DNA of 62,931 bases, the filler included, from Sphacelaria rigidula (lineage: Eukaryota), in the NCBI GenBank assembly GCA_964200075.2. It is 8 parts of 8 records of this genome, joined end to end, with 100 filler letters (N's around TTAATTAATTAA, not from the genome) between each part and the next. Parts side by side here need not be neighbours in the genome. Positions count along the whole stretch, not along the records: positions 23,640 to 31,418 come from CAXNAA020013482.1; 7 more parts are not named here. One strand, given 5' to 3'. The notes under the pieces are model-generated. The model was not told the DNA's origin and ran no database searches. It saw only the letters and a program-made list of their open reading frames with translations. Within the stretch, counting starts at the first letter, position 1; each line of letters begins with the position of its first letter. The position numbers and the translations under genes were made by a program. Shown here piece by piece: positions 1 to 62,931 of this stretch.

Positions 1-53
1 CAACTCAACCATTAAAACGTTACGGGGTTACCAACTGAGCCACCGGGGTGACC
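1..53 (-). mobile_element. Truncated head of the same tRNA-derived SINE
   Basis: Reverse complement reads GGTCACCCCGGTGGCTCAGTTGGTAAC, matching 39693 onward. Confidence 0.6.
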
Positions 54-224
54 GATGAAATAGTCCCCATAAATAATTGTTCTTTAGGGGCTGCAACAAT
101 GTTGGACGGGTTGGGATAGGTTTTTGTTGTTATACTTTTGGAGAAGGGGGAGACAGAATACGGAACAAAGGCGCCGAAGCTCTTCTTTTCGTAGAGAGAT
201 GGTACTGCGGCGATCCGACACTTT

Positions 225-2580
225 CAACGATAGCCCCCCCCCCGTAACCAGCACAAAACTGTTCCGAATAAAATGGTCATACGGCGCCTGATGTTTGAGC
301 TCAGGCTGCATGAAGCGCCTCACGTGGGTGACATTTGCGAAAGCGAACCCAAGCGTGGGAATTACTAGCTGCTTGTTGAGCTCAGCTTTTTCCATTTCGA
401 TTCACGTGTAGATTTAGATTTTGCCTCCCAAACCAGCCACTCCTTGAAGGAGGGGGGGGGGGGGGGGGGGGGTTTACCCCCCCTTTTCTTCCTTTGTTTT
501 TTTTTTTTTCTACAAAAGAGGTTTTTACTCCCCAAAANNNNNNNNNNTTTGTTGGTCCTAACTTTTTCCATTTTCGTTCCAGGGGGATTTTTAGTTTTGC
601 CCCCAAAACCCCCCCCCCCTTGAGGGGGGGGGGGGGGGGGGGGGGGGGAGTGTCATCCCCCTTTTGCTCGCTAGTTTTTCTTTGTCTCGATAAAACAGGG
701 TCTTGACCCTCATAACGCCAGATCTCCTCTGGTGGACCGCAGGGTGACTGACCACTGTTCGGCAAAGGTCGGGATACTGTTTCCTACAGAGCCTGCCTCG
801 AGATATCGGCAAAACAAATCACGTTTGTACAGAACGCAGAGTAAAGTAGGAGCACCCCCACCGTTATTTCGGCTGCGACCGGTCCGCTGCTTCGTGCTCG
901 TTAGCATGACTGCTGTGGCGGACACATGGCGCATGGTGTGCATGTGTAGTTGAACGATGCTACACCCGTGCTGTGGGTAGTGGCAATGGCTCTGTCGGTG
1001 CGGCGTGTCGTCACACCTCTGATACTTCGGAGGCCTCTGTGCTTTCGACAAGGTCGCAGCGAATATAGCCAGTCTGTGATTCGAGATGGGCAGGGACTAG
1101 CTGCGCCAGGGAGTCAGCCGCAAGGAGCCTTAGTACTGCAAAACTGTGTTGTACGACACCACCCATCCCCACAGGCCTCGACGAACGCCGCGCCATGAAG
1201 TAAGTATACTAACTGTGGTACAGTTATCCACCGTCTCGTGGCAACATTTCAATACTTTCCTTCAAATTTACCCGCGCATGCCCTCGCATACAAGTCCGCT
1301 GCGGCTGCACCGACTGACTATGGTTGAATCACTGTCGGGCGGCGGAGGCTTTGGAAATGTACATGTTGGGCCCGAAACACAAGCGATCACTCGATTTCAG
1401 CGATAATGCCAAAAGGTCCTATCTGGTCCTACTCTGACTATGAAGTAAACGGTTCATCTCCGATTATTTTGGGCATCGGAATAGGGTACTGCACATATAA
1501 TTTAATACCCCGAATGACACCCTCTTTTGAGAAAAAAAAAAAATTCCGCCGGATTGTCGGCCAGATGATTACACCGAAACGCTGCACGAGGCTCGGCGCT
1601 CGAAGGGTCTCGAGATACGGCCCATGGTACGATCAGAAGGGTGAGCCCAGGCTCACACGCAGCCGAGGGTTGTGTGCGTTGCTGCCCGTACGACAGCACC
1701 GTGCTGCACATCGTGTATGTTTTAAAGCTCATAGTGCAATGCAGTGTACGTACGATGCAACCACTAACGAGAGCACACGCGACGGCCAAGGTGGGTGTCA
1801 AATACGAAGCCCATGCAGGGTGTTGCTGTCCTTTGAGCAGCACGGTGACAGTGCCGACAGCAATACAACGCAGACACGGGTGGAGAAACTCGAGGTTTTT
1901 CACACGCGGGGAGGTATTCAACTCCCATCCGTCGGCAAAAATCGCCTATGCAGCCCAAGACAAGAGCTACACATGTCCGCGGGGAGATCTGAGGAGGATT
2001 CAAGCACTCAGAGATGGTTGACGGGGCCGGAGTGTCTCATCTTGTGGTCATGGGAAGGCCCGACCTAAAGTGACGAGTACGTACATACGTACTCGTACGT
2101 AGGTCCGAAAAAAAACGTTTTGTCGGGTTTCGCACTGTTCAACACAACAACACTTCTGCATGTTTTGTAAACGTCTGCTGACTGTCTTCGTTGTTGTTGC
2201 TATTGTTGTTGTTAATATGACTCTTGGAAAACTGCGTCTTTGGCCCCTCTTCATCGTTTAGCGCCAGGAGAAAGGACTTGCTCGGATTTGACAACCGGGA
2301 AGGACTTGCTACACTCCTTGGCATGGTTCCAGGGTACCTTTGATGCCGCGATAGCCTTCCCGAGAAAGGCGGCTGGTATGAGGAGATGGAATTTCAAAGT
2401 GAATCAAAATGACAGAGCCGAGCAAACCGAGCAGCTGGGAACTCCCACGCTTGGGATCGTCTTCGCCAATGTCGCCGATGTCAGGCGCTTCATGCCATCT
2501 GAAATCAGCCACCATGCGCCATATGGACATTTCTTTCGTGACAGTTTTGGGGCTGGTTTGTCGGAGGGAGGGGGGTTGGG
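225..2580. repeat. Long degenerate palindrome P1, centre ~1325
   Basis: Inverted matches: 255-395 with 2410-2547; CAGATCTCC (~720) with GGAGATCTG (~1983); GTGCTCGTTAG (~894) with CTAACGAGAGCAC (~1764); TCACACCTCTGAT (1011) with ATCAGAAGGGTGA (~1632). Confidence 0.75.
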
Positions 2581-3329
2581 CGGGGGGGGGTTCCGACAGT
2601 ACTTCTTCGCTTTTCCGGTTACCGCAGGTAATTATTTCGGCCAAACTACCAAGTTCTTGGACAAACGGTCGAACTCCATTAAAAAAAAACGATTTTGTTG
2701 GTGCGTTTTCATGCGGATTGGACTTTGTTTTCGGCAACTAGAGCGGAAAATCGTCAATCCGCTCCAAGATCAAACTTCATGTACCGGAAAACACTAAAAT
2801 GTGCCGAAGTTCAGTCGGATCCGTGTTGAATACAAATATTTCGAGGTGGAAGAATTCGCCGATCTCTTTTCTCAGGCGAAAAACGTCCGGGAAGGGTCAA
2901 AAAGGCACTTATCCGAGAGATTCCCGTGACAGGATCGTGAGCAGCGACCTTATTTCCGTCACGCTCCACTTGTTGTGTTGAGGTGCAGGGGTTGTGGCTA
3001 CCAAGAAGGAGTTAGCCAACATCGGCATACGTACTGACACCAAGAATATATCACAGCAGACCGTTTCTCGTGAGAGCAACTTTTTCTTCATCAAAAAAAG
3101 ATCTGGGAAGGCACTTTTGAAGTCCTTGACTGGCACAATAGTAGGTTCAATGTCATACACAATTTCGACCCACAGTTTGTTCCCAGGGGATATTTGGTTC
3201 CCGTTTTCCAGGATCGCCTGTTTGTACGTCCTTCGCCTGTGTTCTAAGCGTGGAAAGACGACCCGACGACTACCGCCATCTCGGATAGACTTACTCACTT
3301 GCAGTCGAAAGGGATACTCATACGCTTCG

Positions 3330-4720
3330 ATGATTTTCTTTCCTCCGGAAAGCCACATGTGGACGAATGAATCGCAGGACGGTAATCTCAGGAAGGCCGC
3401 GCGCTGCCGAATTTCCGGGATAATTGCGTGAATGTAAGAATGACATTTCGGGGAGCATACGGTACTCGTATCGATTCGCTCCGCATCGTGGACCAGTGAC
3501 AGCGATCTCCCCCTACGCAAACAGGAATGACGGCACTCGACGAGGATCTCGCGGACATTGCAGCTCCCGGCGTGGACTTCGTCGTGGCTGATTGAAAACT
3601 TGAACTTCCCGAACGTTTGCAAGACGATGCGGCTCGACAAGTTCGTTGCCCACAAGACTTACGGTGCAACTTGTACGTTCTAGGTTGGTGACTTTGGGAA
3701 CCGCGGGTGTTCGTTCGGGTGTTCACGCTTGTTGCCCCTTCCCCCCCAAACTAGAATCAAACTGCGCGTGCCGAAAATTCTTGAACAGCTCCGGACGATG
3801 AAGAAAGTCGATCCGAGGTAACATCGACTGTTGTTGTTCACTCAACACAATCAACAACAATCAACACAATCTTTATCGCGCCAAAAATCGCCCATGATCT
3901 TTGGTGGCGATGCAAGAACAAAATCCGGCGACACTGCACTTTCCTTGGATTTTTATGCCGCTGGGGTCACAGTCAACATCCTCGCAGCCCGCAACTCCCG
4001 ACACAACGCGATGACTGGAGCCAGCCCTCTTGCATAATGTACCGACACACTTACTGGAGCAGCACACCAAATCTTGGGGCATGGCGTGGACTGTGGTCGT
4101 CATACTGCTCCCGGTGGTGGCAAAGGTCAAGTTGTTAGATCGTTCATTGCCCAACAGGAAAGTCATGAATAATCCGATCGGGACACGGACAACGTGTTGC
4201 ACCTTGACCTCAGCCACCAACGACAGCACCATGATGGTCCAGACCCACGCTATGCTCCAACACTCGATATACTGCTCCAGTAAACTTGCTGGTACATTAT
4301 CAAGCGGACCTGACTCTAATCGTCGCTGCTCGTGGAGAGTTGTGGACTGTGAGGACGAGGGCCAGGGCACAGCGGCATGGAAACACAACAGAAGAGAGAA
4401 ACTCTTGTTGTGGTACCATTGCTGTATATATATATATATATATATATATTTACAGGTATGGACATAGAACTGGCGTCCTCCGGCACGGTCTAGCATGCCA
4501 GGATGTTCACAGTGTATGTTCGGCGGTTCTACTTTCGGTGCTTGGTGGTATTTGGCGCAGATGGTCATAAACTTCGTTCTGAAACGCGAAGAGATCAAAC
4601 CACAGGTGGGTGATGAGCTGCGAAGTGCCCAGGTGTTGCGGAGAGATTGTGTAGCCTTCCCGAGACCAAGGCTGAATGGACAATCTGTACATACGGTGTA
4701 AGGAGAAAGATCCAACCCAA
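3330..4720. repeat. Long degenerate palindrome P2, centre TCATGA 4163-4168
   Basis: ATAATGTACC...TTACTGGAGCAG (4034 onward) pairs nearly gap-free with CTGCTCCAGTAA...GGTACATTAT (to 4300). It continues to ATGCCGCTG/CAGCGGCAT and TCTCAGGAAGGC (~3386)/GCCTTCCCGAGA (~4654). Confidence 0.85.
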
Positions 4721-5849
4721 AACACGGGGTGTCGATAATTATATGCGTGCACTGGGCACTCGATACCTTCAGAAGATGATACATCTGTAGTGCACCCACA
4801 GTTGCTGTTGGCAATACATAGGCTGACTCTGAGTTACCCCCTCGGCCTCTGCGTTGGACTACACGTCATCGTGTCGATGGTTGAGATCACAAAATACAAC
4901 AATCAGTATACCACAACCACTCCACTAGGACAGTGTGTAATAACGCATTTGATTTACGTAGTTTTGTCATAGAACATACTACTGGCAGAACAAGTAGGTA
5001 CTACATATGCAAGGTGAAATGAGCAAAGTCGGCACAGACAGCGAAGTAGGCACAGCACATGCCATATATATTGAGTGGCGGATAGATCCGCCAGTCTGAT
5101 TGAGCGAGAGTCTCTATCCCCTCGTTTGTACGTGGTGGGCAGCACAGAAAGAGATGACTGTAAGTCTGTATCTTCAGATCATTGTTCTAGCTGTATGATG
5201 GGTGTTTTGTTTCTATCGGAATGTACATGCAATAAATACCTGAATTGCAATCGGTGTCGTTGCCGTCGTGCTCGTAGGTTCCAAAGTAGTCCCTCTCATC
5301 TTCGTCATCGCTCATACTGACGTTGTCACTGTAAACGCAGTATGCCGAGGCGCATATGCAGTACGCGTCGTGGAATTTATTCGCCCACGAGCTCATAGCT
5401 AGTAGTCGTCCAATGAATCCTGCACGCTTGTGCTGCGGGCTGCTTGTCATGTTGCTCGCTGCTCTGACAACGGGAACTAACATCATGTTGCTCCGAGCCG
5501 ATGTGACGTTCTCATGGAAAATGACGAAAATTGTACATTCGGAGTAAGACTACTTTCGCCGAAGGGTGTGAGCAAGGAAGACAGAACACAAGAAGGAGCA
5601 AAGCTACGAAGACAAGCTGGTCTGCACAAGGAGAGATACTGCCTGGCTTTGCGATTTTATCTGCTGTGCTTCTGCTTTTGATTTTCAGCCCCGGAGAGGA
5701 GCACTGTACTCTCAGAGGGTGAAGCAAGATGTCGAAGCGAGACTAGTGAGTTACAGTTTTATGTTGCATATTGTTCTACCTCACTGAAGCGCAACAGCTC
5801 GTCGCGCGCAATAGGTGCGAGCAGGCGCTGTTCACAATAAGAAGGAATC

Positions 5850-7780
5850 GTGGTGTCTCATTTTTGCTGCAGACTACAAGTCTTGACGCTATGGGGATTA
5901 AGCATAGCTGCAAAGCGTAGCGTTTCACGCATGTATTCAGTGTGTTCGACTTGAAACTCTTTGCGACTTCGCCGCGATACCCGTGTACCATCAGGGCTTC
6001 TTGACGTCTTATCCACAAGCCTACTGTTTCTGGTGGTCTTACGCCAGTACAGCAGGAGGAGTGTCGGGGTGCCGCCTTGTGCGCTGCGTTGCTGCTTGCA
6101 AGGAGACCACAATTGTATTGTGCTGTATGTTTCCATGCGCTTATATACTGTTGGTATTTGTCGCGTGAGTAGGACAGTCCGAAGAATATGTACGCCGTGA
6201 CTCCCTTACCGTATGCTGCTTTGCCCGCCCTCCCCACGTTACGCTATGGCGGCACTGACTGCTGTCGTCTGTCTGTACCAGGGACGGGGGTAACATTGTA
6301 CCGGTAACTACCCGTCACGGCCTTCGCCAGTAGGTCATTCGTATGATCCGGGCTATTTTTCAACTCCCGGGCTCCTTGCAGTCCCTCGGCCTCCGATTGT
6401 ATGGTATTTTTATTTTTCACTTCGTTGTTTGTACCGCGACAACCGCAAAATAGCAGTAGATCAACACATCGCACAGCGAATGAGCCATCCCTCTCATCAC
6501 ATAGCACCCCCCTCATCACACGAGATCCTGCGCTCATTATATAATAGCACCATTGTACTATGAGACACATCCGAGTCTGAAGTAACGAAACAAAGGTACA
6601 AAATTAACGTCGGCAACCGCGGGTATGGGACATTCTCATCCGCGGTATACTGCGGCCACTACTGGTGAGTTACCCGGAGAGCTAGCTGATGGTGGGTTAT
6701 AACCGGTAGGTACTGGGCTCACAAAGGGATCTCTTGCGTCTGTACTGTTCTGGGATAGTTGAGTGACGAGTTCCCAGGCATTTTGCGCTTCGCCAACTAT
6801 TGTACAAAACACATGCGGCAATGGTGCACGCCCGCGATTAGAGATTATAACACTGTGAAAAATGTGCTGCGTATAGCATAGAATCGATTTCTATTGCATT
6901 AGATGCAATAGTCGATACTGTACGCAGTACACTTTTTGATGATGTAATCTGCTGTCAAGTCTGTTTGTTGAAAGGTGCACCGTGAGTAATCAACGTCGTG
7001 ATGTATCGTATACTGGCATGCACTGAGAGGGTGATGGTCGCGTGGCACGCTACAACTTTGCGATTCACTCTAGCTTTTTCAACAAGAGGACGTATCAAGC
7101 GATGTTGGCAGGATTGTAATCCAAACAGTGTCATTCCTTCTCAATGACATGGAGGCGGTGTTTTGAAGGTTAGACGTCAAGACAATCCGCACCTCGCTTG
7201 TGATGACGCCGGAACTCGGAGGATATGTTGATTGGTACTAGAGCAAGGTGTCGGAGCTGCAGCCGTGGCTGCACAAGGCGCTGAAGGCCCGGTGTGCATT
7301 GAAACGGTGGATACCATTCTCATCAGATTCTATTTTTATTCACCACCTCCTGTCCGATGACGATTATAGTAGGTACAATTTCGGTCAGGCTCGTAGACCA
7401 CAACGTATCCTTCCGGCTTCGTCAATCTTCGCCTAGTTGGGGGTGAACGCTCGCAGAAAAACAGAAAATAAGCAGCATGTAGGCCCCACCATATATGTGA
7501 GGATCTAGGCTGAACGTTTGCCGGTCCAAAAAACTCGACACGTCAAGGTTAAGTTCTCTTCCGCGACCGCTGCGTTCTGCCATGGACCCTTGCCCACGTA
7601 CCCGACAAGTGGGCGACATCCCCGCACAGACAGTAGCAATTCTGGTGGATTTAAGATCCTGACAGTCTGATAGTCTGGCAGTCGGCAAGGTGGTTAAGGT
7701 ATTGTCTTTCTAGCGATATCAACTTAAATTGCACTGGAGCAGAGTTTGCAGGTGAATATTTTGGCGATTGCCTCACCCGC
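5850..7780. repeat. Long degenerate palindrome P3, centre CTATTGCAT-TAG-ATGCAATAG 6891-6911
   Basis: Symmetric anchors GGTGCAC/GTGCACC, TCCGAGT/ACTCGGA, TTGTACC/GGTACAA and ATCCAC/GTGGAT out to the contig end. Confidence 0.8.
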
Positions 7781-7880
7781 NNNNNNNNNNNNNNNNNNNN
7801 NNNNNNNNNNNNNNNNNNNNNNNNTTAATTAATTAANNNNNNNNNNNNNNNNNNNNNNNNNNNNNNNNNNNNNNNNNNNN
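7781..7880. other. Artificial contig linker (44N-TTAATTAATTAA-44N); identical linkers at 15661-15760, 23540-23639, 31419-31518, 39298-39397, 47176-47275, 55054-55153
   Basis: Seven identical 100-nt spacers with stops in all six frames. Segments between them are 7780, 7780, 7779, 7779, 7779, 7778, 7778, 7778 bp, i.e. size-sorted unplaced contigs. Confidence 0.98.
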
Positions 7881-9458
7881 GGACAAACTCATAGGCCGGG
7901 AGGGAAAAAAAAAATGGAAACAAAAAGAGACAGGACCGACGAAAAAATAACCGAGTAAAAAAAAAAAAAAAATCATGAGTAACAGTACCACGAACACTTT
8001 TTTTTTCCCAATCCACTACAAAAAACGAAGACAAGTAATAACGGTCGAAATGCTGCGCTGCCTACGGGGGCAGCCTTGTAAGTACTTGCCAACCGCTGGT
8101 ATGTAAGCCTGGACGCAGATAACCAATCCGATGACTCTCGCTATACGCATGCCATCCATGCGTTGTAAGTTAACCCACATTGCTAAACACGAACGATCTG
8201 CCTGACCATCTGCCAAAGACATTTTCATCCCACCGTCAAAGGCCAATAAACCCTCGAAACTATACTCTAGAAGATTCTTCGCGGAAGTGGCGTTTTGGGG
8301 GAACCAATTGCCTAACGGTTGAAACATGATTCCCTACAAATATTTGCACCCTTCCGATCTCAAGGCAGTGAAACAGGGCTCACGTGCAGATGACTCCGGC
8401 ACCGTGTCTCAATTCCCGAGTGGAACATGACTCGCACACTCGTCCAATCTCCGGTCGTTCACCACATTTCGGTTGCAATATTTGGAAGTTCGAGACTCAT
8501 GTTGCTGACAAAAAGTACGGAAACAATGGATGAAAAAGCAACCATCCTCAAAATTTTTCTCTCTTCTACAGGTGGTCTTGCCCACGTGTCAGAAGCGAGA
8601 CCCTCAAAGCGTGCCTATCCCACCAATGCATACATGCTACCGTGCGGCAAGACCTCTCTAAAAAAAGACATGTCACAGACGACGAAGAAACACCATTTCT
8701 CTACTCCTTTCACACGATAGTGACACACCACTGGCCACACGTGTGAATGAGTCTACGCGGCACCGTAGAGCTCCGCGAAGCGGCGAAAAGATCGGCATCG
8801 GTACGCCATACTAGCAGTGGCATCGTGATCTACAACTACACGTTCGTTACGCTAGAAACAACTAGAGCATGCCAATTGAAATTACAAAAACTAATTCTTT
8901 GAGAGAAGCTAGCGCCTTGACCTATTGGAAACACACGATGATCTGGAGGTGAATCCACGATGAGTCTGTCACTGTGGACTAATTTCTCAGGGTGGTGATT
9001 GCCGTTGACGTTGTAATATGCTAAGGGCTTCTCTCCAAAAGAGAGGGGGTGTGAGACTCGGCGCACTCCCAAAACACGGCTTAACGAGGGACGTCAGGCA
9101 CACTACACTTCCCCAACGCGCAGGTCCGATAGCTCAAGATTGTCAAGACAACCCTTTGGATGGCGGTGTCATTCCCCTTCCTCCCTGTGCCTTGCATATT
9201 GTATCATCAACGGAAAGTTCTTGGTGGCAGCATGATGAAACGATTGGGAATGAAACAATCAGAGCTACACTAGACTCCTTCTGTCTCATCACGCTTTTCA
9301 TATTCTTCTCCTTTCTTCAAAATTTCCGCAAAAATTGCTGCTACTAAACCAACATCACTCCCCATGAACCACCCGGCCTTTTTTTGCCCCCCGACATGAC
9401 ACACTCATGTTACGCCCCACGACACAAGTTTTCACGGAGGAAAATATAGTTATCCTGA

Positions 9459-12400
9459 TCACCCGACAAGAGTGACCCCTTCGTAGAGCATCGAATCCTT
9501 GAACTTCAAGTCCGGGGTTGTCCACGCCTGCAGGAAAGAGCGACCAATGCGGGAAAGCGCGGGCAAAGTAGGGAGTGAATCATACCAAATCTGGGCGCAG
9601 TCAAGATCCCTCCATCGTTTGGAGCTCGAGGACTCAAGGAGGGAAAACATGACGGTGCATGTCCTCGTGTGCGCGTCGTGGTGGGAGAGGAGGGAGGGGG
9701 GTGGGTGCTGCAACTCGCATGCAGTGCGAACGTCTGCTCGATACAACCCGATGTGCCACACACAACATACCCCGTAAATCTCAACCTTCACGATTAGTAC
9801 AATCACGTATCTGTGCCGCACCTGTTTAGCTGTCTCTCTGAGAGCGAAGAAAGTCTTGATGTTTGCGTCCAGAAACGGCATGCAGTGGTATACGATCCCG
9901 TGTTTTTCCGCCAAAGCACGAACACGGGATTGCACCGACCGTAGGTTGTACCGTGGCAACTTCGGGAACAGGTGGTGCAAGGCCTGGTTCCATATGCATG
10001 TGAGGTCCGAGGTCGTCAGAAATGCAAAAGAGGGGGAAGGGAGGAGGGGTCGAGAGGTCAACACAATACAGACGTGAAAGGAGTACGAATAGCTGGTACT
10101 TGGATGGTAAAACCTACGCAAGTTCCTCGGCTCAGCGAATAGGTACGAGAGTCCTACTTGCGCTAAATAATAGGTGGTTCTTTCAACACGCTTCGGTTTG
10201 CCGTGTGTTATTCCGCAATGGCATAAAAACTTTGGATCAAGGCTTCGTCGCAAGACGAAAGGTATGATCCAAGGGCGTCTTGGTGGTTAGATATGCCCCA
10301 CCTGGAACTGTAGCCCGCCGTGGAACCAATCCATCCAGCGGTAGCAGTCAACGTCCAAGGTGGTGTTGAGCTGCGTTTTCACCCAGCCCTCGTCGTCATT
10401 GCTGAACATCGCGAAGCAACAACAGCAACCAAAAAACCAAAAACCAAAAAAAAAGTGTGTGAAAACGAAAAGAGCGAAACAAAAAAAACAACGCTAGGTT
10501 GAATACTGAGTGGCATGCGGGATGTGAGCTTGGATGCAACGTTAGCCGTATGAAATAGCCTGCGTGACCAACGGCCACCGGTACCATCCAAATCGAGGTC
10601 TTAGCACAAACTGAGTAGCTACGACAGTAATGTCTGCACAACAAAGCAGCGCTTCACAGACACGCTGTGCAACACGGCTGCAATGTCAAAGTCGACCACC
10701 GGGTATGGCACAGTTGTAGCTAACATCCGTGCGCCAAATACCACCAACCCCGAACACCCCCCGGATGAAGAATTCATCACTACCTCCAAGATCACTCCGA
10801 TATCAGCAGTCCTGCGTCGGGGTGCGTCATACAGCGCCTTTCCCCTCGATTTCACCACCGAGTGGTGAATTTCCGACCACCGACATGCAAAACCATCAGG
10901 ATGTTACATCGGGGAGCTCGGTTGATTACAGTGCCGTGTAGACGTGTTTGAAGGCAATATGATTCGGTGAAAGCTGATGGGTTGCAGGAGTGGTCATCCT
11001 TGTGCGCAATAAGAGGGGGCAAGTTAGGTACCGAGAGCGACATCGGCTGATCCATTGAGACGACGGGCTCATTCGGAGGAGGAGAAAGGGAGAAGTAGAC
11101 GTGATACGACAAAAATATAAAATCGTGTCACAGAAGATCTTGTGCCCCAAGGTGGAACCTTTCCTTCACATGCGTGGCGGTCCGAACTTGTCGGCACACC
11201 TCAACACTGGTGTGCAGCGAAAATTACATGGGTGGGGAGCAGCACACTACGATGAATAATCCATTGAACATTCGGACTCCAGTTGGACGCTGAACGGGCG
11301 AGCTCTCGAGGGGTGGAGAGGGTCGGCAGTTGTTGTTTCCGGTGAGAGAGAAAACGCCTGAATAGAGAAGGTCATTGACATGTATACGGACCACGTCTTT
11401 GATATTAGTACATGGGACGCGGCAAACAGCGTACCACCGTCTCAGTAGAGCACAGTAGAAACGGTGTTCGCGCCAGAAGTGCATGTGGCCACGCACGCAC
11501 GAAGATGCCAGCCTACACAGCAGGTGAATGGGGATGAAATGTACCCCCTGCTGCCTCGACGACGGCAAAAGGCTGCTGCACACATTTGGCTGGGACGTTT
11601 GGGTTTGGCTTACCCCAGCTAAACGCTCGTGTTCGTTCATCGTCTACCTACGCCGACAAGAACCATTTCCCACAAACTCGCGGGACTGTAAACGTTGGAC
11701 TGTCATTGGTCCAAATACGGGAGAAACGGGCTTTCAAAGGATCGGCACGTTGATTTACCTCGTATTTCTACATCGGCTCAAGATCATAGCTCCAACTATT
11801 CATAATTTAGCATCAGAGTACACAAAAGAAGTCCTTGATTGGATACAGGTCAGCACCAACAGAATGGTGAGGGGATGGGTCATGTGTTTTCCTCAAATAC
11901 GCGGAGGCAGAGATCATATTCGAATTTGTGCGAGGGACCTGAAAAGTGATTTGCACTCTTGTGTCCCCTTAGGCGCCGGAGGTCGACGCGGCTGATTACC
12001 TCAAAACTAGTGGTGGATATTCGGTGGAGCTCTTTTGCTGTTGATACTGCAACGTCTTGCCGATCACGAGGGAAGCAAGAATGCCCCCGCAACGGTAGCA
12101 CGGCAGCAGGCCGTACAACATTTTCAAGGGCAAGCCGGGTAGGGCAAGTTCTCGGGGCAGTTGCTCTCCCGAATGTTGTGTTGCTATGGTTCGATTTTCA
12201 AACTCTACCCGCATGCTGGGTAGAGCTAGATGCGATCGCAAGACTATGCTCGATGCCTGGGCATTGTTGAGCACGAGTTTTAGGTGGTTAGAGTACGATT
12301 TTTCTCAAGGTCCCAAGTGTAGGAAAAACCCTACTCGACCTACCCTTGGAAAATTCTCCATTACACAGGCAGCAAATCAATGCATGAAGACCTGTCGCGA

Positions 12401-13871
12401 GAAACAAATTGCCAGCACTCCCTCGGCACCATGATATCATTGTAGCAAACCACTATTCCAATATAGTGGGTTCCTCAGGAGGACGAAGCATTGTTATGTG
12501 CACCTGTACTGGGGCTTCTCGGTGACGTCCATGGAGAAATGGCTAAGCGTGATTTGCACGTGCAGGATTCCCGCCACCGCATGCGACACCATGAAGTAGC
12601 CCACGCGCGCCCACACTCCCTGCACCGACCATAGTCGTGAGTCGGGAATACGGGATTGGCGCGACAAGGCAGGGACGACAGAGGGGAGGGGGGGGTGGGG
12701 CGTACTCATTCGTTGCTTGCCTTCGTCGTTTGACCGTCAACCACGCATCCCTTTCGAGACGAGACACCGTTCCTACTCTTAATAGAGACACCCTCGAGCA
12801 CATCCCGTTTCTTTGTATACTTTACATCATGAAACTATATGACTTCTGCGTTCTATTGCTTTGCCACAGGGGCAGTTCTGTCCATCTACTTCCTCCTCCA
12901 CACGACTACTGGTAAATAAATCTCATTCTTCTTTCCGGCAGGTCCAGGTCCCCCACCCAAAATAGCAGTTTAATTTTTTTCGCGCAGATTTGTTTTCATC
13001 CCGATCCCCTCTCTCAATCCCCCGTATACAGGTGTTTCTCCTCGTCTACCTTGCGTCTGAGCGCTCATTTTCCCCTCATTTCCATTATGTCTCTTACTTG
13101 TGTCTTGTATCTTGCGCCTTCACCTACGGATAATATTTCGTCTCGGTTTCCTTCTGTCTCCTTCCATACTTTCTCGACTTCTTCATCCCACCTTATAGCA
13201 TGCCCTTTCGTACTTTTTTTTCCATACAGCCTCATCTACTATACCTGGCAATATCTTTTTCTACATGTTCTTTACGCTATATTACCACCTCGATTTCCTC
13301 ATGTCACTGTTTCAAGTGAGTACTTTCCCAACTTTGCTCTCAGTGCTGTATTACTCGTCGTTTTCGAGCATCCAAGTATCTTCTTAGCTGTTGCCATCTG
13401 TACTGTTCCCAACTTTTTCACCAATTTTACGTTCCCCTCCCATACTTCTCCTCCATACTCCAGCGTTGTTACGTGTGGGAGAGAGGGAGGGGGTACTTAT
13501 GATTCTGCATGCCGTAGCCATGAGACAATTGACCTCAAATCCCTACAAAGGCGAGGCGGAGCACACCGGGTTCTCGCCAGACCAGGCTCGCAATCAACAA
13601 GCGCGACGTGCCGGGAGCGGAGGGACCAAATTACATGAATCAATGGAAACTGTTCCGGAATGATTTATGCGGATTATCTCCACGAAGACACGTCATCACT
13701 TCATTTGTCTTTCCACACGATGAACTATCACACGGTACACGGTTTTGGGTGGTTATTCTTCACCTGCAGGTGCATGCAGAGGAAGGCGTTCCACGAGAAG
13801 AAAACCGCGTAGGCCGCCAGCTCGTGCACCCGCTTCTTCGCCCTCTTCTTGGACAGCACAAACACGATCGA
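9459..13871 (-). CDS. Front-end desaturase, sphingolipid delta-8 / delta-6-like, 3' part; exons 13871-13764, 12619-12504, 10401-10302, 9983-9822, 9527-9459 (stop)
   Basis: GT-AG exons join in frame to ...HVQITLSHF...QLNTTLDVDCYRWMDWFHGGLQFQ/ALHHLFPKLPRYNLR...TLVG*. The third His box is QxxHH, diagnostic of front-end desaturases, and the flanking motifs resemble sphingolipid delta-8 desaturases. 5' exons are absent from the contig. Confidence 0.9.
10505..12230. repeat. Degenerate palindrome filling a desaturase intron, centre ~11432
   Basis: GCATGCGGG/CCCGCATGC, CACCAC/GTGGTG, GATCTTG.GCC/GGCTCAAGATC, GACGCTGAACG/CGTTCATCGTC and ACATGTA/TGCATGT are placed symmetrically. Confidence 0.75.
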
Positions 13872-15824
13872 CTGCACGTACAGAAACGTGCGACTCACAC
13901 ACCTGCTTCCATCGTTATCATCACCCATCAGTGTGTTTGTGTGCAGTGGGGGAGGGGGGGGGGGGGGGGACTCATTTATCGCTTGCTTTAGTCATTTGAC
14001 CATTGACCCCGCATCCCTTTCGACAGGGAGATGGAGTGAAAATCGAACGGCATGGCGATGCGTTCAACGCGTGTGTAGCTAGGAACAGAGGTTATTCGGA
14101 TTGGATGCAGTTGAGTTTCAAGCAGGAAAGATGAAGGGGTCATATACTTTTCACGTGGTACAGCTGAGTTCAGGCACCATACGCCCCCCCCTCCCCCCCT
14201 AGTTTTCGGCACTCGACACATATTCACAGACTAGAAAACACCACCATGGAAGAACCCTGAGGTTCCTCCGTAGAAGCTTCACAAGTGCTCCAACAGATGG
14301 GGACAGCTTGCTGAGGGAACTGATGTTTTCCCGCACCCTTTCCATGGGGTGTTGGAGGTGGACTCAGGGCAACTCCGGAACTCAGCCGCCTCCTTTTCCA
14401 CACCGGTTCGATTGTTCTGGCTCGCGGTCAAGCCGTGCTAGTCTCACAGTGTGCGTCCTTATTGGGAGTTCCGGAACGTACTCTTGAGCACGTGATCCAA
14501 TTTCAGCCCTCAAGGGCAGACTACGACTGCCAGCTCAATCAGCTTGATTGGAGTCCCCCCCCTCTCCGCTCCCCCCGCCCAATTTGAGCCCGCGGTAGGA
14601 AGCGGGATGTGATGCAGTATTTCACTTGTAGACTACCACCTTATTCACACACAAACTAACGACTGACTACGACAAGGGCACGTCCTCCTGCTTTTACGGC
14701 TGGTGTCTGTGATACGCAACACTTAGCATTGACGGGGGAAAGGTACCTCGCACTTCGAACCGCAACCCATAGACAAAAAAAATCAAGCGCGTGCGCTCGA
14801 ATGGTCAGCGGCATCCCAACCACGGAACTGTACCCTTACTTCTAAAAATGAACGGAAAATCGTTACCATGTATGCGACACGTCAACACAAACCGCAAGAG
14901 TACGTTCTCATCCCTCCCTGGAAATGAAAAAAATTAAATCCAATGCTCCTCATGTGCACTATTTAGTTTCGCGACTGACATGAGAGGGTAGAAGAGGAAG
15001 TGTTGAACCGAAACCATGCATCGGCCCAGGAAGTCGTAGATCATGACCCTTTCGTGGTACACCGAGTACAAGGACTCGAAAAACTTGGGTGAGATGGCCA
15101 TGAACGGTAGGTGCTGGATGTCGGGATCTGCGGAGTAACACGATGAGGAACGAAGTGATCACTGCTGTCGTTTCAAGGCTAGTTCAAGTCGAGACACGGA
15201 GAGGTTTGAGAGACGAGATGAACAGGCGTTAAACAGGAGCTGAGAAGGAGTTGAAAAGGACACCGCGCCAGAATAGAGATGAGCATGATTGGAAGTTGCA
15301 CGACAGAATGTTAGTCCACGGTCAAGATAGAATCATCACAGAAGGTAACAGGGTTAACGTTCACGTTGACCAAGAGAAGGAGAAAGATAACAAGACACAA
15401 CAGAATAGGTGGAGGTATTTGAATAAGAATTGGGATATATAACGGGAGGTGATACCAGGACAGAACTTTCAGGTCCAAGTGGAGAGGAAAATGACGGGAA
15501 ACAAGTTTGCTGAATTCATACTTCCTCTGTCCCACAAGTCTGTATCGTTATGGACGTTTAATCGTGTGGGTATTTCAATGCTCACGATCATGCTACAGTT
15601 GGGCTCGTTGGAGAGATAACGTACAGACGAAGCTGACTGAGAAAAAAAAAAAAAAAACTTNNNNNNNNNNNNNNNNNNNNNNNNNNNNNNNNNNNNNNNN
15701 NNNNTTAATTAATTAANNNNNNNNNNNNNNNNNNNNNNNNNNNNNNNNNNNNNNNNNNNNACGCAAAGAAGCAGAGCTACACGATGAGGAAAAAGCCTGC
15801 GAGTCGGGGGGGGGGGGGGGCGGC

Positions 15825-16045
15825 TCGGGGGGTACTCATTTGTTGCTTGCCTTCGTCGTTTGACCATTGACCACGCATCCCTTTCGAGACGGAACCCCGT
15901 TCCTACTCCTATTAGAGACACTTTCAACATTCCGGCGCTCACCACGATTCTTCCATACGACACAAAAACCGTCGACATATCTTATCCCCGTCCCGTGTCG
16001 CCGTCTGTGGCCACCATCTATCTCCCAAGTATAGCCATCCGGGGA
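15825..16045 (+). repeat. Dispersed repeat family A (G-run GTACTCATTTGTTGCTTGCC...GACCATTGACCACGCATCCCTTTCGAGAC); other copies ~12690-12805, 13955-14030, 16735-16810(-), 19055-19140, 20530-20600(-), 22440-22480(-), 55154-55205, 62570-62785
   Basis: At least nine recognisable copies across three contigs, mostly intronic and variably truncated at the distal end. Confidence 0.85.
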
Positions 16046-16861
16046 CTCATGATGTTGTAGCCGTAGTCATAAAACCATGGACTTCGCATCCGTACAAAGC
16101 CAGGACGGAGCACGCCGAGTTTTCGCAATTACCAAGCGCCAAGTGCGGATACGTGTTCGGTGAGTCGCATGAAGGGCTAGCTGGGGGGGCAGGGGGTACT
16201 CACGGTCTTGCATGCGGTATTCGTGAGATCATTAATTGTTGTTTGCTAGCTCGGGGGGTGGGGGCGGGGGGAGTGGAAATTCATGTTTGTATGACATCCC
16301 GCGATTTCAGCCCCGGGAGGCCAAGAGATCCCCTTGTGTCAATAATTTCCCCATCGCTGCTGTGGAGCCAACTGTTGGGGCACACTTGCGCCACCTTACC
16401 TGAAAGCCCTGACACCAGTTCTCAGCCGGTCACCCATGGCATTTGATTTGTTCCACCATCTGTTTTGTACCTTCTTCTTCCCCTTCTACCCGCCCCGTCA
16501 ATCCCGGGTTACCCTCTACTTCCTACATATGTATCGTGCGCATAGCTGTGGTCATATCAGTGAATAAGTGAGTGTACAATAACCACTCATCACACGGTCG
16601 ATCAATAAAAAGTCCAAGACTTTGAACCAATACACGGACGGCGGGAGGAGAGATACCCAGCAGTAATATCGGGGGTTCACCGTCATCGAAGTAAGGGCCA
16701 GCCTGCGATATTGTTCCGAGATAAGACCTGACCCCCCTCGAGGTGCTCCGTCTCGAAAGGGATGCGTGGCCAATGGTAAAATGACGAAGGCAAGCAACAA
16801 ATGAGTACGCATCTCCCCATCAAGGGATTAAACACGTTTGTCAAATGAGGACAAGACGAAC

Positions 16862-19800
16862 CTCGAGCTTGAGGCCTTTTTTGATGGCCGTGCGGACGGA
16901 GTCGATGCGCCACAGGAGGAACGTCAGCGAGAACGGCAGGGGCCAGTACATGTGCTGGAATTTCCGCCACGGCTTGTCCCGTGCGTCGTCTGGTGCCCAC
17001 AACCATAGCGCGGGCTCCACCTGATGATTGTCGGGGGGGGGAGGAAAGGAGAAGAGGATGACAAAGACGAATAGGTATTGAGCGATAGTAGCCAGATCAA
17101 CGGGTATACCGTGTGTCATGTTCCAATGTGTGTGTGTGTGTGTGTGTGCGCGCGCGCGCGCGCGTATAAGCCACAACAGGGGAGAGTCAGAAAGTGATCA
17201 GCGAGGCATATTCGTTTTGACGCATTCAGCTTAAAATGGTCATTTACAGGGGGTAGTAGGTCGTCATACATGTGACGACCACTCCCTTCACCACCTCCCG
17301 GCCGCGGTGGAGCCGGCAGCAAACGTGCTTGTTGCTGCGTATGCGACATTTGCGTGAACTGATTGATCCCAATTGTGTGCTCATTTCACTCCAGCTCTCA
17401 CCCGTCCAATGCATGCTTGGCCGTGCCCGTTGGTGTCCAACGGCCAATGTGCACGACAGGCTTCGTTGCAATCGGGTATGGGTAGCTAGCTATACCTCCA
17501 GAGGTGCTATTTTGAGAGGTGGAAGATCATTTTAACGGACAGTCCACACGCAAGATCCGGCATCTTCTTTTGTCAACCTTCCGCTTCCGGGCACGTGTCC
17601 CACTCGAAAACGACCACCCTTGTGATACTAACGATTGTTCACGCCGAACGGATCGGCCATGCAGACAGTGGACATCAAACGGCATACTGGTGTATAGAGG
17701 CATCAGCCAACACAAGGTGAAAAGGCGACCAGAGTCGGAAAAGCGTGAGTTTGAATATAGAGATGACAACAAGTACACGTGTCTCCCACTGCACCCCTTC
17801 CTCAGGTCGTGTCAAGGTATATCAGAACTCCGGCGAAATCCCCAGCTCCCCTTCTACCGTCAATAAGGCTCCATCGTTTTATTTCGCCAGTGCAGTTTTC
17901 TCGGCATTTTTCCCTGTCTTCTTTGTGTACCTCATGTCACGCGATAAATGTCGTGATGATGTTCACGCATATAAAATGTACACCTTAATTTTTCCTTGAA
18001 CGTTTGGCCAACAAAATATTAGGCAGTTCAGTCATTTCTTGGGTGCCGACCTCCTAGGAGAGGAAAAACCACGTTCCACTGCCACCGCGACAACATACAA
18101 ATACAGAAGAAAGAAAAAGCAGGGGGGAAAACGAGAAAAGGAAGCTACTGCCCAAGACATGACAGTTTCGTAAATACCTGTGCATAGATTTTGAATACAG
18201 CAACTCGCCAGTGCTCTCTTTTGGGTTCCCCGGCCCTTTGACTTCTTCTGAGTCCCATATGCACAAACACGTTTACATACATAAATGCCGATGCGCTCGT
18301 TCTCGTGACTTGATTCAACCCACTCAGAAGTGATGGCCGCGTAGGAGTGGAGTGAAAATATATATATGCCAAATGTGCGGGGGAAAAAAACAAAAACAAG
18401 AAAGAGACGACAGCGCTTTCCTGCAAAGTGTCAGCGTACATCGAAAATTGAGGAAATGAAGGAAGGAAAAAAACAGAGGAAGATGTAGACCATGTACTGT
18501 GAGGCGACAACACCCCATCCCTCACCATGATGTCCTCATCAACCCCGACGACATTGGTGAAAGCGTGATGAAGGTTGTGCTTCTCCGACCACCACTTTGA
18601 GCTAAGCCCGCAAGTCAACGCTCCGTAGTGACGCATTGCGTTGCAGAATCTGCCGGCGGCCATCAAGCGCGCGGGGGGGAACACGGGGGGAAAGAAGGGA
18701 AAAAAGGCTAAGTACCGTTGTGGTACCAGCTACGCTTGGCCAGACGTGAAAAAGTTCTGGAGTTGTGGGTGACAAGACTAACTCATCTAATTCATGACAG
18801 CATAACATCAGTCGCCGCCAGAAGTTTTGTATTATTTCTCCTTTTTCTTCTAGAGGGCGGGCGGGAGACTTGGGACGGGTGCCGTAGATTTTACGTGTGC
18901 GCAGGAAGAATCAACGCTGAACAAAACTCCTCTCGTAATTCATGGATGAGTGAAATGTGACACATATCCCAGCACGATTTGAGTAGAAAATTCAAGACGT
19001 ACCAACGTGGCCGATTGAGTGGTTCTCGGGGAGCGGGGCGGGGCGGGGCAGCGGGGGGGGGTGTATTCATTTGTTGCTTGCCTTCAGTCATCTGGCGATT
19101 GACCACGCATCCCCGTCGAGATGGAGCTTCCTACTTCCAATGGAGAAACCAACATTTGGGTATCTCAACCGGGAGTAGAAACGGTTCTTCATCTCGTGAG
19201 GGGTGCGCGGTCAACGGTTAGATGGCCAAGGCAAGAAACAAGCGGGTGAGGCGCAAACGGTTACTGCACAGGCTAAGCTTCAACTTTCCACAGTGTGCCC
19301 TTACAGACATTTAATGCCGCCAGATTCATGTATTGTTCATCCCTGAGATGAGGCAAAATGAAAACCCAACCCGAACCAAACCAGGACAAGCACCAAATGT
19401 TGATCAGCAGAGAAATTAGTTTTTCCCTAGTTTCTTCCCTCATAAACGTCATCCTCCACACTTGACTGACTCACTTCCCCCGACCGTGGACCATGTCGTG
19501 CGCGTACCAGCCCCCCGTGGTATGCGCCAGCGCCATGACCAACACGCCCAACCATGGGTTCGAACGCGTCAGAATGATGCCGGCCGCAAAGGTGCCCAGC
19601 TGAGACGCCAACAGGAATGCATCCTTGTACCAGATGCGATTGAACCACCCGGCCTCCACCTGCGTGCGAGCGTGCGTGTCGTACTCCAACATGTCATACT
19701 CCACGTGTATGTGTATGTGTGAAAGACAGCAGTCTGCTACTCATGAGTTCGCTGTGGGTGGGTCAGGGGGGGGAGGGGAGGAGGGCTGCAACTGTCTGTA

Positions 19801-22268
19801 ATGTGAACCATACAAGATTAACCTTGAACCTCAAGATAGAAGCTACTTACGTCCCCATTTCGTAGACCATTTTTTTTATCTTGATACGAAAAAAAAAAAA
19901 AAAACATGGAGAGAAAAGAAGCACACAATGTGTTGGCCATCCTGCACGTAAGACACGTCATCTCATCATACAAATACATTTACTCTTCCGTAACTGCACC
20001 AACCCCTCCCCACACGGGGCTGTGATTCGAACTCCTCGTTCGTTTCACTCCTTTCCCACCTAACCCATACCCTGTCAAGGGAGGGATCGTGAGTATTCGA
20101 GGCATCTCAAACTCGGCTCCCGGTATCCTGGTTTATTCGCTGGCTCTGCGTTGTGTACTACTTTTTCAAGTGAAAGTGATCGCGATTCATAGAAGGACCT
20201 GACCTGGCAGTGAAGGGGTCTCATCATCTCATGAATCGCCATCCACTTTCACTCGAAAAAATGGTGCACAACAAACCAGGATACCGGGAGTCGACTCTGA
20301 GATACCTCGATTACAACGCTCACTCATTCCATTGTTCTCGTACCCCCAAATACCCCGCCCTTACTCATCCTGCAAAGGCGTGAGCAGGCGCCTAATCAGT
20401 TTGCTACGAATACATCATGACACCATCACGCTTGCTCCAGCTTGCGGACCACAGGCAATGAAGCGCCTTCAGCACGTACACTGCAGAACAGTTTTGACAT
20501 ATAGAGTGCGCACATCCTTCCCTCCCGGGTGCTCCATCTCGCAAGGGTTGCGTGGCCAATGGTCAAGCGACTAAGGCAAGCAACAAATGAGTACCCCCCC
20601 CTCAACCCTCCCGTCCCTATTTCTTGGTCGAGTTGTGTTTAGCGAATAGGTAATACATAGATATACAACTAATCAATTTATTGGTTGGTTGGTTTAATTT
20701 TTTTTTGAACAGGAGAAAAAAAAAACAATTTATAAGATATATAATTGATTCATTCATTGATTGGTTGTTGGGTGGTTGATTGAATTTTATTTTTTGGGCA
20801 AGGGAAGGACAATATGTCCGTTTTGTTCAGCGAATGTTTCCTCGGAAAATTTGTCTACCGTGTGACCACGGATGGATTTGCAGTGGGTCAGTTAATGTCA
20901 GTTGGTGTGCGACTGACTGTCAGTCAAGTCAATCCTTAAAAATCGCGTGAATGCATGGAGCATGGAAACACAACCGCAACAGCGCCACGTGGAATCTAAA
21001 ACCGTTTCATCCACCACACGGGAAATCTCTGGAGAAAAACGTAAAAAATCGTAGCTATTCTTTGCCGTATGTATGTGTGCTGAGGCTTCAAGACAAGCTC
21101 AACAAGATGCCTGGGTGACCGACCGGCGGACTCTGCTACTCCTTTCACCAATTATGTGGAAGAACACGAGCTTGTGACAGCGGTTGCCGAAAAAAGTCAT
21201 GAAAAATATATCCCTTCTTCCTTGTTTTTCATCACAAAACGCTGAAAACATATTGAGGGAAAATCTGCTCTGAAATTTCATATCAAAAACTAGGATTACA
21301 TCCCACAAAATCACTTGGAAAAAAAAAGAAGCCATCTATGGCTTTAACTTCGCCGCCTTTGCTGTGCTTGATGGGGGTCTCAAAAGTCACGAATCTCGAG
21401 TGCTGCAGGTACCGCCGCTTTCCAAAAGTTCCATCAGCAATGTCATCAGTATAAAATCAACCACAAGAAACACTGAGAATGAATCTCTTGCACTATCCAC
21501 TCATTCTTGTTCGTGTAATATTTTAGTTCCGAACAAACGGACCCGACACACCCGTAGATACATGTGTTTTTCTCCAGAGCTGGCTACAGTACCACGACTC
21601 GATGTATCTCCCACACGAGCCATACGGCACTTTTCTTTCAGTCACATTGAAAAAATAGTCAACTCAAGAGTTTATTTTACTGAACGTCCTAAAAAAACGT
21701 ATTTCGTTTCTTCCTTCTGCTGAACACGTTCCCTTGTCCCCCCCCCCCACCCCTTTTTTCTAGTCTTCCATCAAACACATCTGTCTTGCTAACAAACCCC
21801 CAAAATAACAGAACAACATGTGGACAAAAGAATTAAAAACAAAAAAACGGATTTTTCTCATCAATGCATGGCCCCCATACCCCACGCATTTCCTTTTTTT
21901 TAGTTATCTCCTGTTTTGTTCTACATTTTCTGTTTTTTATTTTTTTTCTTCGGCGAGTGCTTCAGTTTTGTTTTGTGTCGGGTACATCTGTCATGTTGGA
22001 TAATGACCACGGCTGGATCACGACTTCTGGGGAGTCAGTTCAAGTGCGAGAATCGATCAATCATTTCGGCTCTCATTCATCGGAGGCATTTTTTTTCTCA
22101 ACGACCGCAATACAAGCGACTCACGAGTTGTGCTCTGAAGGCCCTGAATTTCTTGGTGACCTCATTCGGCTCCACGGCCTCCTTTCCGCGCACCTTCGGC
22201 AGGGTTTTTAGGCGTTCAAACGCCTCATCCGAGTGGAACGCCGCCATAACGTCCGTCGCGTCACGTTC
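16862..22268 (-). CDS. Cytochrome b5-fused front-end fatty acid desaturase, internal part; exons 22268-22125, 19659-19475, 18649-18526, 17020-16862
   Basis: In-frame GT-AG joins give ERDATDVMAAFH (end of cyt b5 domain), His box 1 GWYAHDMVH, His box 2 WWSEKHNLHH, then TNVVGVDEDIM/VEPALWLWAPD...FQH. Both ends are missing. Confidence 0.9.
20097..20310. mobile_element. Foldback/MITE-like hairpin in a desaturase intron
   Basis: TCGAGGCATCTC...CTCCCGGTATCCTGGTTT pairs with AAACCAGGATACCGGGAG...GAGATACCTCGA. Inner AGTGAAAGTG...GCGATTCAT pairs with ATGAATCGC...CACTTTCACT. Confidence 0.75.
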
Positions 22269-25184
22269 CTGGAACAGGACACATATTCACACATTCACAC
22301 GGAAATAGTGGGGAAGAGGGGCCCAAACATGAAAAAAATGTCATTTGTTCCACCCTTCGACCGCCCTGAGCAACCAACTCCCGCTGTTGAATTGACATCA
22401 CTTTGAGCCCCCCCTTGAGCGCTCACAATCAATCAATCAATGGTCGAACGACCAAGGCAAGCAACAAATGAGTACGCCCCCTTGAGCGCTCATGACCCAG
22501 CAGGATGATTTCTTCTTCCTCCGCCGGAGGTTCGAAATCCTCGTCTTTGGCGGAACAGACAACCCCTTCACGTAAAAGAGGGTTCGGGAATGCCAGGCCA
22601 TTGCCACGCCCATAGTTCGTGTCATTTTCCATTCATGTTTGCAGACCACCAGTAGCTGCTCTACAATCGTGCCGTGACTCTGCTGTCGGAAGCGTCAACG
22701 ACAACATTAGCGGGATTTTGTACGAAGGCGTGCAGGGCGCCGCCGCCAACTCGCTCGCTGTGAGTAAGTATTGCATGACACGCAACAAGCTGGACTGCAA
22801 CAATCCACCTTGGCTGCTCACACCGCTTCAAAAGTCTACTGCGATGCTTTCGGTCCGAAAGTAAAAAATACGGGAAAAAAGTTTCAGCGCCCGGATGTCC
22901 TCCTAGGTCTCCCTCGTCTACAAAATTGCCATCCTCCACTGGATTGTCAGGACTCGGAGCAGGCAGCGGGCAGCGATATGATTAATTGAAAATACTTGTC
23001 ACACTAGAGTGTCTCATCGAAGCGGCTTCATGTGAAACGTATCGTAGTCGTCCTCCGACATGTCCCATAGGTGCCTGTGCAGGAATAATTTCCCAGAAAT
23101 GCCATGTATTGTCACTATGGTATTCATCTTCCAGCACATGCAATCCACATCAATGAGCGCGAGTTTTATCCATTACAGCTTTCATGTGCGAATACTTCTG
23201 CAGTACAATGGAAATACTATATGATGGGTGGAATTCAGCTCATATGCTTTTGGTACTTTGATATTCGTGCCTCCATATGTGTGACCTGGGCAGCGTTCAT
23301 GAATGTGCGACGGACAAAATCAAACCATCAATCGCTCGGCGTTGCTAACTAATCCTTCGAACACCTATACACGCGCAGCAAATCACGTCATGCCAAAATC
23401 AACTGATGCGGACACACAATCGCACCGGATCATGACTTCTGCACATGGGGGGTGAGTTGAAGCGCTTGAAAAAAACACGAAAAAGGGGGGGGGGGGGGTC
23501 CTCATGATTATGCATGCCATAGTCATAAGACCATTGCCCNNNNNNNNNNNNNNNNNNNNNNNNNNNNNNNNNNNNNNNNNNNNTTAATTAATTAANNNNN
23601 NNNNNNNNNNNNNNNNNNNNNNNNNNNNNNNNNNNNNNNAAACGCATTGGATCGCCGCAACTGCAGCGTCGACACATAGCTTCGGCTTCAACCCACACAC
23701 ACATCAACTTTCAGCTCCGTCAGACGCCAGGTGTGCGGTGTTGGGGCGCCTATTTTCCAAAAATACCGCCTCCATGTTATTGAAAAGGAATAACACTGTA
23801 CCAAATACGTGATACGTTATACGTGACAGCAGGGTCCGAGAAGTCGAAGGGCTACCTCTGCGCTACTGTGATCCGCGTGCTCGGCGTTCAGCACTGAAGG
23901 GAGCAAATACGGGAAAATGGTCCTACTAAGCTCCACCATGATCCGGATAAGTGCACCCACAACAAGTGAATATTGAGATGCCATGAGCTGTCAGATATAC
24001 GGACATTTTCCTTTTCCAGCAGTATGACAGTACAGTCCTGCGCCAAAACAATAACAAAAAACAAAACCTACCGGAATGTCCGCTCTACACGTGTGAATGC
24101 CCGCACTTGGTTCCCATACAAAAATCATTGCACTTTCGAGGGGGAACTTCGCTTGTTAATTCCTCGACCGTGGGTAAAGCCACCCCCACGAAACTTGCTG
24201 CACTACACTAATTCGACACAACACAGGCAGTGTGTGCATTGGAGAGGAGCTCCTTTCGGCCACCGAGAAAATGCATCCAAGCGAATTCCGATATCCCGTC
24301 GATAGGGCCTCACAGAGGCTATATCGCAGCCCAGATTATGTGCACTGAGTGAAGACGTAGGTGGACATGGTGCACTCAGTTTCACGTCATGAGCACCCGG
24401 GAGAGCGCAGTGTCGGCAAACATAGACTAGTTGTGGCACACCCTCTTGATAATGACAAGATGTATAAAAGTCATGCCGGTGTCGCCTGTATAGATGCTCA
24501 GTGGGAGAGTCACACTCGTACACGCCCTGTCGAAGCTGCAAGACACTGACACTCCGGTTACATGTTATGTAAACCACAAAAAAACAAACCCATGTGTCTG
24601 GATTTGACGTTGGGCGTTGCAACAGTCAGAGCGCGAGGGTATAAAAAAAACTTAGATTATGTTCCTGATTTATCCGTCTTTTTCTACGCAGGACTTGTGA
24701 TGGCTGCGTGCCTACACTTCTGTACACAATATCGTACACATTCAGAGCACGTAATTTTTCCCTTCTCTCCCTGCTCTGCTGCACCCCTTTCCTTTTTTCA
24801 GTATCTACTTTCTTTTTCGTACTCCTCTCGCTTGTCATGTTTGTTGAACACGATTGCGGCAAAGCTTCTCTAGCTTGCTCTTCTCCTCCACCCACCCCTA
24901 CTCGTACGCATTTCCTGCGTTCCATTAGTTGAGCCAGAATCTGAACGTGTTCGGAATTCAGCAGCTCAGGTTTCGAGAGTTGTGTGGGGAACATTTCGTG
25001 CGTGGAACCTGGGGAGCGTAGAGAAACAAATCGCGAGAACTTCGGTACGTTATCCGCTGGACGACTGTTTTTTGGTGTCTCAACACTTCAGTATTAACAA
25101 ACCTCCGTAAGTGACGAGATACACTCGACATTGCGTGCGAATTAACGAGAAGACAGTAGAGTTCAAGGTTGTGTGCTGTAACGT

Positions 25185-25546
25185 ACGGGTACGTTCTGTA
25201 GGGTATGATGTTCCTTACAGAACTTACAGAACTGTCGGGTACCGGTATCAAACTCTCAAAGAGATCACAGAACGTGTCAGGTACGGTATGGGGGGCTTAC
25301 GGAACACCAGTACCGGCAATCGGGTAACTCTTTGAAGGCATACCCGCACTCCGGGTTGGGGTAACGGTTTTGTACAGAACTCACAGAACTATCGGGTATG
25401 GGTATGAAGGTCTTACAGGGTTTACAGAACTGTCGGTTACCGGTATGGTAATCTTGCAGAGTTTACAGAATTGTCGGGAACGGTAAATAGCCAGCAAAAT
25501 ACCCCGGGTATACGGAAAACCGTACCCTACGAAACACGACTTTGGT
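25185..25546 (+). repeat. Minisatellite-bearing element built from ACAGAACTCACAGAACTGTCGGGTACCGGTATG units; second copy ~26240-26724
   Basis: Repeated degenerate units. Both copies end in a shared CCCCGGGTATA...CCGTACCCT...ACAC.AC.TTGGTA block. Confidence 0.8.
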
Positions 25547-26789
25547 ATTATCTATGATCATCACCCCTGTAGTGGGCCCTACGTCACTACAACAGGGGCG
25601 AAATACAGAAGATGACAGTTCACGAAAACTCTGAACGGCTTCACGGGGTGGATAGAGAAAGACTACACGAACAATTGCAGCAGTACATGTGCATGGGATC
25701 GTCAACATCTACCGGCTTCACGTACGCTCCCAGAAAGTACACAAAGGAGCATTCACGGCTGTCCGTTTTCTGGAAGCCCTTCGGCATGCGACAAAATCGC
25801 CGACGGCCTTGACGACTTCCGGTGGCAGCTCATTCTCTGTGCTGTACGTGCGGATAACGACCTGGGGTTTGATGACCACGACACAACCACCATCAACGTC
25901 GATGACATGCGTCTTCCTATTTGATCCCCTGGTGCCGCAGATAAACCGTCCCCGCTCGAGCCACCACTCGAGTCTGGGGGTGATCCATTCCGACGTTTTG
26001 CAGTGCTGCTCACGTTTCGTGTTTTCACTCAGCGATACGTCGTATCCCGCCAGATCCCAAACTCAAGAACTTTTCAACATTGAACTTTTGTTGGTGTGCA
26101 GTTTTGAATGAAGGAGTTGGGTGGGTTGATCGAGGGGAGGTACATGTCCAGGTGATGAGGTTGTGTTTGGATTGAACCTATATCCGCGGGTCCTCAAGGT
26201 ATATACCTGTGCTCATACCTGCAATCGGGTATATCTCTAACGGTATACCCTAACCCCGGGTAGAGGTATGGGAGGCTTACAGAGCTCACAGAACTCTCGG
26301 ACACCGGTATGGGAGGCTTACAGAAAACCGGCACCGGCGATCGAGTGACCTTCAAGAGCATACTCGCACTCCGGGTTCGGGTGGAAATTCTGTGCAGAAC
26401 TCACAGACCTGTCGGGTAAGGGTATGGGAGGCCTGCAGAACTCACAGAAACTGTCGGGTAGGGTATGGATGTTGCACAGAAAACCGTACCCGCAATCAGG
26501 TCTCTTATCAAGAGCATACCCGTGCCCTCTGGTAACGGTTCAGAGGTATGAATGAGATTACACAACTATCGGTTCAAGGTATGAAAGGCTTACAGAGATT
26601 ACAGAACTGTTGGGTACCGGTATGAAAGTCTTACAGAAGTCACACAACTGTCGGGTACGGTAATTACCCGGCAAAATGCCCCGGGTATATAGAAACCCGT
26701 ACCCTTCAGAACACAACCTTGGTACAGTTGACCAGGCTGTTGAAGAGATGGTGAAAATTACGGCCCAGTTTATCGGCATCGATGAGATA

Positions 26790-29700
26790 CGGTTGTGACA
26801 AGCGTGAATCCGTTTTTTCGTTGCCCCAACCAGCAGGGTGGATATTGGTACTCATCGCCTACTTCGAAGTACATTATTGACATACTGTATCATGCTTTCT
26901 CCTCTCCCCCGTGTTCCTCCGAGTCAATGTACACACCACACACCCTCACAAACTATGCCACGGCAACAACAGCTTGAGGCAATTCAACAAGTACTCGTAC
27001 ACCCTCACTAAAAACACCAAGCCGCTCACATTTCTCACTAAATTAATAGCGGAGTGTCTCCACATGCATGTACTACGAGTAGCTGTCGACGTGATCACGA
27101 TTTATGTCGCTCTCTACAGTACCGGGGAGAGATGGGTTGATCTCTTGAAGCTAGTAGACCACGGACTCGTCCCGAGGAAGGGGATGGGTAAGCGACAAAA
27201 ACACGAAACAGAAGGAATCTTTGGATTGACTGTCTCGAAGCGGCAATGCCGCTGGTCGCGGCTAGCACACGAACACCTCTGACGCGCAGCCCATGCATGC
27301 ATGGGAGCACCCTCTTTCCGACAGCCGCTGTATTGCCACCAAACAACGCTTTGAACCCCAAGCGAGGAACAATGAAAACAAATGGCCTACACTCCTGCAT
27401 AGACACCCCAAAGGATCAACCCTTTCACGGCTGGCGAATCATCTGGGTCTTCCACTCATCTTCATTTTGAAAGAAAAAAGAAGGCGGTGCACGTACCGAA
27501 ATGAACGGATGTTTTTCTTTCATTTGGTGGGGCCTAGCTAGCCACTCAACGTAGCACACAGTAGAAGCCCTCACACCGCAACCCTCGACCTACGATACAG
27601 ACCGTACCCACCCACTACGCGACGGAAGAAAAAACAAAAAAGGAAACACGAGGCAAGGAGAAAGGTGGGAGGCAGATGGGGTATCTGAGTATTTCCAGCA
27701 GAAACGTCACCCTTGGTTCTAGGCACGCCGCGACAGCCAACCAGGCAACAGTACCGCACTAGCACACCGACAGTACATAGTCGCGCATCAGCAGGCGGCG
27801 AACAAGGATAAGAATGCAGCCATCTCACGAAACACACTTGTGCGCAGAGCACCGCACCCGGTGGCAAAGTGCTTACAGCACAGTAAAATGGTACAGGGCA
27901 ACAGTACAGCACAGCACAGTACAACGTCGCCCAGTAGCATACGGCGAGAAATGATAACAGCCCAGCCTACCACACTACGCAACACATGAGTGCACTGAAT
28001 ACCGCAGTCGCTGGCAAGGCGCTTATTAATAGTTGGTCCGTGACGCACATCTGGTACTCAAGAATACGGGGAAATACATCGCGTTTCACTGGCGCAGTGA
28101 GCAGTGACCAACTCGCGACACTTGATGGATGAGAGCTCCAGCCTTGGCTTGATCGAAATTTACGGCAGTAGAAGCATCAAAGCCATTGTCTATACGAAGA
28201 CAATACCCCCATCCACACATTCCGATAAGCGGGGTCTTGCAGGAGACTGCGTGATCAGTAATTTACTTCCCAAGAATATCAAGGCCAAAGGGCTCGATGG
28301 CGAAGCATGTTGTTATGCATCTGGTACAACAGTATATACAGTACAGTACAGCACGGTGCGGTACGCTGAAACGGAAAGCGAGGTATATTTGTCCGACGTT
28401 TCCACGCTCAGTCACAACCCTACACTCACCATGGGCCACAATGCTGGTGTTCCTGCCATCGCTTGACATGTCCTTCCTTTGATACCTGCACCGCACCACA
28501 CTACAGCAAGTACACCGGACCACAGTTCACTACGGTGTAGTGTCCTTCAGCAGCAATCGATGCGTGATGTTCCTCGATACAGCACGGTAGTCGCGTTTCC
28601 CTCGTTCAGCGGCAGAACTACAGAACAATTTCAAAGAGAGCTGGTTGCTGGGGAAAATGGCGATCGAAGGAGTTTTCAAGTGCTGTCACTTTGCCTGTAA
28701 TGTGGTGCACTGGGCTAACTGCCACCCGGACTCGACTCTGGAGGTTAAACTGGAGATGCGCTGTACAGTGCTGAGGCAAGTGTAACAGCCCCTCGATGAT
28801 CATCCAAGTCCACAGAAGTGGTCCGTTGTTTCGTATGTTATGATGGTGATGGGGCACATGAACATATAGCGTCTAGAGCATGACGAAGAAAGGAGGCGTT
28901 TTGTGTTCCAAACGGGGCAACAATTGTGAAACCGTTACTTTCTAGAGTGCAAGACACGGGTATACAACACAATGCCCACTAGCTACATCCGACAGGTCGT
29001 GTTAACGGACGTTGTAGTGTGGGCTACATAGACGTGTCAGGGAGATACAGACCGTTTCGTCGCCCGGGAGGCCACGTAGATGGGAGATGCATTATTGTGC
29101 GCACCCTTCACCCGCCGTCGTGCAGCTACTATACGTGTTCCTCCACAAATTGCTTGACCGAATGATGTCGGGGGCACAACCCGACATACGGTCCTTGTTC
29201 TGTGTTGGCGGGTGTAGCGTACTGCGTCATCAGTAAGGGGGTGATGATGACACTTGCGCTTGTAGCCGCCATCCTTTCTAGTTGTAGCGCAATCGTCTCC
29301 GCAGTAATTCATATACTGTCTGTGGCTACCGCGTGGTTCAGTGTTGTTACCTTTTACGTGTCCCGGGAGCAGCAGCAGAAACGCATACCGCTTGGGTATA
29401 CACTGTATACAATTACTACCGTCGAGGCGCCTTCACCGTTTTGTCGTAGTTATTATACTGTGTACAGACTACTGTTTGTATTAGAATATAAACATACGTT
29501 ATGATGCAAATGGAAGATAATAAATTATATTCAGGGTTTCAGGCGCGGAAGATGGTCCTGGCTGTAAGGTGACAATATCCAAGCGAGGGTGGCTCGCCTG
29601 GAGCAAGCGCCGACGCGCCTGTCTTCGGCTGTGGCCATCGAGGGAAACATGTCACAAAAGTACTCATGTAGTTCAGGCCCAATGTAGACAGTATAAAGGC

Positions 29701-30160
29701 ATGGTCATGCAGCAAGATATCTTGGTAGCACGCAATCTACAGGTGTACTACCGAACGGCAGTAGCACGAGTCGGCTCGCAAGGCGCCGGCGCCCCGCTCG
29801 GCCGTGTACCGAAGGAATGGGCAGCACGTCACTGTGCAGTACTGTAGGAGTAGCCTGATACGGGACTTGTACCACCATGCTGTATGTTGCATACCCAAGG
29901 TGCATGCCTCAGTGTATAAGATGTGCGTTGAACAGAACGCCGATGTACAACTGCAGAACGGCAATAGCACGGCTCGGCCCGAAAGGCGACGGCAGCCCGC
30001 CCGGCCGTGCAGCCAGAAAACAGGCAGGACGCCACCGTGCAGTACTGTAGGAGTAGCCTGATACGGGACTTGTACCACCATGCGGTATGTTGCATACACA
30101 AGGAGTATGCCTCGATGTACAACAGGTGCATTGCACAGAATGCCGGTCGCAACAAGAGAT
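26790..30160. repeat. ~3.4-kb degenerate palindrome, centre ~28500
   Basis: CTACAGTAC/GTACTGTAG, CCTCGAC/GTCGAGG, GCCAAC/GTTGGC, AATGCA.CCATCT/AGATGG..TGCATT, CCACACTAC/GTAGTGTGG and CGCTGAA/TTCAGCG. Confidence 0.75.
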
Positions 30161-30743
30161 AGGGTTACCATATATATCCCGAGGGCCCCCACCAACTAAA
30201 CCCCAAGAGCCGTGCCCCCCCCAGCAACTGTAGTCGGAAAAATGAAAACCCTCATTTTTATTATGGTGATTCTTCCCGTAGTCCCACTGGCGTAGATAAG
30301 AGGGACGGGGAGCTGCGGTTCCTACGCTATTTTGATGGGGCCCCTTTTATATCCCGGTACCTTCCAAGGGTTCCATCCTGCCTGCTGTTGTGGATGGTAC
30401 TACTTTCAGATATACTCCGTACATGGTAGCATATATATAGTGTATATGGTCTATCAAGGGTCTGTCGAGAGAAGTTTTCGGACACGAAGCCCCTCCCCTC
30501 TCCCTTTGGCACTTTTTATGATACCCCCTCCCCCCACAAACACCAGCCCGAAACTGTCACGAAGAAAAGGTTCATACAGCATCTGATGTCTGGTTTCTGG
30601 CGGCTTGAAGCGCCTCGTACGGGCGACAGTGGCGAAAACGAACGCGAGGGTGAGGATTCCGACCTGCTCGTTGTGCTCAGCTTTTCCCCACTCGATTTAC
30701 GTGTAGATTTTGCTTCCCCAAACCAGCCATTTCGTTTTTTTTT

Positions 30744-30935
30744 TGGGGGGGGGTGTACTCATGATCATGCATGCCATAGTCATAAGGTCATTGACCTCGC
30801 ATTCCTACTGCCGGGTTTTCGCCGGACCAGGCTCGCACTCAATCACCAAGCGCGAAGCGCCGTGGTGTGTTCGGCGAGTCGCATGAGGGGTGAGCTACAT
30901 CCTGCTAAGATTGTTCCGCCCGAAGCGTACCGATT
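30744..30935 (+). repeat. Dispersed repeat family B (G-run GTACTCATGATCATGCATGCCATAGTCATAAGACCATTGACCTCGCATCCCTAC...GAGTCGCATGAAGGG); other copies ~13488-13615, 16045-16180, 23485-23539, 31250-31300, 39398-39455(-), 43820-43980(-), 57530-57675, 57842-57900
   Basis: Repeated matches across five contigs. Confidence 0.85.
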
Positions 30936-33063
30936 TATTTTGCATTTAGATGACAGCCTCCAATGGGTTGCTTTATTTTCTGGTATCGCCACTTCGTGAG
31001 ACAACCACGGCTTATACACTGCCTCATGGGTGCCTCACCTTTTGAACACTACGTGGTACGATCATCCCCATCGTGCGAAGTTGAGGTTCTCCCACGCCGC
31101 ACAACATGATCTAGCTCGACCACCATCACGGTTATACCGCAAAAAAAACGCAAGCGCGCAAATAAAAACGGCAACCTGGTTGCCTAGCTTCCGCCGTGAG
31201 TGGCGTGTTTTTTAGCGCCATCACCATCAGACGCCAATCCCATCGGGGGTCCGTCCCTACAAAGTCAGGACGGAGCACTCCGGGTTCTCCCCGGACCAGG
31301 ATGAACTTTGGGGAGGGGGCTATCGTAGAAAGAGTCCCCTCCCAGAGGGCAATTTGTCGAAAATGTTAATAAATTGTTTTATCGACATTGCTGAAAGAGT
31401 CATCCTACGATAGGGGGGNNNNNNNNNNNNNNNNNNNNNNNNNNNNNNNNNNNNNNNNNNNNTTAATTAATTAANNNNNNNNNNNNNNNNNNNNNNNNNN
31501 NNNNNNNNNNNNNNNNNNACCAATGTACCGCGCAGATATCGGAACGGCTTTTAATGTGAAGACAACAATAACAACAACAACAACAACCCTTTGATCGTTT
31601 GAGCCTCAAAGGCTGATCTCGCGAATGAATAGGACGAAACAACACAAGGAAGACACCTTGCGAAGGTCGAGTGTCAATCGGAGAAGAAAAAGATAGACGG
31701 ACATTGCCGCGGGGCTTCAGGTAAGGATCCTATGCAAAAACAACGAAATAAAAGCAAAAGAAAACAAGATCGCACGAGCAGATTGCGACTCAGCAATTCA
31801 AGGACGGCAGCATTTGGGCGCAAACTCTCATTTACGAAGTCGATAGGGGCCAGGCACAAAAACTGATGATACACCATGCAAAACAAACAAAACGAACAAA
31901 AATCAAAACAAAAGAAGATGGAAAAGAAGAAATAGCTATGAAGAGGGAAGTAACAAGAAATGAGAAATAAGGGAGAGGGTACGAAATAGAGGAAGGGCGT
32001 GAGGAAATCGAATCGGATACAAAGGAGAAGATGCACAAAAACAGAGCTACAGGAAACATCACCCAGCTTGTAAGCCGAAGAGAGAAACCACGATATAGCA
32101 AGACACCAATGATCTATCTAGGGTATCTCCCTTCATGTGGGATTTTCATGTGTGATGCCCATGTAGCATGTTCTCATCCACGTGGGATATGCACGTGTGA
32201 TTTCCATTTCGGATGTCCAGGTCCACGTGGAATATCCGACTGGGAACTCAAAACTATACATGTGTTCCGTTTGAAAAATTCAAACGGAGAAAATTGCAGG
32301 TTTTCGGCAGCCTTATCTGGATCAATCCGCCGACTGAAAAAAGTAGCGGATATCTGGATATCCTAATTGCAGGCGGATTTCAAGGAACACGAGCGATGGA
32401 CACTCGTCGACTCTCCCCACATGCACATTGCGCATGTCTGAAGGGGGTAGTGGGGTCTTGAATCACGTATCACGAATCAGATACACAAACCGAATGAAGA
32501 TTGAACGAAAAAGGTTTGTCGTCATTATTCACACATTGTGCCAGCGATGTGCAAGAATGAACGTATTTTTCATGACAAACCGGAAAAACCAAGTCCGACC
32601 ACGACATCCAACTTTCGTACAGTAAGTCCACTGTAAACCACAGCACGCATGTGATGTGCTCGATGACCAGCTGCTTCGGCTGCTTCGTCTCTTCCCGAGA
32701 AGACACAATGTACGACCTCACGCCCAACTACTCGTGGCAACAACTCTGTCGGTTTCTTTTCAATTGAGTACGGATTGAGTAAACTTCTCGGCCGCCTCCC
32801 AAGAACCCTTTAAAAACATAAGCGTCTCGAGCCGTTCCGGGTTGCGTCTGTTCCTTCATTGCGTCATAAGAAGCCCACTCTGCGAGAACACTCGCTCTGA
32901 GAGATCTGACGATGCCAGAACAGCCAGGGCGTTCCGAGCAATATGCGCAATGAGTGGGTACTTGTGCGCATTCAGCGCACACCACTTGAGCGGGTTCTCG
33001 TTGATGGGCAGAGCAGGTTACATTATGATGTCCAAAATATCAAGAAAATAAAAACAATATGTA

Positions 33064-33423
33064 TGTGGAGGATACCTCTTTGCAGTGAAATATCAGAGAC
33101 TGATACCACACATGTATGAAGGACCAGCGCAAGCACGGACAAGGTAGGACCGGTCCAGAAGGACCAGATTACCGACGACCCTGTAATGCCGACGTAACTA
33201 GACAACTCGGGGTGACGCCAGAAAGAGCCTAATATTGGGACGGTCCAACATCCCTCGAGGTCCTGGTCGCCCCTGGCGACCACTTCTAGTCTGACCCCAT
33301 TTCTTGCCTACATCCTCTAAGTACACAAGAGGAAATCATCGCCAGTCTCGGAGTTCCTTCGGCATGAGGACGGCAGTCTCCCCCGTAGGTCTCTGGCTAC
33401 TCTAGCGATACGCCTTCCTCACA
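33064..33423 (+). repeat. 5' LTR
   Basis: TGTGGAGGATACC...CCTCACA, highly similar to 38407-38758 and followed by the PBS. Confidence 0.92.
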
Positions 33424-36400
33424 CTGGCGGCACCAGAACAGAACTCAGGCAAGACGGGCCTTAGAAGGGAAAAATTGGAACGAGAACCGACTGCTTCCCG
33501 GCACCGGAAACACTAGGGTCCCCCAAGGAAAGCTGCAACAGGTGAAACGCATGGGTCATATGCATAATTATTCGAGTTGAGAGGTCATTGAAGTCATGTG
33601 TTTGGGTCAACGCAAAATTAGCCAACTCAAGGTGCATTTACATGTCACCCGTATGAACAACCAAAGAGCGGGACGCGAAGTAAGACTCCTCAAGGTGTGG
33701 TATATGTCACCTGTATGGCTAGTCAAACAGTGAAAACGCAAAATTAGTCTCGTCAGCGTGCATTATATGTCACCAGAATGGCTAATTTTGAACAGCGAAA
33801 CCACACCTATCAACCAACCTTTCGCCACCATCGCGCGAGATTTACGGCAATTAATCAAGCAGGCCGACCTCTGGAAACGCGGTGACTCGAAATAGTATTA
33901 ACAAATATGTCACCCAACCTGCGAATGCACGACCTTGTCATTCCCTACCAAGTAGCGAGCGAAAGAAGGAGGTGTATCGGATGGTCTTACCGCATCCCAG
34001 CCCACAAGCTGAGAAAAGTTGAAAAGTACAGTCAGTTCAAGATCCCACACCTCATCACGCATGAAAGGGAGAAAAGTATCAACCGTCTAGTGAAGAAACC
34101 AAATCGGGGGAATGCGGGTTTCTTGGTCAGTACGGTAACTCACTCCTCCAGAGGGGCACCAAAACAGCCCTCAGTTGTGGTGTGAAAGCACATACTATTA
34201 ACAGAAGCTGGAAAAGAGCACGATGAGAGTGGGTTCCTAAGCAGCCGTCAGAGCAGCCGTGGAAAACGTAATACACCACACCAAGGGCCATCATCATCGA
34301 AATTGAAGCTCAGCTCATTGAGGCTCTAATAATGCTACATTCGCCGCCGTACCCCAATGGATCGGTAACGTTACATTCCGCACTGACACATGTTCAACTA
34401 GCAGCAAGAGAAGCAGCGATGGTATAAGCAGGGGCTGTTGATTCAAAATCGAAACACCAGTCTCCCCTTTGCAACCCGATCTTGGACGATCACTGTCATG
34501 ACTCATACAACGCATCATCACCCTCCAGGTATACAGATGCGCCCCTAGCGCTATCCTGTGCATTAGCCCGCGTTAGAGTCACAGCCAGAGTAAACGGTAC
34601 CCTCGCTGAAAAAATCGCAACCGATTCCGCAGCAGATGTACCGTGTATCAGCAAAAGTTCATAGATGAACACCGGGTCATCATGGCAGCTGATGATATAA
34701 AACCAGTACCGCCAGGACCCATCGATCGCAGAAGCGCGGACGCTTTCTCCATAAAAATCCTAGGGTTCACTCATTTCGAGCTTACGTTTGGGATAAAAAC
34801 CCTGTCAACAGAAGCGTTTGTCTTACCTCATCTGAGACCGGATTGTCTATTACTAGACAACTCCATATGAGTGCTTTCAAAGCTATACTCTGTACTCGAG
34901 TGGCAGACGGAAGAACGAACATTCTGTGATTCCAGTATAAAAATCAAAGCATCGCATCAAAAACGGCAGGGCTCACAAAATACAACACACGGGAACAACA
35001 TACTGTTCCAAAGTCGGTGTGAAATGTTCTAACCCTGCTCCACTCTCTCACAAAAAATGCAGTTTGCCACCTCAAAGTGAAATGGCAGTACTAGTTGGAA
35101 CGGAAAAAATACCCCGTCAACAACAACAGCAGCTGACGTGGAGCCGCGCATAACAACCGAAAAAGACACTCGATCGCTTGATGTACCTCAAGCATTTACG
35201 CGCATCATTGTTTCAGGGACAGCATTCACGTAGTCGGCGACGAATAAAACGGAAATGGTACAAATCGCCAACCCATCGAGCCGACATGTAAGCCCCGGAA
35301 AAACTTTATGATAATGATAAGAGACAAAAACCGGAGAAACTTCATCTTATTCCGGACGTTCTCTCACGGCGGTTTGCGCTACTCCAAAGCGACGAGAAGC
35401 TGAAATCAAACCGCAGCTTGCCCAAATATGTGGTACCGTGTCAAAAAACCATGCGCTGCAAATAGCTGAACCATATATCACCGTCAAATATCAGCTAAGA
35501 AGCTCCACCGTTTGAAGCCAGTGCAAAGTGACCGAGAGCTGTCAGTCAACCAGCCAGAATATGCCGATGGGACACGTTCCGGTAGGACGGCCATACGAGA
35601 GAGTGTCAGCGAACCTAGTTAAATGCAAAGCAACTTCGACGTCAAACGCTGGAGTACTAGGTAAATATGAACTGTCCATATTGGATCACCTCACAAGATA
35701 TGCTTTGCTCATTCCGGTGCCGAAAAAACAGACATCAATATAGCCAAGACTCTTATTGACATGGTCTTTACTGCACTGGGTATCCCGGGAAAGCTGCCTT
35801 CGAAATAAAGAGCGGAATTTGAGAACAAGCTATTATACGCACTGCAACAGGAGTTAGGTTTCAATAAAACTCGCACGACACCGCTACGCCCGCAAGATAA
35901 TTCAGTGTCGGAACGAGTCCACTCCACTATGCACGTGATGTTAGCTATGCATATGTCAGTCGGGAAAACAACCGGGTATTCATCCTTCCATTCGTCCGAA
36001 TGGCGTACTGCACTTCTTATCACAATACCGTGCAAGAGACCGTATTTTTTGTTGTTCGGAAGACAGCCCAGATTACCAATTGACATTATACTCGACATAC
36101 GTGAAGAGAGCCAAGCAGCAACACCCGAAGAATTTTCCAAATAAACAAGGGAAAACCTACGTTTGGATTTGAAATTGCGAGACAAGCTCTACGAGAAGGA
36201 GCGAACGAGCAAAGAAGCAACAACAAATTGAAGCCGTTCCCAATGTTCAAACCCGGTCAAAAGGTATTCTTGTACCCACCATACCAGGACTCAGTAGGGC
36301 CGAACCCGAAACTTCAATCGCCATGGAGAGGATCTTTGATGATAACCGACAGACGATCGCCGGTTGTGTACATAATCAAAACATTTTAGGCGGCGACTCT

Positions 36401-38406
36401 AAAGAAACGCCAGTATATCTCGCTCATTTGAAGAAATATCACCCGCGAAAAACTGCGCCAGCACCGGACTTTGACAAGTTGAGCGAGTTGTTCGTGGCCA
36501 GACACATTCCTCTACCAGAAATAGACCAACCACACGGAACGTTACCCCCAATAGAACGCTGCACCGTTGAAAAATGGTAGGTCACGCGCCAGGCCCAGGT
36601 CGGAGAAGTCGTTACAACTATCAATGACTGTTGACACTCCAGGGCTACGGCCCAGCGGTTGACCTGACCAACCGGGCGAACTAAATACCACAACAATTCA
36701 TCGATGAATACCGTCATGACAAGGGGTTTTCTGAATGCTCACATCCGGGCTCGGAATTAAAACTGCAGGAAACGGAAACGGATGTGGCTGTTCAAGAGAC
36801 TGTTTGAGCATCCTAGCAAAAACGCTCAAGGGTTGAGCAGTAGCCTGAGGTCAAAATTAGGAGGTTAATGAGACTCAAAAGCTACAGCCAGCAGCTGACC
36901 TAACCTATCGAGCGGACGAAATACCACAAGGTAGACACCTCCTCGATATATACCGTCATGACAACGGGTCAGCAAAGCGCTCACATCCGAAGTCGAAATC
37001 CGAAAATACCGGGTCACGGATGACTGTCCAACAGACTGTTCGGGCGTCCTAGCAAAACTCTCAAGGGTTGAGCAGTAGCCCGGGGTCACAATTCGGAGAT
37101 CAAGGAGAATCACAAAAACAAAACGAAAAAACGACGTTAGAACATTGCAGACATGAACGGAAACATATCTGACATGTCAACAGTGACTGGGGTGCAAGTT
37201 CCCAAGGAAGATAACCTCTCAGCAATCGGGGTAGTGCTGACAAACAAAAAATATGTTGATGATTTTTAGACAAAAACGTCATCGGGCACCATCGCTGAAA
37301 GTGTGGAGAAAGCACTGTTTTAGGCTTGAATCTCATCTCGGAGTTAAACCTCAATCCGCACAATTTGTTGTTGTATCCACCGCTTTGTTACCAACACGAG
37401 GACGTTGTACTATTTCGGTGTCAGCGGAACCGAAGGTATCCCAGAACCCGGACATGAAAACCCACGCGCCCGTGAACCGATCAGTGTCGCAGTGCCCAAG
37501 CATGTAGAAACAGCAGATGCATCCAGCATCAAAGTGCAACGCATATTGTGGAAATAGATCACATGGGACACACTTATATGCCACGAAATGGTACGAAGCA
37601 AAGAAGATGTCGATGTTTCACCAAAGAGCACAATGCTCGCAAGATAAACATCAGACCCACCACTTTGGTACTAACGCAAGGACTTTGTCCTATTCTCCGG
37701 TGTCAGTGGAACCGAAGGCATCCCAGAACTCGGGCAGGAATACCTCAAGCGCCCGTGGACCGGTCGGTGGCCCAGTACCTCATCAGGTATACCTAACTGA
37801 TGCAGCCTGCACCAAAGTGCAAAAGCATCCCATAAAAAAGGTGTCACATATGATGCAGTTATTTGACACAGCACAAGAAGCAAGGGTCATTTTGACGGTG
37901 TTTAGCCAAAAGAGCGCAATACTCACACGTAATATGTATATATATATATATATATACCTTCTACACCGCCGTGTTACTAACCCGATGACTCAGCCCTACT
38001 CCGGTGTCCGCGGAACCAAAGGCATCCCAGAACCCGGGCAGGAATAATCCAGGCGCCCGTGGACCTATCAGTGTCCCAGTGCCCAATCATGCATACCAGC
38101 AGAGGTAACCAGCACCCAAGTGCAAATACGTATGATGGAATCATGTCACATATGACAGCTACAGAAAAAAGAGGGTTTAGAGTACATGCACCGTTACTGA
38201 CCAAAGGTAGCTGAAATGTTCCGGGGGTAATTACTCAATACCACAGTATGGAAAAGGGCTACTTTTGCGATTAGTGGTGGCGTGACTCAATCAATGATTG
38301 TCACTCGAAGAAACCTCCACGAGTATATCATCAGCGAAGCTGATGATCGCCTCGTCCCACTAGCCATAGCCTCTATGGGCTTGAGGCGCATAAAGGGGGG
38401 AGGAGG

Positions 38407-38758
38407 TGTGGACGATACCTCTTTGCAGTGGAAATATCAGAGACTGATGCCACACATGTATGAATGACCAGCGCAAGCATGGACAAGGTAAAAACGGTCC
38501 GGAAGGATCAGATTACCGACGACCCTGCAATGCCGACGTAACTAGACAACTCGGGGTGATGCCAGGAAGAACCTAATATTGGGACAGTCCAACATCCCTC
38601 GAGGTCCTGGTCGCCCCTGGCGACCACTTCTAGTCTAATCCCACTTCTTGCCTACATATACAAGAGGAAATCATCGCCAGCCTCGGAGTTCCTTCGGCAT
38701 GAGGACGGCAGTCTCCCCCGTAGGTCTCTGGCTTCTCTAGCGATACCCCTTTGTCACA
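38407..38758 (+). repeat. 3' LTR
   Basis: TGTGGACGATACC...GTCACA, preceded by the polypurine tract. Confidence 0.92.
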
Positions 38759-39692
38759 CACATATATATATATATACCGCGGAATTCGTTTTAGAGGGAG
38801 CGACTTAGGATTGGGGTCAAACGAGAAGGATATCCGGAGTGGACAGAGCGGAGCAAATCTACTATACTCAAATCAAATTCCTGTCTGGGATCTCACATCG
38901 ATCGACAACATGCATCTCGGATCTCACATCTCCGAGCGACAACATCCGCCCAGGATATTTTGCGTCTGTATCAGGGATCAGGGCTAGGGGGTTATCGTTA
39001 AAGTCCAAGTTAGCGTATAGCGTCAAGTGTTTCAGGTGGGTATTGACATCTCGAACAGGTGGGCATCCGTCTAGCATATTCCAGTATAAAACAACAAATT
39101 GTGCGAAGTGAGGTTTAACTCCAAGATGAGATTCAAGCCTAAAACAGTGCTTTTCCCACACTTTCAGCGATGGTGCCCAATCACGTTTTTGTCGGCCTAA
39201 TGCCCCTCAAAAATGGGAGGAATATATCAGGGGAAATGACGGTTTCAGTCAGCGCTGTAAGCTCACAGAGTCGGTGAATTGCGCTGAAGAAGTATCTNNN
39301 NNNNNNNNNNNNNNNNNNNNNNNNNNNNNNNNNNNNNNNNNTTAATTAATTAANNNNNNNNNNNNNNNNNNNNNNNNNNNNNNNNNNNNNNNNNNNNGGG
39401 ATGCGAGGTCAATGGTCTTACGACTATGGCATGCATGATCATGAGTACACCCCCTCCCCCATGTCGCCCCATATCGCCCATGCTTGAATTTGGGTTCGGA
39501 TTTGCTGTTTTCAAGTGGCACAAGACGCCTGTTTATCTCAATATGTGGATGTTACAGGACGCCTGTTCTTGTGGAAACTAGTGCACGAGCGCTCCTGACC
39601 GTTTTTCTGGCCGAGCCATGTCGGTGTACGCTTCGGTATATATGCTGAGCAAGCTGGTACATGCTGCCATGCGCGAATAAGTACTCTATATT

Positions 39693-40045
39693 GGTCGCCC
39701 AGGTGGCTCAGTTGGTAAACTCGAAACCCTCTGACGGTTGGGTCGTGGGTTCAATTCTCGGAGCGATCTCGGGTTTTTCCTCACACCATGCCCAACAATG
39801 GTGAGCGATCATGTCGTGGGTACAAAAAATTCGACTTGACGGTCGACGAGGGAAAGGGACTGCTGAACCCCTCTCGCGATGAAAAATAAAGGCAAGTACC
39901 GCAGAAGACAGGTGGGGTACTGAAAACAAAGAAGAAAAAAGCTCCTGTGTTGACCTTCCTCCTGTGTGACCCCGGCTGATTCGCCCACATATACCGAGAG
40001 GTGTAGACCGGCGCCCAGAATAGATGGGACGACAACACACACGCA
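39693..40045 (+). mobile_element. tRNA-derived SINE
   Basis: Pol III A-box TGGCTCAGTTGG (39704-39715) and B-box GGTTCAATTC (~39748), no complete cloverleaf, ~300-bp body ending in an AC-rich tail. A related head lies at 1-53 on the minus strand. Confidence 0.75.
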
Positions 40046-40049
40046 TTGT

Positions 40050-42230
40050 CCATACCACAACTTCTTCGATGTACTCTCCGTCTTGCCTGAACAACCTTGG
40101 TGTTTTGAAGGCATTGCTGGCGCATGATCTCAACCTCGTGTATAGTTTGATGTTACGCTGCATGTCGCATGATCTCAACCGTACTTTCCGGTACCACGCT
40201 GCTGCTGTACCGTACAGACAAACATTTGTCATGAGGGTCTAGGTACAACACACATCAAAGTCGGTAGTACAACGAACTTGTTCTCCACTGCACACAGTAA
40301 AGTATACGCCGATTATATCTCTGCTCGGTGATACACAGTAGGGGGTGGGCAAGCGACAAAGATCGCCTAAAGCAAAATCGTCCTGTTCATCTGCGTATCC
40401 AACGTTGAGCATCAAATTGTAACATACACTCTTACCTGTAGACGGGTGAAACTGGGCAGTTTGCAGGGGACCTAGTGGGTCATCCCACCAATCAGAACTA
40501 TCGAAATGACCACTCCGCCCCTCTTCAGGCCTGTTGCCAGACCTAAAAATTTCCTGGAAACACGCATGGTTGGTCTAGGAATAATCCGCTGGCGATCGGC
40601 AACCTGCACGCCTCCCCGATATAAAACATAGAAATCCCCTGGCCTGTTAGCCTGTCAAACTGTTCCGAAACGATCATGGACGTCAAAGGGTTGGCTTTGC
40701 ACCTGGTACATTGCCGTCATTACTTGGAAAGCTTGAGGAACTACTTCGCCAAAACCTTGGCAAAACAATCGCACCCTCCCCAGCGCAATGTCCTAGCAGG
40801 AGGGGCACAATCTGATGCGACAGAAGCTAACGTTTGGCTCCTGCTGCGGTTCCATTCCAATTGGGCAGCGTTGTTTAGACTAATTATCATCTCTAGGTTA
40901 TGGTCATCTCGTGTTTCGATGTGTGTGGAGGGGTACGGGACGGCGAAATAGCGAAATGTCGGTGATCGGTGATCGGTGAGCAATGAACTGGGGGGTTTGC
41001 GATGGAAATAGGTACAGCAATTTCAGGACGTTACCATGGTGGTGCACGTTACTTGATGGTGGCTGTGTCTAGGAGCAGCGTTTCATCGTCCACCTCTGTG
41101 CTCGTTTCGAAAACTGAATCTCGTCATGAACGAAGCTTTTCTTTTGTTATTGTGATCAATTTTCAAGGTCTTGGTATATCCGTGACGGGCAGGATGTTTT
41201 CACCGCTATGTGTCTGTTTTGCTTATCGCACCATCCTGTTCATCTCCTCCGGCGTGAAGTGCCATTCACCAACCCTCAATCGACCACAGTACGCAGGAGA
41301 TCGTGCAAAACAGTACACGCCATGATCCCTGCTGGAAATTTCCGGGGAGAACCGTGCCTGGTATCTGTTTTGATTGATGGATCGGTTGTCGCGCATTAAC
41401 TGATCCGCTACGCTTCCAGGCGCGGTCATTAAATAAAAGATAGACGTGCCCGAGATAATAACTGGGAGTAGTCGCAGGAAAAAAGTCGAAAGGGGGGCAA
41501 GCATGAACGAAATTGCTGGAGTAAACTGACGATATAAACGAGAGATCGAAAGATTGAGAAGGAAAACACGGGAAAAGGAAGGAGAGGGAAGGGAATCAAG
41601 TACGAGGTGGAAAATGAAAATCCCTCCCCAGCTATCCCGGCATTTTCATGCTGCAGCCGATGCGTGCCTTTGTTGTCATCGAGGCAGAGGTTGAAACATG
41701 GCGCCGAGCCGTGTGTACGTCCCTCTGAACGCTGCTGATTGTAGGCGTTGACTGTGCATCTCTCAGTGCGATACTGCCGCACCTTGCTTGAGTAATTGAG
41801 TGGCTTTTCCCCTACCGTATTGCTTGGATATCCGGTGTCGTGAGTAAAGCATTTGTCAGTGAGACGGAGACAGTCAACTACAAGATAGGTAGCCGAGCTA
41901 GGCAATGTCAGCCAGTAGGCAGTCTCCGCTGTAGTTGCACAGTACTGTACCACTGAGCAGCTCACATCATCTCACGAGCTCTATCCCCCTGTCGTATATG
42001 TACAATTCCTGACCATCACCTCCCCCTGTAATATAGGCACGAGTTCATACCCCTCCACACAAGAACCCTGCCTTCGCAGTGACGCCCGGCAGGCACCGCG
42101 ACCGGGCAGATGTGGCATGGACGTACGTGCAGTCCTTTTGCTCGATTCCCTTTTGTAGTAACACCAAAAGTCTATCTGCGGTATATGTTGTTCCAGTGTG
42201 AGCATATAGCTGATACATATCCCGTTACAG
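40050..42230. repeat. ~2.2-kb degenerate palindrome, centre ~41140
   Basis: CTGCTCGGTGATAC (40321) with GTACCACTGAGCAG (~41947); GAACAAC..TTGGTGTT with AACACCAA..GTTGTTC; GATGGTG with CACCATC. Confidence 0.7.
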
Positions 42231-43214
42231 TTTCCATATCATCGCTTATCACACCCCCAAGTTGTCCCTTGGAACAGTCAGTCGGTGATGTTGTTCCGAA
42301 ACGAGGCCTGTCCCCCAAAATGACTAATTCACGAGCAACCGACAGTTTGATGTTTATCTGGACGTTTTCAACCACAAAATGGTACAGGGTGCACCGCTCA
42401 TAGGAAATGCCGAGATTCCCAGCAAGCTGGTGGGCCGAAACCGCCGCAGAGCTGTTGGCGGAAAAAGCGAATGTTATATCTAAAAAAAAATCCCCTCTAC
42501 AAAGTGTACCTGAACTTCGAAAAGTATTCGAATCCGGCGGGTAATTGTGTGCATTCGTGAAAAATCGCAAGCAGGTGAACGGAGAACGTTTCAGGTACAC
42601 CTGTCGTCTGAGTTTTCAAATAGATCCGAATCTGGCGGAAATGTACACTTGTCTAGGTAGATTCCAAGGAGTTTCGAGTCAAGAAGTGTCGAATATCTCA
42701 TCGCCTTTTTCGCCATGAACAGTGATACGACTGTTTTGATCAATTATGTGTCTGCATATCGGGGTTGTCCATCAACGATAAATGTGTCGGGTACTGTATA
42801 TTCATCGTTTTTTTTGCCAACAAAAAATTTGCAGCGGTTTCGGTCAATTACTTGGCTGTATATCGACGTTGTCTGGTACCCTGTACCTGTTTGCGGCCGG
42901 AAAACGTCCGGGTATACCTCAAACTGTGGTCGCAACTTTTCCCGAGATATTGTTATTCCGTACCGCGGTCACCAGACACGAGAAACATTCAAGTACACAC
43001 AGCTTTTCGAAAAATAAACTTTTCTAATACGACCGTCACTCGTTTGAAACGATGATATGTTTCATTTCGGTCCGGTCCGGTTCGCTCCTTTGTCAATTTC
43101 AAAGACATTCGCACCAACACTTCGAAGATGAAACCCCAAGATATTCATAGTTTTTCTTGCGTGAATGTTGTTGGTTCCGGGGGTGGGGGGTGTTGGGTAC
43201 CGTATTCAAATCAG

Positions 43215-45322
43215 GTAACTCGCGGGTGCGAAGAGGCAGTAAGGACACTCTCCGCCTCGGCACAGGCCAACGTCTACGTCGAAGCGGCGCATGAGGGAGC
43301 CGACATGAACGTCAAAATCAGTCGCACACGCTTTGAAGACCTTTGCTTCGATCTCTACAAGGCGGCCGGGGGTGCTATCACCAAGGCGCTCGAGGGGGCC
43401 GGGTGCTCCAAGGACATCGTCGACATGGTGTTGCTCGCAGGAGGTGAAGCAAAACATGTGTCCGCATTACCTATCGGCATAGTTTGTGTATGGCGCCTTC
43501 GGGGTGTTCAGTCCACCTTGCTGGTATGTGATGATTTGTGTTGATATCGGGACCGTATTTCAGCGCTCGGGGCGCAAAACGTGAAGTTGAACAGTACAAG
43601 TGGGTCTCCTCGGTATTATATTTTTAGCTTTATAATTGTTATTTTCCAGGAAGGTTGTGATGTTTCTTGGGTATTGTAGGAAGGGTGCATGGCTTTTCTA
43701 CAGGCCGTGTTGCGTCGGATGTGCTAGCCCTTCATGCGAGTTAGTCCCATGCCGGGAAAAAGTATCAGTCGCCGACAATGTATACGAAATGTTACCGACG
43801 TATGTGTACGTGTCACGTGATGCAGTTCACCCTTCATGCGACTCGCCAAACACATGACGGCGCTTCGCGCTTGATAATTGCGAGCCTAGTCCGGTGAAAA
43901 CTCGGCATGCTCCATCCCTGCCTTGTAGGGATGCGAGGTCAAAAATCATATGACTACTGCATGCAAGATTATGAGTACAACTCTCACCGCCGCCTGATCG
44001 TGTTTGTGTTGCTGTATGTAGCCCTTTCACGTCACCCACGACTCTGCGTTTGTTTCTCTTTTGTCTCTGTCCGGCGTTGTGTAGGCATAGCGCAAATGCC
44101 TAAGGTCCAAACATCGGTAAAGGGCTACTTCCCTGCAGGAACTCCTTTCGGAGCGGGTCTGTTCCCGGATGAGGCTGTGGCTATCGGAGCCACTACCCAG
44201 GCGTTTTTGCTGCAGGTGAGATCTAGCCCGCGGTTCAAGGAGAAGGAACATACTCGTGAATCTGATGAAAGCCTAACAAATATTTCACAGTTGGTGGGGT
44301 AGGTTGCCGTCATCATGCGACGGCACTGCTGCAGCCTTTCCTCTCGGCCGCTCCCGAGTCCTTTGACGCCGGGTGTGTCAGATGGGTTGGCTTTTGACCC
44401 TGGTCACGTCTCGCATTTCCCACGCGCAACGATGCCGCGCCCCGGTGGTGTAATGGTCCGACTGTCGCCATTAGGGTGGAGAGAACGGGAGTTCGATTCC
44501 CGACGCGTTGGGTTTTCCCTTCGTAATGTACGATTTCCACCGTGGAAAGCGTGAGAACGTGAGTAAACCAAGTAGTCGACTGGGTTTGTGTGACGTGAGT
44601 AGACGCGGTGCGGGAGTGCTGACTCAATCTGCGAGACCAAAATAAAAGGCGTGTACCGGGGGAAAGATGGGTTGATCCCTTGTGGCCACGGATTCATCCC
44701 GAGGAAGGGGAGGGGTTCAAATTGTGAAAAGGAAAAAAACGATGTTAAAAAATTCAAGTTCGAACTGCATCCATGCCATGTCCTCCGTCAATCAAGCAAA
44801 CCAGGGAACCACACGCCCCCCTTTACCGTCGTACATCTTTCTCTGCGGCAAACCCTGTTTCCGCCCGTGGTTATCGATCATGATGGCGCTCACGACGCAT
44901 AGGAGCACTCGTCATTTGTCGCGCCAGGGGCACCACCCCTCCCGTGCACCATCCGGGTGTGCCCCAAGGGCTTAGGCGTGCGCTGCGTCGGCAATGAAGA
45001 CTCGGAACCCACGACGATCGTCATTCCCAAAGGCGGCGTGCTGCCGGCACAAGCCACAGCCACCGTGCGAGTTTCGGCTTCGGAGAAGGTGGCGGTTTTG
45101 GAGGTGGTTGAGGTTGGGGCGCAGGGGGACGATGGGGACGTTGCGGCGACCAAAGACGCGCGAGTTTTGGGTAGCCTTTCATTTGACGAGATCCCCGAGG
45201 GAGGGGATGGCTCGGTGGAGGTGAACGTCGGGTTTACGTTGAGGTCGGAAGGCGTACTGAAGGTAGAGGCTATAGAGTGCGCGACCAAGGCAGCCAGGGA
45301 ACTTGTCATTGGCCACGAGTAA
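43215..45322 (+). CDS. Atypical Hsp70 (HSPA14/Ssz1-like), last three exons 43215-43443, 44085-44215, 44903-45322 (stop)
   Basis: Joins give CEEAVRTLS...ISRTRFEDLC...DMVLLAGG/IAQMPKVQ...PDEAVAIGA, then a divergent substrate-binding beta domain (IVIPKGGVLPA...FTLRSEGVLKVEA). It ends with no helical lid and no EEVD. Hsp70 family is secure; the subfamily is inferred. Confidence 0.85.
44436..44790 (+). mobile_element. Second tRNA-derived SINE-like element in the Hsp70 intron
   Basis: A-box TGGTGTAATGG and B-box GTTCGATTCC at tRNA-like spacing, but no acceptor stem. 3' end is approximate. Confidence 0.55.
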
Positions 45323-46154
45323 GTCGTGCGTGCGGGTGTCTGTGTGTTCCAGGAGAGGATGGCCTTTGCTGTGCTGTAAGGCGCAGTGTTTCCTGCGAGA
45401 GTCGTTTGGCGCGTATCGTATTGGAGGAGGGCGGACGGACGGGAAGAAAAGCGCTCCCGGGGTTGGTTTGCGTCGTTGTTGTCTTCGGCCGTCTTCATGT
45501 GCCATTTATTCAACTGCGATGTTCGCTGTGGCCGCCTGCTCTTGATGAGCAGCACTTGCGTGCCTGTGATGTGCGGTGTAAACACCCTGGACAAAAGGTC
45601 ACACGGTCAAAAAAGAGTTCTGCGTACAGTACCAACTAGTGTGGTTAATGCAATAGATGAAAGATTGGCATGCTGAACGTACACTTTTTGAAAATGTAAT
45701 CTACCGTCATCATCCAGGGTGTGTGCACTGTGATTCCGCCCCGGCCTGTTTGCTCTCTCTTGTACCCGCGTGGATGTAGTGAGATTGTGGCATTTCCTTG
45801 TCTTTCGCCCATTGTACAGTCACGTACTGCGCCGTTGTTGTCTGCACCGCATAGACCAGGATATTATCCGTCGCAGCGTAGCCGTTTCGCGGTGCAGGCC
45901 CCGCTGCAACCGCTCCGCGTATTGTGCAGGGCAGAAGTTGGATGCCGGGCGGCGCCTTTGCTGCGACTCAAATTTTGACATGCATGTTGGGTACCACATA
46001 TGGCAGTCAATATCTTGGGTAACGAATTCCGTTTGTGGATATATTGCTGTTTCATTAAATCTCACTCGAAGGTACGATGATGAATCGTTGTCTGTTCCGT
46101 TCTTGTTAGACTAAGGCTTCTGCGGGGGTGGACGGGGGGGGGGGGGGGGGGGTT

Positions 46155-46480
46155 CGCTGTAACACAGGACATGAGGTCCAAACACACGGTAGACAGAACG
46201 TTACTGGCTGCGTAATCCCTCAGGCATCGTGAGCTCTCCAAGACCGAATTGATCAGTTGAGTGTGTGTCGTCTGCTGCTTGCCGACTAGCTGGAATGCAA
46301 CCAAGATTTCGACGGTACCATGAAAGGCTCCGATGACCCCTGCCCCTCAACATGGTGCCGAAAATGAGACCCTCCCGGATCCGAGGGACTGGCACTCTTC
46401 CCCTTTTGGCACCCTGTCGGGGTGTTCCTCCGCACAAGGGCTCAGATACACGGACCCCTAGTTGTTCAAGCGCCAGGAAG
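46155..46480 (-). mobile_element. Possible 5' region of a non-LTR (RTE-like) retrotransposon
   Basis: Recalled resemblance only to LINE 5' regions in brown algal genomes; no endonuclease or RT motif is present. Confidence 0.25.
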
Positions 46481-47275
46481 TCTGATCGTCGTTGCGGTTC
46501 GGAGATGGGATAAGACCCCGCCATGGGAGTTTTTCCCGCTCACTCTGGCACGGTTGGATACAGGGTGGGTAGGTGACACGTGTGTGCAGCGGGTTCTTGT
46601 GATGGCAGGCCGCTTGCTTTCCTCCGATGACGCAAACTAATAATTTCACATCATGACATGGTCTGCAGAAAAAAAAAGCACAGTAGTGATCCCTTGACCA
46701 CCCAGGCCTTCAGTTGGACGCCGAGTGCACGGCGTTGTCGGATGAGTTCCTCGATATAAATGGGTTGTCCAGCACAATTCTTCATTTCTTTTCTCCTTGC
46801 ACAAAGGTGCACTTGTCTCGGGGTGGGGCGGGTTGTTTGGACATCCAAAAACATCAAAACAACATTGACAGCCCTGTCTCCAGGCGCAGACAACCGCAAA
46901 GACTTTTTGGTTTTTCGTCCGTTGGTCCAAATCTCCACAAAACGTATCATGCGTTTTCCGTTTTCACCGGAGGATGTACTAACAATTCTGACACCCGATT
47001 CAGACACCTCTAAAAAATTGCCAGATGTATATTTCCTCGGACTGCTTACAGACTGAGGAGTAGAAAACTGGGTACGAATTGATTCCCCGTTTTACCCGTA
47101 CTTTCTACGAGCTGGGCCAGCCCAGAAACGGATTTAACCTGGCAGAGCAATATCTCATCACTGGAAACGAACTGGNNNNNNNNNNNNNNNNNNNNNNNNN
47201 NNNNNNNNNNNNNNNNNNNTTAATTAATTAANNNNNNNNNNNNNNNNNNNNNNNNNNNNNNNNNNNNNNNNNNNN

Positions 47276-47623
47276 CGCACCACTGTCTACCATGACACTG
47301 ACATGGCTATTGCTACCCTCGGTCCACTTGTCAAGAGCAGGTCCTGCCGCGAGAGCCGTCCCATCATCAGCATCGGTGATCCCGCCAAATGTTTCAGCGG
47401 TGTCATCGAGGTTCGACGTGGCCCGGGGATATAATGAGTTCCCGAACATCAACCAGACGTAGTGGACTACGGCTATTACGGTCAGCGCGCGCACTAGTGG
47501 GGAAAGTGTCTCCCTGATCCCCCGCAGTAGGTTGCGAGCTCTGCGCCAGAACCCCGCATCAGACCAAACCTTCGTGACCGGTACCTGCGATCCCAACACT
47601 ACATACGAAGCGTTGAAGAGCAT
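47276..47623 (-). mobile_element. Ty1/Copia-like gag-pol fragment running into the protease active site, truncated by contig end
   Basis: ORF ends ...SNSHVSVMVDSGA, a retroviral aspartic protease DSGA motif in Copia-like context. Confidence 0.6.
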
Positions 47624-47834
47624 GGCTTCATAGCCTCATTTTCTAACACTCAACAAGTCCTTTCTTCTCACTTGTTATTATCACGGAGTGATCCTCAACA
47701 GACCATATCAAGAGCTAAATAGGAAGGGGCCACACAGATGAGGGTCATCAATCCAGGATCCCCTGTCCCCTGCGACTGCTCCAATCATGCAAGCGATTAT
47801 ACTGAAACCTACGATCTGGTATCATTTGGCTACA

Positions 47835-48820
47835 GAAGTGAGGATGATGAAGCTTTTCATTTAGGATGCATACAGGAAAATTAAAATATTCGCATCCACA
47901 CGAATTCTCCGAGTTATGGTTATATTCCTTCATCTGCTGGTAGCTATTGACAACTACTATTAGTACATGCCATACAAATTTGGATTCGGATGACCGAAAT
48001 TTGGGGGTCATAGGTGAAGAAGGAAATGTTGGGAATTGACGTGATCCGACAACGATAAGAACATAGAACCATATCTCGAAGATTTGTTGCGGATGCAAAG
48101 ATTTTAATCGTCGGGGTTCTCATCCTGAATGAAAAGCTCAAAAGCTCTGTGACGCCACAGCTCCACCCTCGACTTCGATGATCGGCTGTTACAGATCATG
48201 AAAAAATTGAGGATGGAGCTTTTCATTGAGGATTATAACCCGGGGAATTAAAATCATCCTATCCACACGAAGTATTCGGAATATGACTCCATTCCTTCCC
48301 CTAGATATTGATAAATACTAAACGACATAGAAATTTGGAGTCCGACAACCGAAATATTGGGGTCCCAGGTGAAAACCAACATTGAGGAATCTAGGTGATC
48401 CGATCGGACCGCCGAAATTGCCCGGAATTGGTTTTTCTCCCAGGACTCCGAAATTTCGGTTTTCGAAATCCATATTTTTATTTTGTTTAGTAGTTATCAA
48501 TAAGCAAAGTTAAAAGAACGAAATTCCTGACTTAACTCAACAGTTTAACATACTACTACTTTTTTTATCAGCTTTTTTTTGTAGAATATTAAAAAAAAAT
48601 CGCTATATGAAATAATTGATTAATTAATTAAATTAAAGATTGTTTGAGGATGGATGGTTGGATGGTTGATTTCTTTTTTTGAGCAAGGGAAAGACAATTA
48701 TCTACCAGTAGGTGAAATGGAACCGTATTTCGAATTCTTGGAGTAGAAACGAAGATTTTAATTTTGCGGGTTCTCATCCCCAATGAATACCTCTCCATCC
48801 TCAATTTCGATGATCGGCGG
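47835..48820. repeat. Degenerate direct-repeat cluster (47838-48060 ~ 48205-48410; 48060-48190 ~ 48715-48820)
   Basis: Shared blocks AGCTTTTCATT.AGGAT, ATCCACACGAA, TTGGGGTC..AGGTGAA, AAGATTTTAAT...GGGTTCTCATCC and TTCGATGATCGGC. Confidence 0.7.
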
Positions 48821-48925
48821 AATGAAATCCCCTGATTTGTGTAACATAGAAGTGCAGTTTTGCCTCAAAGGATTATACGGCAATGGAACTGCTCTGCTGC
48901 CACACCCCTCCAATTTGTCATGCCC

Positions 48926-49136
48926 TTAACCCTTTGACCGCGAGGGTGGGTCACCTGCTGAATCGGTACCGATTTTACTTGAAAAAATTATGCGTGATCT
49001 AGATGGACTGCCCGCATCGCGATCGAAGGGTTAACCCTCAGATGGCGAGAATAGGTCATCTGTTGAATCGGCATCACATTCACTTGAAAAAAGTATGCAT
49101 GATCCAGATGAAGTATCCTCGCGGTCGAAGGGTTAA
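48926..49136. mobile_element. Tandem pair of ~100-bp piggyBac-type MITEs (48930-49030 and 49035-49132)
   Basis: TTAA-CCCTT...AAGGG-TTAA-CCCTC...AAGGG-TTAA. TTAA target sites and CCC/GGG termini are piggyBac hallmarks, and the two units are homologous. Confidence 0.8.
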
Positions 49137-49156
49137 GGGCATGAACGTACTGTGTA

Positions 49157-49385
49157 GGAGATCTCTCGGAAATTTCCGGACTGACTCTGCGTTCAGACTT
49201 CTCCACAAACGAACCGGATTGATTTTTCTCCGAAGCCCTAGTTTGGGAGTAATCCGAATCAAATCGGGCTGCAACGCAGCACGTCGGAGAGCTAAACCCT
49301 GTGTGCACGTCGTGGTGCTCCCAAGCATTCGAGAGTCATCAAGTACCTAAGCATGCAGTCCCGAAAATTTCGGAGATATCCGGAA
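49157..49385. mobile_element. ~230-bp TIR element (MITE-like); inverted homolog at ~60533-60765
   Basis: Imperfect TIRs GATCTCTCGGAAATTTCCGGACT / AGTCCCGAAAATTTCGGAGATATC. Internal GACTCTGCGTTCAGACTT matches AAGTCTGAACGCAGAGTC at ~60708. Confidence 0.7.
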
Positions 49386-49799
49386 AAACAGTGTACATAA
49401 ACCGAAGAAAACATGAGATAAATATGATCCAGAAATATCAACAATGACGCGACACAAGAGAAGAAATGATAATAACCCCAGAAGATGAGATGCCGCAAGT
49501 GAGCATTCGGGTTAGAGGAGATAGAGCCCATCGCCCCCTCTCGACACGCGAAGCTGTGATTAGCAAAAAAAAGCCAGAGTCAAGAACCAAAGACTGCCGA
49601 CCAAAACAACAATAGAAATACCAGAAAATCCGGGCCGGGTCGATCACGGCAGGGAATATCCGGATATATTTTTCAAGACGATCTGATCTTTTTTCTTTTT
49701 AACGGCCTATCGGACCTAACATTTTTGCCGTCGGCGCCGGATCGGCGATATATTTCGACCTTCCCAACGCCAGTACAGGTTAGATAAGCCAACGTCACA

Positions 49800-52700
49800 C
49801 CTATCACAGGCCTTACCCGCGCTGTGCATAGGCTACGTTACTGCGTGTGCCTTAGCTATTGGCTTCACCTGTAGTGCCTTCTCCCGTCGAATCCTTCGAG
49901 TTTGATTCATACTTTTTAGGTTGGAGGGGTGCGCAAAAAGGCTTTGCCATCATTGTCCTTGAGGGCCCTGTCTAGTGAAGTTTCTTGGGGGCGAAACAAG
50001 CATGGCTGCTCTTGTCAATGGCGGGGCAAATGGGGGCTCTGCTGGAAAGGGTTTGCTGGAAGGGCAGAAGGTGAGAGTCAAATGCAATAGGGAGATAAGG
50101 CAGTAGTAGCGCTGTTCATTGTGGGTGCATTAGATCATTCCACGTGCTGAAGCCGTTGCTACGATAGTGCAAACAGCATGCACAACAGTAGTACAAATAT
50201 CAATATAGTACAGGAGAACACCTAGCTGTTGGAAAGTTCCACATTAATTTCGTATTTGTACATGTATTGACCAAATGAAATTTATCTGAACCCCGCTGTT
50301 CTCGTCTTGAGAGATTCGCGCGCGTGCATCTTCATGTACCAGCTTACGTTGCTTGCAATCCTGCTGTATCCAGGTATTGCATGGTAGATGTAGAGGGTAA
50401 GCCCCCATGTAGAACCGGGTTTCGTTCCCGAGCTTGTTCAGAATCTGTTCGAGAGCTGCATGTAGTACTACTGCACCACGCATCAATGCAGTTCCGTGAC
50501 CCAGGCCTTTCGGTATTTTCTACTCTGAAATTAGCACAAAATGACGAGCAGCCGAAAAAAAGAAACTTCGCGCAATTTTTCGGTTCACATGTGTGGTGTG
50601 GACACGGGGCTCTGTCGGGGACGGAAAGCAACACACTTAGAGGGCAGGAGGAGGGGGTTGCTCCCGTTGTACCTGGCTACAAGGTGGATTTGGTACACCT
50701 ATCCACGACTCAGCAAGCTCTATCTGGGTGCGCAGGTCGTGAGTCGGTCACATATTGGCTGTGTTACCTTGCAAGCGGGGGGTTGCAGATTTTTGGGCTC
50801 AACCTGCGCCCAATCTCTTCTGTGTCCAGACAAAGTGATGGAAGTGGCAGTAGCGATCGATGCCGCAAGAAGAGCGTGTAGGTCCACGGCTATGATAAGA
50901 AAAGGGACTTCATTGCTCGGGCGCATGGTGCTTGAGTTTCGCTTCCGTGTGAACGGGCGACCTTTTTTATATTCGAACCATCCTCTCCCATGCACACCCG
51001 TGGGGCTGGAAGGTGTCAACTGTTGTGCTTACTCTCTGTAAGAAGGGATTAATTGATCGTCCATACGTGGATATATATATATATATACATACACCACGGC
51101 TGCTCTGCACTGACCGATCTGACAGTGGAGGGACAAGCCGGACGGCCCGTTGAGTGCAGTAGCACACCAGCCCGGTTGCGCTGTTGTGGGGGGTTTACCG
51201 CACCTTACCAGTGCAACAACTCAGTATAGTAGCGCACTGTTTGTTTACCCAGAGTTCACACAAAAGTACGTAAGTTTCCGATAAGGTGGTTGTTAGTTGA
51301 CTTGCACAAATCGTGATACGCTGTCGCACATTTTATGTGCTGTACATTTGGCTATATGATGACCGCACATCTGGTCAGAACAGGCAGTCCTCGTTGACGA
51401 AGAGACAAGTGGAGCATTGTTGCCTTTGTTTACATAAAGTCAACCACAGCGCACTCCAGCCACAGCTGGAACCGCGTGCGGTGAGGTCCGCCTCTCTCTT
51501 CCTCTAAATTCAGTGAACATGATCTTCTGTGCCACACAGCATTTTTTTTGTCACCGGGGCGCGACGTGTGCAAAAATCTACCCCTCGTGTCGGTCCCCTT
51601 CCCACACTTCTGCGTCCGAGGGATGCTCCCTCCGGGTATGCTATGGTTTAATTCTCCGCCAGTCCGTACCCACCGCTGAACAACTAATCCGTACCCACCG
51701 CAAAACCGATCTAGTTGTTGAATCAAAAACCAGGAATTACCGCTGCGTGCGGTGATGCCAGGTGCGGTCTCCATCCTTGTAGGGGATTGCAGCGTGAAAG
51801 TTGCATTCCCCGTTCAAGTCCATAACTGCCTTGAGATGCTACAATAGTTGGGGAACTTCGCTCAATTGTATGCTTACTGGTGTCGAGTAGGAGCAGTGTG
51901 TGCGGCTTGCTCTGTCTGCCGGCACTTCAAGAGAAGTTGCACATGATAGCACAGATGGTCAGCCTCCACGGCGATGTAATATTATACGTATGAGTTGTTT
52001 ACTGCCTGTTGAGGATTGTGCTCAGGGTAAGAACAACGGCCCAGTTCTGAAGTCGACCTCATGTAGACTGCCGTGACCATTTTTGTCCCTCCCGATAGTA
52101 TGCATGTATACATGTACTATTGAAGTGTTGTGAAAATATCAACCCGTCGTGGATTCAAGGTTGCCCCCGCCCGAACGAAAGATATTGCACGGGCAGTTAT
52201 CCATTTTCTGTCCCTGTCGGGATCCCTTTCGTGTGCGAACGGTCAATATACGAAGCTTTGACGAATCGATCCTCCGCGTGCATTGCAGAGTAATGAAAGT
52301 GACGAGAAGTGTGAGCTCTGTTCGCTTAGAGCGTGGCTTACTACGTTACTTGACAGTTCCTTTCGTCCTGTGTATGTAGGCGCTTATAATCCATGCGTCA
52401 CATGCGAACGTCGGCGAACCGGCTTTCTTCCAGCCAAAGGGCCCGAAAAATTAGAACGTTCTTTTACCCCAGCCCCACAATGGGACGGGCTTTGATGAGA
52501 TGACCGCACCGCTCCGTGTCACTACCCACGACCTTCACCGACAGCAGATGATGTAGACAGCATGCGTTTCTGATATACACTGTTGGCGGAAGCTGGTGAT
52601 ACTCCATTTACGTCAAGAGCATTTACGTGAAAAGTCTGGGTTCTTTTTCATCTCATATGCAGAGATTTTGACTTTTGGAGTAGATTGAAATTGAAAGGAA

Positions 52701-53350
52701 ATAACCTGTGACCCTTGTCTCCTTCACCTTTGGTGGATCGTTACGTAACTGTTGTTGCAAAAGCTGTGTCGATCGGAGTATCCACCTGCACACATGAGTG
52801 CATGTCGTAGAACGTCGATGCACGTTACAGCTTCCCAGTACGTATGCAACAGCGGTTATGGTGTGCACGCCAATATTTTAGTATTTCGTTTGTATCACCT
52901 CTGTATTACGTACCAGTAGTTATATTGTTGTGCTTCGTCTCCTTTTGTCAGTGGCGCGTTTGACACTCTTGTTTTCGTTCTTCACAACAGTTACCTACAA
53001 ACGGAGCTATTCCTCACTCATTTTCGTAGCATCGAAAATTTTCGCGATTCCAATTCTCCGATATGCAGTCAGTAGTAATATATAGTCAGTACAGAAGCCA
53101 CCCCGCCTTCTCAATACCAATACGAGTACGGAAACTAAGGTCTCAGGCCTTATTCAGCCCTTGGACAACCGATCTACAACTCTCATTTATCGAGTGATCA
53201 TGGTGGGCGCCAATCAAGTGTGTACAGGCTCCCTGCATGTGTGTCCTGGTTTATTTTGGCATGGACTGTCTCGCTTCACCCCGCTCACCATTTGTGCCTA
53301 GCTAGCTGGCTGGTTTCCTGTACAGACAGCACAGGTAGCTACTGTCCCTC
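49800..53350. repeat. ~3.5-kb degenerate palindrome, centre ~51560
   Basis: GCACAACA/TGTTGTGC, GGCGGGG/CCCCGCC, TTGTCC/GGACAA, GACCGCAC/GTGCGGTC and TGCGGTG/CACCGCA; core TTTTGTCAC...GTGTGCAAAA. Confidence 0.75.
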
Positions 53351-53499
53351 GGGGATGGTCTATTATTCTTGTTTAGTTTTCCTTGAAGGAAGGAGGAAAC
53401 CTGACCCAACACTTGCCCCGTAAACGGATTTGTGTGCTGATCACCGGGGGTCTCGGCTAGATTGCCTCGCGGCAGTCATGTAGGGTAGGTATGGGAGTC

Positions 53500-54780
53500 A
53501 GACCCAGTAAAACCCCGTTTCAAGTTGGTGCCATTCACGCGGCGCCCTGCTCCTAAGAGCTTCGGCCGTACTTGTAGGATGGTGTTGCGTTTGTACACCA
53601 AGAGCGGGACGTTGAAGGCGGTGGGTCTGAATGGCGACAGATGCAGGGTTCTGGTCGAGCCAAGCCTGGTTTCTATCTTGAACGATGGAGGCGTCGGGAC
53701 GCAAAAAGCATCGAGATTTCAACGATAATCGACGACGCAGTACGAGTGCTGATCCAATCCACAAAACAGTCTCTGTAGAGCAGGTACCGGGGAAGATATC
53801 GGTCGATCTATTGGGACTGCCGACTCACCCCCCGAGGATGGTGATGGAAGCGGGGGGAGGGGGAGCTGTTGAACGTTCCGTCTCATTCCATCACAAAGAG
53901 TTTGATCTTCATTGTATAATACAAAAAGGAACAACCACCCTCACGTGAACATCGATTCAATAGGTGGGCAAGGGAGGGACAGTGCGAGTGACGAGATTTC
54001 GCAGGGTTCAGGTGGCGGTGGACGTCGTAAAAGCCAAGCATGCCGGTCTAATTCATATGAATACTTTTGGGAGGCCGTGAGACTAATGTGCGGAAACAAT
54101 GATGAACGTAGGTGTATGACCCACCCCGAACTGTTGGAGCAGGATACATCATACACGGCACCATTGTGTCGTGTACTTTCAGAAATTCTCGCCCTATTTA
54201 TTTTTAGGCTGCCTCTTGAAGACTGGAGAAAAACACTGGAAAAAGTTCGGGCAGATAACTTTTCTCTGTAACTTTTTTTCAGAGAGGTGAGTTTTCAAAA
54301 CCCCACCTTTCTTTGTTTACACTGTATTTATAACGCACTATAGTCTATGAGAATGAAAAAAAACTGGGGATTTGTACACCCGATGCCATCATCTAGCCTA
54401 CCTGAAGATAATGGTCAATTTTTTGCATTTAGTACTTGTGCCACAAGCGGTAAACCGAGAGGCCCAATATCGGGAAATCCATGAGCCACCTCCTCTTTCG
54501 CCGCACAAACCTCATTCTGGGGTTGGAGGAGGGGGATACCCAATTTTATGAGGGGGGTACCCCCCTGATGGCTGGATGATGGCGATAGTAGCTGCTGTAC
54601 CGCACCGCACGTGTTTGCCGGTAACGTCGGCCTGCGCCGGGTGTACCGAAACGGTAGGTAGAACTGTAGGGGTAAGTCGAAGCAACTAGAGAAGAACATG
54701 TCTGCAGAAGCCGGCAGTAAAGGTCAAAGCGCTGAGGGTACCGGCGCTGGAACTGTGCCGTAGATTCCAAAAGTCTTGCG
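53500..54780. repeat. ~1.3-kb degenerate palindrome, centre ~54134
   Basis: GTGTATGA/TCATACAC core, ACAATG/CATTGT, and GTACACC...GACGTT with AACGTC...GGTGTAC. Confidence 0.7.
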
Positions 54781-57236
54781 AAGGGTGAACGTGAAGTGGG
54801 CACGCACGCCTGGCACCCAGGAGTTTGCATGGATCTGCCCTTGCAGGCATAAGACCCACTTTTATGGCAAACGAATCCCGATTTTTTCGGAGACTCAAAT
54901 TCGTGTTCTCAAAATCGGGGTGACCATTTTATGGCACAGATGGTCATTTTTTGCATGAGAGTGGTGCTGCGTACTCGTGCATGAAGCCGAAGAGCAGGCA
55001 GGCGGTTAACAATCCTTCGAGTACAGTCTCGTACCTTGATACCCTAGGGTAATNNNNNNNNNNNNNNNNNNNNNNNNNNNNNNNNNNNNNNNNNNNNTTA
55101 ATTAATTAANNNNNNNNNNNNNNNNNNNNNNNNNNNNNNNNNNNNNNNNNNNNGCTTGCCTTAGTCATTTGACCATTGACCACGCATCCCTTTCGAGACG
55201 GAGCAAGGGAGGGGGGGGGGGGGACCGGGATAGTGAGCTGTGACATTCATACGGCTCGTGCGAAAATGTTTACCCAGTGCTACAGCCTCTTGTCCGGAAC
55301 CTGCCATCCGCAAACGTGAGGAGCAGGTTTGATGAAACAAGTGGATGAAAGCCGACGAAATACAGAAGTACCAATCCAATCGAATGCTCGGTGGTAAAAT
55401 TGCCACACGAGTACCGGAAGATTGATGGATATATCAATACCATGAACCTACGGACTTGTGCCGAGGACAGTGAGGATTGAACGCGCGACAAAGTCGAAAA
55501 CAATGAAGAAAAAGCAACATCCGCTAGAAATTCTACCACAACTCTCAACGTTACCGTAGGTGAGCCACTCCACATCTTCGCCGATAGCGTTGAGAACGTG
55601 TTTGAGGGGGTTCGGCGTTGGGCTGATGGACATCCCTGTCTTGCATTTTCCCCAGCGAAGAGTATCGCGATCAGCGTCCGCACAAGCACACAATGAGGCG
55701 AGGGGGGCAAACATGAAGGGAGCAAGGAAAATAGGTTACACTGTACACGTACGGAATGATCGCCGTGTCGCAGGAACTGCCGCGAACCTAGAGATCAAGG
55801 AGTGCAACCGCTGTCAAAGATCCAAATGCACGAATTTTTCATGGATGATTGACGGGAACCTGGAAGTTCAATGTCCCAAATGTCGCGCAATATAACGACC
55901 GTGCCAGGGGTGGAGTGAAATATGGCGGGATACTTACACGAACAACCGCAAGCTGCTGTGTTCACGCCACTGCTATGGGGTGAATGAAGGCCTTACCGAT
56001 CAAAAATCCGCTTCCCACAAAATACTAAATGAATGCAGACGAATATTGAAGACGTATTGAAGACGTCATAGACTGGTCGGGCCTGTGCCGAACCTCTGCC
56101 GAAAATGGCACACGCTTCATTCCAAGTCACCTAGTTTTAGTATGCGACATATGTATTTTTTGTCATCGCAATTATCTCGAGACACCAAGCACAGCGGCCT
56201 CTGGAACTTCACAGCCCCCCGCACACACACTACACCTATTCAGCACCGCAAGCGGATTTGCTCCATTCGCCGTAGGGGATCCGAAAAGCCCCAGAACGTT
56301 GCAGGAAACACGTTTTTCATAACATTTTGTGTTTGGTGCAGCGGTTTGCAAAGTGCTGCAGGCCCCGCGGCATGCGTACGGAAACCTGTCGCTACACTAA
56401 ATAGTTCCGGTGTATGGGAAGCGCACGCATCAAATCGCAGTCCAATCCTCTGCCTCGTTGCCGAGAAAATAGAGTTGAAAGATGAGCACAACAACACACT
56501 ACAACAAGAGGGGCACAACAACAACACGAGCAGCAGCTTCTATCCCCCTGCTGTTATAACCCTGTGTATAGTTGTACAGTAACGTCAGTCACAGGTGTGT
56601 TGTAGAATGTACTGTAGCAATATTACATTTTGTATGAGCGCCGTCGTCATTTTGAGTGACGCGTGCACTTGTGATTGAAACTGATTGGCTCATTTAGGTT
56701 TCATCTCTTCTGCATTCAACTGACTGTTGAGCTGGTCGATCCATTTTCCAGGTATATAGTGCCCAAAATCGGGCCCTAATCACCCCCATGACTGTGCACA
56801 TCAAGAAAATACTCCGCCCCATTGTGCGGGCCATAGCCGAGCCATACCCAGGAATCGGGGATTATCGCCGCGATAAGTAGGTTCATTTCGAACACTCTTG
56901 ACATACTTAGCAGTGCGCCTACTGTTCTTGCAGTGAATTTTTGTGGAAGATGCCGTGGCATGCAAGTACAGACAAGTTGCTCACATAGGAGATGGGGAAG
57001 ACAAACCCCGCACGACTTGCAATGTATTCGGAGATCAACAATTTCGATGTACGGCCAACAACATACAGATATATCCGGTTGGAAAGAGCATCCGTGGATG
57101 AAGGGTACAAAACTCGTTCAGGCTTTCCCCCCTACAATTTACCACCGGGTACACGAGCGCAAAACAGCGACCAGATAGACCGGGTAAACAAAAGCCTTGC
57201 GCGTGTGCTGAGACGTATTCGCACTGTGCGACGCAC

Positions 57237-57373
57237 CTGAAAAAAGAGAAGGACCGGAGTCGAACTTGTAGCCGCCGCGCTCGAAGCCGTGAGCACATCC
57301 ACCGGCATGTGTGTGCGATTCGCAGACAATCACCTTCTTCCCGTAGTTGGAGAGCAATGCCGCTGTGCACAGT
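57237..57373 (-). CDS. Single exon of an FAD-dependent carotenoid isomerase / phytoene dehydrogenase-family protein (CRTISO-like)
   Basis: cag|A CTG TGC...TCA G|gtgcgt encodes LCTAALLSNYGKKVIVCESHTHAGGCAHGFERGGYKFDSGPSLFSG, the dinucleotide-binding region typical of the CRTISO/CrtI family. Confidence 0.85.
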
Positions 57374-58479
57374 CTGCAGGGGCACGTGCAGTTCAACAAT
57401 GTCGAGAGGCGGCAGCACGAACTATCAGCACCTGTAGCGCTTAGTTCTCTAGTCTAATTGCGATCCTATGAAAATTGGGGGATATGGGAGTACTCTCAAT
57501 TCTGGATGCCGTAGTCACGAAACCATCGAACTCACATCCCTACAAAGCGGGGACAGAGCACGCCGGCATTCGCCGGATTAGGCTGGCAGTCACCAAGCAC
57601 GAAGTGCCGAGATGTGTTCGGTGAGTCGCACGAAGGGTGAGCTCCATCCTGTTAAGATTGTTCGGCCCGAAATGTACTACAGGCTGGTTCACGCCTATCT
57701 CCCAAAATTGTGTCAGCAGCGAATTCCTTCCGCCAAACCTATCAAAAAGTCGCATGCATGGATGGTATCATACTGACCGCAAATAACAAACGAAGAGGGT
57801 GACATAGCCGGCTTTTGTTTCAGGCCTCAGCGGTGGCACTAGGGGGGGGGGGTGTACTCATGATCATGCATGCCATAGTCATCAGACCATTGACCTCGCA
57901 CTAGGGGCGAAGGTACCTTGACCAATCCGCGTCATTCAAATTGTTCAAAAATTTGAAATAAAAATTCCCAACCCAACTTCTACCCCATCTCCGCATGCGT
58001 CAAATCGTAGTGGCCTTCAACAGCTCGGAAATCAAAAAGGGGAAAACGTAGTTGAGAACGGTTACTATGGGATCGAATTATACCCCCAAACCGCGGTATT
58101 TCAGCGATGTGGTCTTTTGGCGTCTTCAGATTTACACTGATGGTACGCACAAAAGACCCAGAGGTCCTCATGATGATTTCTCGTAAGGTCTGTCGTTAAA
58201 AATCGCCCTCAAACTCGGCAGTCCCATAGGCATTGGCGCTCCAAATAGAAAAAATGCACAGTTTTGGGAATGACTGGGCTCGAGCACCTCGAGGGTTGAC
58301 GCACACTTTGCAGAGTCCACTTCCATTCCGTCTAGTTAGTTTCGTGCTTTTGGTATATCTGGGTTCACACACGCAAGATGAGTGGAGGAAAAAGTGGAGA
58401 GTTGGCTCATCAGGGCACTACATAACCTAGATCACGGTCCATGACCAATGTAGATCACGGTACGTTAGCAATGTATACT

Positions 58480-60310
58480 TGACGTGCCGCGGGCTCGCAA
58501 ACGTCGACGTTCCTCTCTTTCATTTCTTGCTCATCACTCGCATCGTTTTGACTGCGCCATGACTACCGCAAACATTGTTTCTCGTTCAGTTATTGTGATA
58601 TCCAACGAGAGGGTCGCGGTTGGCGGGGCTGTGGAGATAAGTCGTGCTACGCGTGTTACATGTTATTTTTCACCATCGTAAATACACCAAGTTCTCATTC
58701 TCCCTCCCCCCTCCCCCGCCCCCCAAACGGCCCGCCCTGGAAGGTGGGGGATGTTACCAATATTGGGGCAGGGTCTGTGGTGCTGTGAATGCAGCATTTA
58801 CAGTCACGAGACGGTGAACCAAGCCAGCTGGCTGCCGGTCAACCCCAAAGCAGCTACTACTGTACTTGTGATGTACTGTATCCCCCAGCAGCCTACACAT
58901 ATATGCTACAAGTACTAGTGTTGCACGGGTATGCATCATATTTTGCGAGGACTCCCTCGCAATATACTCGAGGTCGTCCCCTCGCTCATAAGCCCCGAGG
59001 CTGCACCGGTAATGGCTCATGGCTGGGCAAATGCGATGGTAAACGTACGTCAAAAAGATGCAAAAAATAACCGCTTTCCGCTTAAGCGCCAAGGGTCCAT
59101 TTGTCCCTACGCTGATGGCACGGAAGTGCTCCATCTGTGGTCATCTTGATTGCAGAACAGCTCCAAGCCGACCTACATCGCAAACACTAGGTTGTTGCGT
59201 TGAAAGCCACCAACACGTAGGCCGCCACCGTTGGCATACAACAAGAGTATGCCAGAATGAACCCAAGATGCAAGTGACAACGAGTGGCTAAATTTGTACC
59301 TCGTGAGAGATGAGGAGAGGAGGGAAGGGTGGGACTGGAGCCCTTACTTTGTCTTATCTGTTGTAGACCTCGTCCCTTGGCTTACAACTCTAGCGTTGTT
59401 CCATATCTCTGGTTTCTATCATGTTCTGCTTGATACCTGGATATGTTGTCGCTCTTCCTGTCTTTTTTTTCTGCTTCCTCTCCCCCTTCCTGTTTCTCGT
59501 CATTTCGAGTCGCATTTTCCTCTGTTTCAATTTCTTCTTCTCTCTCTAATTCTCTCTCCAAGCCGTCTCAATGTTTGTGCTTGCTTCTGCAGAGCTGGCG
59601 GGTAAGAAGTTCTGCTCAAACCGCGCGGTTCCCAGAAAGTTGAGTTTCTACCGAGCCCTTGGCTTTGCTTTTGGCAACATATCCTAATCCCGGATCTGCA
59701 GCGACCCCAATTTGTGTCAGATCGGGGGAATTCAAATTCGCGAAACTCAGATCCGTGTGTACCCCATTTTGGTTTCACAGATTTGTTGAAATAATTTTGT
59801 ACATGGAGGGTCATTGCTGCAGGGATGTGGTATCACAGTGAAGCCAGGGAACAGGCAGGCAGGGAATAATCCTTCAAGAGCAGCGTCGTACCGTGGTACC
59901 CTAGGATGTAACGCAATGCAGTACACTCCACCATCACAGTACACGATAATGTCGTGTGGCAAGACATTATGGTACAGATGGTATTGCGAGAGCAGTGCAC
60001 AGTGTGCGGGAAGAGTTCACGAGTGCAGTGCCTTTGATCACCCTGCAAGTACAGCGACAGCAGATAGTAGGATAGTGCAGTACCGTTCGTTACGATAATG
60101 CACACAGCAGCGCAGTGCAGCATAATATATTACCATCGCCGCCGGGTACGGCGTCAACACTTCTTATCCGCTTGTCAAACCCCGTGCGAAGCTGCTCAAG
60201 CAGCTGGCGCTGACAGGCACGGCGCGTGCTGTCACAAGACTGTCTGCTGCTGCAGTTGCAAAATATCAAGCCCCTGCTGCCCTATCATCGTACGTCGTTG
60301 TACGTACGTC
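58480..60310. repeat. ~1.8-kb degenerate palindrome, centre ~59425
   Basis: TGCTGTG..GCATT..ACGGT with ACCGT..AATGC..CACAGCA, CTGTACTTG/CAAGTACAG, TGTTGC..AAAGCCA with TGGCTTT..GCAACA; core CATATC/GATATG. Confidence 0.75.
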
Positions 60311-61397
60311 ACTTCCTACAGATTTGGGGGACCTCGATTTTCCCCGATCTGCCCTCAAATTCGGGGAACCGTTCTCAAATGGTGACATACGAGACTGAGC
60401 TTCCCCGATTTGGGCCAAGTTGAATTCCATAATAGGTGTTTCCTTATTAGAGTTCCCCCGATCTGCGTACAGATCGAGTTTTGCGACTGCCATTAAAAAT
60501 GGTTTTAGGTCCATTATTATTGACCTTTTTGTTGGACATCTCAAAAATTTCGAAACTGGTAGGATACCTCATGAGTCTCGACCGCTGGCAAGCGCTACGG
60601 CATACAGAGAGGGCAGCTATCCGAAGTGCTGTGTTGCAGTCCGATTTCTTCGAACGTCTCCAAGAAACGCTCCGGAGATAAAATTAGCCCATTTCGTTTT
60701 TGGAGAAAAGTCTGAACGCAGAGTCCGAAAAGTCCGAAATTTTCTGAGATATCCGAAAAAGCAGTATCGATAATAATCGGCCTTATCCGAAGCCTCAAAA
60801 GGTCCTGTTGGAGTTTTTGTCGGGACCGGTACTGAACATGAGCTTGGCGCATTTTCGTCTTTATTATCCTCCCCTCCTTTCCTTTTCTCTTGATTACTCT
60901 TTTGTTTTGTGGTCACACGGAGTATGTCTTTCAGTGAGTGATCATCTTCAGTAAGTGATTCCGTTTCTGTTATGTTGGATATGCCTCTCTTGCGACCATG
61001 ACCGGATTCGCAGCAAATCACTCAATGTGCGAGAATTAATCGATCAACGGTTGTATCGCATTTCCCTATTCTAGTTACACGTAGTATGCACAGTGCACCG
61101 CCGACAAATTTCGGTACGTGCAGGCCCGAATATCTAAGAAGCCAATTCATTCACTGAATATCTACTGAATGCTTGAGGCTGGGGGACATAGACATCGTGA
61201 ACCCTCCTCCTGTCTCATGTCAAGCATTTTTTCCATAATGGAATATGCAGCACAGAACGATGTAGTAATGCAAGCGATGCGCTACAGCACAACAATTCGT
61301 AATTTTTCCACGTTCATCTCTTGGTTAGATTGATTGGTTTTCACACTTCAAGTGATTAGTGTTAGTGTAGCTGCAAACCCTCACGGGTGGCCACTGG

Positions 61398-61672
61398 TAC
61401 ACGTTACGGGAGGTTATACGGTTATACAACCTGGGTTACACCCATCACCTGATGTAGGGTCGCGTAACCCACGTTACAGGAGGTTATACAGCAACATAAT
61501 CTGGATTACTTTCAACATCTTATACAAGGTCTCGTGACCCACGTTACAGGAAGCTATATAGCAAGCATAACCTGGATTATTTTCAGCACCTTATGTAAGG
61601 TCGCGTGATCCACGCTCCAGGAAGTTATATGTCAATATAAACTTGATTATTTTCAGCACCTGATGTAAGGTC
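61398..61672 (+). repeat. Tandem repeat, ~70-bp unit, ~4 copies
   Basis: ACCCACGTTACAGG...GTTATA...GGATTA.TTTCA.CA.CTTAT recurs at ~61400, 61468, 61538 and 61609. Confidence 0.8.
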
Positions 61673-61907
61673 AGAGAATCTCGGAGGGAACGTGCCGCGA
61701 GCCGAACACGCAGCATTCCTTACAGAGCGCCCACCCCCCCTCCTTTTTTCACCGCCAACTCGACTCACGTATTTAAAGCAGCAGTCGAAAAATTCCAGGG
61801 TGTTCCTCGGTATACCATACCGTCAACGGATGGTGTTTTCTTGTATGTGCACACCGCATCAGCATTAGGGAACAAAAAAAAACATGTTGCAAAAACAAAT
61901 GAAAAAT

Positions 61908-61995
61908 TGGTGGCGGCGAGAATCGAACCCGTCTGGAAGGGTCCGGAATCCATTACTCGCCAGACGGTGGCCAATGACAAAAATAACGCACCACC
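61908..61995 (-). pseudogene. tRNA-like sequence (tRNA pseudogene or SINE head)
   Basis: Minus strand: GGTGGTG...CGCCACC-A acceptor-like stem, T-loop GGTTCGATTC and a TCTGG/CCAGA stem with an enlarged loop. The D arm is degenerate. Confidence 0.45.
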
Positions 61996-62072
61996 CATTT
62001 GGAACACATTACTCGCCGAACATGTGTATATCTCTTGTTCAGGAAGCGAACAGTTTACCCATTGAAGTGGTG

Positions 62073-62190
62073 AGCGCTCACTTGTAGCTCAATGGTGAAA
62101 TATCAGCAGAAGTAGTGAGCGCTCACTGGTGACTCAACGGTGAAATGACAGCTTGTGGAACAAGAGGTCGGGGGTTCAAGACTTCAGACG
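62073..62190 (+). pseudogene. tRNA-derived head with tandemly duplicated A-box
   Basis: AGCGCTCACTTGTAGCTCAATGGTGAAAT is repeated as AGCGCTCACTGGTGACTCAACGGTGAAAT, followed by the B-box-like GGTTCAAGAC. Confidence 0.45.
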
Positions 62191-62931
62191 ATCGATTGTT
62201 GGTGGAATTTGAAATGTGGACAGTGAGGTTTGCGAGGGGCAGGAAGCTCCGTAGATTACTCAGGTGTCATACCCGAACGGACCACACAGCATATATTTTC
62301 TGCAGGAAGCGAACAGGCACCTATCATAACCTTCCACCTTGTGGTTGCAAACGTTACGTAACCTCAGACGTTACGCGGGTACGTTACAGAACCTTCCAGG
62401 TTCCACAATCCGGATAGGCTACGTTACGGAAGGTCGGCCGTAACCTCTTTATATGACGTGTACCAGTAGCCACCCGTGCTGCCGTCGTCACAAGATGGGC
62501 ACACCCAAGGAAAAAGAACCGGAAATACTCACTAAAGGTAGCTCGAGAATAGGGGCGGGGGGGGGAAGGGGGCGGACTCATTTGTTGCTTGCCTCTCTCG
62601 TTTGGCCATTGATCACGCGTTCCTCTCGAGACAGAGCACCGATCCTACCCCTAATACTCGTAGAGACACCTCAAACATTTGGGCGAACATTACGTTTCTT
62701 CCGTACACCACACAAAACCTTTCAACATATCCTATCCCCTTCCGGGTTCGCCGTCTGTGTTCACCAGCTATCTCCTAGTATAGCGATCGCTTTCTCGCCA
62801 CTGTCTAATGCATCATACGATTTCATGCCAAAAGCCCGGGGGGAAGGGGGTAGGGGGGGGGGGGGGGGGAGCATAACTTTGGTGGCTGGGGGGGGAAGGG
62901 GGCGGGTGAAGGGGAGGGGGTGGGATGAGGG

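What the first reader, a model, noticed from the sequence alone, without database searches (positions are those of the whole stretch)
30515..30730. Outer end of palindrome P1 recurs in another contig: candidate conserved terminus
The 225-440 sequence (AAACTGTT..TCATAC..CTGATGT..GAAGCGCCTC..GCTCAGCTTTT..CGTGTAGATTT..CCAAACCAGCCA) has an inverted copy at ~2400-2580 and a third copy at 30515-30730, about 350 bp beyond the 26.8-30.2 kb palindrome. The three copies align without indels over ~140 bp and share an open frame: EKAELNKQLVIPTLGFAFANV..VRRF, DRAEQTEQLGTPTLGIVFANV..VRRF and GKAEHNEQVGILTLAFVFATV..TRRF. About half of the differences between the first two fall at third positions by my count, which is suggestive only. 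This supports a mobile-family origin for at least some palindromes.
Basis: partly seen in the sequence, partly recalled or inferred. Interest (0 to 1): 0.7.

Follow-up and report, generated by a model that had tools for sequence, protein, structure and literature searches.

The report
Miniature jumping DNA in brown alga
The repeated 250-letter stretch is a small jumping element that encodes nothing and is present in thousands of copies in this seaweed-type genome; it is ordinary, and the large mirror-image structure it was said to border is not there.

Summary
The three copies are real (74-76% alike), but neither 26.8-30.2 kb nor 440-2400 is a palindrome (scores equal shuffles). Each copy is a separate insertion of a ~250-bp miniature inverted-repeat transposon (MITE 'A'): terminal repeats GACACTTTCTACGATAG-(C)n, 4-bp target duplications of free sequence (12 of 25 exact against 0.56 shuffled), 2,216 exact end matches in the genome. 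Copy 1 is complete, with an ATCC duplication; copy 3 is complete but split by a ~560-bp insert in its G-run. The peptide frame is not under selection (pN/pS 0.81; 0.75-1.04 across all six frames); its 278 database relatives look like false gene calls on copies. A Sola2-type transposase lies on 34 contigs. One family of it, ~18-22 kb pieced from several copies, ends in GACTCCTGCCGAGATAG-(C)n, and a MITE with those ends is homologous to A inside. A's ends match it at only 11 of 17 bases, so the exact partner was not found. Verdict: mobile origin right, 'palindrome terminus' and coding reading wrong. New member of a known kind; interest 0.22.

The parts
213..216 (+). Left target-site duplication of copy 1 (ATCC)
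   Evidence: repeated at 655-658
217..654 (+). MITE A copy 1. Left TIR 217-233 (1 mismatch of 17), C-run, ~190-bp core, long G-run, TIR end AGTGTC at 649-654. True length probably ~250 bp: 373-521 and 549-699 are two versions of the same stretch either side of a 10-N gap (inferred assembly fault after poly-G).
   Evidence: 85% to family consensus
655..658 (+). Right target-site duplication of copy 1 (ATCC)
2338..2590 (-). MITE A copy 2, old (77% to consensus), inverted to copy 1. Its end at 2338-2354 is closer to the Sola2 family S1 TIR (11 of 17) than to the A TIR (8 of 17); other end decayed, outer limit approximate; no target duplication read.
30508..31336 (+). MITE A copy 3, whole: left TIR 30508-30524 (4 mismatches), core to ~30745, right TIR 31320-31336 (1 mismatch). 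Flanks CTTT / CCCT match at only 2 of 4.
   Evidence: 83.5% to consensus
30746..31308 (-). ~560-bp insert 'B' in the G-run of copy 3, between near-identical TTTGGGG(G/A)GGGG stretches; read as a non-autonomous RTE-X-like retroelement with a (C)n 3' end (inferred by likeness to a published description, no sequence comparison)
   Evidence: public-run contigs join 30729 to 31312/31315 without it; PMC12477816 supplement rows
31397..31418 (+). End of sister MITE 'A2' (GAGTCATCCTACGATAG-Gn), cut by the contig end
26800..30200 (.). The claimed palindrome: not present. 29424-30493 belongs to a separate ~1.07-kb dispersed repeat with an inner tandem duplication at 29747-30145.

Best explanation
The repeat is a ~250-bp non-autonomous cut-and-paste DNA transposon (MITE A) of a brown-alga-type genome. 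Shown: it has ~25-bp terminal inverted repeats (17 bp plus a C-run), duplicates 4 target bases of free sequence, is dispersed in more than a thousand copies about 9% from their consensus, and encodes nothing under selection. Inferred: a Sola2-type DDE transposase made by a larger element bound those ends in trans, cut the MITE out and inserted it with a 4-base stagger; MITE A descends from a sibling of the ~18-22 kb Sola2 family S1 found here. The window copies are three independent insertions of different age; copy 3 later took a retroelement into its G-run. Odds: MITE 0.95; Sola2 as mobiliser about 0.75.
For: TIRs and sharp ends in an alignment of 30 loci. 4-bp TSD exact in 12 of 25, at most one mismatch in 19 of 25, against 0.56 and 2.2 in shuffled pairings, no signal at 2, 3 or 5-9 bp; second sample 7 of 15 exact, 12 of 15 within one. 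Empty site: L180 holds A between GCAT and GCCT, its paralogue L181 has one GCCT and no MITE. 2,216 exact 17-mer matches, reversed control 0; 28 of 29 sampled ends lead into the A core. Sola2-type transposase: 43 matches on 34 contigs, motif order matching the published Sola2 alignment by eye. S1 3' end fixed by three transposase-bearing copies with unrelated flanks: GACTCCTGCCGAGATAG-(C)n; the same TIR starts five 5' arms tied to S1 by two bridging contigs. MITE A4 with the S1 TIR and 4-bp TSDs is homologous to A inside (score 54, shuffled maximum 33, 0 of 300). A's 5' subterminal 25 bp match S1's (8.4 against 3.5 +/- 0.2). Older A-like copies carry S1-like ends (13 of 17 in 4 of 5 arms). PMC3627910 (passage) and PMC12477816 (supplement row) give 4-bp TSDs for Sola2.
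Against: A and S1 TIRs agree at only 11 of 17, and 6 of the first 11, which fails the Repbase rule of at most one mismatch in positions 1-11 (PMC4455052 passage). A's 3' subterminal part does not match S1's (2.0 against 2.4 shuffled). No transposase-bearing element with the exact A TIR as its own end was seen in the 22 Sola2 contigs read (the one exact match is a nested MITE). Copy 3's flanks match at 2 of 4. Ectocarpus Sola2-1 has GGCGG ends, not GAC. The transposase label rests on motifs read by eye; Pfam gave nothing meaningful, a search of longer proteins gave 0 of 433 candidates, and the Atlas returned a DUF7869-bearing cluster (21% of members), which here also marks the Sola1-like elements. 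Other superfamilies with 4-bp TSDs were not searched.
Confidence: 0.75

Rival explanations
1. One reading: the sequence is the conserved, protein-coding terminus of larger palindromic mobile elements.
For: Copies 1 and 2 face each other 2 kb apart; 3 of 29 other loci hold an inverted pair of copies, and 9 of 29 hold some other inverted repeat of 80 bp or more within 1.5 kb (no matched background, so a mild excess is not excluded); an A-like segment sits 270-500 bp inside the 5' end of the long S1 element in 5 of 5 arms; third-position excess between copies 1 and 2 (p 0.044).
Confidence: 0.03
2. MITE as described, but moved by another superfamily that leaves 4-bp duplications (Sola1, or Ginger-, Academ-, Chapaev- or non-TTAA Kolobok/piggyBac-like; this list is recalled).
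For: No exact TIR partner found. Sola1-like DUF7869 elements are abundant (79 matches) and Ectocarpus Sola1 also leaves 4 bp.
Against: The DUF7869 families whose ends could be read start AACAG/AACAAG, like Ectocarpus Sola1 (AACCG), and share nothing with A; TSDs are not TTAA; A shares end layout and inner sequence with the S1/A4 group.
Confidence: 0.18
3. The core is a captured or relict piece of a real protein gene (transposase or host), now decaying inside the MITE.
For: A 52-codon stop-free stretch from an ATG in the consensus; 278 predicted proteins match its profile.
Against: The 150 listed hits are 42-239 aa; 7 of 15 read continue through the TIR as YRR(K/N/R) into unrelated sequence; 9 of 10 clusters looked up are singletons, the tenth has two members; no Pfam match; the opposite strand has an even longer open frame.
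Confidence: 0.08

Closest known systems
Sola2 DNA transposons (Sola superfamily); Sola2-1_Ec32 of Ectocarpus (PMC12477816, supplement row: 4.6 kb, 26-bp imperfect TIR, 4-bp TSD)
   Same: 4-bp TSD, ~25-bp TIR, and a transposase in the same genome with the Sola2 motif order.
   Different: Ends are GAC.. not GGCGG; MITE A has no gene; the related family S1 is ~18-22 kb, far longer than the 4.6-kb Ectocarpus element; no Sola2 MITE appears in the supplement rows I read.
Ectocarpus MITEs such as TcMar-N1_Ec32 (217 bp; PMC12477816 passage)
   Same: Short, TIR-bounded, non-coding, far more numerous than the autonomous partner.
   Different: Those are Mariner-type with TA duplications; A duplicates 4 free bases.
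Sola1-1_Ec32 (21.5-kb giant Sola1, AACCG ends, 282-bp TIR, 4-bp TSD)
   Same: Giant size with fixed nested insertions, like S1; 4-bp TSD.
   Different: Different ends and TIR length; the Sola1-like families here start AACAG and are unrelated to A.
RTEX-N1_Ec32 (~600-bp non-autonomous RTE-X retroelement, C-rich target)
   Same: Insert B is ~560 bp, has one fixed end at a G/C run (45 of 50 ends have 6 or more G in the 12 bases before) and long duplications (14-15 bp in L208).
   Different: No sequence comparison was possible (the paper's FASTA files could not be read), so this is likeness only.

Membership tests
MITE (non-autonomous TIR transposon) | Short, with terminal inverted repeats | tested here: met
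   248-280 bp in 23 of 25 two-ended rows; 17-bp TIR plus C-run
MITE (non-autonomous TIR transposon) | Target-site duplication of fixed length | tested here: met
   4 bp: 12 of 25 and 7 of 15 exact; one empty site
MITE (non-autonomous TIR transposon) | High copy number, dispersed | tested here: met
   2,216 exact end matches; 2,931 first-look candidates, 40 scored
MITE (non-autonomous TIR transposon) | No coding capacity under selection | tested here: met
   pN/pS 0.75-1.04 in six frames over 32 copies; no Pfam match
Sola2 | 4-bp TSD | tested here: met
   feature stated in PMC3627910
Sola2 | Ends match an autonomous member at positions 1-11 with at most one mismatch (Repbase rule, PMC4455052) | tested here: not met
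   6 of 11 against S1; so A is not filed as a formal member, only as working like one
Sola2 | 5'-GRG terminus (recalled; the source paper was not held) | tested here: not met
   A and S1 start GAC; sister A2 starts GAG
Sola2 | Sola2-type transposase on a related element | tested here: inconclusive
   Motif-for-motif likeness by eye to the published alignment; no scored comparison with a named Sola2 protein; related but not identical ends
Sola1 | Ends shared with the Sola1-like (DUF7869) elements of this genome | tested here: not met
   AACAG/AACAAG ends in the two families whose ends were read; no A-like sequence in 20 loci
Kolobok / piggyBac / Sola3 | TTAA target | tested here: not met
   TSD bases are mixed at all four positions; the TTAA rule for these is and recall
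Ginger, Academ, Chapaev | Cognate transposase with matching ends | not tested
   No search for these was run
RTE-X non-autonomous retroelement (insert B) | 3' end homology to an autonomous RTE-X | not tested
   Only length, G/C-run end and long duplications were seen

The most novel reading that the evidence does not exclude
This genome holds a giant (~18-22 kb) Sola2 family and a clan of at least three ~250-bp MITE families (A, A2, A4) whose TIRs share a GA(C/G)-N9-GATAG-(C or G)n frame while the middle bases have drifted apart, a natural series for how one transposase lineage and its binding sites diverge; the MITEs' G-runs in turn seed thousands of landing sites for a G/C-run-targeting retroelement, so one mobile family spreads the target of another.
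Probability: 0.45. Interest if true: 0.4.

Novelty: new member of a known kind. Interest (0 to 1): 0.22.

Why it matters
Modestly. It removes a false lead (no palindrome, no conserved peptide). It adds a large MITE family and a probable giant Sola2 family to the thin record of brown algal transposons. It also warns that at least 278 protein clusters in public collections, one of them an NCBI-listed Sphacelaria rigidula protein, look like false gene calls on this MITE.

Tried and rejected
Palindrome tests by k-mer, local and global alignment: nothing above shuffles. Rfam 0 matches, ARAGORN 0 genes in the window, so no tRNA-headed SINE. Pfam on four translations of the repeat: 0. Sola1-like DUF7869 elements as partner: rejected on their ends. 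An automatic TIR-pair scan on 20 DUF7869 contigs found none, and one on 12 Sola2 contigs gave only chance pairs; contigs are shorter than the elements. A against A2 inner sequence: not above shuffles. A 3' subterminal against S1 3': not above shuffles. Search for longer homologues of the transposase piece: 0 of 433 candidates, weak evidence. Sequencing runs: no RNA holder listed, which says nothing on expression; only contigs could be laid. Earlier findings of the scan: none in three look-ups. Paper searches: 0 papers for brown algae + MITE + TIR + TSD, 0 for Sola2 + GRG + 4-bp, 1 for Sola2 + brown alga; some searches gave 8, 5, 4 and 2 listings. The original Sola paper was not held. The contigs bridging the two halves of S1 are known by match coordinates only; their DNA was not read.

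Full report
Setting. The window is eight contigs of about 7.8 kb joined by N44-TTAATTAATTAA-N44 linkers, from a 244-Mb assembly in 27,214 contigs. The one named relative of the repeat's translation is a Sphacelaria rigidula protein, so I read the host as a brown alga (inference; the genome itself is not named).

Checking the observation. Self-BLAST gives three copies: 219-439 with 30510-30729 (74%), 246-405 with 2558-2399 inverted (76%), and 2416-2574 with 30682-30524 (75%). The peptides quoted are there. The palindromes are not. The two halves of 26,800-30,200 score 29 in a local inverted alignment against a shuffled maximum of 29, and -325 globally within shuffles of -292 to -339; 440-2400 scores -224 within -188 to -229. 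Only the two repeat copies pair in 225-2580. The DNA between them has no long second match in the genome (itself plus two short weak hits, whose search skips very common words). Just left of copy 3 lies a different ~1.07-kb dispersed repeat, 29424-30493.

What the repeat is. A search with 225-445 gave 2,931 first-look candidates, of which 40 were scored and 30 fetched. Their alignment has sharp ends: GACACTTTCTACGATAG and a C-run on the left, the mirror image on the right, unrelated flanks beyond. Of 32 rows (30 loci plus window copies 2 and 3), 25 had both ends within 5 mismatches of 17; 7 were dropped (L001, L005, L017, L018, L020, L025, copy 2). In those 25 the 4 flanking bases were identical on both sides in 12 and within one mismatch in 19, against 0.56 and 2.2 in shuffled pairings; no other length from 2 to 9 gave a signal, and the duplicated bases are mixed. 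The exact 17-mer occurs 2,216 times, the reversed control 0 times. In the first 30 of these loci, 28 of 29 scorable ends lead into the same core, and 7 of 15 complete elements have an exact 4-bp duplication, 12 of 15 within one mismatch. One empty site was seen: L180 holds the element between GCAT and GCCT, and its paralogue L181 has a single GCCT. This is a MITE.

The window copies. Copy 1 starts at 217 after ATCC and ends AGTGTC at 654 before ATCC; the stretch around the 10-N gap is present twice in degraded form, which I read as an assembly fault after poly-G. It is therefore a whole element, not the left end of something larger. Copy 2 is the oldest (77% to consensus) and has decayed ends. 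Copy 3 runs 30508-31336: its right TIR lies 560 bp further on than expected because an insert (B) sits in its G-run between near-identical TTTGGGG(G/A)GGGG stretches; its outer flanks match at only 2 of 4. Contigs of public runs join 30729 to 31312-31315 directly, as uninterrupted paralogues would. B-type ends follow a G-run in 45 of 50 cases (6 or more G in 12 bases), and one has a 14-15-bp duplication (L208). That fits the description of RTEX-N1 of Ectocarpus, ~600 bp with a C-rich target (PMC12477816: passages; supplement rows); I could not compare sequences.

The peptide. These copies were chosen by likeness to copy 1, which favours ones near the consensus. A profile of 12 translations found 278 proteins; the 150 listed are 42-239 aa. 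Of 15 read, 7 run through the TIR as YRR(K/N/R) into unrelated sequence; of 10 looked up, 9 are singleton clusters. I read them as gene calls on MITE copies.

The likely mobiliser. Sola1-like DUF7869 elements are common (79 matches), but the two families whose ends could be read start AACAG/AACAAG, like Ectocarpus Sola1-1 (AACCG), and 20 loci showed no likeness to A. A recalled motif pattern gave 3 matches, 2 of them in a transposase, which in turn has 43 matches on 34 contigs. Its motifs (ADFQERY..QDEVQ.QHWN..TTLFP, VLSDD, SDNCGKQFK, YFAACHGKS.SD.EGGVVK) follow the published Sola2 alignment in order (PMC3627910 supplement S10, part 1 of 2 read); this is by eye. In the largest family, S1, three transposase-bearing copies end at the same point with unrelated flanks, reading inward GACTCCTGCCGAGATAG-(C)n. 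That motif has 13 matches: 6 such 3' ends (one followed by a deletion), 5 starts of a long arm and 2 MITEs of ~265 bp (A4) with TCCG and AGCT duplications. Two contigs (C6157, C10337) hold the arm's inner part and S1's upstream part in the right order and strand, which gives 18.5-21.8 kb by adding coordinates from different copies; no single whole copy was read.

Links between A and S1. For: same GAC-N9-GATAG-(C)n layout and 4-bp duplication; A and A4 are homologous inside (54 against a shuffled maximum of 33, 0 of 300); A's 5' subterminal 25 bp match S1's 5' end (8.4 against 3.5 +/- 0.2); older A-like copies have S1-like ends (13 of 17 in 4 of 5 arms, 12 in the fifth; copy 2, 11 of 17). Against: A and S1 TIRs share only 11 of 17 bases and 6 of the first 11, failing the Repbase rule (PMC4455052 passage); the 3' subterminal parts do not match (2.0 against 2.4); no long element with the A TIR as its own end appeared in 22 Sola2 contigs, though most other Sola2 families' ends lie beyond their contigs. 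So A works like a Sola2 MITE and probably descends from a sibling of S1, but is not filed as a formal member.

Palindromes near copies. Ten of 29 loci hold an inverted repeat of 80 bp or more within 1.5 kb: three are pairs of MITE copies, nine hold some other inverted repeat (two loci have both); in L015 the MITE sits inside one arm. Short self-palindromes are also in the window away from copies (3979-4355, 20093-20314, 48306-48502). No matched background was computed, so a mild association is not excluded, but in none does the MITE form the outer end.

Novelty. MITEs and Sola2 are known, and Sola2 is recorded in Ectocarpus. The supplement table has no GACAC or GAGTC ends, and the searches found no account of such a family; the paper's FASTA supplements and subscription papers, including the original Sola paper, were not seen and may hold it. 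Verdict: new member of a known kind, interest 0.22; the boldest reading (giant Sola2 with a MITE clan that supplies targets to a retroelement) has probability 0.45 and would merit 0.4.

Noticed in passing
window:31397-31418; L081-L110: Sister MITE A2, ~250 bp, ends GAGTCATCCTACGATAG-(G)n, 1,485 exact end matches, 4-bp duplication exact in 4 of 8 complete copies, core unrelated to A. Many contigs break inside it.
   Followed up: partly
L172, L174, L176, L203-L207; G000 C6157, C10337: Probable giant Sola2 family S1 (~18-22 kb by coordinates, copies ~92% alike) carrying fixed nested MITEs and extra open frames of unknown kind in its 5' arm.
   Followed up: partly
L111-L130: At least five families of DUF7869 (Sola1-like) elements, 79 matches; two start AACAG/AACAAG GGATTCTAT.
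   Followed up: partly
window:12681-12791, 13485-13616, 13948-14030, 15805-16182, 16742-16818, 19034-19156, 20520-20621, 22436-22483, 23486-23539, 39398-39460, 43819-43979, 55154-55213, 57486-57900, 62548-62788: Two related G-run-anchored short repeat families (B type), about 13 ends in the window, often cut by contig ends.
   Followed up: partly
window:29424-30493: ~1.07-kb dispersed repeat (77-94% alike copies, over 30 contigs among 40 scored of 1,243 candidates) with an inner 200-bp tandem duplication.
   Followed up: no
window:37269-37376 and 39086-39193: 108-bp inverted repeat pair, 93% complementary, 1.7 kb apart; candidate TIR element.
   Followed up: no
window:33064-33424, 38407-38759, 35809-36577: 360-bp direct repeats (91%) around broken frames that look like an LTR-retrotransposon integrase region (likeness recalled; Pfam scanned only an opposite-strand frame, 0 hits).
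   Followed up: no
window:3979-4355, 20093-20314, 47843-48807: Real short imperfect palindromes (68-77%); similar 180-470-bp palindromes lie in several fetched loci.
   Followed up: no
window:25201-25547 and 26216-26724: Two clusters of short degenerate repeats of the type ACAGAACT..GTCGGGTACCGGTATG, 74% alike over 330 bp.
   Followed up: no
window:9459-10286, 18145-18729, 43056-43544: Exon-like pieces: fatty acid desaturase (two, below Pfam cut-off) and an Hsp70 domain.
   Followed up: no
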